A stretch of 52,311 nt of DNA. It comes from Acidobacteriota bacterium (lineage in GTDB: Bacteria > Acidobacteriota > Thermoanaerobaculia > UBA5066 > Gp7-AA6). Location of the stretch: positions 1-52,311 of the forward strand of contig JBKOVK010000317.1 in NCBI GenBank assembly GCA_046724475.1. Reading direction: 5' to 3'. A program made the position numbers and the translations under genes. This document shows, in pieces, positions 1-52,311 of this stretch. Within the stretch, counting starts at the first letter, position 1. The number at the start of each line of letters is the position of its first letter. The notes beneath the pieces were generated by a model that saw nothing but the letters and a program-made list of their open reading frames with translations, was not told where the DNA came from and made no database searches.

Positions 1-1190
1 AGACAGAGCTGCGCGTACTGGTTCTCGGTGAAGATGCGCTCGGATGGTGCGGCCTGGCTCTCTACGAATCGCGCGAGCGTTCGCCAGTCGGCGCGGCCCT
101 CGCGAAAGTAGACGGAGAGTCCGCGCGCGCCGAAGAAGACGCATCCCGCCAGAAGCGCGGCACCGACGACGCGCGTGACGCGCCGCTGGAGGAGGGCCGA
201 GATGGGCAGCGCCGCAAGAATGGATAGAGCGAGGCCGGCCGGAAGATAACGCCGTGTGCCGTACCAGTGCGGATGAAGGCGGCCGAGCACCTCGATCACC
301 GCAAATCCGGCGACGACCCACACGGCGAAAAACCGGGCGCCTCTCCGGCGGGCCGCCAGGATCAGACCCAGGAGGGCGAGCGCCACGTACATCGCCGTCC
401 CGGGCCGGAAGGGCCATCCGTCTTTGGGCGCGAATGCGAAGAACGACAGGACCTGGCCGGCGCGGTGGATCGTCAGTGGTTCCGGCGGCACGGGTGCCGG
501 CCGGCGGGCGGCTTCGAGCACCACGGGCCACCACGGCAGATAGGCGAGCCATAGGGCGAACGCGAACGACGGGCTCCAGATCAGGAACCAGCGCGCGGCG
601 GTGCGGCGCTCGCGGTCCGCGGTGAGCGCGTCTTCGACGAGCAGCGCCAGCGCCGCGATGCCGAGGACCACGGCGGCGAGGTAGAGGCTGTAGGCCGTCG
701 CCAGGCAGAGTACGAAGAGAGTCAGCAGGCGCGGCCAGGAAGGCCGCTGCAGGAACTTGTCGAGCGCGACCATGGAGACGCAGAGAAAGAAGAGGCCGAT
801 CGCGTAGGGTCGGTACTCCTGCGAGTACCGGACGTGAAACGGTGCGACCGCGAGCAGCGCGGCGGCGGTCAGGCCAACGAGCTCTCCGAGCCGTCGGGCG
901 GCGAGAACCGCCACTGCCCAGACCGTGCCGATACCCCAGAGGACCGCCGGAATGCGGCGTAGCCATTCGTCCGGGTGGAGCGCCTCGACGAACCGGTTGA
1001 CGAGGTAGTCGAGCGGAGGATGGACGGCGTCGAATCGCAGAGCCCTCCAGAAGAACTTCCAGGTGCCCCGGACCCAGAAGCCCTCCATCACTTCGTCCAG
1101 GCCGAAAGAGAAGTGATCCAGCCGGTAGATCCGGATGACCGCGGCAGTCAGGAGGATCGCCGCGAGGGCCAGCCGGAAGCGGCGTGACAC
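1..1190 (-). CDS. GT-C fold membrane glycosyltransferase (PMT/ArnT-like), runs off the window's left edge
   Basis: Absent from the ORF track (no stop in window). Manual translation from GTG at 1190 gives MSRRFRLALAAILLTAAVIRIYRLDHFSFGLDEVMEG...DAVHPPLDYLV, with the DE and HPPL motifs of GT-C enzymes, then multiple hydrophobic segments. Confidence 0.8.
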   Translation of the reverse strand, partial: MSRRFRLALAAILLTAAVIRIYRLDHFSFGLDEVMEGFWVRGTWKFFWRALRFDAVHPPLDYLVNRFVEALHPDEWLRRIPAVLWGIGTVWAVAVLAARRLGELVGLTAAALLAVAPFHVRYSQEYRPYAIGLFFLCVSMVALDKFLQRPSWPRLLTLFVLCLATAYSLYLAAVVLGIAALALLVEDALTADRERRTAARWFLIWSPSFAFALWLAYLPWWPVVLEAARRPAPVPPEPLTIHRAGQVLSFFAFAPKDGWPFRPGTAMYVALALLGLILAARRRGARFFAVWVVAGFAVIEVLGRLHPHWYGTRRYLPAGLALSILAALPISALLQRRVTRVVGAALLAGCVFFGARGLSVYFREGRADWRTLARFVESQAAPSERIFTENQYAQLC

Positions 1191-1207
1191 GACGGGAGGA
1201 TATAGCC

Positions 1208-1298
1208 TGTCATTCCGTGCGCAGCGAGGGATCCCGTGCGTTGAGCTCCAACGGCGAACACGCTCGGGATCCCTCGTCGCCCCGCTCCTCGGGAACGG
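1208..1298. repeat. REP-like inverted repeat between divergent genes
   Basis: Perfect 12-bp IR CGAGGGATCCCG (1225-1236) / CGGGATCCCTCG (1265-1276), preceded by TGTCATTCCG. Resembles the GTCATTCCGAGC...GGAATGAC palindromic repeat family. Confidence 0.65.
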
Positions 1299-1318
1299 CT
1301 CAAGTAGACTGCCGCGGT

Positions 1319-1780
1319 TTGGCCGCCGCATCACAGGTCGTTCGATTCAGTCTTGCGCTCTGGGTCGGAGGCACCCTCCTCGTCGCGCTGGCGGCGCCGG
1401 TCGTCTTCGGAAGGATCGCCTCGCGGGACCTCGCCGGCGGGGTCTTCGGTGAAATCCTGCGGCGTTTCGAGATCGTCAAGCAGTTCTTGTCGCTGGCCCT
1501 CGTCATCGGCGTCTTCGTGGAGCTGGAGAACGGCCTCCGTCTTCAGGGCCGTTCGGCCGCCGGAGCCATTGCGATCTTCATCGCGGTCGCGACCAACGTC
1601 TACCTCGCGATGGTCCTCCGGCCGAGGATGGACTACTTCCGGGCGAAAGTCGGCTCCTTCGACGCGGCCGCGCCGGACGATCCGTGGAGGAAGCGATTCG
1701 ATCGTCTTCACCGGCGCGCGACGCGGATCCTGCTGCTCGGCGGCGTCGCGGCCGCCGCCGGACTGGCTTTCTGGAGTTAG
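1319..1780 (+). CDS. DUF4149/TMEM205-like membrane protein
   Basis: Four hydrophobic helices, APxVF..AG.VF..IL near the N-terminus, C-terminal F.RLH. ORF track starts at 1184; TTG 1319 preferred because 1184 runs through the repeat and TAGACT lies 8 nt upstream of 1319. Confidence 0.7.
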   Translation: MAAASQVVRFSLALWVGGTLLVALAAPVVFGRIASRDLAGGVFGEILRRFEIVKQFLSLALVIGVFVELENGLRLQGRSAAGAIAIFIAVATNVYLAMVLRPRMDYFRAKVGSFDAAAPDDPWRKRFDRLHRRATRILLLGGVAAAAGLAFWS

Positions 1781-2157
1781 CCCCGCACGCGGGCGACGAC
1801 GTCGATCTCCACGGCCGCGCCTTTCGGGAGCTCGGCGACCGCTACCGTCGATCGCGCGGGACGGTGGTTTCCGAACCGTTTCGCGTAGACGGCGTTCATC
1901 GCCGCGAAATCCGACATGCGGATCAGGTAAACGGTCGTCTTCACGACGTCGTCCAACCGGCAGCCGGCGGCCGAGAGCACAGCTTCGAGGTTGTCGAACA
2001 CGCGTTCCACGCCGGCCTCGAGGCCGCCCGAGACGAGCTCTCCGGTCGCCGGATCCAGGGGCACCTGTCCGGAGGCGAACAGGAACCCTCCGTCGGAGAC
2101 CGCCTGAGAGTACGGTCCGATGGCTTTCGGGGCACCGTCGCTGGCGATGGTCTTCAT
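1777..2157 (-). CDS. ridA: RidA (YjgF/YER057c/UK114) enamine/imine deaminase
   Basis: APKAIGPYSQA, SGQ, VVKTTVY, MNAVY..F...PARS.V...LP....VEI motifs. Confidence 0.92.
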   Translation of the reverse strand: MKTIASDGAPKAIGPYSQAVSDGGFLFASGQVPLDPATGELVSGGLEAGVERVFDNLEAVLSAAGCRLDDVVKTTVYLIRMSDFAAMNAVYAKRFGNHRPARSTVAVAELPKGAAVEIDVVARVRG

Positions 2158-2219
2158 GGCGTCTCCATCCGTGCGTGCGTATTTCCGGGCTAGAATAGTC
2201 AGAACCGCGGAACAAAACG

Positions 2220-3734
2220 ATGTCCGTCGAGCGAATCCAGCTTCTTCACGAAGACTACATTCGCCTGACCGAGAGGTTCAAGGCGCTCTGGACGTTCCAT
2301 CAGTTCCTGCGAGGCGTCCAGAAGACGTTCTTCGCGACGGAACCGAGCTACGCGCTGGATTTCGGCAAGCTCTACGACGACGTGCGCGCGGTCGCCGGTG
2401 CGATCGACACGACGTCGCCCGAGAAGGTCGCTCCGCGGATCCGGGAGCTCTCCGAGAGGCTCGACACGTTCTCGCGCAAGCTCCGCGAGGCCGATCGCCA
2501 CATCTCGCCGTCCTACGTTCGCCGCTTCTTCGAGAAGGTCCAGCCCCAGGACGAGAAGATCGCCTTCCACCTCCTGCGCTTCTACTTTTCCCAGCCCGAG
2601 GTGGACGAGGACGTCGTGGACAAGGTCGACTTTCTCGCGACGGTCGTGGCCTCGGGGGAGCGCAGGGGCGAGGACGAGCGCCCGCGACCTGACGTGCGCA
2701 AGTTTTTCGAGTCCGCGACCGCGACGTCGGTCTGGCCGCGCCTGGAGTCGACGGCCACTCCCACGATCGTCCGCGCGTTCGAGGAGCTCGCGGCCGACAT
2801 GGCCCGGGCGCAGGAGTTCGAGGACCTGGTCACGGCGCGCCTCCTGAACAATGTGCGGACGCTCAAGCGCCGGGTGGCGAGCGGTCTCTCCAATCCCGAA
2901 GTCCTGACCGCGGTGGCCTCGTGCAACCTGCGGACGAGGTCGGTATTCCATCGCCTCTACGAGCGCGAGGAGCAGAGGCTCGAGGAAGCGACCGACCGGA
3001 TCGCAGACCTGGAGAAGGAGCTGACGCGCGGAGGCCTCGAGGTTCCCACAGCGGAGGAGTTTCGCCGGTTCCACGATTCGCGGCAGCGGTACGAGCGACA
3101 GGCCAAGGAGTCGAACGTCAAGGCGTTGCAGGTTGTCGAGCTGAAGGAGGCGATCGGTCAGGTGCTCGGGCGTTTCGAGCTCGCCGGTCTCGCCGCCGAG
3201 GACATCGACGAGGCGCTCGAGCTCGTCGAGGAAGTCGAAGCCGACGCCACCGACGACGGATTCTGGAAGCCGTACCTCGACCGGGTGCTCGGCGCGGTCG
3301 AGCTGTACGACGACGGGGCGGGAGCTCTCCGCACCGACATCGCGGGCCTGGAGAATCTGCGTCTGGAAACCTGGGAGCTGAAGGCCGCGCGACGGACCGT
3401 GGCCGCCGGCGGGGAGCCGCCAACCGAGCGCGACCGGACGCTGCTGAAGGCGGTGGCGCTGAGACTGAAGGCCGAAGAGGAGACCGAGTCGCTCCGGGCG
3501 GGAGCCCCCGCCTCTCCGGCGCTCGACACGCTCCGCGCGGCCAAGGCGACGCTGGCCCGCGCGCACGCGCTCGACGCCGCCCTCTCGAGCGTGATCGACG
3601 AGGCCGAAGCGGTCAGCTCCTCCGAGGAGATTCGCGCCTGGTCGCGGACGCGCTTCCGGCTCCTGCGCGCGACATCGGATCTCTGGCTGATGCAGGACTC
3701 GCCCCGCAGCGACCGCCGCGAGAGTCGCGGGTAA
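2220..3734 (+). CDS. Hypothetical all-alpha/coiled-coil cytoplasmic protein (504 aa)
   Basis: Long ORF with host-like codon usage, TAGAAT -10 at 2191-2196, no signal peptide, no motif I recognise. Confidence 0.8.
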   Translation: MSVERIQLLHEDYIRLTERFKALWTFHQFLRGVQKTFFATEPSYALDFGKLYDDVRAVAGAIDTTSPEKVAPRIRELSERLDTFSRKLREADRHISPSYVRRFFEKVQPQDEKIAFHLLRFYFSQPEVDEDVVDKVDFLATVVASGERRGEDERPRPDVRKFFESATATSVWPRLESTATPTIVRAFEELAADMARAQEFEDLVTARLLNNVRTLKRRVASGLSNPEVLTAVASCNLRTRSVFHRLYEREEQRLEEATDRIADLEKELTRGGLEVPTAEEFRRFHDSRQRYERQAKESNVKALQVVELKEAIGQVLGRFELAGLAAEDIDEALELVEEVEADATDDGFWKPYLDRVLGAVELYDDGAGALRTDIAGLENLRLETWELKAARRTVAAGGEPPTERDRTLLKAVALRLKAEEETESLRAGAPASPALDTLRAAKATLARAHALDAALSSVIDEAEAVSSSEEIRAWSRTRFRLLRATSDLWLMQDSPRSDRRESRG

Positions 3735-3776
3735 ACTCCCGGACCTTCTCGCCTCCGCCCATATACTCCCGGTTCG

Positions 3777-5318
<1,542 letters not shown>

Positions 5319-5319
5319 A

Positions 5320-6485
5320 TTGCGCTTCGAGACGTTCGTCGCGCTGCGCTACCTGACGACGTCGCGGCGGCGGGCCCACGTCGCGCTGATCGCGCTGATC
5401 TCGATCGTGGGGATCGCGGTGGGCGTGATGGCCCTCATCGTCTCGCTGGCTCTGCTGTCGGGCTTCCAGGACCGGATCCGCACCCAGATGATGGAGAAGA
5501 GCGCGCATCTGCGGGTCTCGCCGGCACGTGGTGACCGCCTGGCCGACCCGGGGAAGGTGGCGCGCGCGCTCACGGGGATTCCGGGCTTCGTCTCCGCGGG
5601 TCCCGCGATCGAGGGGCGCGGCTGGGCGACGGACCTCGAGGGGACGTCCGGTTTCTTCATCCGGTATCGCAACGGCGGAGCGAAACCGGCGGCCGAGGGC
5701 TCCGACGCGCGGATCACGAGCTCACTCGCCGCCCGGCTGCGCCTCAACAGCGGCGACATGTTCCGCGTGATCTCGTCGCGAACGCGCCTTTCGCCGATCG
5801 GGCCGATCCCGGTCGCCGTTCTCCTGCGTGTTTCCGAGGTCTTCGGCTCGAGCGGGCTCTCCCGTAGCGCCGACGTCGAGGTCTCGGACGACACGGCCCG
5901 CGTGCTGTCGGGGATCGCAGAAGGCGCCGGAGCCTGGGAAGCCCGGCTCGCGGATCCGCGCAAGGCCGACGCCGCCGCCGAGGCCGCCCGCGCGACCCTG
6001 GGCCCCGGATACGTCGTCGAGACCTGGCGCGAGCTCAACGCGCCGCTCGCGTTCGCGTTGCGCCTGGAGAAAGTCGTGATCTTCGCGACGATCGCTCTCA
6101 TCATCGTGGTCGCGGCGCTGAACATCGTTTCCAACATCGCTCTGACCGTGATCGAGAAGAAGCGAGACCTCGGCGTCTTCACGTCGATGGGTGCGACGCC
6201 GACCTCTCTCCAGCGCGTCTACCTGACGCTGGGCGCGGTCATCGGCGTCGTGGGCACCTCGATCGGTGTGGTGCTCGGCGTCGGCCTGTCGCTGACGGCC
6301 GACCGCTTCCAGATCGTGCCGCTGCCCTCCGACGTCTACGTCATGACGCACGTCCCTTTTGCCGTTCATGGCGCGGAGGTCGCCGCGGTTGCCGTCTTCG
6401 CCCTGGCCACCGCGATGCTCGCCTCGGTCCTGCCCGCGCGTGCCGCCGCGCGGCTGGCCCCGGGCGAGGCGATACGGCTCTCGCG

Positions 6486-6489
<4 letters not shown>
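5320..6489 (+). CDS. lolE: Lipoprotein-releasing ABC transporter permease LolC/E (LolF-like)
   Basis: MRFETFVALRYL start, ISIVGIAVGVMALIV TM1, FtsX C-terminal domain, PARAAARL.P.EAIR end. Confidence 0.88.
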
Positions 6490-7184
<695 letters not shown>

Positions 7185-7226
7185 GCGCCGAGCTTCCGAG
7201 CTTCCCTGCCATGGCCGATCCCACCC

Positions 7227-9659
7227 ATGTTTGAGAAATACAACGAGAAGGCCCGGCGCGCCCTGTTCTTCGCCCGCTACGAGGCGTCGAAGCTCGGCTC
7301 CAAGGTGATCGAGTCCGAGCACCTGCTGCTCGGCATCCTCCGCGAGGGCGAGGACATCATCAAGGAGATCTTCGCCCGCTTCAACGTCAAGCCCGAGGAC
7401 GTGCGGCGCGAGATCGAAGGCGACCGGATCTTCGTCGAGAGGATCTCCTCGACCGCGGAGCTCCCGCTGTCGGAAGAGTCCAAGAAGATCCTGGCCTACG
7501 CCTCCCACGAGGCCGAGTCGATGATGCACCCCTACGTGGGAACCGAGCATCTCCTGATCGGTCTGCTCCGCGTGGACGGGTGCGTGGCCGGCCGGCTCCT
7601 GACGGCGCGCGGCTTCAACCTCTACGGCGTGCGCGAGGAGACCATCTCGCTGATCAAGGAGCGGGAGGTCTCGAAGCAGAAGAAAGAGCTTCCGTTTTTA
7701 GCCGAGTACAGCCGCGACCTCACGCAGCTGGCCGGCTCGGGCACCTTCGATCCGCTGATCGGGCGCGAAAAGGAAGTCGAGCGGATCATCCAGATCCTCT
7801 CGCGCCGGACGAAGAACAACCCGATCCTCCTCGGCGAGCCCGGCGTCGGAAAGACGGCGATCGTCGAAGGACTCGCGACGCGGATCGTCGAGGGCGCGGT
7901 CCCGATGTTCCTCTCGTCGAAGAAAATCCTGGCCCTGGACCTCTCGCTGATCGTGGCGGGCACGAAATACCGCGGCCAGTTCGAGGAGCGCTTGAAGGGG
8001 ATCATCCGCGAGCTCCGCGAGAACCCCGACCTGATCATCTTCATCGACGAGATCCACTCGCTGATCGGCGCGGGCTCGGCCGAAGGCTCCCTCGACGCCG
8101 CCAACATCCTCAAGCCCGCGCTCTCGCGCGGCGAAGTCTCGTGCATCGGCGCGACGACGCTGAAGGAGTACCGCAAGTACATCGAGAAGGACCGCAGCCT
8201 CCTGCGCCGCTTCCAGGCGATCCACGTGACCGCTCCGTCGGAGAACGAAACCTTCGAGATCCTCGAGGGTGTAAAGGACCGGTACGAGCAGTTCCACAAG
8301 GTCCGCTACTCGGCCGAAGCGATCAAGACGGCCGTATATCAGTCCAACCGCTACATCACCGACCGCTTCTTCCCGGACAAGGCGATCGACATCCTCGACG
8401 AGGCCGGCGCCAAGGTGAAGTTGAAGCGGGTGGCCGACACGCAGAACCTGCGCAAGCTCGAGCTTGAGATTCGCCAGATCGTCAAGGAGATGAAGAAGGC
8501 GATCTCGGACAAGGATTTCGAGAAAGCCGTGTTTCTGCGCGAGCGGGAGATCGAGCTGAAGGAAGAGATCGAGCGCGCCAAAGCCCAGACCGCGGAGCGC
8601 AGCGAGGCGACCCAGGAGGTCACGCGCCGCGACATCGAAGAGATCATCTCCTCCTGGACGGGGATCCCCGTGGCGTCGCTCGAGATGGAGGAGGCCGAGA
8701 AGCTCCTCCACATGGAGGACGCGTTGCGGCGGCGGATCGTCGGCCAGGAAGCCGCGATCGTCGGCGTGTCCAAGGCGATCCGGCGCTCGCGCCTGGGCGT
8801 CAACAACCCGAACCGCCCGATGGGGTCGTTCATCTTCCTCGGGCCTTCCGGGGTCGGCAAGACCGAGGTGGCGCGCCGGCTTGCGGAATTCCTCTTCGAG
8901 AATCAGCGGTCGCTCGTGCGGTTCGACATGTCCGAGTACATGGAGAAGCACGCGGTCTCCAAGCTCATCGGCTCGCCCCCGGGCTACGTCGGCCACGAAG
9001 AGGGCGGACAGCTGACGGAGAGGATCCGCCGGAATCCCTACAGCGTCATCCTCTTCGACGAGATCGAGAAGGCGCACCCCGACATCGCCAACCTGCTTCT
9101 CCAGATCCTGGAGGACGGGATTCTCACGGATGCCTACGGCAACCTGGTGGATTTCAAGAACACGCTCATCATCATGACCTCCAACATCGGGACCAAGCAC
9201 CTCGTCAACCGCACGCGCGTGGGCTTCGGAGGGTCGCGGGAAGCCCAGAGCAGCAAGGAGATCGAGGACCTGGTGTTGAAGGAGCTGCGGCGGGATTTCT
9301 CGCCGGAGTTCATCAACCGTATCGACGACATCATCGTCTTCCACCCCCTCGGACGTCCGGAGCTCGCCCGGATCTGCCGCCTGCTGATCGACGACGTCAA
9401 CGCGACGATCGCGCCCAAGGGCGCCACGATCGACGCCGACGACGCCGCGATCGAGTGGCTCCTGGCGCAGAGCGGGGAGGATCCGAACATGGGCGCCCGG
9501 CCGCTTCGGCGAGCGATCCAGAAGCACGTCGAAGACCCCGTCTCCGAGCTTCTGATCGCCGCACGGGAGGAGCGCGTGGAGGCGATCGAGGTCCGAGTCG
9601 GTCCCGAAGGGCTGCGTGTCACGGCGCGCGAGAGCGAGCCGATCGCCCAGGGCCGGTAG
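7227..9659 (+). CDS. clpC: ATP-dependent Clp protease ATP-binding subunit ClpC
   Basis: Clp N-repeats, two Walker A motifs (GEPGVGKT, GPSGVGKT), KYRGQFE pore loop, UVR-type middle domain, GSPPGYVGHEEGG, VGF ClpP-docking loop. Confidence 0.95.
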   Translation: MFEKYNEKARRALFFARYEASKLGSKVIESEHLLLGILREGEDIIKEIFARFNVKPEDVRREIEGDRIFVERISSTAELPLSEESKKILAYASHEAESMMHPYVGTEHLLIGLLRVDGCVAGRLLTARGFNLYGVREETISLIKEREVSKQKKELPFLAEYSRDLTQLAGSGTFDPLIGREKEVERIIQILSRRTKNNPILLGEPGVGKTAIVEGLATRIVEGAVPMFLSSKKILALDLSLIVAGTKYRGQFEERLKGIIRELRENPDLIIFIDEIHSLIGAGSAEGSLDAANILKPALSRGEVSCIGATTLKEYRKYIEKDRSLLRRFQAIHVTAPSENETFEILEGVKDRYEQFHKVRYSAEAIKTAVYQSNRYITDRFFPDKAIDILDEAGAKVKLKRVADTQNLRKLELEIRQIVKEMKKAISDKDFEKAVFLREREIELKEEIERAKAQTAERSEATQEVTRRDIEEIISSWTGIPVASLEMEEAEKLLHMEDALRRRIVGQEAAIVGVSKAIRRSRLGVNNPNRPMGSFIFLGPSGVGKTEVARRLAEFLFENQRSLVRFDMSEYMEKHAVSKLIGSPPGYVGHEEGGQLTERIRRNPYSVILFDEIEKAHPDIANLLLQILEDGILTDAYGNLVDFKNTLIIMTSNIGTKHLVNRTRVGFGGSREAQSSKEIEDLVLKELRRDFSPEFINRIDDIIVFHPLGRPELARICRLLIDDVNATIAPKGATIDADDAAIEWLLAQSGEDPNMGARPLRRAIQKHVEDPVSELLIAAREERVEAIEVRVGPEGLRVTARESEPIAQGR

Positions 9660-12201
9660 CGGGGTACGCTCGGGTCCGCTCGTCGCCGCGTGGATCGCGG
9701 CGGCGGCGGTCGCTGCCAGCGTGGCGCGGGCCCAGGCGCCGCCGTCGCCGACTCCTCCTCCCGAGTTGCCCACGCCCCCGCCGGCCCTACCGGTGGTGCC
9801 CCTTCAGATTCCTCCGTCCGAGACCGCCCCGCCGGCGCCGACGGGGGAGCGGATCATCGGCATCCGCGTGGTGGGCTACCAGACGGTGTCGCCGGACACC
9901 ATCGCCCACTACCTGGGCATCAAGGTCGGCGAGCCCTACGACCCCGAGGTCATCAAGAAGAACTTCCCGGCTCTCTGGGAGGTCGGGCTTCTCGAGAACG
10001 CGCGGATCGAAGCCGAGCGCGGTCCCGACGGCGTGACGCTGGTCGTCACCATCGAAGAACGGCCGATCGTCAAGGAAGTCGAATTCGAGGGCAACAAGAA
10101 GCTCTCGACTTCCCAGATCAAGGACGCTCTCAAGGAGAGCAAGATCGAGATCCACGCCGGCGCGCCGCTGTCTCTGCGGGACATCGCGCGCGCACGCTCC
10201 GGAATCGCCGACTTCTACCTGGCCAACGGCTTCCGCAGCGCCACCGTCGAATACAAGGTCGAGGACATCTCCAAGACCGAGAAGAAGGTCGTCTTTCTCA
10301 TCGATGAGGGCGAGAAGGTCAAGATCGAATCGATCCAGTTCACCGGCAACGCCCACGTGTCCGCGCAGGCGCTGCGCAACGCCATGACGAAAACGAAAGT
10401 GGCGGTCTTCTGGCGCTTCCTGTCCGATAACACGGTTTACAACCAGGCCAACTACGAGGCCGACGTCGAGAGCATCAAGAACCTGTACCAGTCCAAGGGC
10501 TACAAGGACGTCGTCATCAAGGACGCCATCCTGGACGTCTACGTCGTCAATCCCAACGCGGATCCCAAGAAGATCAAGCGGAGGGTCCGCATCACGATCC
10601 CGATCGTCGAGGGCGACAAGTTCTACACCAACGACATCACGATCACCGCCGTCCAGCAGAACGGCCAGCCCACGGAAACCGGCCAGACGACGGTGTTCCC
10701 GCCCCAAGAGCTCAAGAAGCTCTTCTTCGAGCTCAAGCCAGGCACGGTCCTCAACCGGGACCGCTTGGTGGAAGCCCTCGCTGGGATCGAGACGAAGTAC
10801 AAGTCGCGCGGATACGTCTACGCATTTCCGGATCCCCAGTTCATCGAGGTCGGCGATCACCGCGTGGACGTCAACGTCAAGATCTTCGAGGGTGAGAAGT
10901 TCTACCTCGGGCGCCTCGAGGTCGCGGGCAACACCAACACGCGGGACAAGGTTATCCGCCGCGAGTTCGCGCTGGACGAGGGCGACGTCTTCGACATGGA
11001 CGCCGTCAAGAAGAGCGTCACCAAGATCCAGCAGCTGGGTTACTTCAAGATGGCCGAGGAGCCCCAGTTCACGCCGCGCCCGGAGGAGAAGAAGATCGAC
11101 GTCCTGATCAAGGGCCAGGAGACCTCGCGCAACGAGATCCAGTTCGGCGCCGGGTACTCGGGATTCGACGGCTTCTTCGGCCAGTTCTCCTTCCAGACGC
11201 GCAACTTCCTCGGCCGCGGCGAGATCATCGGCGCCTCCGCGCAGCTGGGCAAGGTCTCGAACTTCTTCGACCTGTCGTACACGGTTCCCTGGTTCATGGA
11301 CAAGAACCAGTCCGTGGGCGTTTCGCTCTTCCGCCGCAACGTGGATTACCTGTCGCAGGAGGAGAAGCGGCTGGGAGGCTCAATCTTCTACGCCAAGGGG
11401 ATCGGCCTCTTCGATTCGGCCTCGATCCTGTATTCGTACGAAGACATCACCGCCAACTTCCCGGTGCGCAGCGCCCCCACGCCTCCGGGTCAGCCGCCTC
11501 CGCCGACGAAGTTCACCGAGACCAAGGGCACGACGTCGTCCTTCACGCCGGGCTACCGGTACGACAGCCGGAACGATCCGTTCGACCCGACCCGGGGACT
11601 GCGGCTTTCGGCCTCCGTGCAGATCGCTCCGAGCCTGCTGGGCGGAACGAGCTCGTTCATCAAGACGATCGGGGGAGGAACCATCTACCTCCCGGTGCGC
11701 ATCCCGCGGGGCGCGGTTCTCGCCTTGAACGCCGAGATCGGCTACGCCGGCGCGTTCAACAGCGTCGAGCTCCCGATCTTCGAGAGGTTCCAGCTCGGAG
11801 GCGAGCAGAGTCTGCGAGGGTTCCAGCAGGGCGCCATCGTCCCCGTCAACCCCAAGACCTACGAGGTCTTCACGGACCCGGTGGGGCGCGTGCTCGGCGG
11901 AAACAAGTTCTTCGTCTTCAACGTCGAATACCAGTTCATCTCGATCGGGCCCGCCAAGCTGCTGGCCTTCCTCGACGTCGGGAACAACTACTTCGACACG
12001 CAGGGGTTCGACCTGTCCTGGGTGCGTTCGTCCGCGGGCGCGGAGCTGCGCATCTTCCTGCCGATCTTCCAGGCTCCGCTCAGGTTCATCTACGCCTTCA
12101 ACCTCCATCCGATCCAGCCCATCGACCAGTACGGGTTCCCGATCAGCTATCTGACCGAAAAACCGTCCGGATTCACTTTTTCGATCGGCCGGACGTTTTA
12201 A
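9616..12201 (+). CDS. bamA: Outer membrane protein assembly factor BamA
   Basis: POTRA repeats (GN...T.DKVIRRE, QLGYF), LRGF loop motif, beta-barrel ending FTFSIGRTF; followed by skp-lpxD. Confidence 0.95.
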   Translation: MSRRARASRSPRAGSGVRSGPLVAAWIAAAAVAASVARAQAPPSPTPPPELPTPPPALPVVPLQIPPSETAPPAPTGERIIGIRVVGYQTVSPDTIAHYLGIKVGEPYDPEVIKKNFPALWEVGLLENARIEAERGPDGVTLVVTIEERPIVKEVEFEGNKKLSTSQIKDALKESKIEIHAGAPLSLRDIARARSGIADFYLANGFRSATVEYKVEDISKTEKKVVFLIDEGEKVKIESIQFTGNAHVSAQALRNAMTKTKVAVFWRFLSDNTVYNQANYEADVESIKNLYQSKGYKDVVIKDAILDVYVVNPNADPKKIKRRVRITIPIVEGDKFYTNDITITAVQQNGQPTETGQTTVFPPQELKKLFFELKPGTVLNRDRLVEALAGIETKYKSRGYVYAFPDPQFIEVGDHRVDVNVKIFEGEKFYLGRLEVAGNTNTRDKVIRREFALDEGDVFDMDAVKKSVTKIQQLGYFKMAEEPQFTPRPEEKKIDVLIKGQETSRNEIQFGAGYSGFDGFFGQFSFQTRNFLGRGEIIGASAQLGKVSNFFDLSYTVPWFMDKNQSVGVSLFRRNVDYLSQEEKRLGGSIFYAKGIGLFDSASILYSYEDITANFPVRSAPTPPGQPPPPTKFTETKGTTSSFTPGYRYDSRNDPFDPTRGLRLSASVQIAPSLLGGTSSFIKTIGGGTIYLPVRIPRGAVLALNAEIGYAGAFNSVELPIFERFQLGGEQSLRGFQQGAIVPVNPKTYEVFTDPVGRVLGGNKFFVFNVEYQFISIGPAKLLAFLDVGNNYFDTQGFDLSWVRSSAGAELRIFLPIFQAPLRFIYAFNLHPIQPIDQYGFPISYLTEKPSGFTFSIGRTF

Positions 12202-12431
12202 AGCGCGCGACCCGCGCGCAAGGGGGAGGGGAAGTCGCAAGGGTTCCCTCTCCCAGGATTCGACGGTGATACGGCAGACCGTACGACTGGAGCCCCCGGG
12301 CGCCTCGACGGCCCGGAAATGAGAGGGGAGGTCTCGTAGGGACCCTCTCCCTAGACAAGAACGGTGCTTTGGAAGGCAGCGGGAGTCGGAATTGTGGCTC
12401 CAAGCAGGCTGTTACCGGAGACCGCGGTTTT

Positions 12432-12440
12432 TGCTACACT
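12432..12440 (+). promoter_or_regulatory. Putative extended -10 (TGcTACACT) for skp
   Basis: TGnTAnnnT motif about 50 nt upstream of ATG 12492; SD AAGGAG at 12481-12486. Confidence 0.5.
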
Positions 12441-12460
12441 TCCGCGCTTTCGAAAAGACG

Positions 12461-12484
12461 GAAGAAGGGAAGAAGGGAAGAAGG
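12461..12484 (+). repeat. Perfect 8-bp tandem repeat (GAAGAAGG)x3
   Basis: Read directly; the last unit merges into the skp Shine-Dalgarno. Confidence 0.85.
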
Positions 12485-12491
12485 AGTGGGA

Positions 12492-13139
12492 ATGAAACGC
12501 ATTGCTCTCTTCGCGGCGGCGGCCCTTGGGGCTGCTACCGCCCAGGCTCAGGGAACGACGGCCCCGCCTCCCGCTACGGCGGCCCCGGCTCCGGGCGTGC
12601 AGAAGATCGGCGTCATCAACGTCGAGCGTCTGGTGCAGGAGTCGGCGCTGGGCAAGGAGGCGTTCAACCGGGTCAAGCGGCTGAATGATCAGAAGAAGGA
12701 AGAGGCCGACAAGCTCTCCAAGGAGCTCCGCGACATGGAGCAGAAGCTGGCCGACCAGGGATCGTCGCTTGCCGATGACAAGCGCGAGTCCCTCCAGAAG
12801 ACGTACCAGGAGAAGGCGATCGCTTTCAAGCGCTTCCAGGACGATGCCAACCGCGACCTCGAGACCGCTCAGAAGAAGGAGCTCGCGGACTTAGAGAAGC
12901 GCGTCTTCCCGGTGATCAACCAGGTCGGCAAGGAGAAGGGCTTCACGATCATCCTCAACAAGTTCCAGTCCGGACTGGTCTACGCCGACGACTCGGTCGA
13001 CGTCACGGACGAAGTCCTGAAGGTGTTCAACACCACCGTGGCGGTTCCGAAGCCGGCCGCCGCAGCAGCGCCCGGCGGTTCGACGCCCGGTTCCGCGGCC
13101 TCCAAGGCCCCCGCTCCCGCTCCCACCAAGAAGCCGTAG
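12492..13139 (+). CDS. skp: Periplasmic chaperone Skp/OmpH
   Basis: Signal peptide [25 protein letters not shown], coiled coil, LVYA...D.T..VL. Start moved from 12369 to the SD-preceded ATG. Confidence 0.92.
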
Positions 13140-13170
13140 CGTTCGCGGAAGCCGGGAGTCGACGATCGCC

Positions 13171-14259
13171 GTGGCCCGCGCGAAGCGTTCCACCCGCGCT
13201 CCGAGCCGGCCGCGCCGCGGGGCCCGTTCGGAACGCGGCGGCTTCACGCTTGCGGAGGTCTCGCGCCTCGTCGGCGGCCGCGTCGCTGGCAACCCGGCAA
13301 CGCGCCTGACGGGGATTGCCCCGCTCGATTCGGCAGGTCCGGGCGACCTTTCGTGGGTCGTGGACGATCGGAGGGCCGCCGAGGCCGCGAAGAGCCGCGC
13401 CGGAGCCCTCCTGGTCGATCGAGAAGCACTGGCCTCCGGCCGCCCGTGCGTCGTCGTCGAAGCGCCGCAGGTCGCCCTGGTCCGGCTGCTGGAGGCTCGC
13501 TTTCCGGCAGCGCGGCCGAAGGCCGGTGTCGCCCGCGGAGCGGTCGTTGACCGGTCGGCGCGGCTCGGCGCCGGCGTCTCCGTCGCCCCCGGCGCCACGG
13601 TTGCCGCGGGCGCGCGCGTGGGCGCGCGGACCGTCCTCTCGGCGGGCGCGTACGTCGGCGAAGGCGCAGAGATCGGCGAGGACTGTTTCCTCCATCCCAA
13701 TGCGGCGGTCCTGGCCGGCTGTCGGGTCGGAGCGCGCTGCGTCCTCCACGCGGGCGCGGTTGTCGGGGCCGACGGGTTCGGGTACGTCTGGGACGGGCAG
13801 GCGCACCGGAAGATCCCCCAGCTCGGCATCGTCCGCGTCGAGGACGACGTCGAGATCGGCGCCAACTCCACCGTGGACCGGGCCACTCTCGGGGAAACCG
13901 TCATCGGCCGGGGGACGAAGATCGACAATCTCGTTCAGGTGGGGCATAACGTCGTCGTGGGCGAGCACGCCATCCTCTGCGGGCAGGTCGGGATCGGCGG
14001 CTCCTCGACCCTGGGACGGGGCGTCACGCTCGCCGGGCAGGTCGGAATCTCGGACCACGTGACCATCGGCGACGGCGCGATCCTCACCGGACAGGCCGGC
14101 ATCGCGCGCCAGGCCAAGGTCCCGGCGGGGGCGGTTCTGTCCGGAATGCCGGCGCTTCCGCATCGCGAGTTCCTCAAGCGCGCGGCACTGCTGGGCCGGC
14201 TCGAGGCGGCGCTGGAAAGGCTGACGGCCCTCGAGAAGAAGCTCGCGGGACGGCGTTAG
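13171..14259 (+). CDS. lpxD: UDP-3-O-(3-hydroxyacyl)glucosamine N-acyltransferase
   Basis: Hexapeptide repeats, [36 protein letters not shown]. Confidence 0.96.
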
Positions 14260-14267
14260 GAGGCGGC

Positions 14268-14705
14268 GTGGAACTGGGAATCAACGAGATCCTGAAGACG
14301 CTCCCGCACCGTTATCCGTTCCTGCTCGTCGATCGGATCCTGGAGATCGTGCCGGGCAAGCGGGCGGTGGGCATCAAGAACGTCACGTTCAACGAGGAGT
14401 TCTTCCAGGGACACTTCCCGGGAAACCCGGTGATGCCGGGCGTGCTCGTCCTCGAGTCGATGGCCCAGGTCGCCGGCGTGATGCTTCTCGGCGTCGTTCC
14501 GGACAAGGAGAAGAAGCTCCTGTACCTCTCGGGCGTGGACCGGTGCAAGTTCCGGCGTCCCGTCGTCCCGGGGGACCAGCTGCGCATCGAGGCCGAGGTC
14601 ATGTCGCTGAAGGCCAAGGTCTGCAAGTGCCGCGTGACGGCGACGGTGGACGGTAACCTCTGCACCGAGGCCGAGCTCCTTTCGGTGCTGGTGGATCGCC
14701 CGTGA
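14268..14705 (+). CDS. fabZ: 3-hydroxyacyl-ACP dehydratase
   Basis: LPHRYPFLLVDR, KNVT.NE.FF.GHFP..PVMPGVL..E.MAQ. Confidence 0.97.
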   Translation: MELGINEILKTLPHRYPFLLVDRILEIVPGKRAVGIKNVTFNEEFFQGHFPGNPVMPGVLVLESMAQVAGVMLLGVVPDKEKKLLYLSGVDRCKFRRPVVPGDQLRIEAEVMSLKAKVCKCRVTATVDGNLCTEAELLSVLVDRP

Positions 14706-15487
14706 GCGTCGAGATCCATCCCAGCGCGGTCGTCTCGCATTCGGCGTCGCTGGGCGACGACGTGTCGATCGGACCTTATGCCGTGATCGGCGACGACGTG
14801 GTGCTCGGCGCCCGCACGCGCGTGGGCGCCCACGTCTCGATCCAGGGGCCCGCGATTTTCGGCGAGGAGAACCGGATCTTCACGCATGCGGCGCTGGGCT
14901 GCGATCCCCAGGACCTGAAGTACCGTGGCGAGCGGACGCGGCTCGTCGTCGGCGCGCGCAACACGTTCCGCGAGTTCATGACGGTCCACCGCGGGACGCC
15001 GGGCGGCCACGGCGAGACCGTGATCGGCGACGACAACTACTTCATGAACTTCTCCCACGTGGCGCACGACAACCGAATCGGCTCGAGGGTCGTGCTCGCC
15101 AACGGCGCCGTGCTCGCGGGCCACGTCGAAGTCGGCGACTACGCGATTCTCTCGGCATACTCCGGCGCCCACCAGTTCATTCGCATCGGCCGCCACGCCT
15201 TCGTCGGCGCGTACTCGCCGCTCCGGCGCGACGTGCTGCCGTATTGCCGGACGGACGGCGCCGAGGGTGAGGTCAAGACGTACGGCTTGAATACCGTGGG
15301 TCTCAAGCGCCACGGGTTTTCCGACGAGCGCATCGAGGCGCTGCAGAAGGCCTACCGGCTCCTGGTCAAGTCCAAGCTGAACACCAGCCAGGCCCTCGCG
15401 CGGATCGCCGAGGAGCTTCCGGGGCAGCCCGACGTGGAGGAGCTCGTCGTGTTCATCCAGGGGAGTGAGCGGGGCTTCATCAAGTGA
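14702..15487 (+). CDS. lpxA: Acyl-ACP--UDP-GlcNAc (or GlcNAc3N) acyltransferase
   Basis: Hexapeptide repeats, PQDLKY, HRGT, catalytic HVAHD, LAGHV, HQF, GLN.VGLKR. Confidence 0.96.
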   Translation: MSVEIHPSAVVSHSASLGDDVSIGPYAVIGDDVVLGARTRVGAHVSIQGPAIFGEENRIFTHAALGCDPQDLKYRGERTRLVVGARNTFREFMTVHRGTPGGHGETVIGDDNYFMNFSHVAHDNRIGSRVVLANGAVLAGHVEVGDYAILSAYSGAHQFIRIGRHAFVGAYSPLRRDVLPYCRTDGAEGEVKTYGLNTVGLKRHGFSDERIEALQKAYRLLVKSKLNTSQALARIAEELPGQPDVEELVVFIQGSERGFIK

Positions 15488-15500
15488 GGGGCGCCCGGGC

Positions 15501-16466
15501 GTGACGGCGGCCGATCCGGTTCGTCTCGCCGTAGTGGGCGTGGGCCACCTCGGGCGTCACCACGCCCGCCTCGCCTCGGAGCTTCCCGGAGTGTCGCTCG
15601 TCGGAATCCACGACCACCACGAGGGGCGCGCCGAAGAGGTCGCGCGGGAGCGGGGGCTGACGGTCCTCTCCGGGCCCGAGGAGGTCGCGCGCCGGGCCCA
15701 GGCGGTCGTCATCGCGACGCCGACGAGCTCCCACGGCGCGCTGTCGCGCTTCTTCCTGGAGCGCGGCCTCGACGTTTTGGTCGAGAAGCCGATCACCGAG
15801 GAAGTCTCCGCGGCCACGGCTCTGGTGGATCTGGCGCGCGAGCGCCGTCGGGTGCTGGGGGTGGGCCACGTCGAGCGCTACAACCCGGCGGTGGCGGCGG
15901 TTCTGGCCCGCGTGCCCGAGCCGGTTTTCATCGAGGGACACCGGCTGGGTCTGTTTGCTCCGCGCAGCCTGGACGTGGACGTCGTCCTGGACCTGATGAT
16001 CCATGACCTGCAAATCGTGACCGATCTCGTACGCCGGCCGGTGCGGGAGATCCGCGCGGCGGGGATGCCGGTGGTCACCTCCAAGATCGACATCGCCAAC
16101 GCGCGAATCGAGTTCGAGGGAGGGTGCGTCGCGAACCTGACGGCCTCCCGGGTGTCCTCCGAGCGCATGCGCAAGCTCCGCGTCTTCGGCCGGTCGCTCT
16201 ACTGCTCCGTCGACATGCACGAGCGCTCGGTCCAGGCCTTCGCCCTGGGTGACGGAAGCGGGCCGTCCCGTATCGTCCCGGTGGCGGTGCCCGTCGAGCC
16301 GGGGGATCCCCTGGCGCGGGAGCTCTCGGACTTCGTGGCCGCCGTCCGCGAGCGGCGCGCTCCCCTGGTCTCCGGTGAGGTGGGGCGGGACGCGCTGATC
16401 CTGGCCGAGCGCGTGCGCGAGGCCATCGCCGAGCACCGGGGGCGGTCCGGAGGGGAGAGATCGTGA
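15501..16466 (+). CDS. Gfo/Idh/MocA oxidoreductase, probable GnnA (UDP-GlcNAc 3-dehydrogenase)
   Basis: GVGHLG..H, EKP, GHVERYNP, DVVLDLMIHD, ANLTASRVS; directly after lpxA. Start set at GTG 15501. Confidence 0.8.
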   Translation: MTAADPVRLAVVGVGHLGRHHARLASELPGVSLVGIHDHHEGRAEEVARERGLTVLSGPEEVARRAQAVVIATPTSSHGALSRFFLERGLDVLVEKPITEEVSAATALVDLARERRRVLGVGHVERYNPAVAAVLARVPEPVFIEGHRLGLFAPRSLDVDVVLDLMIHDLQIVTDLVRRPVREIRAAGMPVVTSKIDIANARIEFEGGCVANLTASRVSSERMRKLRVFGRSLYCSVDMHERSVQAFALGDGSGPSRIVPVAVPVEPGDPLARELSDFVAAVRERRAPLVSGEVGRDALILAERVREAIAEHRGRSGGERS

Positions 16467-17323
16467 ACCGCGCCCGCGTCGGGCTGGTCGGAGGAAGCGG
16501 CGTCTACGATCTCTCCTCGATCGAGAATCTTTCCGAGGAGCGGGTCAACACTCCCTTTGGCAAACCGAGCGACGCGTATTTCTGCGGCACGTTGAACGGC
16601 GTCCCCGTCGCGTTTCTGTCCCGGCACGGCCGCGGTCACCGCGTCGGCCCGTCCGAGATCAACTACCGCGCGAACGTCTGCGGCTTCAAGATGCTGGGCT
16701 GCGACGCTATCCTCTCCGCCTCGGCCTGCGGCAGCCTGAAGGAAGAGCTTCCTCCCCGCATGGCCGTGATTCCGGACCAGTTCATCGACCGCACCCGGCA
16801 TCGCGTCGACACCTTCTTCGGCGATGGCATCGTGGGACACGCGGGCCTCGCGGACCCCGTGTGCCCGTCGCTCTCGCAGACGCTCGAGCAGGCCGCCCGC
16901 GCCGGTGGCCTCGACGTCCGTAGCGGAGGCACCTACGTGTGCATGGAGGGACCTCAGTTCTCGACGCGCGCGGAATCGAACCTCTACCGGTCCTGGGGCG
17001 CCGACATCATCGGCATGACCAACCTGACCGAGGCGCGGCTGTGCCGCGAGGCCGAGATCTGCTACGCGAGCCTCGCCCTGGTCACCGACTACGACTGCTG
17101 GCGGGAGGAGACCGAAGACGTTTCGGTCGAGGTCATCCTGTCGATTCTGCGGGAGAACGCGGACGCGGCGCGCCGTTCCCTCGCCGGGGCGGTGACGCGC
17201 GTGAATCCCGGCCGGGCCTGTTCCTGCCGCGACGCCATGCGCTTCGGCGTCATCACCGACCGCGCCGCGATTTCCCCGGCGGCGAAGGAACGGCTCCGGC
17301 CGGTCATCGGGAGGTACCTCTGA
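16463..17323 (+). CDS. mtnP: S-methyl-5'-thioadenosine phosphorylase
   Basis: GGSG, TPFG.PSD, RHG.GH, NYRAN, PDQFIDRT, EGPQFSTRAES, GMTN, VTDYDCW. Confidence 0.95.
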   Translation: MNRARVGLVGGSGVYDLSSIENLSEERVNTPFGKPSDAYFCGTLNGVPVAFLSRHGRGHRVGPSEINYRANVCGFKMLGCDAILSASACGSLKEELPPRMAVIPDQFIDRTRHRVDTFFGDGIVGHAGLADPVCPSLSQTLEQAARAGGLDVRSGGTYVCMEGPQFSTRAESNLYRSWGADIIGMTNLTEARLCREAEICYASLALVTDYDCWREETEDVSVEVILSILRENADAARRSLAGAVTRVNPGRACSCRDAMRFGVITDRAAISPAAKERLRPVIGRYL

Positions 17324-18306
17324 AGAACCACGGACGCATCGTCGTCACCGGCTCGGTGGCGTTCGACTACCTGATGACGTTCCCCGGCAAGTTCACCGAG
17401 CACCTGATCCCGGACCGCATGTCGCGGCTGTCGGTGTCGTTCCTCGTGGACGAGATGCGGCGAGTTCCCGGAGGCTGCGGCCCCAACATCGCGTACGGGC
17501 TCGCGCTCCTGGGGGAGCGGCCGATCTTGTTGGCGACCGCCGGGCAGGATGCCGCGGAGTACCGAGACCGGCTGGCCGCGGAGGGCGTCGACGTCTCGTG
17601 GCTGCGGCTGGAGCCCGACCTCTTCACGGCCTCGTTCTTCGTCTCCACCGACCAGGACCAGAACCAGCTCGCCTCGTTCTACACAGGAGCGATGGCGCGG
17701 GCCCGCAACCTTCCTCTCTCGACGCTGGATCCGTCCTCGGTCGCGTTCGTCGTCATCTCTCCCAACGACCCTCCCGCCATGGCGGCCCATGCCGAAGACT
17801 GCCGGCGCCTCGGAATTCCATTCCTCTACGATCCAAGCCAGCAGGTCACGCGGCTCTCGGGCGAGGAGATGGCGGAGGGCTTCCGCGGCGCCGCGATCCT
17901 GATCGTCAACGACTATGAGTCCGGCATCCTGACGCACAAGACCGGACTCTCGATCGACGAGCTCCAGACGCGCGTGCCGACTCTCATCGTCACGCACGGC
18001 GCCGACGGCTCCACGATCCACGCCCGCGACGGGTCCGGGGTCATCGCTCACCAGATCCCACCGGCGAAAGTCGAAAAGGAAGCCGTCGACCCGACGGGAG
18101 TCGGCGACATGTACCGCGCCGGACTCCTGCGCGGCCTGCGGATCGGAGCGCCCTGGCCCGTAGCGGGACGCATCGGCAGTGTCGCCGCCGTGTTCGGGAT
18201 CGAGGCCCTGGGGCCGCAGCCTCCGCGCTACACGCCCTCGGAGTTCCTGGAGCGCTACCGCCGCAACTTCGGCGACGCTCCGGAGCTCGGGCGCCTCTTC
18301 GCCTAG
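17320..18306 (+). CDS. PfkB-family kinase, adenosine kinase-like
   Basis: IVVTGSVAFDYLM, SFLV..M....GGC..NIAY, DPSQQ, N.YE, DPTGVGD. Probable CTG start at 17320 behind GGGAGG. Confidence 0.88.
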   Translation: MKNHGRIVVTGSVAFDYLMTFPGKFTEHLIPDRMSRLSVSFLVDEMRRVPGGCGPNIAYGLALLGERPILLATAGQDAAEYRDRLAAEGVDVSWLRLEPDLFTASFFVSTDQDQNQLASFYTGAMARARNLPLSTLDPSSVAFVVISPNDPPAMAAHAEDCRRLGIPFLYDPSQQVTRLSGEEMAEGFRGAAILIVNDYESGILTHKTGLSIDELQTRVPTLIVTHGADGSTIHARDGSGVIAHQIPPAKVEKEAVDPTGVGDMYRAGLLRGLRIGAPWPVAGRIGSVAAVFGIEALGPQPPRYTPSEFLERYRRNFGDAPELGRLFA

Positions 18307-18373
18307 GCGCGACTGGAGCCCGGCCGTCGCCGGGTTACAATGGCGTCTCTTCAACGAGGAACGATCCTTGAGC

Positions 18374-18868
18374 ATGCGCGCTTCGCGCCGCGCGACGGCG
18401 GCTTTCTCGCCGAGGCACTTCGAAGGAAGCCTCGACGCCCGCGGCCTGCGCTTCGGGATCGTTTGCGCGCGCTGGAATCCGACCATCACCGACGCGATGC
18501 TGGCGTCGGCCCTGGACACGCTGCGGCGCCGCGGCGCGAGGGTCGCCGACGTCGCGGTGGCGAGGGTTCCCGGAGCGTTCGAGGTTCCCTCCGGCGCTCG
18601 CGCGATGCTCGACACCCGCAAACCCGACGCCTTGATCGCCCTGGCTGCGATCATCCGGGGAGAGACCACGCACCACGAGATCCTGGGCAACACCGTGGCC
18701 TGGGCCCTCGGGGCCCTCTCCGTCCAGACCGGGGTCCCTCTCGGCTTCGGGGTCCTGACCTGCGAAACGATGGAGCAGGCGCGCGAACGGACCGACAAGG
18801 GCGTCGAAGCGGCCGAGGCGGCCATCGAGATGGCGAACCTGCGCCGGCATCTGAAGGGCGCCAAGTAG
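18374..18868 (+). CDS. ribH: 6,7-dimethyl-8-ribityllumazine synthase
   Basis: ARWN..IT..ML, VPGAFEVP, IRGET.H, FGVLT..T.EQA.ER; classic ribH-nusB pair; TACAAT -10 at 18336-18341. Confidence 0.92.
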   Translation: MRASRRATAAFSPRHFEGSLDARGLRFGIVCARWNPTITDAMLASALDTLRRRGARVADVAVARVPGAFEVPSGARAMLDTRKPDALIALAAIIRGETTHHEILGNTVAWALGALSVQTGVPLGFGVLTCETMEQARERTDKGVEAAEAAIEMANLRRHLKGAK

Positions 18869-18869
18869 C

Positions 18870-19292
18870 ATGGGCCAGCGGCGCAAGGCGCGCGAGCTCG
18901 CGCTCCAGATGCTCTACGAGCACGACGTGGCGGGGACCGAGCCCCAGGAGATGTTCCGCCGCTCCGACGAGCTGCAGCAGGCTCCCGAGGGAATCCAGAG
19001 CTTCGCGCGCCGGCTCGTGTCGGGGACCCTCCTCCACCGCAAGGACCTCGACGCGATCATCTCGCGCCAGGCCGACCACTGGCGGCTGGCCCGGATGCCG
19101 GTGGTCGACCGCAACATCCTCCGGCTGGCGCTCTTCGAGCTTCTGCACGAGCCGGAGACGCCGCGCCCCGTGGTCATCGACGAGGCCCTCGAGATCGCCA
19201 AGCGCTTCTCGACGCCGAAGTCTTCCCAGTTCATCAACGGCATCCTCGACGGCGTCCTGAAGTCGACGCGGGGCGCCTCGCGCGAATCGTGA
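18870..19292 (+). CDS. nusB: Transcription antitermination factor NusB
   Basis: RRKARELALQMLY, W.L.RM..VDRNILR, VVIDEALEIAK.F, FINGILD. Confidence 0.97.
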   Translation: MGQRRKARELALQMLYEHDVAGTEPQEMFRRSDELQQAPEGIQSFARRLVSGTLLHRKDLDAIISRQADHWRLARMPVVDRNILRLALFELLHEPETPRPVVIDEALEIAKRFSTPKSSQFINGILDGVLKSTRGASRES

Positions 19293-20062
19293 GACTCCGA
19301 GTCTTGCTTCTCGCGGCCGCGTGCGCGGTCGTCGCGTTGTCCTCGCGCGCCGACGAGTTGGCGATCTATCGGGCGGCGGGCGCCGACGCGGGGCTCTTCG
19401 ACCAGTACGACAACGACGGATACTCGCTGGCGGTCACGCCGCGGCAAGGAGGGGAGCTGGAGCTCTCGGTCCGGGTGTCGGCGATGCCGCTGTCCAGCCG
19501 CGCGCCCTTCCCGACGGGCGCGGCGCTCGATGCCTCGCTCACTCGGTCGGCGGAACGGGACGCGTTCGCAAAGACCCTGGCGGGAGACGCCGCGACGCAG
19601 GCCCAGGCCGTCGAGCGGGTCCTCTCCGGTGTCGCCTCGTACGTCCGATACGACACGGACCGCTCGCGCCGCCAGGACCCCGCCTCGGTCTTCGCCTCGC
19701 GCCGGGGTCATTGCGTCGGCATCTCGGAGTTGGCCGTGGACCTGCTGCGCCGCGTCGGGATCACCGCCCGCACCGTGCAGGGCGTTCTTCGCACGAAGCC
19801 CGACAGCGACGGCTACGAAGAGCGCATCGGCGGCGTCTTTCACCGGTGGATCGAGGTCTACTACCCCGACACCGGATTTGTGTTCTCGGATCCGTCCTCG
19901 TCGATCAACAGTGTCGACGCCCGATACGTGCCGTTCAAGAGCCGCGCGTTCGAGCGTCCGCGCCAGCTGCGGCTGACACAGGTCGAGGCCTCCGGGCGCC
20001 TCGACTACCCGGTGCGCCGCTTTCCCGACGCCACGCTCCGAGTTCGGCCGACCGGGAAGTAG
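19289..20062 (+). CDS. Secreted transglutaminase-like cysteine protein
   Basis: Signal peptide; Cys-His-Asp triad motifs G.C......[20 protein letters not shown]. Confidence 0.8.
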
Positions 20063-20089
20063 TTCCCGGTTTCGTGTTCCGGGTTCCGG
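20062..20089 (+). repeat. Degenerate heptamer tandem array (GTTCCGG)x4
   Basis: GTTCCCG GTTTCGT GTTCCGG GTTCCGG read directly. Confidence 0.7.
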
Positions 20090-20117
20090 GACGACCGTCG
20101 GGTATATTTGCCCGCCC

Positions 20118-22595
20118 ATGACCGAGAAGTACGCCCCCGGCCAGATCGAGGGGAAGTGGCAGAAACGGTGGGCCGACGCGCGCGTGGCCTACGTGGACAC
20201 CCGTGTGCCGGGCGATGAGTTCTACATGCTCAACATGTACCCGTATCCCTCGGGCAGCCGCCTGCATGTAGGCCACGGGCGCAACTACATCCTCGGAGAC
20301 GCGCTCTACCGGCGCGAGCGCATGGCCGGTCGGAAGGCCTTGAACCCGATGGGCTGGGACGCCTTCGGGCTGCCGGCCGAGAACGCGGCGATCAAGAGCG
20401 GCGTCCACCCGCGGACCTACACGCTCGAGAACATCGCCCGGATGAAGGAGCAGCTCTACGGGCTGGGCTGTCTCTACGATTGGTCCAAGGAACTCGCTTC
20501 CTGCGATCCCGAGTACTACCGGTGGAACCAGTGGCTCTTCCTGCGCATGTGGGAGAAGGGGCTCGCTTATCGGAAGACCGCGCCCGTGAACTGGTGCCCG
20601 GGCTGCCGGACGGTCCTCGCCAACGAGCAGGTCATCGACGGACGCTGCGAGCGCTCAGACGATCCGGTCGAGATCCGCGACCTGACCCAGTGGTTCTTCC
20701 GCGTCACCTCCTACGCGGATCGTCTGCTCGACGGGCTCGACCGTCTGCCGCACTGGTCCGATCGCGTCAAGACGATGCAGCGCAACTGGATCGGGCGGTC
20801 GGAAGGCGCCGAGATCCATTTTCGAGTGGACGGCCTGGCCGAACCCGTCACGGTCTTCACGACGCGCCCGGACACGCTCTACGGCGCGACGTTCCTGGCC
20901 CTCGCCCCCGAGCATCCGGTGGTGGCCGTCCTGGCGGAGCGCTCGCCGCGGCGGCGCGAGATCGAACAGTTCGTCGAGCGCGTGCGCCGGGAGTCGCGCC
21001 TCGAAAGGGAGGCCGAGACCGGCGAGAAAGAAGGGCTGGACACGGGCGCTCTCGCGCTCAATCCGGCGACCGGGCAGCCGATCCCGGTGTGGCTGGCCAA
21101 CTTCGTTCTTCCCGAGTACGGCACGGGCGCGATCATGGGAGTTCCCGGCCACGACCAGCGCGACTTCGAGTTCGCGCGGAAGTATGCGCTGGCGGTCCGG
21201 CTCGTCTACCAGACGGAAGGGGCGGAGATCGATCCCGACGCGATGACGGAAGCCCTGCCGCACGGCGGCAAGATCGTCCATTCGGGCACGTGGAACGGAA
21301 CGCCCAACGGGCCCGAGGCGATCCGAGTCGCGGTGCGGTGGCTCGAGGAACAGGGCTTCGGCCACGGCAAGGTCGGATACCGGCTGCGCGACTGGCTGAT
21401 CTCGCGCCAGCGGTACTGGGGAACTCCCATTCCCGCGATCCACTGTCCCACCGACGGCGTCGTTCCGGTACCGGACAAGGATCTGCCGGTCCGGCTGCCG
21501 GAAGACGTGGACTTTCTGGGCGCCGAAGGCAATCCGCTGGAGAAGTCGGAGGCTTTCCTGCGCGTCACGTGTCCCAAGTGCGGAGGGCCCGCCCGCCGCG
21601 AAACCGACACGATGGACACGTTCGTGGACTCGTCCTGGTACTACTTCCGCTTTCTCGATCCCCGCGGCGAGACCGAGATGGTCGACACCCCGCTCGTGGA
21701 TCGCTGGCTTCCGGTGGATCAGTACATCGGCGGGATCGAGCACGCGATCCTGCACCTTCTCTACGCGCGTTTCATCTGCCGCGTCCTGAAGGACATGGGG
21801 CTCGTGCACCTGGAGGAGCCATTCGAGCGGCTCTTCAACCAGGGAATGATCACCAGCCTGAACCCGTCGACCGGCAAGATCGAGAAGATGTCCAAGTCGC
21901 GGGGCAACACGGTCTCTCCCGACGAGCTGATCGCGCGCTACGGCGCCGACACGGTGCGCCTGTACACGCTCTTCATCGGACCTCCGGAGAAGGAGTCCGA
22001 GTGGTCGGAGGACGGCGTGGCCGGGGCGTTTCGGTTCCTGAACCGCGTCCATGACCTCTGCGAGCGGGTTCTCGCACTTCCCCCCGGAGGCGATCCGGGA
22101 CCGCGGGACACGCCCCTGGCGCGTCTGACCCACGCAACGATCGAGCGCGCCACGCGCGACGCCGCGGCGTTCCACTTTCACACGGCGATCGCCGCGCTGA
22201 TGGAATTCCAGCGGGGAATCTCCGACGCGCTGGAGGCCGGGGAGGAAACGCCGGCCGCCCTCCGCGCCGCCGTGCGTACGCTCCTGCAGCTGCTCCACCC
22301 GGTGGCGCCGCACCTGACCGAGGAGATGTGGGAGCGTTTCGGGGAGAAGGGATTCTTGGTCGAGTCGCGCTGGCCGGCGTTCGACTCGGCGCTGGCAACC
22401 TCGCTCGAGGTGACCCTCGTCGTCCAGGTCAACGGCAAGGTGCGGGGCAGGCTCTCCGTCGCCCGCGGGGCCACGGAATCCGAGGCCATGGAGCGCGCGC
22501 GCCAGGACGAGAAGATCCGGTCCTGGACCGAAGGCAAGCAGATCACCCGCACGGTGTTCGTCCCGGACCGGCTCCTGAACCTGGTCGTGCGGTGA
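20118..22595 (+). CDS. leuS: Leucine--tRNA ligase
   Basis: MYPYPSG..HVGH (HIGH motif), [15 protein letters not shown]1 editing [31 protein letters not shown]. Confidence 0.98.
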
Positions 22596-23116
22596 GGCGA
22601 GCCGCCGCCCTCGCGCTTCTGGCGGTCCTCCTCGCGGCGTGCGGGTGCGGCTACGCCCTGGTCGGGCAGAGCTCGTCGCTTCCCGAGAACATCAAGGTCA
22701 TCCAGTTCACGACGCTGGAGAACATGACCCAGCGCGTGGGTCTCGAGCAGCGGCTCTCCGCGGAGGTCGCGCGGGAGCTCGCCTCGCGGGGACGGTTCAA
22801 GGTGCAGGCCACGGCGGACGGCGCCGACGCGGTGCTCGCCGGCGCGGTGACGTTTTTCAACCTGTACCCGGTGGCGTTCGACAACCAGGGCCGGGCCACC
22901 GACTACCAGGTGCAGGTGACGGCCAGGGTGTCGCTGAAGAAGCTCCCGCCGGGAGAGAACGACACGATCTGGGCCAACCCCTCGTTCACCTTCCGCGACA
23001 ACTACCAGTTCTCCGTCAGCTCCGCCACCTATGTCGATCGGGAGAACGACGCGATCGACCGCGTCGCGGGGCGCTTCGCCCAGAGCCTCGTCACGAGCAT
23101 GTTGGAAGGGTTCTGA
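22592..23116 (+). CDS. lptE: LPS assembly lipoprotein LptE
   Basis: Lipobox-like (LAACGCGY.L), 174 aa, GTGA overlap directly after leuS (conserved synteny). Start moved from 22328. Confidence 0.85.
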
Positions 23117-23125
23117 CGAGAGACT

Positions 23126-23164
23126 CCCTCTCCCCCTCGGGGGAGAGGGCCGGGGTGAAGGGGG
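23126..23164. repeat. REP-like palindrome / possible bidirectional terminator between lptE and rpsT
   Basis: Perfect 11-bp IR CCCTCTCCCCC-TC-GGGGGAGAGGG followed by CCGGGGTGAAGGGGG. Confidence 0.7.
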
Positions 23165-23413
23165 CTACTTCGCGGCCGCGGCTTTCGCCAGCCGGCTCTT
23201 GTAGCGCGCGGCGGCGTTGCGGTGGATGACGCCCTTGGCCAGGGCCCGGTCGATCTCGGCGTGGGTCCGCGGCAGGGCCTCGGACCTCTTCTTCGAATCG
23301 GTCTGGCGATACTTCTTGACGGCGCTGCGCAGCCGCGAGACGCGGGCCTTGTTACGGGCGCGCTTGCGGGCGGTGATGCGGATGCGCTTCTCGGCGGACT
23401 TGATGTTGGCCAT
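23165..23413 (-). CDS. rpsT: 30S ribosomal protein S20
   Basis: MANIKSAEKRIR, KGVIH.NAAARYKSRL. Confidence 0.97.
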   Translation of the reverse strand: MANIKSAEKRIRITARKRARNKARVSRLRSAVKKYRQTDSKKRSEALPRTHAEIDRALAKGVIHRNAAARYKSRLAKAAAAK

Positions 23414-23498
23414 GGCTGCGGTCTTTTCTCCTAAACGGCTGTTTTCGGTTTCGTGAGGCGGGAAGACTACCCCAAACCCGCCGGGGACGCCTACCGGG

Positions 23499-24335
23499 TT
23501 ACTTGACGTCGACTCCGAGCGTCTTCAAGCGGGCCCGCGCCAGGCGGGCCTCCTCCGAGGTGGGGAATTCGTGGATGACGTACTGGAGCTGGACGATGCC
23601 CTCGGGCTTCTGGTTAAGCTCCAGCATCGCGTAGCCCTTCTTCAGGAGCGCCGCGGCGGCCTTGTCGCTGGCCGGCCACTGCTTAAGGAGCTGTTCGAAA
23701 TCGGCGATGGCCTCGGGATACTTCTTCTGCGCGAAGTGCGACTCGCCCACCCAGTACTGGGCGTTGTCGGCGAGGTCCGTGCTCGGGTAGCTCGCGAGAT
23801 AGTCCTGGAAGCCCTGGATCGCGAGCGCGTAGCGGCCCTTGGTGTAGTCGGCGTAGGCGGTGTCGTAGAGCTCGGCCGGCGAGGGTCCGCCGGAAGCGGG
23901 ACGGGCGGACGCGCCGGGCGGAGAGCCGGGAGGCGGGGAACCTCCGGCGGGCGGCGGGACCGCTCCGTTGGAACCGCGCAGCCGCAGCAGGTCGCCCTGG
24001 GTCTCGGCGATCTGCTGGGAGAGCTGGGAGAGCCGGCGGTTGGTGTCCTCGAGCTTGGCTTCCAGCTGCTCCATCTTGGTCGTCAGCTCTCCGAGCTTGA
24101 CCGCCGTGTCAGCGTTGGACTTCAGGAGCTGCGTCGTCTGTGTCGAGACGTTCTGATTGACCTTGTCGACCTCTTCCTTGCTCGACGACTTGCGTTCGAG
24201 AGTCTGGATCTGCTTCTGGATGTCGTTCATCTGGCGGTGCAGGCCCTCGATGTCGTCCGAGGACACGCACGCGGCGCCCGAAACGAGCGCCGCGCCGAGA
24301 AGGCCAACCAGGCCGTAGCGGTGAGAGACCCTCAA
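23499..24335 (-). CDS. cpoB: Tol-Pal system protein CpoB/YbgF (lipoprotein-type signal)
   Basis: Coiled coil plus TPRs (YP..DLADNAQYW.GE, ALLKKG), after pal. TTG 24335 gives a signal peptide ending VSGAAC. Confidence 0.9.
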   Translation of the reverse strand: MRVSHRYGLVGLLGAALVSGAACVSSDDIEGLHRQMNDIQKQIQTLERKSSSKEEVDKVNQNVSTQTTQLLKSNADTAVKLGELTTKMEQLEAKLEDTNRRLSQLSQQIAETQGDLLRLRGSNGAVPPPAGGSPPPGSPPGASARPASGGPSPAELYDTAYADYTKGRYALAIQGFQDYLASYPSTDLADNAQYWVGESHFAQKKYPEAIADFEQLLKQWPASDKAAAALLKKGYAMLELNQKPEGIVQLQYVIHEFPTSEEARLARARLKTLGVDVK

Positions 24336-24337
24336 GA

Positions 24338-24895
24338 CTACTTGGCCGTGATCACGAGGTGAGCCCGCCGGTTCTGCTGCCAGCAGCTCTCGCTCGATTC
24401 GGTACAGAAGGGACGCTCCTTTCCGTAGGAAACGGTGCGAAGCTTCGAGCCGTCCACGCCAAGCGAAACAAGATATTCCTTCGCGGCATTCGCGCGGCGG
24501 TCGCCGAGCGCGAGGTTGTAGGCCGCGGTGCCTCTCTCGTCGCAGTGGCCTTCGATCAGGACCTGAACCGTCGGGTATTTCTTCAGCCACGCGGCGTCGG
24601 CCGCGAGCGCGGTCCGGGCGTCCTCGCGCAGGTCCGACTGGTCGTAGTCGAAGAACGCGTCGGTGAGATAGCCCGCCTTGTTCATCTCGGCGATGTCTTT
24701 GGAGAGGACTTCCGATTCGACGTCCTTGCGGGGAGCCGCCGTGGCGGGAGGAGGAACCGCGGTCTCGGGAGCCTTCGACGTGACGGGAGGACGCGCCTCC
24801 GGAGTCGTCGTCGGAGTCTTCTTCTTGCAGCCCGTCGCCAGCGCGAGGGCGGCCACGAGGGAAACCAGGGTGAGCGCCGTCAGTTTCCTTTGCAT
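24338..24895 (-). CDS. pal: Peptidoglycan-associated lipoprotein
   Basis: Lipobox LATGC, FFDYD, IEGHCDERGT..YNLALG.RRA, SYGKERP, NRR. Confidence 0.97.
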   Translation of the reverse strand: MQRKLTALTLVSLVAALALATGCKKKTPTTTPEARPPVTSKAPETAVPPPATAAPRKDVESEVLSKDIAEMNKAGYLTDAFFDYDQSDLREDARTALAADAAWLKKYPTVQVLIEGHCDERGTAAYNLALGDRRANAAKEYLVSLGVDGSKLRTVSYGKERPFCTESSESCWQQNRRAHLVITAK

Positions 24896-24992
24896 TCTCC
24901 GTTCTCCTTAGTGCGTCGACAGGGGATGCCGCGTTCGGAACTTCAATATAGCAAAGAGCTTGCCGATCCCCAACACGATTCGCTCGGAAGCG

Positions 24993-26303
24993 TCACGGGA
25001 TCCACGAGGGCTGATAGTGATTGCCTCCCTTGGTCAGCTGTCGCTTGTTCTGTCCGTTCGCGTCGGACGTGTAGATCTGTGTCGAGCCGCTGCGGCGCGA
25101 GGAGTAGACGATCTTCTCGCCGTCGGGCGACCAGGTCGGATGGCCATTGGATCCCTCCGAAGTGATCTGGACCGTCTGGCCGGTCTGAAAGTCCATCACG
25201 CAGATGTTGAAGTCGCCCTCGTTGCGGCACGCAAACGCGATACGCGAGCCGTCCGGAGACCAGGACCCCTCGTCGTTCCAGTTTCCAGCGAAGGTGACGC
25301 GACGCGAGTTCGTCCCCTCGGCGTCCATCACGTAGATCTGCGGCGTGCCGGTCAGGTCCGAGGTGTAGAGGATCTGGCGGCCCGTGGGCGACCAGGCGGG
25401 CGAGGCTTCGAGGGCGCGGCTCGTGGTGAGCCGCTTGGCCGTGCCGCCGGCGACGCCGACGGTGTAGATGTCGGCGTTTCCGCTGGCCGAGCCCGCGAAG
25501 GCGATCTCCCGCCCGTCCGGAGAGAGCGAGGGCGAGGCGTTGAGATCCACACCCGTGGGCACCTCCCGCTTGTCGGCCCCGTCGAGACCCATCGTCCAGA
25601 TCTGGGGATACAGGCGCACGTAGGAGGTGTAGGCGATGCGGCCGGCCGCGCCGCTGGGATTGATCGCGATGGACTTGTGCGAGGTCAGCGTCCGCGTATT
25701 GCGGCCGTCGAAGTCCATGGCTTCGATCTCCTTGATGCTGCCGGGGTGCTCGGTGACGTAGAGAATGGTCGACAGGAAGTTCCCCGGCTTGCCGGTGAAG
25801 TACTTGACGAGGTCGTTGGCGAACGTGTGGGCGATGCGCTCGACGTAGGACGCGCCGCCCGAGTATCGCCGTCCGAAGATGAGCTTGCGGGACTTCAGGT
25901 CCCAGACGCGGCCCTCGATCGACACCTTGTCGCCGCTGACGGATCCCCGACTGTCGACGAGAACCTCGGCGCCCGTGCCCAGCCACCGGTCGGCGGCGTC
26001 CTGGGTCGAAGGATCGCGATAGCCCTGCGGGTAGAGGGCCGGCTCGGCCACGACGAATGCCCCGGCATATTCGAGATCCGAACGCAGGGTCGCCGTGAAG
26101 GGATCCGTCACCTGCGCCTGGAGTGCCGCGGTTCCGGGAGCGTCGAGCGCCGGAACCGCGACAGTGAGACGCCGGGCGACGCCGCTCTTGATCGTGAGCT
26201 GAATGTCCTGACCCGGCGCGGGGGTCGGGACGGGCTGCTGACCGAACGCGGGCGCGGCCAGGAGGCAGAAGAGGGCCGCGATGAAAACGAAAGGTCGAAA
26301 CAT
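24993..26303 (-). CDS. tolB: Tol-Pal beta-propeller protein TolB
   Basis: Signal peptide, TolB N-domain, PD40 repeats (P.WSPDG). Start moved from 26435 to ATG 26303. Confidence 0.93.
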   Translation of the reverse strand: MFRPFVFIAALFCLLAAPAFGQQPVPTPAPGQDIQLTIKSGVARRLTVAVPALDAPGTAALQAQVTDPFTATLRSDLEYAGAFVVAEPALYPQGYRDPSTQDAADRWLGTGAEVLVDSRGSVSGDKVSIEGRVWDLKSRKLIFGRRYSGGASYVERIAHTFANDLVKYFTGKPGNFLSTILYVTEHPGSIKEIEAMDFDGRNTRTLTSHKSIAINPSGAAGRIAYTSYVRLYPQIWTMGLDGADKREVPTGVDLNASPSLSPDGREIAFAGSASGNADIYTVGVAGGTAKRLTTSRALEASPAWSPTGRQILYTSDLTGTPQIYVMDAEGTNSRRVTFAGNWNDEGSWSPDGSRIAFACRNEGDFNICVMDFQTGQTVQITSEGSNGHPTWSPDGEKIVYSSRRSGSTQIYTSDANGQNKRQLTKGGNHYQPSWIP

Positions 26304-26320
26304 GCGGAATCTCCGTTCTG

Positions 26321-27091
26321 TCACTCGAAAGCGAATGCGACCTGAACCCCGAGACGCGTTCCGGAGTATTCGGGGGGAAGAGGCGGGAGCGGCGACGAGG
26401 CCATGACGGCTCGCTGCGCCGCGCGGTCCACCCACGGGAGTCCGCTCGCGGTCACGAGACGGATGTCGGTGATGGTCCCGTCTCGCTCGATCTGAAAGTG
26501 GACGACCGGGTTCACCGGCGCGATCTGCAGGGGCAGCCAGTTTTGCTGCAGCAGCCCCGCCATCCGCTCGATGTAGACGGGGTACTTGAAGTCGGCCTGG
26601 TCGAGCTTGAGCCCGCCGATCGCGGAAGTTCCACCCGCGCCAGCCGCCGGACCAGTCGTGGCGCCGGGACTCTCTTCTCCGGCATTCGGCAGGCTGATCG
26701 CGGGCGGCGCCTCCCGGGCCGGCCGGCTGATCGGAGCCGGGGTGGGCTTCTTTTTCGTCTCCTTCTCTTTCGACGGCAGCAGCAGCGCCTTTTCCGACGG
26801 CTGTGGAGGTTTCTCTTCGGGCGGTTTCTCGATCTTGGGCTTCTCGGCCGCCGGAGGAGGAGGCGGCACCGGCGCCGGAGCCGTGCGAACCTCGGGCGCC
26901 GTCGGCGAGCCCATCCGGATCAGGCGCACGGCGACCGCGCGGGGCGCGGCGTAACGCATCGGCTTGGCGAAGACCGACACGATCAGTGCCACGAGCACGG
27001 CGACGTGCAGAAGAAAGGCCAGCAGCGCCGCGGTTCCCCAGGGGATCCGCTCCTGACGGCGCTCGGCGAGGACGTTGGCGACGGTATCCAT
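26321..27091 (-). CDS. tolA: TolA/TonB-family energy transducer
   Basis: TM helix with His (LLHV), Pro/Lys-rich linker, TonB_C-like domain (F.I.RDG.I.....SG...D.AA.RAV); lies between tolR and tolB. Confidence 0.82.
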   Translation of the reverse strand: MDTVANVLAERRQERIPWGTAALLAFLLHVAVLVALIVSVFAKPMRYAAPRAVAVRLIRMGSPTAPEVRTAPAPVPPPPPAAEKPKIEKPPEEKPPQPSEKALLLPSKEKETKKKPTPAPISRPAREAPPAISLPNAGEESPGATTGPAAGAGGTSAIGGLKLDQADFKYPVYIERMAGLLQQNWLPLQIAPVNPVVHFQIERDGTITDIRLVTASGLPWVDRAAQRAVMASSPLPPLPPEYSGTRLGVQVAFAFE

Positions 27092-27119
27092 CAGGCCCGA
27101 TCCGACGATCGCCGAGACG

Positions 27120-27548
27120 TCACTTCTTGGGGGCCCCCGAGGTGTCCGTCATGAGCCCGAGGCTCTCGATGCCCATCCGGTTCAGGAGGTCCAGCGTTTC
27201 GATGACGGTTCCGTAGGAAAGTCCGCGGTCGGCTTTCAGCAGCACGGCCTTCTCCTTGCGGCCTCGCAGAATCGAGCGCAGCCGATCACGGAGCAAACCC
27301 CGGGCCACCGGCGTCTCGTTGATGTAGTAGAGGCCGTCCCGGGAGATCGAGAGGACGATCGGGTCCTCCGGGTTCGACCGCAGGTTCGTCGTCGCCGTCT
27401 TGGGCAGCGCGACGGAGATGCCGGTGTGGAGCATCGGCGCGGTGACCATGAAGATGATCAGGAGAACCAGCATCACGTCCACCAGCGGCGTGACGTTGAT
27501 GTCCGCGAGGTGGTCGAACGGGTCGCCGGACTGGCGCTGGAAGGCCAT
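27120..27548 (-). CDS. tolR: TolR/ExbD
   Basis: INVTPLVDVMLVLLIIFMVTAP, AD..L.YG.V. Confidence 0.93.
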   Translation of the reverse strand: MAFQRQSGDPFDHLADINVTPLVDVMLVLLIIFMVTAPMLHTGISVALPKTATTNLRSNPEDPIVLSISRDGLYYINETPVARGLLRDRLRSILRGRKEKAVLLKADRGLSYGTVIETLDLLNRMGIESLGLMTDTSGAPKK

Positions 27549-27634
27549 CGTTAGAATGAGGCTGTTTGAGCGGCGCTCGACGCGCCGACGAGGGCGAAGA
27601 TTTGTTCCCGGCTAGCTTCCATCAGGATGACCCT

Positions 27635-28378
27635 TTAGGTGAAGTTCCTTTCTGCAAGATTGATGAACTCGAGAGAAAAGTCTTCCATGCCCGCCCGCTG
27701 CTCGCGGACTTTCCCCATGAAGTAGTTGTAGAAGATCATCGCGGGGATCGCGGCCGCCAGCCCCGCGGCCGTGTTGATGAGGGCTCCCGAGATGCCGGGC
27801 GCGACGGCGGCGATCGAAGTCGACCCCGTCTCGCCGATCGCTCGAAACGACTGCATGATGCCCCACACGGTGCCGAAGAGGCCGATGAACGGGCATGCCG
27901 CCGCCGTCGTCGCCAGGAAAGTCATGTTCCGCGTCAGCCGGGACATCTCGACACCGATCGCGCGCTCCAGGGCGCGCTCGATTCCGGAGATGTTCTTGAT
28001 CAGGAGCTTCCCGCCCTGGCCGCCCCCCGTGGTCGGGTTCTCGTCGGCGCGGTTGGCCTTCACCTGGGCGTCGAGCTCCGCGTAACCGGCTTTGAACAGG
28101 GTTGTCAGGGGGGTATCCGAGAGCTCCCCGGCGAAGGTGTTGACCTCGGAAAAGCGCTTTGACTTGCGGAAGAAATTGACGAATTTTTCGGACTGGCGGG
28201 ATACCCGGCGGAGGCGCAGAAACTTGGCAAAGATGATCACCCAGGAGACAAAAGAGAAGAACAAAAGGATACCCAGCACCACTTTATCGACGGCACCGGT
28301 GTCCCGGAAGAAGGAGAGGATGGGGTTGGCATGGGGAAGGTTTTCGGTGGTAACGGGCTGAAAAACGGTCCCCAGCAT
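27635..28378 (-). CDS. tolQ: TolQ/ExbB proton channel subunit
   Basis: S..SW.II..K, PFIGLFGTVWGIM.SF, VAPGIS.AL..TA.GL.AAIPA..FYN. Start moved from 28540 to ATG 28378. Confidence 0.93.
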   Translation of the reverse strand: MLGTVFQPVTTENLPHANPILSFFRDTGAVDKVVLGILLFFSFVSWVIIFAKFLRLRRVSRQSEKFVNFFRKSKRFSEVNTFAGELSDTPLTTLFKAGYAELDAQVKANRADENPTTGGGQGGKLLIKNISGIERALERAIGVEMSRLTRNMTFLATTAAACPFIGLFGTVWGIMQSFRAIGETGSTSIAAVAPGISGALINTAAGLAAAIPAMIFYNYFMGKVREQRAGMEDFSLEFINLAERNFT

Positions 28379-28466
28379 CGATTTCGACCGTAACATAGGG
28401 GGAAGGGAAGGGTCAAAGGGAATGGAGTCCAAATCCGGCGGGGTTGTCCCGAGTGTGAAGCTATTG

Positions 28467-30275
28467 GTGTATCGAGTTCTCATCGGCGCGGCGCTGGCGT
28501 GTTTCGTCGCGGCGAGCGCTCGGTCGGCGCCGACCGACATCCTGCCGGCCGGGCAGGTGACGCCCGGGATGCGAGGCTACGGTCTCTCCGACCTCGGCGA
28601 CGGAAAGGGCGTGCAGCGTTTCGACGTCGAGATCGTCGGCGTCCTGAAGAGCTACGCGCCGAAGCAGGACTTGATTCTCGCGCGCATCTTAAACGACGAG
28701 GCGCTCGCGAAGACCGGGATCATCGCCGGAATGAGCGGCAGCCCGATCTACGTCGATGACAAGCTGATCGGCGCTCTCGCGTATGGCTGGCCGTTCGCCC
28801 GCGATCCCATCTGCGGGATCACGCCGATCCAGAGCATGCTCGACATCCGCAAGGCGCCGGCGACCCCGCCGGTTCCGATCGGAGGCGCGGCGACTGCGAC
28901 CAAGGCGATGGTGTCGGCCTTCGGGACGGGGAAGTTCGCCGAGCCCTTCACCGCGCTCGTCGACGCGTTTCGCGGAAAGCCCGCAACCGGTAACGGCCCC
29001 GTGCCGCTGCCGCTGCCCGTCTCCTTTTCCGGCGTGACGACGCCGGGTACCGTCTTCGGGAAAGTCGCCGAAGCCGCGGGCTGGCTGGTGGCGCCCAGCG
29101 GCGCCTCCTCGCCCTCGGCCGGCGCGGCCTCGCCGGAGCCCGAAGGACGGCTCGAGCCCGGTTCCGCCGTGGCGGCCGTGCTTCTCAACGGAGACATGGT
29201 CCTGTCGGCGACAGGCACGGTGACCTGGGTCGACGGCAACTCGATCCTGGCCTTCGGCCACCCGTTCCTGTCGATGGGCCCGGTGGACATGCCGATGGCG
29301 AGGGCGGACGTGCTGACGGTGCTGCCATCGTTGTATCGCTCGTTCAAGTTCTCGACTACGGGACCGGCGCTGGGATCGGTCTCCCAGGATCGCTCGTCGG
29401 GCATCCTGGGCAGCTTCGGCAAGCCTCCGACCATGGTTCCGGTGACGATCAAGATGACGTCGGAGGACCTGCCTCCGCAGACGTTCCGCTTCGAGGTCGT
29501 CCACAATTCGATGCTGACGCCGATCCTGCTGGCGATGGCGACGGACAACGTTCTGACGACGCTCGAGAAGCGCGCCGGGGAACGCACGATCGTGTGGAAA
29601 TCCTCGATCGCGACGGACGACAAGCCGGTGCGCTGGGATTCGGTCTTCTCCGGCCTGACGGCGCGCGAGGAGGCCGTGGGCTCGCTCGCCCTGCTGACGA
29701 ATTACCTCATGGCCAACGAATTTCGCGATCTCTCGATTCGCGGCGTGGAGGTGGAGATCACGCACTCCGACCGCCTCCAGAGCGCGCGGATCGTCAATGT
29801 CGAGGCGCAGAAGGAGCGCGTGCGGCCTGGGGACACCGTGCCCGTGTGGGTGGACCTCGAGGACTTCCGCGGCGGCTCGCGGCGGGTCGTGATGACGGCG
29901 AAGATCCCCGAGAACACGCCCCCCGGACCGCTGACGCTCTTCGTCGGCGACGGCAACGCGGCGACGGCGTACGACCTCGCCCTCTATCCGCCCGATCCGC
30001 ACTCGCTCGATCAGGTGCTGGAGTTCCTGTCGCGGGTCCGTCCCCCGAACACCCTGAACCTCCTGGCCTATCGCGCGGCCGCCGGTGCCGTGGTCAACGG
30101 AGCGCCGCTGCCAGCGCTTCCGCCGACGCGGGCGGCGCTGCTGCGTGATCGCGGCCCGGGTGACGGTTCACCGGACCTCGGCTACCTGCGCCTCCAAGCG
30201 GAGTCGATCGAGCAGCCGGTGCCCGTCGCGGGGTCGGCCCGCCTGAATCTCGAAGTGCTCCCGAGGATCTGGTGA
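28467..30275 (+). CDS. Secreted SpoIVB-type (S55) serine peptidase, permuted
   Basis: Signal peptide from GTG 28467; D.....TGIIAGMSGSPIY...LIGA, and later GTVT......AFGH. Confidence 0.85.
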   Translation: MYRVLIGAALACFVAASARSAPTDILPAGQVTPGMRGYGLSDLGDGKGVQRFDVEIVGVLKSYAPKQDLILARILNDEALAKTGIIAGMSGSPIYVDDKLIGALAYGWPFARDPICGITPIQSMLDIRKAPATPPVPIGGAATATKAMVSAFGTGKFAEPFTALVDAFRGKPATGNGPVPLPLPVSFSGVTTPGTVFGKVAEAAGWLVAPSGASSPSAGAASPEPEGRLEPGSAVAAVLLNGDMVLSATGTVTWVDGNSILAFGHPFLSMGPVDMPMARADVLTVLPSLYRSFKFSTTGPALGSVSQDRSSGILGSFGKPPTMVPVTIKMTSEDLPPQTFRFEVVHNSMLTPILLAMATDNVLTTLEKRAGERTIVWKSSIATDDKPVRWDSVFSGLTAREEAVGSLALLTNYLMANEFRDLSIRGVEVEITHSDRLQSARIVNVEAQKERVRPGDTVPVWVDLEDFRGGSRRVVMTAKIPENTPPGPLTLFVGDGNAATAYDLALYPPDPHSLDQVLEFLSRVRPPNTLNLLAYRAAAGAVVNGAPLPALPPTRAALLRDRGPGDGSPDLGYLRLQAESIEQPVPVAGSARLNLEVLPRIW

Positions 30276-32449
30276 ACCGGGTCCGGTCCCGGGTTCTGGC
30301 GGTCGCTCTAGGTGTGTCCGCAGCGGCTGCCCCTTTGACCGCGGCCGCCGTGCGCATCTGGGTCTGCGACAGCGCGGGGGAGTTCTCTCTGGGAGAGGCG
30401 CGCGGCATTTCGGTGACGGCGGACGGAACGCTCCTGCCGGGGCACGCCCTCTCGAAAGTCGAGTCAATCGCGGAGGCTGTGCTCTTCGCCGGCGTTCCGG
30501 GCAAGAAGGGGGAGCTGTACGTCGGCACCGGGGACGCCGGAAAGATCCTGCGCGTCACCGGCGACGGCGCGGTCGAGACCTTTGCCACGCTCCCCGAGCA
30601 GGAAGTGACGGCGCTCGCCGTCTCGCCCGACGGCACGGTCTACGCCGGCGGGTCTCCGGGCGGCAAGGTCTATCGCATCGAGAAGGGAAAGCCCGTCCTC
30701 TATTACGACACGAAGGCCGAGTACGTCTGGGCGCTGACGTTCGCGGGTCCCGTCCTCTACGTCGGTACGGGCCTTCCGGGTGAGATTCATCGCGTCAAGG
30801 CGGCCGGCCAGGGCGAGCGCGTCCACAGCACGGTGGACGCGCACGTCCGCGCGCTCTTCGCGGATCGACAGGGACGCGTCTGGGCGGGAACGTCCGGATC
30901 GGGCCTCGTTCTCCGCATCGATCCGGCCGGGCGTGTCACCACCGTCTACGACTCGGGAAAGCCCGAGGTGACGTCGATCTCGGCGGACTCCTCCGGGCGG
31001 GTGTGGGCGGCGGCCGGAGCGGCGGACCTCTCCTCCTCGGGAGGGGAGCCGATCTCGCTTCCCACGGCGACGACGTCGGCGAAGCCCTCGAAGTCGGGCT
31101 CCCCGACGGACGACGATGACCGGAGCCGGTCCGAGGTCACGGTCTCGGTGTCCTCGCCGCGGCTGGCGACGTCGCGCGGCTCCTCGCGCGGCGGCTATTC
31201 GTCGGAAGTCGTGCTCTTCAACGAAGGCGAGCCTCCGCGGACGGTCTGGAACTCGTCCGAGGAGATCGTCTTCGACCTCGCGCCCGACGCCGACGGATCG
31301 GGAGTCCTCGCCGCGACCGGTCCCCGCGGCAAGCTCTACGCGATCCAGGCCGACGCTTCCTCCCTGGTGCGGACGTTCGACGAGAAGCAGGCCACGTTCC
31401 TGGCCGGCCCCGACGTCGGATTGAACTCGTCGAGCGCTCTCTACCGGCGGCGCGCCGGCGCGACGCCCGGCGAATACGTCTCGCCCGTGAAGGACACGGG
31501 CCGGACCAGCCACTTCGGCGCCTTCCGCTGGGAGGGCGAGGCGCCGGGCAACTCGAGAGTCGAGTTCTCGTTCCGGTCCGGCGAGTCGGCGACGCCGGAC
31601 ACGACCTGGAGTCCGTGGTCGCCCTGGAGCGGATCCGGGCGCACACTGCGAATCGACGCGCCTGACGGCCGCTTCCTGCAGTGGAAGCTGCGCATGGAAC
31701 CCGACGGCGAGCGCACGCCGCGGGTCCGCCGTGTCGAGGCCGCCTACCGCAACCACAATTCGGCCCCGACGGTGGAGAGCCTCTTGGCGTTGGAGCCGGC
31801 CGAAGTCCTGGCGCGATCGGGCACCAGCGGCTCGAACGTGTACGAGGCCGCGGCCACTGATGAGAAGGGCATCTTCACCGGCCTCGAGGAAGCCAAGTCG
31901 GAAAGCTCGCCGCGGAAGCTCTACCGCAAGGGCTACCGGACGCTCCAGTGGAAGGCGAGCGACCCCGACGGCGACGCGCTGGTGTACGAGCTCGAGTTCC
32001 GCCCCGCGGGCTCGACGAAGTGGATCCCGCTCCGCAAGGACATCCACGAGACGTCCTATTCCTTCGACTCGACGTCCCTGCCCGACGGAGAGTACGTCTT
32101 TCGGGTCACGGCGTCGGACGCCGACGCCAATCCCGGCGAGGGCAAGACCGCCTCGCGCGACAGCTCGACCGTGCGGATCGACAACACGCCGCCGGTCGTG
32201 CGGGAGACCTCGCGCTCCGCCGGCATCCTCGAGATCACGGCGGCCGACGCGGCGTCGCCGATCGCCGAGGCCGAATACAGCCTCGACGCGAAAAAGTGGA
32301 TCCGGATCGAGCCCAAGGACGGGCTCTCGGATTCTCCGGAGGAGTCGTACACGATCCGACTGCCGGCCGAGGCCCGCGGCGCGTACCTGCTGGTGCGCGT
32401 GACCGACGCCGCGCGCAACGTTGCGGTCGTCCCGTTCACGGGACCATAG
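30272..32449 (+). CDS. Secreted beta-propeller + FN3/Ig-like domain protein
   Basis: Signal peptide; repeated blades (LYVGTG, VYAGGS, VWAGTS, VLAATG); WS.WS module; FN3-like W.ASDPDGD.L.Y...DG.Y.FRVTASD; IDNTPP. GTGA overlap with the peptidase. Confidence 0.8.
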   Translation: MNRVRSRVLAVALGVSAAAAPLTAAAVRIWVCDSAGEFSLGEARGISVTADGTLLPGHALSKVESIAEAVLFAGVPGKKGELYVGTGDAGKILRVTGDGAVETFATLPEQEVTALAVSPDGTVYAGGSPGGKVYRIEKGKPVLYYDTKAEYVWALTFAGPVLYVGTGLPGEIHRVKAAGQGERVHSTVDAHVRALFADRQGRVWAGTSGSGLVLRIDPAGRVTTVYDSGKPEVTSISADSSGRVWAAAGAADLSSSGGEPISLPTATTSAKPSKSGSPTDDDDRSRSEVTVSVSSPRLATSRGSSRGGYSSEVVLFNEGEPPRTVWNSSEEIVFDLAPDADGSGVLAATGPRGKLYAIQADASSLVRTFDEKQATFLAGPDVGLNSSSALYRRRAGATPGEYVSPVKDTGRTSHFGAFRWEGEAPGNSRVEFSFRSGESATPDTTWSPWSPWSGSGRTLRIDAPDGRFLQWKLRMEPDGERTPRVRRVEAAYRNHNSAPTVESLLALEPAEVLARSGTSGSNVYEAAATDEKGIFTGLEEAKSESSPRKLYRKGYRTLQWKASDPDGDALVYELEFRPAGSTKWIPLRKDIHETSYSFDSTSLPDGEYVFRVTASDADANPGEGKTASRDSSTVRIDNTPPVVRETSRSAGILEITAADAASPIAEAEYSLDAKKWIRIEPKDGLSDSPEESYTIRLPAEARGAYLLVRVTDAARNVAVVPFTGP

Positions 32450-32484
32450 GAGAGGTCCCAGGTCTCAAGTCATAATCTGAGGCG

Positions 32485-34152
32485 ATGAGGCGCGCCGTCG
32501 CTGGTGTTCTGCTCCTGGCGGCGATCGCCTGCCGCGCGCGCCAGGAGTCCCCGGCCCCGACGCAGACGCTGTCCCGTCCGACCCCCCAGGCCATCGAGCC
32601 CGGGCTCGAGTTCCTCGACGGCACGAAGGACGGAGCGCCGGAGGCGGGCGGGACGCTCTACCGGCGGCTCGCGGGCGAGCCGACCACGCTGAACGCCGTC
32701 CTGCAGTCGGGCGTCTTCGAGGCCCAGGTACTCCAGTACATCCAGCGCAATCTCTTCGACTACGACGCGAAGCTGAACCGCGTGCCGGGCCTCGCGGAGA
32801 GCCTGGAAGTCTCCTCGAACGGGCGTGAGTACGTCGTCACGCTCAAAGCCGACGCGGTGTGGGAGGACGGCAAGCCCGTGACCTCGCGGGACGTTCTCTT
32901 CACCGTCGAGAAGATCCGGGACCCGAAGGTCCCCGCGCCCGTCTTCAAGTCTCTCTTCGAAGACCTCGAGAAGGCCGAGGTGCTCGATCCGCGGCGCGTG
33001 CGATTCCGGTTTCGCCAGCCCTATGCGTTTCGGGCGATGGCGTTCGTCTTGCCGGTCCTTCCGGAACATCGTTTCGCGGGCCAGCGCTTTCTCTCCGCCC
33101 GGGACAACCGGGCGCCGCTCTCCGATGGTCCGTACCGGCTGGTGAAGTGGAAGACGCAGGAGTCCCTCGAGCTCGAGCGCAATCCCCGCTATCCCTGGGA
33201 CAAGGGCAACTTCGACCGGATCCTCTTCCGGATCGTCCCGGACAACGCGACCGCGGTTCGGCTCCTGACGTCCGGAGAGCTCGACGAGGATCAGCTCGAC
33301 GCCTCGCAGAAGGCGAAAATCGAGACGATGGGACCGTCGGCGCCGTGCTGCCGGTTAGTCGAGTTCTACAACCTCGACTTCAACTACATTGCCCTGAACA
33401 ACCGGTCGCCTCTCTTTTCCGACGCGCGGGTACGCCGCGCGATGACGATGCTGCTCGACCGGGCTTCGCTCGTTCGAGACCTCTACCGCGGCTCCGCGCG
33501 GATCATCTCGGGCCCGTGGGCTCCGGATTCCCCGGCCTACGACGCGTCGGTGGAACCTCTGCCCTTCAACCCGGAGCAGGCCAAGAAGCTCCTGGCCGAG
33601 GCGGGGTGGGGCGACACCAACGGCAACGGGACGCTCGATCGCGACGGCCATGAATTCGAGTTCGACCTGGTCGTCTCGGCGGGGTCCGACATCGGCCGCC
33701 AGATCGACGAAATGCTCTCCGCCGAGCTCGCGAAGGTCGGCGTGACCGCGCGTGTGCGGCAGATGGAGTGGAGCGCGTTCGTCGCGAAGGTCGACGCGGG
33801 AGAATTCGACGCGGCGTCTCTGGGCTGGTCCAGCGTGGACGCGAATCCCGACCCGTACTTCTACTGGCACTCCTCACAGTGCCCCCCCAACGGGCAGAAC
33901 AACGGCTGCTACCGCAGCGCCGAGGCGGACCGGCTGATGGAGGAGGCGCGGACCACGCTCGACGCCCAGAAGCGCAAGGAAACCTTCCACCGCCTCCACC
34001 GCATCTTCCGCGACGACGCCCCGGCGATCTTCGTGGTCAACCCGACGCAGAAGTACGCCCTTACGAAATCCGTCCGCGGCGTGACGACGTCGCCGCTCGG
34101 GCTCTACGGGATCTGGCCGGGACCGCTGGGCTGGTGGAAGAAAGCCTCGTGA
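32485..34152 (+). CDS. Peptide/nickel ABC transporter substrate-binding lipoprotein (family 5)
   Basis: Lipobox AAIAC, P.LAES, W.DG.P.T..DV.FT, GPY.L..W, FSD.RVRRA, A..LL.EAGW. Confidence 0.92.
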   Translation: MRRAVAGVLLLAAIACRARQESPAPTQTLSRPTPQAIEPGLEFLDGTKDGAPEAGGTLYRRLAGEPTTLNAVLQSGVFEAQVLQYIQRNLFDYDAKLNRVPGLAESLEVSSNGREYVVTLKADAVWEDGKPVTSRDVLFTVEKIRDPKVPAPVFKSLFEDLEKAEVLDPRRVRFRFRQPYAFRAMAFVLPVLPEHRFAGQRFLSARDNRAPLSDGPYRLVKWKTQESLELERNPRYPWDKGNFDRILFRIVPDNATAVRLLTSGELDEDQLDASQKAKIETMGPSAPCCRLVEFYNLDFNYIALNNRSPLFSDARVRRAMTMLLDRASLVRDLYRGSARIISGPWAPDSPAYDASVEPLPFNPEQAKKLLAEAGWGDTNGNGTLDRDGHEFEFDLVVSAGSDIGRQIDEMLSAELAKVGVTARVRQMEWSAFVAKVDAGEFDAASLGWSSVDANPDPYFYWHSSQCPPNGQNNGCYRSAEADRLMEEARTTLDAQKRKETFHRLHRIFRDDAPAIFVVNPTQKYALTKSVRGVTTSPLGLYGIWPGPLGWWKKAS

Positions 34153-35123
34153 CGGCGTACCTGCTGCGCCGTCTCGCGCTCGCGATCCCGACGCTCTTCG
34201 GAATCACCGTGGTCGTCTTCTTCCTGGTTCACCTGGCCCCGGGAAGCCCGATTTCCGGCGGCGTCGACTCGCTTCGGCGGCCGACCGGTCGCGCGGCCGA
34301 GGAAATGCGGCGCCTGTACGGCCTGGACCGTCCGCTCCCGGAACGCTTCGCCACGTGGATCTCGCGGGCGGCGCGCTTCGATCTCGGGGAATCCTTCGTG
34401 GACCACCGTCCGGTGTCCGAGCGCATCGGGGAGGCGCTGCCCAACACGCTGCTCTTAAACGGGCTCGCGCTCGTGCTCGCCCTCGCCATCGCGATCCCGC
34501 TCGGCGTCGTGGCGGGAGGCCGACCCGAGAGCGCGTTCGACCGGACGTCGGGCGCGGCGCTCTTTGCGCTGTATTCGATGCCGACGTTCTGGGCGGCCCT
34601 TCTCCTGCAGACGCTCTTCTCGGTGCGCCTGCGGCTGCTGCCTCTGTACGGGATGGAGTCCGACGTCGCCGGCTCCGGGTTCGCGGGCGTGGCGGACCGC
34701 CTCGCGCACCTGGCGCTTCCGGTCACGTGCCTCACCTACGGGACCCTGGCCTTCGTCGCTCGGCTCGTGCGCTCGGGAGTGGCGGAGGCGGCTTCCAGCG
34801 ACTTCGTGCTCGCGGCGCGGGCCCGCGGGGCGTCGCGCCGCCGGGCGCTCTGGACACACGCGCTGCCCAACGCGCTGCTTCCAGTCTTGACCCTCCTGGG
34901 GCTGGTTCTGCCGGCGCTCCTGTCCGGCAGCGTCATCGTCGAGAAGATCTTCGCCTGGCCAGGTCTTGGAAGGCTCTACTTCGATTCGATCCTCGCGCGC
35001 GACTATCCGATGATCCTCGGGCTGTCGCTGCTGACGGCCGTGGCGACTCTCGCGGCGACGCTTCTCGCCGATCTGGCGACCGCTGCCGCGGATCCCCGCG
35101 TGCGCGACGGCGCGACTCCATGA
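34149..35123 (+). CDS. Peptide ABC transporter permease (OppB/DppB-like)
   Basis: YLLRRL..IPTL.GI..VVF.L..LAPG.P, DLG.S, HL.LP, EAA-like loop, E.IF.WPGLG, RDYP. Start GTG 34149. Confidence 0.92.
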   Translation: MTAYLLRRLALAIPTLFGITVVVFFLVHLAPGSPISGGVDSLRRPTGRAAEEMRRLYGLDRPLPERFATWISRAARFDLGESFVDHRPVSERIGEALPNTLLLNGLALVLALAIAIPLGVVAGGRPESAFDRTSGAALFALYSMPTFWAALLLQTLFSVRLRLLPLYGMESDVAGSGFAGVADRLAHLALPVTCLTYGTLAFVARLVRSGVAEAASSDFVLAARARGASRRRALWTHALPNALLPVLTLLGLVLPALLSGSVIVEKIFAWPGLGRLYFDSILARDYPMILGLSLLTAVATLAATLLADLATAAADPRVRDGATP

Positions 35124-35947
35124 GCCGGCCCGTGCGACGGCGACTGCCCGGCAGCGCGCGCGTGGCGCTGGCAGTCGTCGTGGCGCTCTGGCTGGTCGCC
35201 GCGATCTCTCCCGTTTTTTCGGGCGCGGCGAGGGAGATCCGGCTCGATCGGCGGCTCGCGCCTCCCTCGGCGGCGCACCCGTTCGGCACGGACGATCTCG
35301 GACGCGACCTGCTGGCGCGCGTCGTGGCGGCAACGCCGATCTCGCTCGCGATCGGCCTGACGGCGGCGGCCGTGTCCCTGGTCGTGGGATTCGCCGTCGG
35401 CGCGACCGCGGGCTACGCCGGTGGGCTCACGGACCTGGCCCTCTCCCGGCTGATCGAAGTCATGCTGTGCTTCCCGGTTCTGTTTCTCCTCCTCGCCTTG
35501 GCGGCTCTGCTGCCGCCTTCGCCTCTGACCGTGATCCTGGCGATCGGCCTGACGACATGGGCGGGCGACGCGAGGTACGCGCGCGCGGAAGTTCTCAAGA
35601 TCAAGGACCTCGACTATGCGCGCGCGGCCCGCGCCGCAGGCGCCTCGACTCCGCGGATCCTGGTCCGCCACCTGCTGCCCAACGCCCTGTCTCCGCTGAT
35701 CGTGTCGGCGGCGTTCGGCGTCGGGTGGGCGATCCTGGCCGAGGCCTCGCTGTCGTTTCTGGGCGTGGGACTCCCGGCGCCGGCGGTCTCGTGGGGAGGA
35801 ATTCTCTCGGCGGCCCCGGCGTACATCGAAGAGGCCTGGTGGCTCGCGCTCTTCCCGGGCTTGGCCCTGTTCTTGACGGTCGCCGCCTATAATCTGCTGG
35901 CCGAAGGCCTCCGCGTCGCGACAACCGAGGGGGGGAGGAAAGCATGA
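35120..35947 (+). CDS. Peptide ABC transporter permease (OppC/DppC-like)
   Basis: HPFGTD.LGRD, ISL.IG, AAR..GAS..RI..RHLLPN, E.SLSFLG.G, WW..LFPG. Start ATG 35120. Confidence 0.92.
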   Translation: MSRPVRRRLPGSARVALAVVVALWLVAAISPVFSGAAREIRLDRRLAPPSAAHPFGTDDLGRDLLARVVAATPISLAIGLTAAAVSLVVGFAVGATAGYAGGLTDLALSRLIEVMLCFPVLFLLLALAALLPPSPLTVILAIGLTTWAGDARYARAEVLKIKDLDYARAARAAGASTPRILVRHLLPNALSPLIVSAAFGVGWAILAEASLSFLGVGLPAPAVSWGGILSAAPAYIEEAWWLALFPGLALFLTVAAYNLLAEGLRVATTEGGRKA

Positions 35948-36423
35948 CGGAGCGAATCGCCGTCTATCCCGGCTCCTTCGATCCGTTGACCAACGGGCAT
36001 CTGGACATCCTGGCGCGGGCGCGGCGTCTGGCCGACCGGGTGATCGTCGCGATCCTCGAGCAGGACCAGAAGACGCCGCTCTTCTCGATGGAGGAGCGGA
36101 TCGGAATGATCCGGGAGATCGTGGGAGGAGATCCGTCCATCTCGGTCGCGTCGTTCACGGGCCTGCTGGTGGACTTCGCGAACCGGTCCGGAGCAGGTTT
36201 GATCGTGCGAGGACTGCGTGCCGTCTCGGATTACGAGTACGAGCTCCAGATGGCGCTGATGAACCGGCGCCTGGCTCCCTCCATCGAAACCGTGTTCCTG
36301 ATGGCCAAGGAGGAGTACTCCTACGTCTCGAGCCGCCTGGTCAAGGAGCTCGCGCGCCTCGGCGGCGACGTGACGGGTCTGGTTCCCCAGGCGGTCCGGC
36401 AGCGGCTCACCGACCGGTTTTGA
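35944..36423 (+). CDS. coaD: Phosphopantetheine adenylyltransferase
   Basis: YPGSFDP.T.GHLDI, RGLRAVSDYEYE, VSS.LVKE; TATAAT at 35888-35893 upstream. Confidence 0.97.
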   Translation: MTERIAVYPGSFDPLTNGHLDILARARRLADRVIVAILEQDQKTPLFSMEERIGMIREIVGGDPSISVASFTGLLVDFANRSGAGLIVRGLRAVSDYEYELQMALMNRRLAPSIETVFLMAKEEYSYVSSRLVKELARLGGDVTGLVPQAVRQRLTDRF

Positions 36424-36833
36424 CGTTGCGCGCGGTCGAATCTCACCTCCGGGTCCGCTACTCCGAAACGGACCAGATGGGGATCGTCTATCACGCCCAT
36501 TACCTCGTCTGGTTCGAGATCGGACGCACCGACTGGTGCCGCGCCGCGGGCATTCCCTACGCCGAGATGGAGAAGAACGGGCTCTTCATTCCGGTCACGC
36601 GCGTGGAGGCGAGCTTTCGGCGAAAGTCGAGCTACGACGACCCGATCCGCGTGATCACGCGGATGGGAACGCTCTCGTCCCGAGGCTGTGTTTTCGAGTA
36701 CGAGATCCGGGATCCCTCGGACCAACTCCTCGCGGAAGGCTCGACCCACCATGTCTTCATGGACTCCTCGGGGAAGCCTTGCCGGGCCGACCCCAGGGTC
36801 GTCGCGGCACTCCAGAGTTATCGGGAGGAATAG
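36420..36833 (+). CDS. Acyl-CoA thioesterase, YbgC/4HBT family
   Basis: RVRYSETDQMGIVYHA.Y..WFE..R hot-dog motif. Confidence 0.9.
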   Translation: MTLRAVESHLRVRYSETDQMGIVYHAHYLVWFEIGRTDWCRAAGIPYAEMEKNGLFIPVTRVEASFRRKSSYDDPIRVITRMGTLSSRGCVFEYEIRDPSDQLLAEGSTHHVFMDSSGKPCRADPRVVAALQSYREE

Positions 36834-36882
36834 CCGCGCATCCCTTTGCTCCGGGCGCGTGTTTGGGACGGAGGAGGCTTCG

Positions 36883-37197
36883 ATGATCGCACGCTACTGG
36901 TCCGGCGAAGTGCCCGCGTCCCGCGCCGACGACTACCAGCGCTACCTCGAGAAGACGGGCATCCGGGAGCTCAACGCGACTCCCGGGAACCGCGGGGTCT
37001 ACGTTCTGCGCCGCACGGAAGGGGACCGGACCGAGTTCGTCTTCGTGTCGCTGTGGGAATCTCTCGACGCGATCCGCGCATTCGCCGGCGAAGACGTCGA
37101 GAGGGCGCGGTATTACCCCGAGGACCGCGAGTATCTTCTCGAGATGTCCCCCGGGGTCAAGCACTACCAGGTTGCCGCCGCACCCGGATCGCGATAG
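36883..37197 (+). CDS. Antibiotic biosynthesis monooxygenase (ABM)-like dimeric barrel protein
   Basis: MIAR.W.G, PGN.G, S.WES.DAI.AFAG.D...A.YYPED; SD GGAGGAGG before ATG 36883. Confidence 0.85.
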   Translation: MIARYWSGEVPASRADDYQRYLEKTGIRELNATPGNRGVYVLRRTEGDRTEFVFVSLWESLDAIRAFAGEDVERARYYPEDREYLLEMSPGVKHYQVAAAPGSR

Positions 37198-37211
37198 AAA
37201 CGCCGCGATCC

Positions 37212-38117
37212 GTGAAGGTCTTCGTTACCGGCGCGACCGGATACGTAGGAGGCGCGGTCGCGCGGGCGTTCCGCGCCGACGGGCATGAAGTATGGGGCTC
37301 GGCCCGAGATGCCGGTCGCGCCGACCGGCTCGCAGCGCGCGGAATCGAGCCGGTCGTAGGGACGCTCGAAGCTCCTGCCGCCTTCTTGGACCGGGCTCGC
37401 TCCTGCGACGTCCTCGTGCATGCGGCTATGGGCTCGGGACCCGACATGTTCGAACGCGACCGACAGACCGTGGATGCGCTGCTCGAGGCCGCCCGGAGCG
37501 GAGGGCGCCTGCCGGCCTTCCTCTACACCAGCGGCTGCTGGATCTATGGCGACACGGCGGGACGGATCGCGGACGAGACTTCCGCTCTCAACCCGCCCGC
37601 CTACGCGAAGCTTCGCCCGGGAACGGAGCGCCGCGTGCTCGAGGCTCGCGGAGTCCGGGGGATCGTGATGCGGCCCGGCTGCCTGTACGGCGGATCCGGA
37701 GGTCTGACGGCCCCCTGGTTCGAAGGCGCGCTGCGGGGGACGTCGGAAGTCGTCGGCGACGGGATGGCGCGCTGGGCCATGATCCACGAGGACGACGTCG
37801 CCGACGCCTACGTGCGCGCCGCGGAAAGCGATCTCCCGGGGGAGGTTTTCGACGTCTCCGACGGATCCGAGGCGACCCAGGCGGACATGGTTCGCGCGGC
37901 GGCGCTGGCGGCCGGTTACTCCGGAGAGATCCGACGGGTGCCGGTGGCCGAAGCGGTCCGGAATCTGGGCGCCTATGCCGAGTGTCTGGCCTACGACCAA
38001 CGCCTTTCGGCGAGCAAGGCCGCGCGCCTGCTGGGCTGGGCTCCGCGTCACACCGGCTTCATCGCCGAAGCCGGCGCCTGCTTCGCGGCCTGGAAGGCCT
38101 CGGCGTCAGGATCGTAG
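37212..38117 (+). CDS. NAD-dependent epimerase/dehydratase (atypical SDR)
   Basis: KVFVTGATGYVG, YTSG.W.YG, RP..LYG, IH..DVA.AY. Start GTG 37212. Confidence 0.87.
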   Translation: MKVFVTGATGYVGGAVARAFRADGHEVWGSARDAGRADRLAARGIEPVVGTLEAPAAFLDRARSCDVLVHAAMGSGPDMFERDRQTVDALLEAARSGGRLPAFLYTSGCWIYGDTAGRIADETSALNPPAYAKLRPGTERRVLEARGVRGIVMRPGCLYGGSGGLTAPWFEGALRGTSEVVGDGMARWAMIHEDDVADAYVRAAESDLPGEVFDVSDGSEATQADMVRAAALAAGYSGEIRRVPVAEAVRNLGAYAECLAYDQRLSASKAARLLGWAPRHTGFIAEAGACFAAWKASASGS

Positions 38118-38810
38118 ACCGTACCGCGCGATCGTCCAGAGGATCTTCGCGCCTGCGCGAAGCGTCCCGGACACGGTTCCGGTGATCTTCGATACGCCCA
38201 CGCGCCTTCGATAGGACACCGGCACCTCGACGACGCGTAGACCGCGCCGGAGAGCCTTGACCTGCATCTCGCACGTCCAGCCGAAGCTCACGTCCTTCAT
38301 CCGGAGGCCCTGGTAGGCGCTCCAGCGGATGGCGCGAAACGGTCCCAGATCCGTATAGCGATGGCCGTAGAGCAGTCGAATCAGGAGGCAGGCGAGCGCG
38401 TTGCCGAGGCGCGCCTGGGGAAGGAGTGCGCCGGGCTCGCGCCGGCCCAGGACGCGGGATCCGATGGCGAGGTCGGCCCCGGCGGCGAGCGCCTCGAGCA
38501 GCAGGGGCATCTCTTCGGGATGGTCGGAGAAGTCGCCGTCGAGGAACACCAGGATCTCCGGCGGGTCCGACGCGAGGGCCGTGACGCCGGCGAGACAGGC
38601 GCTGCCGTAGCCTCGGCGATCCTCGCGGACCACGCGCACCGGAAGTCCCCGTGCGATCTCGGCGGTGCCGTCGGTCGAGGCGTTGTCGACCACGACGACC
38701 TCATCCGCGGCGCCCGCCGGGATGGACCCGACGACTAAGGGAAGAGACTCGCGCTCGTTGAACACCGGAATGATGACGGCGACGCGGGGGCCCCGCGCGG
38801 CGGCCGTCAT
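38106..38810 (-). CDS. GT2 family glycosyltransferase (DPM-synthase-like)
   Basis: IIPVFNE, VVDNASTDGT, GYG.A, FLDGD, GSR, TDLGPFRA, RR.GVSKI.GT. Confidence 0.9.
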   Translation of the reverse strand: MTAAARGPRVAVIIPVFNERESLPLVVGSIPAGAADEVVVVDNASTDGTAEIARGLPVRVVREDRRGYGSACLAGVTALASDPPEILVFLDGDFSDHPEEMPLLLEALAAGADLAIGSRVLGRREPGALLPQARLGNALACLLIRLLYGHRYTDLGPFRAIRWSAYQGLRMKDVSFGWTCEMQVKALRRGLRVVEVPVSYRRRVGVSKITGTVSGTLRAGAKILWTIARYGLRS

Positions 38811-39715
38811 GGAACCGGCCGGGCGGGAAGCTGTCCGCGGACCAGACCGATCGCAAGCCCGGCGAAGATCAACCCCGCGGCCAGCACGGTCTTCCAGGTC
38901 AGCGCTTCTCCGAGGATGAGGATCGCCAGGACGGTCGCGATCACCGGCTGGAGAAAGACGTAAAAAGCGACATGCGAAGCGTGCGTGCGCGCCAGCGCCC
39001 ACGAGTTCAGCAGGTACGGGACGACCGTGCAGAAGACGATGACCGCCGCCAGGCAGGACCAGGCGAGCGGAGTAACGCGGGAGGGCTCGAAACGCTTGAG
39101 CTCCGGCCACGCGAGGACGAGGATGAGCAGTGCGCCGTATCGGAAGACGGCCGCCGTGAAAGTCGCCACGCGGTAGTGGGCGAGGATCGGCCGGGACAGT
39201 ACCAGGTAGAGCGAGTACGAGAGCGAGTTGGCCAGCAGGAGAAGGTCGCCGCGGAATGCGAGGCTGCTCCAGTCGAAGCGCTGCGCGTTGAGAAGGGCCA
39301 GCGCTCCCGCGCCGGCCAGAGCGATGCCGGCGGCGGCGCGCACCGTCATGCGCTCCCGTCCGAGAAGGGCCGCGGCGGCGATGGTGAAGACTGGAATCGT
39401 CGCCGTCAGGATCGTAGTGTTGATCGCGGTCGTCATCGACAGCCCGAGAATGAAGAGGATCTGGTTGAACGACACGCCGAGCAGGCCGTAGAGGAGGATC
39501 TTTCGCCGGTCGCCCGGACGAATCGACTCTCGGCCGTTGACGCTGCGGATCACGTCCAGCAGGATCGCGGCCGAGACGACGCGGAACGCTGCGAAGACCA
39601 GGGGCGGGATCAGGCCGAGGGCGAGCTTGCCGAAGATCGGAAAGAGCGCGAAGCCCGTCTGCGCTCCGGCCAGAGCCAGGTGGATCTCCCAGGGGCGCTC
39701 GCGCCGATGCGTCAC
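38807..39715 (-). CDS. DMT/EamA family transporter
   Basis: About 10 TM helices in two repeats (L.RE, LQPV.A.....L.E). Confidence 0.9.
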   Translation of the reverse strand: MTHRRERPWEIHLALAGAQTGFALFPIFGKLALGLIPPLVFAAFRVVSAAILLDVIRSVNGRESIRPGDRRKILLYGLLGVSFNQILFILGLSMTTAINTTILTATIPVFTIAAAALLGRERMTVRAAAGIALAGAGALALLNAQRFDWSSLAFRGDLLLLANSLSYSLYLVLSRPILAHYRVATFTAAVFRYGALLILVLAWPELKRFEPSRVTPLAWSCLAAVIVFCTVVPYLLNSWALARTHASHVAFYVFLQPVIATVLAILILGEALTWKTVLAAGLIFAGLAIGLVRGQLPARPVP

Positions 39716-40641
39716 GAAAACGGAAGGGCCGATACGATTGCGACCCGATCCGGCGCCTCCAGGACTCTCAGAGTCGAGCCCTCGGCGACGTCGCGGAACG
39801 CGAAGCCCAAGCCGATCGGTCCGAAGCGCGGGGAAGTCGCGACACTCGTCACGTGCGCCAGCTCGTGTCCCTCCTTGGCGGGATTGAGGAAAGCGGTCCC
39901 GGCCGGCACGGTCTCGCCGGGAAAGCGAAATCCGACTAGCCGGCGCTGGAGGCGCCCGTACGTCCGCAGTCGCGCCACGATTTCCTGGCCGACGTAGCAG
40001 CCCTTGGTCGTCGAGACGGCGGCCTCCAGGCGAACTTCATCGGGGATGTTCGCGTCGCCGGCGTCCACCCCGAACCGCGGACGGCCCGCCTCGATGCGGA
40101 GAACCTCGGCCGTCTCAGGCGGGATCGCAACCGAACCCAAGTCCGACAGGATGCGCTCGAGGGCTCGTCGCGCGGAAGCGGGGGCGAGGATTTCCCCCGC
40201 GATCTCTCCTTCTCCGGGCAGCTTCACCGCGCCGTCGGGCGGCGCGACCGCCCCGGCTGCCGGGCCGTAAAGCGCCGCCCGCGCGTAGTCGTCGGTGGCA
40301 TCCCGTACCGAGGCGTTCTGGAACGCGGCGTACCTGGCCAGATGCGCGGCCGCCGCGGGGACGGCCTCGCTCGGAACGAGCAGGAGGATGCGCTCGGGTT
40401 CGCCGACCAGGCGACCGAAGTAGAGGAGCTTTCCTCTCGGCGTCAGTCCCGCCGCGGGGCGGGCCTCGCCGGGTGTAAGCCCCCGGACCTCCTGCGTCAC
40501 CTGGCCCTGCAGGAACGCGACACGCTCGGCCCCCTCGACTGCGATCACTCCGGAGCGGAACCGGTGCGCGAGGCCCTCGCGCGCCGCCGCGTAGTCGGGA
40601 GGCGCGCCGGCGCTACTTCTTGTCGTGGATGAACTGGGCAC
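39712..40641 (-). CDS. ygfZ: YgfZ/GcvT-family folate-binding protein
   Basis: G.....FLQGQ.T, RIEAG.P, signature KGCYVGQE.VAR. Start uncertain. Confidence 0.88.
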   Translation of the reverse strand: MPSSSTTRSSAGAPPDYAAAREGLAHRFRSGVIAVEGAERVAFLQGQVTQEVRGLTPGEARPAAGLTPRGKLLYFGRLVGEPERILLLVPSEAVPAAAAHLARYAAFQNASVRDATDDYARAALYGPAAGAVAPPDGAVKLPGEGEIAGEILAPASARRALERILSDLGSVAIPPETAEVLRIEAGRPRFGVDAGDANIPDEVRLEAAVSTTKGCYVGQEIVARLRTYGRLQRRLVGFRFPGETVPAGTAFLNPAKEGHELAHVTSVATSPRFGPIGLGFAFRDVAEGSTLRVLEAPDRVAIVSALPFS

Positions 40642-41065
40642 GCACGCGGACCTTGGGAGAGTCGGCGGCGTCGAGGGTGCGCATCCGGCCGGAGATCCGG
40701 TACGACTCGGTCTCGAACCCGTCGATGGTCACGCTGCGATCGCTCGAGGTGACGACCTTGCCGTCCTTGTCGAGCACCTCGATGGCGAGCTTCATCTTCC
40801 ACTTCTCGGGTCCCTTGTTGTCGGCCTCGAACTGCCACCAGATCCAGGAGTGGTCCTTGGGGTTGTTCGCCCGGGCCTTTTCGATGTCTTCCTCTTCGGG
40901 ATAGTTGCGGGCCTCGAGCGTGCGGATGGTGCACTTGCCGTAGGTGATGCCGACGTCGCCGGCATGCCGGCGCGGAAAGGGAATCGTCTTCTCGAAAACG
41001 CCTTCCTCGGCGAGGAGGCCGGCGGCGGCGAAAAAAGCGGCGGCGACGAGCGCTTTTCGGATCAT
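40613..41065 (-). CDS. Hypothetical secreted protein (150 aa)
   Basis: Signal peptide MIRKALVAAAFFAAAGLLA, beta-rich mature region, host-like codon usage, stop overlaps the ygfZ start region. Confidence 0.72.
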   Translation of the reverse strand: MIRKALVAAAFFAAAGLLAEEGVFEKTIPFPRRHAGDVGITYGKCTIRTLEARNYPEEEDIEKARANNPKDHSWIWWQFEADNKGPEKWKMKLAIEVLDKDGKVVTSSDRSVTIDGFETESYRISGRMRTLDAADSPKVRVRAQFIHDKK

Positions 41066-41104
41066 GTCGACCTCGCAGTGGCGCGGAGCGTATCATTGCG
41101 GGCC

Positions 41105-41377
41105 ATGGCCGAGCCCGGCGACACTCCCGACCTGCACGTCATCGACATCTTCATGATGTCGGTCAAGTGCGGAAACTGCGACACCTACCAGACCATCGTC
41201 AAGTTCCGGAAGGGCCCAGAGAAGAACGTCTACACGTACGAGTGCGAGAACGAGATATGCGATCCCAACGTCACCCGAACCATCGTCGAGGTCCCCAAGC
41301 ACCTCGACAACTCCACCCGGCGGGCCGAGGAGCTGCCGTACTACGCCCGGGAGGCGGAAGGGGAGAGCTCGGACTAG
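41105..41377 (+). CDS. Small putative Zn-binding protein (90 aa)
   Basis: MAEPGDTPDLHVIDIFMMSVKCGNCDTYQ...YECENEICD: CxxC and CxxxxC. TATCAT -10 lies 8 nt before the ATG. It is the 3' part of ORF 40625..41377. Confidence 0.75.
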   Translation: MAEPGDTPDLHVIDIFMMSVKCGNCDTYQTIVKFRKGPEKNVYTYECENEICDPNVTRTIVEVPKHLDNSTRRAEELPYYAREAEGESSD

Positions 41378-41418
41378 GCCCCCGGCCGGGTCTTAGGATC
41401 GCGTAGAATAGGGGCTTC

Positions 41419-41901
41419 GTGAGCCTGCATACGGCTGCGCAGGACCGGACCGGGCTGGCCCCGGACCTCCTGCCGCGCCTGAGGAAACGCCTCGCCGATT
41501 CCCCCGCCTTAGGGTGGCTGTCTCCGAGCCTCGAGGAGCTCGGGCCGGACTGGTGTGTCCTGAAACTGCCGTACCGGCGGGAGATCACGAACGGGTCCGG
41601 GACGGTGCACGGAGGGATTCTGGCGGCCCTGGCCGACACCGCCGTCGCCTTCGCGCTGTCCACGAATTTCGACGGGAAGATGGGCTTCGCGACGACGGAC
41701 CTGACCATTCATTACCTGCGCCGCGCCCGGAGCGAAGTCCGGGCGAAAGCGCGAATTCTCAAGAAAGGAAAGCGCGTCAACGTCGGAGAAGTGGACATCG
41801 TGGACGAGTCCGGGCGAGAAGTCGCCCGGGCCCTGGCCAGTTTCCTGCTGACCACCTCTTCGTTCGACTACGCGCCAGAAAGGACAGAAACCCCATCATG
41901 A
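41419..41901 (+). CDS. PaaI-family thioesterase
   Basis: N..G.VHGG.LA.LAD, T.DL.I.YLR hot-dog motifs. Confidence 0.9.
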   Translation: MSLHTAAQDRTGLAPDLLPRLRKRLADSPALGWLSPSLEELGPDWCVLKLPYRREITNGSGTVHGGILAALADTAVAFALSTNFDGKMGFATTDLTIHYLRRARSEVRAKARILKKGKRVNVGEVDIVDESGREVARALASFLLTTSSFDYAPERTETPS

Positions 41902-42851
41902 TGGACGACACGGTTCCGTTTCCTGCGGCCGAGACCGCGGAAACGGAACGCAAACCCTCCCGACGCCGCCGCGGAGGCGGCCGCCGCCACAAGGCATACC
42001 CGGCTCCGGCGGAGGAGCCGACGGCCGCTGCTCCGATTCCCGTTCCCTCGCCGTTGATCGCGGCCCCGACGGCGCCCGTCAGCGTCTCCGGCGTCCCGCC
42101 CGCGCGGGCGGCGGTCGAGCAGCGGCTCTCGCTCTTCATCGACTTCGAGAACATCGCTCTGGGAGTCCGGGACGCCCAGTACAAGAAGTTCGACATCCAC
42201 CTGGTTCTGCAGCGGCTGATCGAGAAGGGTCGCATCGTGTTCAAGAAGGCCTACGCCGACTGGACACGCTATTCCGAGTACAAGCGGGAGTTCCACGAGG
42301 CCGCCATCGAGCTGATCGACATTCCGCAGCGCAACTACTCCGCCAAGAACTCGGCGGACATCCGCATGGTCGTCGACGCCATGGACCTGGTGGCCTCCAA
42401 GGGCCACATCACGACCTTCGTCATCTGCTCGGGCGACTCGGACTTCTCGCCGCTGGTCTCGAAGCTGAAGGAGAACGACAAGGGCGTCATTGGCGTCGGC
42501 GTGAAAAACTCGACGTCCAACCTGCTGATCTCCAACTGCGACGAGTTCATCTTCTACGAGGACCTCGTCCGCGAGACCCGTGCCCTGCCGTCGATCGACA
42601 ACCTGCCCAAGAAGAAGCAGGAGGTCTTCCGGCTGGTCGTGGACTCGATCCAGGCTCTGCGCCGCGAGAACTACGACGTGATCTGGGGCTCGATGGTCAA
42701 GCAAACGATGCAGCGCAAGCAGCCCTACTTCAACGAGTCGTACTACGGCTACAAGTCGTTCTCGGAGCTGCTCGAAGACGCCGAGCGCCACGGCCTGATC
42801 ACGTTGAAGCGCGACGCCAAGAGCGGCGGCTACGTCGTCGCAGTGAATTAG
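41898..42851 (+). CDS. NYN (LabA/DUF88) PIN-like nuclease with C-terminal OST-HTH/LOTUS domain
   Basis: FIDFEN, AYADW, KNSADI.MVVDA, SGDSDF.PL, CDEF..Y, E..YGY.SFS.LLE. Confidence 0.9.
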   Translation: MMDDTVPFPAAETAETERKPSRRRRGGGRRHKAYPAPAEEPTAAAPIPVPSPLIAAPTAPVSVSGVPPARAAVEQRLSLFIDFENIALGVRDAQYKKFDIHLVLQRLIEKGRIVFKKAYADWTRYSEYKREFHEAAIELIDIPQRNYSAKNSADIRMVVDAMDLVASKGHITTFVICSGDSDFSPLVSKLKENDKGVIGVGVKNSTSNLLISNCDEFIFYEDLVRETRALPSIDNLPKKKQEVFRLVVDSIQALRRENYDVIWGSMVKQTMQRKQPYFNESYYGYKSFSELLEDAERHGLITLKRDAKSGGYVVAVN

Positions 42852-42863
42852 CGAGGACGCCGA

Positions 42864-43775
42864 CTAGGGTCTTCGCAGCACGATCCGGTCCGGCGATCCC
42901 GCCGGGCCGGAGATCGTGCTCTGGACCTGAAGGCCGACGAAGTCGGCCGCGCCCGAGAAATCCCAGATGAGATTGCGGAATCCCCGCAGCGAGCTGCCGG
43001 GTTCGGGGTGGATCGCCTTCGACAGCACGTCGGTGCCGCGACCCTGGGCGTAGGCCGGCGAAAGATACAGGTAGGAGAGGAAGCCGCTCGCGTTGATCCC
43101 CGCCTGCACCAGATAGTCCGGCTCCACGGACTCCAGCAGCACGTACGTCGTCTCGTCGGGACTGCGGCGCATGCCCTCCAGCGCGTGCCAGAAGCGCTGG
43201 CGGGAGGGGACCCAGGGCGCAAAGGGGATGAAGTCGAGCGACAGCGCGGCAGACTTCGGGGAGGCCGCCACCGCGGTCACGACGTCGCGCACGCGTCGCT
43301 GCCCGTCGGGCACGGTCATGTAACCGGCGCCGGCTCCGCCGCGGCCCGGATCCGTGAGGATGACTCCCGCGCCGACGATGTTGCCGGAGCGATCCGTCTC
43401 GACGTAGGTCTCGCGCAGGGCCGGCCGGGACGGCGTTCCCGGAATCGTCGTGGTGATCTTCCCGAACCAGCGGCCGGTCAGGTCGAGCGACCAGGGCTCG
43501 GGAGTCGCGGGAGCGAGCCCCGCGGTCTCGGCGATCGGATTACCGTTGCGGGCGCTCCAGACCAGCACTCCCGTGATGACCGCCAGAGCGAGGCCCGCGA
43601 GGACCAGCAGGTAGGGGCGCGGAGGCAGCTTCGACCAGAAGCCCGTGTCTTTGGGAGCCGGAGGAGGAGAGGGTGGCGGGGGAGCCGGAGCGCGGTCCAG
43701 TCGCTTGTGACACTTCAGGCACTGGGCAGCCGGAAGCTGCGTGAAGCCGCAGTGGGGACAGGTGACCCAAGCCAT
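42864..43775 (-). CDS. Hypothetical membrane-anchored protein with N-terminal Zn ribbon
   Basis: MAWVTCPHCG...QCLKC, Pro-rich linker, single TM helix, extracytoplasmic domain. Start ATG 43775. Confidence 0.75.
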   Translation of the reverse strand: MAWVTCPHCGFTQLPAAQCLKCHKRLDRAPAPPPPSPPPAPKDTGFWSKLPPRPYLLVLAGLALAVITGVLVWSARNGNPIAETAGLAPATPEPWSLDLTGRWFGKITTTIPGTPSRPALRETYVETDRSGNIVGAGVILTDPGRGGAGAGYMTVPDGQRRVRDVVTAVAASPKSAALSLDFIPFAPWVPSRQRFWHALEGMRRSPDETTYVLLESVEPDYLVQAGINASGFLSYLYLSPAYAQGRGTDVLSKAIHPEPGSSLRGFRNLIWDFSGAADFVGLQVQSTISGPAGSPDRIVLRRP

Positions 43776-43792
43776 TGTGCAAGATGGTAACT

Positions 43793-43877
43793 CAGTAAGC
43801 AGTAAGCAGTGAGCAGTAAGCACTCAACGTGATCAGCGACACGCTCACCGCGGACCGCTCACTGCTTACCGCTTACG
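43793..43877. repeat. Inverted pair of heptamer tandem arrays
   Basis: (CAGTRAG)x4 at 43793-43820 facing roughly complementary GCTYACY-like units x5 at 43843-43877. Confidence 0.85.
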
Positions 43878-43882
43878 GACGC

Positions 43883-44944
43883 TCAGATTTCGCGGAAGAA
43901 AAACCGGTCGAGCGTCGCCATCCGTGCCGAGAGAGCGGCGCGGTCGGGCTCCATCAGCCAAAGCGCGGCCGCGATCGAAGACGCGAGCGAGTTGCCGTCC
44001 TGCGGCGTGAAGCAGAAGCCGACGATCTCTTTCTCTCCGCGAACCGAGAGTGTGGGAGAGGCGATCACGGCCTGGGACAGGATGCGGCCGTAGTAGCCGT
44101 GGTCGCGCCCGAACGAGAAGATCTGGTTGGCCGAGCGACGTTCAGTCAGGGCGATGCGCCGGTTGGCGCGCAGCTTCGCCATGACCTTCTCCTTCGAGGT
44201 CGGCTTGGCGAGATCCATGTCGAACCACAGCGAGTGCATGTACTGCGTGTTGATTTTCATCGCCGAGGAGAAGATCGGCGGCTTCCAGCCGATCGTCGAC
44301 AGCAGGGCCGAGGCGTCGCGCGCGTGGTGCGTGCCGAACTCGGGATCGTCGTGCTTCCCGACCGACGGCGCCGGCGCGAAGCCCGAATCCTGTGAGACGT
44401 CGTTGGCGCGGCGCATGCACACGAACCGTCCCCGGTCCAGGATCCGCTCGCCCGACTCGTCGGCGCCGAGGGTCTGGATCAGGCAGGCGATGTTGTGGGT
44501 GTTGCAGGAGACGATCTGGAGGAAGCGGTCCTGGCCGGGGACCAGAGCCTCGTCGTTGATCCCCATGGCGTACATCTTGCCGAAGCCGAACTCGCTGCCC
44601 TGAGCCAGAAAACCCTTGGGACCCCGGATCTTCTCGTAGACCTTCTTGTTCTCGTTGCCGGCGGGGGTGCAGTCGATGACGACCGTGGCGCGCTCGAGGG
44701 CGGACTGGGCGTCGTGGCTGACCTTGTGCCCGAGGGCCTCGAAGTCGGCGAGCTTGTCGGGATCGACGGCGAGCCGCGCGCCGCGCTCCATCAGGTGGTT
44801 GACCTTGGCCCGCTCGGTCGTCATGGGTGTGCGCTTGTGGAACGTGACCTCGTCGACGCCCAGCGACTTCCCGAAGTCGGTGAAGAGCCCGATCAGGGGC
44901 TCTCCGATCGTGCCCGTCCCGACGATGTGGACGATCTTGTTCAT
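43883..44944 (-). CDS. Class II (archaeal-type) GAPDH-like dehydrogenase
   Basis: GTGTIG, VIDCTP, QGSE, IVSCNTH, RRAND, THH..D, T..MH, PQDG parallel the archaeal GAPDH motifs GYGTIG, IDCTP, QGGE, VVSCNTT, RRGAD, SHHGPD, TT.MH, HQES. Confidence 0.8.
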   Translation of the reverse strand: MNKIVHIVGTGTIGEPLIGLFTDFGKSLGVDEVTFHKRTPMTTERAKVNHLMERGARLAVDPDKLADFEALGHKVSHDAQSALERATVVIDCTPAGNENKKVYEKIRGPKGFLAQGSEFGFGKMYAMGINDEALVPGQDRFLQIVSCNTHNIACLIQTLGADESGERILDRGRFVCMRRANDVSQDSGFAPAPSVGKHDDPEFGTHHARDASALLSTIGWKPPIFSSAMKINTQYMHSLWFDMDLAKPTSKEKVMAKLRANRRIALTERRSANQIFSFGRDHGYYGRILSQAVIASPTLSVRGEKEIVGFCFTPQDGNSLASSIAAALWLMEPDRAALSARMATLDRFFFREI

Positions 44945-45010
44945 CCCGGTCTCCTGTTCGATTAAGGCAGGACGGCGGGAAGGATACGATGAGACGGGCG
45001 ATTCTCAAAA

Positions 45011-45661
45011 GTGACGGGAAAGATTCGAACCGTGATGTTTCCGGGCCCCGCGGGGAGGCTCGAGGGTCTGTGGAAGGAGTCCTCCGCGCACCGGCGCGGC
45101 TCGGCCGTCTTCGCCCATCCGCACCCCATGCACGGGGGCACGCTGCACAACAAGGTCGTCTACCGGGCCTCGCAAACGCTGGCCCGATCCGGAGTCGACA
45201 CGCTGCGTTTCAACTTCCGGGGAGTGGGTCTCTCGGAGGGACGCTACGACGAAGGCCGAGGAGAGGTGGACGATTTTCGGGCCGCCATGGCAGAAGCCGA
45301 GCGAGCGGCGGGGCTTCCGATGGCCGCAGGCGGGTTCTCGTTCGGGGCGGCCACGGCACTGAGGGCGGCCGCGGCCGATCCGCGCGTCGAGACGTGGATC
45401 GTCGCGGGGCTTCCGATCGCGACCGAGTCGGGACGCGGCGTTCCGATGCCCGAGGCCCCGGCGCTCTTCGTCACCGGGGAACGCGACACGTTCGGCCCTC
45501 CGCGGGATGTCGAGCGATGGCTAGGCGGCCGGCATCGCCTCGTCGTGATTCCGGGCACGGATCACTTCTTCGAGGGCAAGCTGGAGGAGTTCGGCGCGGC
45601 CGTCGAGGATTTTCTCGGAGCGCTACCCCGCAGGACCGCGCCCGCGGCCGCGCGCCCATGA
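45011..45661 (+). CDS. Alpha/beta hydrolase
   Basis: GPAGRLE, HPHP.HGGT..NKVV, RFNFRGVG.S.G, nucleophile elbow GFSFG, D, HFF. Confidence 0.9.
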   Translation: MTGKIRTVMFPGPAGRLEGLWKESSAHRRGSAVFAHPHPMHGGTLHNKVVYRASQTLARSGVDTLRFNFRGVGLSEGRYDEGRGEVDDFRAAMAEAERAAGLPMAAGGFSFGAATALRAAAADPRVETWIVAGLPIATESGRGVPMPEAPALFVTGERDTFGPPRDVERWLGGRHRLVVIPGTDHFFEGKLEEFGAAVEDFLGALPRRTAPAAARP

Positions 45662-46218
45662 GTGACGTGCCTCCGCCGCTTTCCGAGCAGGCGCGGAAGG
45701 ACCTTCTCTACCTGGCGCGCGCGGCGATCGAGGCGCATTTCTCGGGAGGACCTCCGCCGCGGCTGGACTCGGACCGGGCCGAGACCTTCGGCGAGGCGCG
45801 AGGCCTCTTCGTGACGCTGCGAAAGGCGGGCGAGCTTCGCGGATGCATCGGCACGCTCTCGCCGGACGGCGATCTGACCCGGATCGTGCCGCAGTTCGCG
45901 ATGCGATCCGCGTTCGAAGACCCGCGCTTTCCGCCGCTCGCGCTCGAGGAGCTCGGTCAGTGCACGATCGAGATCTCGGTCCTCACGCCGGCGCGCCCGA
46001 TCGAAGGTCCCGAGGACGTCGCGATCGGGCAGGACGGCTTGATTCTCGAAGCGGGACGGCGGCGCGGATTGCTCCTTCCCCAGGTGGCGATCGAGTGGGG
46101 ATTCGACGCCCTGCGGTTCCTCGACGCCGTCTGTGAGAAGGCGGGCCTGTCGCCCGGAGACTGGCGTGCGCCGGGCACGCGGCTGTGGGCGTTCCGCGCG
46201 GAGGTGTTTTCCGAATGA
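45658..46218 (+). CDS. AMMECR1 domain protein (AmmeMemoRadiSam protein A)
   Basis: G.FVTL...G.LRGCIG, A..DPRF.P, IEISVL, GLLLPQV, KAGL, F.A.VF.E. Confidence 0.92.
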   Translation: MSDVPPPLSEQARKDLLYLARAAIEAHFSGGPPPRLDSDRAETFGEARGLFVTLRKAGELRGCIGTLSPDGDLTRIVPQFAMRSAFEDPRFPPLALEELGQCTIEISVLTPARPIEGPEDVAIGQDGLILEAGRRRGLLLPQVAIEWGFDALRFLDAVCEKAGLSPGDWRAPGTRLWAFRAEVFSE

Positions 46219-46293
46219 AGGGGATCGGAAACCGGCAGAAGAAGCAGCTCGTTGCCCGAAAGGTCCGTGCTCCCGAGAGGCGCCCGCGCCCGC

Positions 46294-47061
46294 CTAAGAG
46301 CGCGCCAAAGCCGGCGAGTAGAGCAGGAGAGCCGTGGCGACGGCCGCGTTCAACGAATCCACCGGCGGACGCATCGGAATCGTGAGCTTCCGGTCGAGGA
46401 AGCGGTAGGCGCCGGCGGGAAGCCCCGCGCCCTCTGCGCCGACGACGAGGACCGACCGGTCCGACAAGGGAGAAGTCAGGGCATCCTCGCCGCCGATCGA
46501 GACTGCGCCGCAGATCGGCCGTCCGGCGGCCTTCGCGTCGGCGGCGAAGGGCTCGAAGGAGACGCGGCCGGAGACCGGAATGCGCAGCACGCTGCCGGCG
46601 CTGGCGCGAACGGCCCGCGGATGGAAGAAGTCGGCGGTGCCGGGGGCTCCGAGAACTCCCGCGCCGCCGGCGGCCTCGGCAACGCGCACGATCGCGCCGA
46701 GGTTTCCCGGATCCTGAATCCCGAACACGAACACGACCGGACCCGGGCGGCCGAGAATCTCGGCCACGGGCACGTCGCGCCGCCGCGCGATCGCGAGCAG
46801 GTGCTGCGGCGTCTTCGAGTCCGCGAGCCGCTCGAGCACCGCGCGCGAGACCAGCCGCGGATGCGCCGAGGTCAGAGCGGCGAGGCGGCCGGGCCGCACG
46901 CTGGCGTCGTGCAAGACGTGGTCGAGCGTCACGCCCGCCGCGACCGCGTCCAGGATCGTCTTCTCGCCCTCGAGAAGGAGATGTGTGCGCTCGTCGAGGC
47001 TGCGCGCAATCTCCCGGATCAGCGGATTGGACGCGGACTCGATCGCCGGCACGGCGACCAT
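46294..47061 (-). CDS. TrmH/SpoU-family RNA methyltransferase
   Basis: S..NP, TPQ, QDPGNLGAI.R.A.A.G, RASAGS, G.EG.GL, IPM...DSLN.AVA. The true start may be GTG 47052. Confidence 0.93.
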   Translation of the reverse strand: MVAVPAIESASNPLIREIARSLDERTHLLLEGEKTILDAVAAGVTLDHVLHDASVRPGRLAALTSAHPRLVSRAVLERLADSKTPQHLLAIARRRDVPVAEILGRPGPVVFVFGIQDPGNLGAIVRVAEAAGGAGVLGAPGTADFFHPRAVRASAGSVLRIPVSGRVSFEPFAADAKAAGRPICGAVSIGGEDALTSPLSDRSVLVVGAEGAGLPAGAYRFLDRKLTIPMRPPVDSLNAAVATALLLYSPALARS

Positions 47062-47078
47062 GCTATAACCCGCCCGCG

Positions 47079-48281
47079 ATGATGAAGTGGCTGCGCGGCG
47101 CCTCGAGGCTCGCTCCAGTCGTCGAGCACGGGGGTCACGCGGCCTCTCCGTTGTCCGCGCTCTGGACGTTCCCCGCGATGATCGCGGCTGCGTTCGTCGT
47201 GGCCTGGGGCGCGGAGGCGGCGGAGTTCCTGATCTCGCAGGGCCTCGCGCTCGCGATCCTGGCCCTGATCCAGACGATGCCGGAGTTTGCGGTCGAGGCC
47301 GTCATCGCATGGAAGGCCGGCAAGAACCCCGACATGGTCCACCTCGCCATTGCCAACTTCACGGGGAGCCTGCGCCTCCTGACCGGATTCGGCTGGCCCA
47401 TGATCTACGCGGTCGCCGCGTTCTCGTCGCGCCAGAAGCGCGGAAGGAAGCTCGGCGCCATCCACCTCCACGACGACCACGCCGTGGAGGTCCTGGGCCT
47501 TCTTCCCCCGCTCCTGTACTTCGTGATCGTCTGGGCCAAGGCCAGCCTCGGTTTGATCGACGCTGCCGTGCTGACGATGACCTACGTGATCTACCTGGTC
47601 GTGCTCCTGCGGCTCCCGCCCCGCGCGGACACCGAGGAGGAAAACGAGGAGATTCCGAGGGTCTCGCGCTGGGCGCTCTCCTTCTCGGGCTGGAAACGCT
47701 GGGCGGCCGTGCTGGGACTCTTCGCCGTCGGCGGAGCCGTCATCTTCGTCGTCGCCGAGCCGTTCTTGAACTCGATGCTCGCCGTCGCGGTGAGCCTCGG
47801 ATTCTCGCAGTTCGTCTTCATCCAGTGGGTCGCCCCCTTCATCTCGGAATTTCCGGAGAAGACCTCGGCGTTCGCGTGGGCCCGCCGCATCACGCGCGCG
47901 CCGGTCGCGCTCATGAACATGGTTTCCTCGAACATCAACCAGTGGGGCGTCCTTTCGGGGCTGCTCGCGGTGATCTACTGTTGGAGCCATGGCGACACGT
48001 CGCCCTTGCCGTTCGACGATTTCCAGAGACTGGAGATCCTTCTGACGATCCTCCAGGCGTTCCTGGGCTGGCTCTTCCTCGCGTCGATGAGCTTCGAGGC
48101 GGTCGAGGCCACCGGCCTCTTCGTGCTCTGGATCGTCCAATTCGCCGTGCCCTCCCTCCGGCACCACATGCTGTGGGTGTACGGCGCCTGGATCGCGCTC
48201 GAGGTCGGCCTCCTCGTCGCCGGAAAGAAGAAGCTGCGGGCCTTCCACGCGTTCGCCCGGTGCTGGCAGGGTCGCGCATGA
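47079..48281 (+). CDS. Ca2+/cation:H+ antiporter (CaCA superfamily)-like membrane protein
   Basis: About 11 TM helices with alpha-repeat-like motifs T.PEF.VE / AN.TGS and SE.PE / SSNINQ. Confidence 0.75.
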   Translation: MMKWLRGASRLAPVVEHGGHAASPLSALWTFPAMIAAAFVVAWGAEAAEFLISQGLALAILALIQTMPEFAVEAVIAWKAGKNPDMVHLAIANFTGSLRLLTGFGWPMIYAVAAFSSRQKRGRKLGAIHLHDDHAVEVLGLLPPLLYFVIVWAKASLGLIDAAVLTMTYVIYLVVLLRLPPRADTEEENEEIPRVSRWALSFSGWKRWAAVLGLFAVGGAVIFVVAEPFLNSMLAVAVSLGFSQFVFIQWVAPFISEFPEKTSAFAWARRITRAPVALMNMVSSNINQWGVLSGLLAVIYCWSHGDTSPLPFDDFQRLEILLTILQAFLGWLFLASMSFEAVEATGLFVLWIVQFAVPSLRHHMLWVYGAWIALEVGLLVAGKKKLRAFHAFARCWQGRA

Positions 48282-49465
48282 GCGGGGCTCGCCTCTCGCG
48301 GCGGATCTCCGCCCTGACACCGTCCTCGACCACGGCCACTGCCAAGAAGGCGCGCGCCCTGGCCGCGTCGGGTGTGGACGTGGTGGATTTCTCGATCGGG
48401 GAGCCCGACTTCGGAACGCCCGACCACGTCGGCCGCGCCGGCATCAAGGCCATCGAGAACGGGCGCACCAAGTACACCGACGTGGCGGGGGAAGCGGCCC
48501 TGCGCGATGCGATCGCCGGGAAATACGTTCGCGAACAGAACGCTCCGGTCCGGCGCGAGAACGTCATCGTCACCGCCGGAGCCAAGCAGGCGGTCTTCAA
48601 CGTCTGTCAGGCGATCTTCGACGAGGGCGACGCGGTGGCGCTATTTTCGCCCTACTGGGTCTCCTTTCCCGAGATGCTGCGATTGACCGGCGCGCGCCCG
48701 GTCCTCGTGGACACGCCGCTGGAGACCGGATGGCACGCCACGGCCGCCGCCCTCGACAAGTCGGCGCCGGGAGTCCGCGGCGTCATCCTCAACACACCGA
48801 ACAATCCGACCGGCGCCGTCGTGGGAGCGGACGAGCTGTCGCGGATCGTCGAATGGTGCGCGGCGCGCGACGCCTGGCTGATCTACGATGAGACGTACGA
48901 CCGATTCGTATACGACGGGAGGCGCCACGCGTCGGCCGCGGCATTGTTCCCGCGGTACGAACGCATCGTCGTCACCGGCGCGGCGTCGAAGACGTTCGCG
49001 ATGACGGGTTGGCGGCTCGGCTGGGCGGTCGGCGCTCCGGCTCTCGTCACGGCGATGGCCTCGTACCAGAGTCACACGACCTCCAACGCCTCCTCGATCT
49101 CGCAGGCGGCGGTGCTCGAAGCTTTGACGGATCTGGAGAGCTCTCGTTCGTCCGTCGACGGGATGCTCGCGCGGTACGTCGCCCGCCGCGCGGTGATGGT
49201 CGACGGACTGTCGGCGGTCCCCGGCCTGCGCTGCCCGATGCCCGAGGGCGCCTTCTACGCGTTTCCCGACGTCTCCGCGCTGTACGCGCGCAAGGGCGTC
49301 GACGGCTCGGTCGGCTTCTGCGACAAACTGCTTTCGGAGGCGCACGTCGCCGTCGTGCCCGGAGACGCCTTCGGCGACGACCGTTGCGTGCGCTTCTCCT
49401 TCTCCAGCAGCCGGGACCGGATCAAAGAGGGCGTGCGGCGCTTCGCCGACTGGGTTTCTGGCTAG
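48278..49465 (+). CDS. Class I/II PLP aminotransferase (aspartate aminotransferase-like)
   Basis: GEPDF.TP, T.Y, GAKQ, PYWVS, P.NPTG, DE.Y, SK.FAMTGWRLG, GAFY.F, VPG.AFG. Confidence 0.93.
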   Translation: MSGARLSRRISALTPSSTTATAKKARALAASGVDVVDFSIGEPDFGTPDHVGRAGIKAIENGRTKYTDVAGEAALRDAIAGKYVREQNAPVRRENVIVTAGAKQAVFNVCQAIFDEGDAVALFSPYWVSFPEMLRLTGARPVLVDTPLETGWHATAAALDKSAPGVRGVILNTPNNPTGAVVGADELSRIVEWCAARDAWLIYDETYDRFVYDGRRHASAAALFPRYERIVVTGAASKTFAMTGWRLGWAVGAPALVTAMASYQSHTTSNASSISQAAVLEALTDLESSRSSVDGMLARYVARRAVMVDGLSAVPGLRCPMPEGAFYAFPDVSALYARKGVDGSVGFCDKLLSEAHVAVVPGDAFGDDRCVRFSFSSSRDRIKEGVRRFADWVSG

Positions 49466-50394
49466 AGAGACGAAGGAGCCGGGGCCGCGACCGTGTAGCG
49501 GATCCGCGCCGTCGCCGCGATGGCATGGCGCGCGCGGCCGTCTAAGAAATCCAGGTAGGACCCCCAGGCGGCGACCCGTACGGCGGATCGGAGCCACAGA
49601 ACGCCGAACTGCAGGATGAGCATCACCAGGATTCCGACGGGTGACACGGCCGGCATCACCCAGACGAGATAGAACGCAACGAGCACGGCGGCGCCTCCCA
49701 GGATCGCCCAGAAGAACCAGAGACCCAGAGCGCGGAGCCACGCACCCGACAGGGCATGCCGGGCGAAGCGGTAGCTCCGGATCGCGCCGAGACCCGCGTA
49801 GCGGCGCGCGGCCCGGGCGAAGTCGTAGAGCAGGGATAGCGCCGCGAAGATGAGGACCACCCCGGCCCAGCAGACCCATCGGAGGGCCGCTATCGAACCC
49901 GCATCGGGCGGCGCGTCCTCGAGGAGCTTGTGCACGCCGAAGGCCGCGCCGAGCCAGATACCGAACGCGATGAACGCCACCAGAACGAAGATCAGGAAGC
50001 ACTTGACGTTGTGCCAGAAGTTCCGCCGCGCGGGCTCCAGGAACTGGCCGAAACCGAACCGCCCTCGTCCGAGGACCGCGACGATTCCTCCCGCGAAGAA
50101 CATCTGCAGCACGACGCCGACGGTCCCCATCCATCCGGCGGTGCGCCGCATGCCCTCGAAGGCCGGCCACTTCTGCTGGACGAGGTCGAAGAAGAGTCCG
50201 GGTGCCTGGGTGGGATTGTTTCGGATGAACGCGTCGCCGGCGAGCGTGCCTCCGACCCATTCCTGCAGAGTGGGAAGCGCCGGCACGGCCGCCGTCCATC
50301 CGATCAGGGCCGTCGTCGCTGCGAGAAGCAGCACCAGCTTGTGGTGCGAGAGGGCCGCGAAACCGGCCGCGATGGGCGCGCGTCTCTGTTCCAT
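49462..50394 (-). CDS. Hypothetical multi-pass membrane protein
   Basis: About 6 TM helices from ATG 50394, overlapping the peptidase stop. The upstream part of ORF 49462..51102 is a shadow frame. Confidence 0.75.
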   Translation of the reverse strand: MEQRRAPIAAGFAALSHHKLVLLLAATTALIGWTAAVPALPTLQEWVGGTLAGDAFIRNNPTQAPGLFFDLVQQKWPAFEGMRRTAGWMGTVGVVLQMFFAGGIVAVLGRGRFGFGQFLEPARRNFWHNVKCFLIFVLVAFIAFGIWLGAAFGVHKLLEDAPPDAGSIAALRWVCWAGVVLIFAALSLLYDFARAARRYAGLGAIRSYRFARHALSGAWLRALGLWFFWAILGGAAVLVAFYLVWVMPAVSPVGILVMLILQFGVLWLRSAVRVAAWGSYLDFLDGRARHAIAATARIRYTVAAPAPSSL

Positions 50395-52311
50395 CACGCC
50401 AGCGCCCACAGCAATTGTGACCAGACGCCCGAGAGCCATGCGATCCAGCCCGTGTACTTGACGACGGCGCGCCTTCCGTACGTATCCGCGGCTCCTTTTC
50501 CCGTACCGAGGACCTTGGAGTTGTTGAGGTAGCTCCAGTCCCAGACGTTCTTCCGGTCCGGATCCACGACCGCGTACGCGAGCTTCGATTTGTAGCTCGG
50601 AATCCGGTAGCGAACCCACTTCGCATCGGCGGGGAGAGTGCGGTCGACGACGACGCCGTTCTCGAAAACGAGGCGGGCTTGCGCTCCGTGCGACCACTCG
50701 CCGACGTTGCCGAAGACGACCGTCGTTTCCCAGGTCCCGGGGGTGTCTTTCTCCTTGTTGCCCTTCTCGTCGAGGGTGACGCGGCCTCCGGGCCGGTCGA
50801 AGACGCCTTCGGGCTCGCGGATGCGCCGGGACCTGGCGGTTGCGACCTTCCAGTCCAGTCGCGACGTGCCCTCGACGATCTGCCGGCGATATTCCGAGAG
50901 GTCCCGCCCGGTCGACTTCTCGAACGCGTCGAAGAAGTCGGATGTGGCGGGGTGACGGAACGACCAGGTCTGGAAGTACGCGCGCTGCGCTCGGGAAAAG
51001 GCCCGCGCTCCGAGGTCGTTCTTCAGCTGCGCCATGAAGAGGCCGACTTTGTAATAGGAGTTGACGCCGTACGAGGTGCCCGAGAAGAAGCACCAGGCGC
51101 ACTTGCGGATCGGGTCGAGGTTGTCAACGTGGGTGTACTCGGCGTGCATGATCGAGATCGAATCCGCGCCGAAGCCGCCCGGAAGATTGATCTCGTCGCG
51201 CGGACCGTAGGCCATCGTCGTCGTGCGATGTTCGGAATCGTCGTTGAGGCCCTCGTCCAGCCAGGATTCCTCGAACTCGTTGGAGCCGACCATTCCGTAC
51301 CAGTACTGGTGCCCGTACTCGTGAATCGTCACGACCTCGACACCGCGGACCTCGGAAAGAGGCCAGCGCGTCATCCACGCGGCGGCGAGACCTCCGGTGA
51401 AGAACGTCGGATACTCCATGCCCTCGGATCCGGTCCCGTCGTCGGGCGGGTCCACGATCGTCAGCGTCTCGTAGGGATAGGCGCCGTACCAGAGCCCGTA
51501 GTACGAGATGGCTTCCTTGGTCGAGCGGATGTAACGGGCGCGCGCTCCCTCGTGCCCGGGCTGGAGAAGGAGGCGCACCGAAATGGGTTTGAGGGCGATC
51601 TCGGCTTCCTTCATGCCGAGCTCCTCCGCGGCCTTCGCGCTCCAGCCGGCCGGAACGTCGCGGGCCGGGTCGAACGGGAACTCGGTCACGAGAAAGCGCG
51701 GATCGGCCGTCCACGCGAAGTCATGCACATCCTTCTGCACGTAGCGGTAGGTGGTGCGGTTGCCCTTGCGCGTCTCGCCGACCCGCTTTCCCGTCGCACC
51801 CACGACGAAGTTGGACGGAACCTCGAAGGAGACATCGAAGTCGCCGAAGTCGGCGTAGAACTCGGAGTCCGCGTGAAAGGCGTGGCAGTTCCAGCCGCCC
51901 GCCGCACGGCCTCGCATCCCGGCCGGCTCGTAGACGCCGATCTTGGGATACCACTGCCCGACCAGGAAGTAGTCCCGGACGAAGCCCGTCCGCGCGAACA
52001 CCCTCGGGAGCTTCGCGCGGAAGGTGATCTCGAGTGTGATTTCTCCGTGCGGCGGGACGGGCGCGGGCAGCGGGACCGCCAGGACCGTCTCGTCCTCGGG
52101 GTTGTTACCGTCGGGCTGGATGAATCGAGCGCCGGGCCGCAAATCCTGGCCGCCCGTCTTCATCGAGAGGACGTCGATCCATCCCCAGTCGTCCCTCTTC
52201 TCGCCCATCCGGTCGCCGCGGAGCTCGCCGCCGGACTCCTGCACGAGGGTCGACTGGGTGTTTTTGAACGCGTTGAGGTACAGGTGGAAGCGCAGCTCCG
52301 CGACCCGGTCG
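50394..52311 (-). CDS. M1 family zinc metalloaminopeptidase (5' end beyond the window)
   Basis: GMEYP exopeptidase motif, HEYGH-x18-E, QWYPK, VHDFAW, Y.K. The frame stays open to the window end (LRFHLYLNAFKN). Confidence 0.92.
   Translation of the reverse strand, partial: DRVAELRFHLYLNAFKNTQSTLVQESGGELRGDRMGEKRDDWGWIDVLSMKTGGQDLRPGARFIQPDGNNPEDETVLAVPLPAPVPPHGEITLEITFRAKLPRVFARTGFVRDYFLVGQWYPKIGVYEPAGMRGRAAGGWNCHAFHADSEFYADFGDFDVSFEVPSNFVVGATGKRVGETRKGNRTTYRYVQKDVHDFAWTADPRFLVTEFPFDPARDVPAGWSAKAAEELGMKEAEIALKPISVRLLLQPGHEGARARYIRSTKEAISYYGLWYGAYPYETLTIVDPPDDGTGSEGMEYPTFFTGGLAAAWMTRWPLSEVRGVEVVTIHEYGHQYWYGMVGSNEFEESWLDEGLNDDSEHRTTTMAYGPRDEINLPGGFGADSISIMHAEYTHVDNLDPIRKCAWCFFSGTSYGVNSYYKVGLFMAQLKNDLGARAFSRAQRAYFQTWSFRHPATSDFFDAFEKSTGRDLSEYRRQIVEGTSRLDWKVATARSRRIREPEGVFDRPGGRVTLDEKGNKEKDTPGTWETTVVFGNVGEWSHGAQARLVFENGVVVDRTLPADAKWVRYRIPSYKSKLAYAVVDPDRKNVWDWSYLNNSKVLGTGKGAADTYGRRAVVKYTGWIAWLSGVWSQLLWALA

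Follow-up and report, generated by a model that had tools for sequence, protein, structure and literature searches.

A serine protease gene of the SpoIVB (S55) lineage and the beta-propeller gene immediately downstream form a conserved, translationally coupled unit across the Acidobacteriota, and the two proteins also occur as a single fused chain. In the branch studied here the pair is followed by genes for an AppA-like oligopeptide importer, and the reading we favor, which we regard as about evenly poised between right and wrong, is a two-protein envelope protease that digests proteins and passes the peptides on for import.

The window, a contig stretch of 52,311 nt from an Acidobacteriota bacterium, carries five same-strand genes encoding an S55-type peptidase (P0001), a beta-propeller/Ig-like protein (P0002), a family-5 solute-binding protein (SBP; P0003), and permeases B and C, with tolQ divergent from this run in the open reading frames (Table 1). 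The GTG start of P0002 (30272) shares a GTGA with the TGA stop of P0001, and the P0003 ATG (32485) lies 35 nt past the P0002 stop. Downstream, 4-nt overlaps join P0003 to permease B (GTGA, 34149–34152), permease B to permease C (ATGA, 35120–35123), permease C to coaD (ATGA, 35944–35947), and coaD to a thioesterase gene (TTGA, 36420–36423). An earlier note on this DNA had described the GTGA overlap, the 35-nt gap, the two permeases, and the back-to-back tolQ in the same way, but had P0001 begin at 28467. The most likely start is ATG 28422, because homologs are 578–637 aa long and cover 94–100% of the resulting 617-aa form (120 homologs, among the matches listed). With tolQ likely starting at ATG 28396, 25 nt separate the two start codons. 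As the earlier note also held, the organism is an LPS diderm with no sporulation genes in the window: bamA, skp, lpxD, fabZ, and lpxA are present, and none of the 42 scanned window ORFs matches a sporulation family. The coaD-like and 4HBT thioesterase genes are probably passengers outside the conserved module; coaD occurs downstream of the pair or the permeases within the class only, at times on the opposite strand. The sequence was found in 20 DNA sequencing runs, from soil or rhizosphere, and in no RNA run among those listed.

Table 1. Features of the protease–propeller–importer locus, in window coordinates
Feature	Coordinates	Strand	Evidence
P0001, exported S55/SpoIVB-related serine peptidase (predicted), 617 aa	28422..30275	+	Pfam PF05580; AF2; homologs
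Ser-bearing beta-barrel of P0001, aa 38-135, invariant GMSGSP	28533..28826	+	VIA-align; 9lnf profile match; invariant columns
Second conserved beta domain of P0001, aa 246-360	29157..29501	+	Column conservation; putative His/Asp half
P0002, exported beta-propeller + three beta-sandwich domains (predicted), 725 aa	30272..32449	+	Reg_prop; AF2; Foldseek; adjacency
P0003, family-5 solute-binding protein	32485..34152	+	SBP_bac_5; AppA 1xoc match
Opp/Dpp/Nik-type permease B, GTG start	34149..35123	+	BPD_transp_1, 132 bits; junction
Opp/Dpp/Nik-type permease C, ATG start	35120..35947	+	BPD_transp_1, 85.6 bits; junction
coaD-like cytidylyltransferase + 4HBT thioesterase	35944..36833	+	Pfam; 4-nt overlaps

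Homologs of P0001 were present in 183 of 201 sampled Acidobacteriota genomes and homologs of P0002 in 188; among the 18 genomes without a P0001 match, 13 also lack P0002 and five have only weak P0002 matches (E 1e-6 to 3e-8). The pair is mostly single-copy in the phylum. At 56 of 60 Acidobacteriota loci a P0002 homolog lies immediately downstream of the protease gene, and 35 of 49 usable junctions overlap or have a gap of ≤30 nt. Apart from the partner, no neighbor recurs in more than nine of the 60 loci, and those seen include varied housekeeping genes (e.g. argS, smc, and coaD). A 10-row P0001-family alignment was used to search for related loci. Beyond the phylum, the two genes adjoin in KSB1, Scalindua, and WOR-3 records, and 37 of 121 genomes from the phylum to which the Scalindua genome belongs have a P0001 homolog. 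In addition, 116 long proteins (1081–3085 aa) from Armatimonadota and other lineages match P0001 at E ≤ 1e-20, of which ∼80, counted by eye, carry propeller families. In one such fusion, P0416, residues 21–633 align with P0001 and 743–1415 with P0002, the same order as the separate genes. The co-occurrence of peptidase and propeller anticipated in the earlier note is thus borne out by genome counts, adjacency, other phyla, and natural fusions. That note also knew of no characterised function for such a pair; our literature search likewise found, among the papers listed, no functional study of it, nor any of the P0001 family in SpoIVB/S55 work. In PMC5900883, "S55" is a strain name.

The S55 assignment of the peptidase holds over its Ser-bearing half. 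P0001 matches Pfam Peptidase_S55 (PF05580) at 41.6 bits (cut-off 25), as no other protein of the genome does, through residues 60–130 against positions 130–199 of the 210-position profile. It scores 41.4 bits against the SpoIVB equivalog model TIGR02860, for which the cut-off is 305.25. The lack of a PDZ domain claimed earlier was confirmed, as neither P0001 nor P0002 matches one in Pfam at E ≤ 0.01. In the AlphaFold2 model (pLDDT 90.8, pTM 0.88) a helix at residues 12–33, read as a putative signal peptide, is followed directly by the Ser barrel from residue 38. Residues 38–150 resemble the C-terminal barrel of DegP, DegQ, DegS, and 3C-like proteases (VIA-align, best Z 7.7), and all 50 rows, among the matches listed, hit that barrel; Foldseek with the whole model returned no match at E ≤ 0.001. 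A point absent from the earlier note is that the recognisable S55 part is the Ser half alone, standing first in the chain.

A P0001-family profile matches the SpoIVB structure 9lnf at E 2.5e-11, pairing Ser105 (codon 28734–28736) with SpoIVB Ser378, a position occupied by Ala in that S378A crystal. Across 65 diverse family members at about 30% identity, Ser105, Ser107, His280, and Asp323 are invariant, as is the GMSGSP motif. Because these residues are invariant, Ser105 aligns with Ser378, and residues 38–150 match the Ser barrel of HtrA-type enzymes, P0001 is likely an active serine endopeptidase that is exported and belongs to the SpoIVB (S55) lineage of clan PA.

The rest of the predicted active site would lie in a second domain (residues 246–360). 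His280 (codon 29259–29261), the sole invariant His of P0001, is located there, 175 residues C-terminal of Ser105, together with invariant Asp323 and Ser307 and a near-invariant Asp258. The domain has 20 of 115 columns conserved at ≥90%, a density equal to that of the Ser barrel. From this conservation we infer that it contributes the catalytic His and Asp. The best explanation is that Ser comes before His and Asp in the chain, opposite to the customary His...Ser arrangement, which SpoIVB follows. Of the two barrels that characterise clan PA, one was matched (Z 7.7) and residues 246–360 matched nothing: pieces of the domain, including residues 241–346, gave no Pfam match, phmmer of residues 241–310 against the PDB returned just 9ect_A (E 0.39), and hhalign of the family against the DegP-like protein of the same genome gave no match (E 0.11–0.17). 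If a chymotrypsin-fold protease does have its Ser half ahead of its His half, one of the best-known enzyme folds would be rearranged in an unusual way, and no description of a permuted trypsin fold was found among the papers listed.

In SpoIVB of Bacillus subtilis (MEROPS S55), a PDZ domain stands at the N terminus and the catalytic order is His236...Ser378, according to PMC12502668. P0001 resembles it in a homologous Ser barrel (Z 6.6), the aligned catalytic Ser, and (predicted) export. It differs in lacking the PDZ domain; in its Ser barrel, which comes right after the predicted signal peptide with no His barrel ahead of it, the invariant His lying downstream; in carrying about 270 additional C-terminal residues; and in having a propeller partner and no sporulation context. 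The periplasmic HtrA-type proteases DegP, DegQ, and DegS (S1C) provide the best structural matches to residues 38–150, but with their C-terminal barrel alone, and P0001 lacks the PDZ domain.

The partner P0002 matches Reg_prop at 40.3 bits (Pfam cut-off 20.4). Its model (pLDDT 86.3) places a propeller at residues 28–400, with a disordered insert at 254–306, followed by three beta-sandwich domains. It resembles the ectodomains of Bacteroides hybrid two-component sensors (Foldseek E 6e-12; 4a2m and 3ott), which likewise run from a Reg_prop propeller into Ig-like domains. Unlike them, P0002 carries a single propeller, and Pfam finds neither a kinase nor a receiver domain in it; TM-scores are about 0.3. 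Its repeats are of Reg_prop type only, and the chain ends past the Ig-like domains. An atlas search with residues 400–725 returned only unnamed clusters. Most likely, P0002 is a substrate-recognition or scaffolding subunit of the protease, and it may, as the earlier note proposed, gate or present substrate where SpoIVB has its PDZ. Prc–NlpI, CtpA–LbcA, tricorn, and prolyl oligopeptidase are serine proteases that rely on an adaptor protein or are gated by a propeller. The likeness is one of idea, a non-catalytic partner or propeller that selects substrate for an envelope serine protease. Those enzymes have S41 or S9 folds and TPR-lipoprotein adaptors, or a propeller in the same chain, and no homology to P0001 or P0002 was seen.

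The third component of the favored reading, the importer, shows recurrent but partial linkage. P0003 matches SBP_bac_5 at 277 bits, its closest solved relative is the oligopeptide binder AppA (1xoc, E 7e-65), and a loose ...AIAC lipobox, identified by eye, marks it as a putative lipoprotein. With its two BPD_transp_1 permeases of Opp/Nik type, the cluster resembles App/Opp/Dpp importers but lacks their two ATPase genes, coaD following permease C instead. Because neither P0003 nor the permeases reached an NCBIfam equivalog cut-off, the ligand may be a peptide, nickel, or an opine-like compound. Neither this cluster nor six related ones have a linked ATPase gene for the transporter, and three oligo_HPY ATPase matches lie on other contigs; the best explanation is that the ATPases of the importer are encoded elsewhere.

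An SBP–permease–permease block lies downstream of the pair in 8 of 60 Acidobacteriota loci; of the 122 labelled loci, 24 carry it and 98 have no importer beside the pair. The importer-linked loci span at least nine GTDB families with the five-gene order kept. In the protease tree, an 11-row clade is entirely importer-linked (support 100/99), as are 14 of 21 rows of a Thermoanaerobaculia group (100/99). These two branches are joined at weak support (61/23), and a single origin of the linkage is compatible with the data but not established (AU p 0.115); the P0002 tree mirrors this pattern only loosely. Four genomes retain a second pair without an importer, the importer standing next to one paralog only, and one genome (G107) has its SBP–permease genes on a separate contig from the pair. 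The importer that the earlier note included is thus shared beyond this genome, with linkage in two strongly supported branches, but is no part of the ancestral core, and most lineages are without it.

The same note had also tied the pair to tol-pal, which here runs tolQ-tolR-tolA-tolB-pal-cpoB on the minus strand. Neighborhood counts ruled out tol-pal as a system component: it adjoins the pair in one of 60 loci of the phylum and in 7 of 80 named loci, each from a relative at ≥65% identity; G095, a genome of the same taxonomic order, also has it. The adjacency looks incidental and lineage-specific.

Conservation of the pair together with the linked importer points to a digest-and-import machine. 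P0001 and P0002 would act as one unit in the envelope, cutting periplasmic, envelope, or incoming proteins into oligopeptides that P0003 would capture for import through the two Opp-type permeases; catalysis, physical binding, substrate, and peptide hand-over are all inferred. Its main competitor, which we consider possible though somewhat unlikely, holds that the pair is a protease for housekeeping or quality control of the envelope and that the importer genes are unrelated neighbors kept by chance in some lineages. A near-universal, mostly single-copy pair among varied housekeeping genes (argS, smc, coaD) fits a role in maintaining the envelope no less well than one in feeding, and the 98 importer-free loci, the unlinked SBP ortholog of G107, and the missing ATPase gene argue in the same direction. 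Against it stand the five-gene order kept in at least nine GTDB families, the placement of the importer beside only one paralog in two-pair genomes, and the close joining of the genes here, which overlap by 4 nt or lie 35 nt apart.

Alternatively, the pair could be a SpoIVB-like signalling protease. It would make one controlled cut in a regulator of the membrane or periplasm, and the propeller protein would sense the cue. The homologous Ser barrel, the sensor-like ectodomain of P0002, and an ECF sigma factor gene, which lies close by at 8 of 60 loci, are consistent with this, but those 60 loci show no conserved gene for a membrane regulator, anti-sigma factor, or site-2 protease beside the pair, P0002 lacks a Pfam kinase or receiver match, the PDZ domain is absent, and 41.4 bits falls far under the SpoIVB equivalog cut-off of 305, so that we consider signalling improbable. 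It is more doubtful still that P0001 is a non-proteolytic binding or structural envelope protein with a retained protease-like half-domain. Only one barrel is recognisable, and repurposed trypsin-like proteins are known (e.g. MamO, itself a VIA-align row); such a role sits poorly with the invariance of GMSGSP, His280, and Asp323 in 65 sequences of about 30% identity and with a second domain conserved as strongly as the Ser barrel.

Returning to the digest-and-import reading, its fullest form would be an undescribed two-subunit envelope protease of chymotrypsin fold with swapped barrels, dependent on its propeller/Ig partner, core to the Acidobacteriota and found in several further diderm phyla, in which an old paralog lineage feeds an Opp-type importer lacking its own ATPase genes; we advance this only tentatively. 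Acidobacteriota rank with the most abundant bacteria of soil, and envelope protein turnover in them is little understood. A pair present in about nine-tenths of sampled Acidobacteriota, and also in Planctomycetota, KSB1, WOR-3, and Armatimonadota, is probably important. If the reading is true, the locus would be a coupled digest-and-import module, and the products of the protease should be the ligands of the importer.

The window has a G+C content of 62–71% (2-kb steps), and its plus-strand genes are tightly packed between 28.4 and 36.8 kb, from the exported S55/SpoIVB-related serine peptidase P0001 onward. Successive junctions in this string are GTGA, a 35-nt gap, GTGA, ATGA, ATGA, and TTGA; the first two read as the earlier note had claimed, with P0001 overlapping the gene for its propeller/Ig-like partner P0002 and the family-5 solute-binding protein (SBP) P0003 following, and the last two tie the coaD-like and 4HBT thioesterase genes to the permease genes. 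The start that had been proposed for P0001, at 28467, lies 15 codons inside its ORF; the ATG at 28422 gives the 617-aa form, 94–100% of which is covered by the listed homologs (578–637 aa). Sequencing runs that contain this locus include none from RNA.

Plus-strand gene string beginning with P0001 (positions in the window)
Feature	Position	Strand	Length	Basis
P0001	28422–30275	+	617 aa	
P0002	30272–32449	+	725 aa	
P0003, family-5 binding protein	32485–34152	+		
Permease B	34149–35123	+		
Permease C	35120–35947	+		
coaD-like gene, then 4HBT thioesterase	35944–36833	+		Pfam
Epimerase gene	last of string, after 4HBT thioesterase	+		

On the opposite strand lie tolQ, tolR, a TonB_C-type tolA, tolB, pal, and cpoB. 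The likely tolQ ATG (28396) is 25 nt from that of P0001, so divergent promoters must sit within the opposite genes. This arrangement, which the earlier note had made part of the system, is a local feature: divergent tol-pal adjoins the pair in one of the 60 phylum loci (G154), in G095, and in 7 of the best 80 named loci, none of which falls below 65% identity. G154 and G095 belong to the same taxonomic order as the source genome. YbgC-kind thioesterases usually head tol-pal clusters; here the 4HBT thioesterase sits in the operon divergent from tol-pal. The description of the organism as an LPS diderm is borne out by bamA, skp, lpxD, fabZ, and lpxA upstream in the window, a classical outer-membrane biogenesis cluster (9616–15487). 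Near-identical proteins carry source names that assign the organism to class Thermoanaerobaculia of the Acidobacteriota. Five further ORFs (2220–3734, 38361–38738, 40613–41065, 42864–43823, and 43883–44944) show coding-like codon bias, but Pfam matched none of them at the thresholds applied.

P0001 and P0002 are confidently predicted from their distribution and gene order to form one unit. Homologs were found in 183 and 188, respectively, of 201 sampled phylum genomes, including three unpublished ones (G024, G049, and G152), or in 175 and 179 of the 187 of good quality; among the 18 genomes without a P0001 match, 13 also lacked P0002 and five had only a weak P0002 match (E 1e-6 to 3e-8). We fetched ∼20 kb around a P0001 homolog from 60 of the sampled genomes, all published; loci and genomes were picked from listed matches, and relatives among them are not independent. 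A P0002 homolog lies next downstream on the same strand in 55 of these loci by tblastn (40% coverage) and 56 by ORF tracing, bearing out the expected co-occurrence of peptidase and propeller; in the exceptional families f36 and f54 both genes are present but apart. Among 49 usable junctions (seven were excluded because the longest-ORF rule overshot the start), 15 overlap and 20 have a 0–30-nt gap. Unbiased clustering of all ORFs recovered the peptidase from each of the 60 loci and the partner from 54, with every other cluster present in at most nine; argS, smc, a gene for an ECF sigma factor, and coaD were the next commonest neighbors.

Scanning named genome records gave 592 relatives among 600 candidate stretches; of the 80 best loci, those from KSB1, WOR-3, and two Scalindua records have the two genes side by side. 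In addition, 37 of 121 sampled genomes of the Scalindua genome's phylum have a P0001 homolog. Six "uncultured Eubacteriales" (Bacillota) records (L091, L100, L109, L116, L126, and L128) carry peptidases that nest among Aminicenantes in the tree, and their labels look wrong. A representative library yielded 2129 clusters (E ≤ 1e-30). Longer proteins also matched P0001 (116 at E ≤ 1e-20; 1081–3085 aa, most 1240–1560 aa), with source labels including Armatimonadota, Vulcanimicrobiota, and Abditibacteriales; by our count of those listed, ∼80 bear propeller families besides PF05580. One of them, the 1429-aa P0416, resembles P0001 over residues 21–633 (E 1e-65) and P0002 over 743–1415 (E 9e-63), and is by these matches the pair fused in gene order.

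The AlphaFold model of P0001 (pLDDT 90.8, pTM 0.88) begins with a helix at residues 12–33, read as a predicted signal peptide. All 50 structural-alignment rows pair residues 36–150 with one part of DegP, DegQ, DegS, Deg2, or 3C-like proteases, namely the Ser-bearing barrel at the C-terminal side; about a third of the rows add a few aligned residues reaching up to 325. The tool's notes rate such Z values as middling (best match: Z 7.7, 106 residues, rmsd 3.6), yet the assignment is secure because the sequence matches SpoIVB: a profile of 65 diverse homologs (28–47% identity to P0001) matched one PDB entry, SpoIVB 9lnf (E 2.5e-11), and Ser105 aligns with the residue mutated in that S378A crystal. 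Like this profile match, recognition by Pfam and NCBIfam is confined to residues 60–130 of P0001, which correspond to the final third of the S55 model (Pfam score 41.6 bits). Since this barrel directly follows the signal-peptide helix, no other barrel can precede it. Residues 246–360 had no family or fold match, yet their conservation equals that of the Ser barrel (20 of 115 vs 20 of 98 columns at ≥ 90%). Invariant across the 65 homologs are the GMSGSP motif, His280, Ser307, and Asp323, with Asp258 nearly so. The Ser barrel's position at the head of the chain, together with invariant His280 and Asp323 in a conserved later domain, suggests that P0001 may be a clan-PA protease whose two halves have exchanged places. 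Residues 454–614 form an Ig/macroglobulin-like sandwich (Z 5–6).

In the P0002 model (pLDDT 86.3), a propeller (residues 28–400) is followed by a sandwich domain (400–515), a disordered linker, and two more Ig/FN3-like domains. The propeller is interrupted by a poorly conserved, Ser/Thr/Pro/Asp-rich disordered insert (residues 254–306; window 31031–31189; pLDDT < 50), possibly a flexible loop or a site of cleavage; the invariant residues lie outside the propeller, at 416–499 and 564–712.

The best-supported reading is a rearranged-fold protease with a propeller/Ig partner, coupled here to oligopeptide import. P0001 would be an exported serine protease of rearranged chymotrypsin fold working with P0002, and in the source genome's lineage the two would be coupled to the importer; we infer catalytic activity, binding, substrate, and peptide hand-over. 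One rival gives P0001 a non-catalytic role; the single recognizable barrel counts in its favor, and the invariant GMSGSP motif, His280, and Asp323 speak for catalysis. Another rival takes the pair for SpoIVB-like signaling. Ser105 and the 9lnf match connect P0001 to that protease, and P0002 comes structurally nearest to the ectodomains that Bacteroides hybrid two-component sensors carry (E 6e-12, TM ∼0.3). Against this, P0001 reaches 41.4 bits with the SpoIVB equivalog model, whose cut-off is 305, and P0002, unlike those sensors, has no kinase or receiver domain by Pfam.

A third rival holds the importer (P0003 and permeases B and C) to be incidental to the pair. Of the 60 phylum loci, 8 have the importer genes after the pair; a wider set of 136 loci, each encoding a full-length peptidase, comprises 24 importer-linked, 98 unlinked, and 14 that are too short to call. 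P0003 has best matches (E ≤ 1e-40) in 86 of the 201 genomes; comparing their positions with those of the pair, the SBP adjoins it in 17 beyond the source genome, including the unpublished G024 and G152, which makes nine GTDB families counting the source genome's own; seven of these clusters were re-read and confirmed. Four Thermoanaerobaculia families (f3, f6, f7, and f9) have the pair and then coaD without a transporter, and in G107 the transporter genes lie on a contig other than the pair's. In the peptidase tree (IQ-TREE, 86 sequences), importer-linked copies make up the whole of an 11-row clade (support 100/99) and fill 14 rows in a Thermoanaerobaculia group of 21 (100/99). These two groups join weakly (61/23), and constraining them to a single clade cost 21 log-likelihood units and was not rejected (AU p 0.115); in the partner tree, all ten sampled partners of the 11-row clade fall with the Thermoanaerobaculia partners in one weakly supported 35-row group (25/96). 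G117, G174, G129, and G194 each carry two pairs with the importer after one only, and the second, unlinked peptidase copies are placed elsewhere in the tree. Judged by the linked clades, two-pair genomes, and unlinked relatives, linkage is therefore old and paralog-specific, with losses, and the importer belongs to the system in part. Two old paralogous pairs occur in several acidobacterial genomes (L162–L172: the four above and G038), with partner distances of 2.3–2.8 within one genome vs 0.47–1.2 between same-type copies across genomes.

The closest relative of P0003 is AppA, which binds oligopeptides (E 7e-65), and P0003 reached no NCBIfam equivalog cut-off. Downstream of permease C there is no ATPase gene in this importer cluster (32485–35947) or in six related ones; the source genome's three Opp-type (oligo_HPY) ATPase matches lie elsewhere, on contigs C147, C235, and C330, one adjoining a second permease B paralog.

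MEROPS S55 peptidases have been widely detected in acidobacteria, according to PMC8841776, and the SpoIVB structure and its residues are given in PMC12502668; our literature search on S55/SpoIVB relatives found no functional study. Three points are new: a paralog lineage linked to the importer, the absence of ATPase genes from the cluster, and the rejection of tol-pal as part of the system. The near-universal distribution of the pair fits a role in envelope protein turnover, and the importer-linked paralog fits peptide salvage or feeding.
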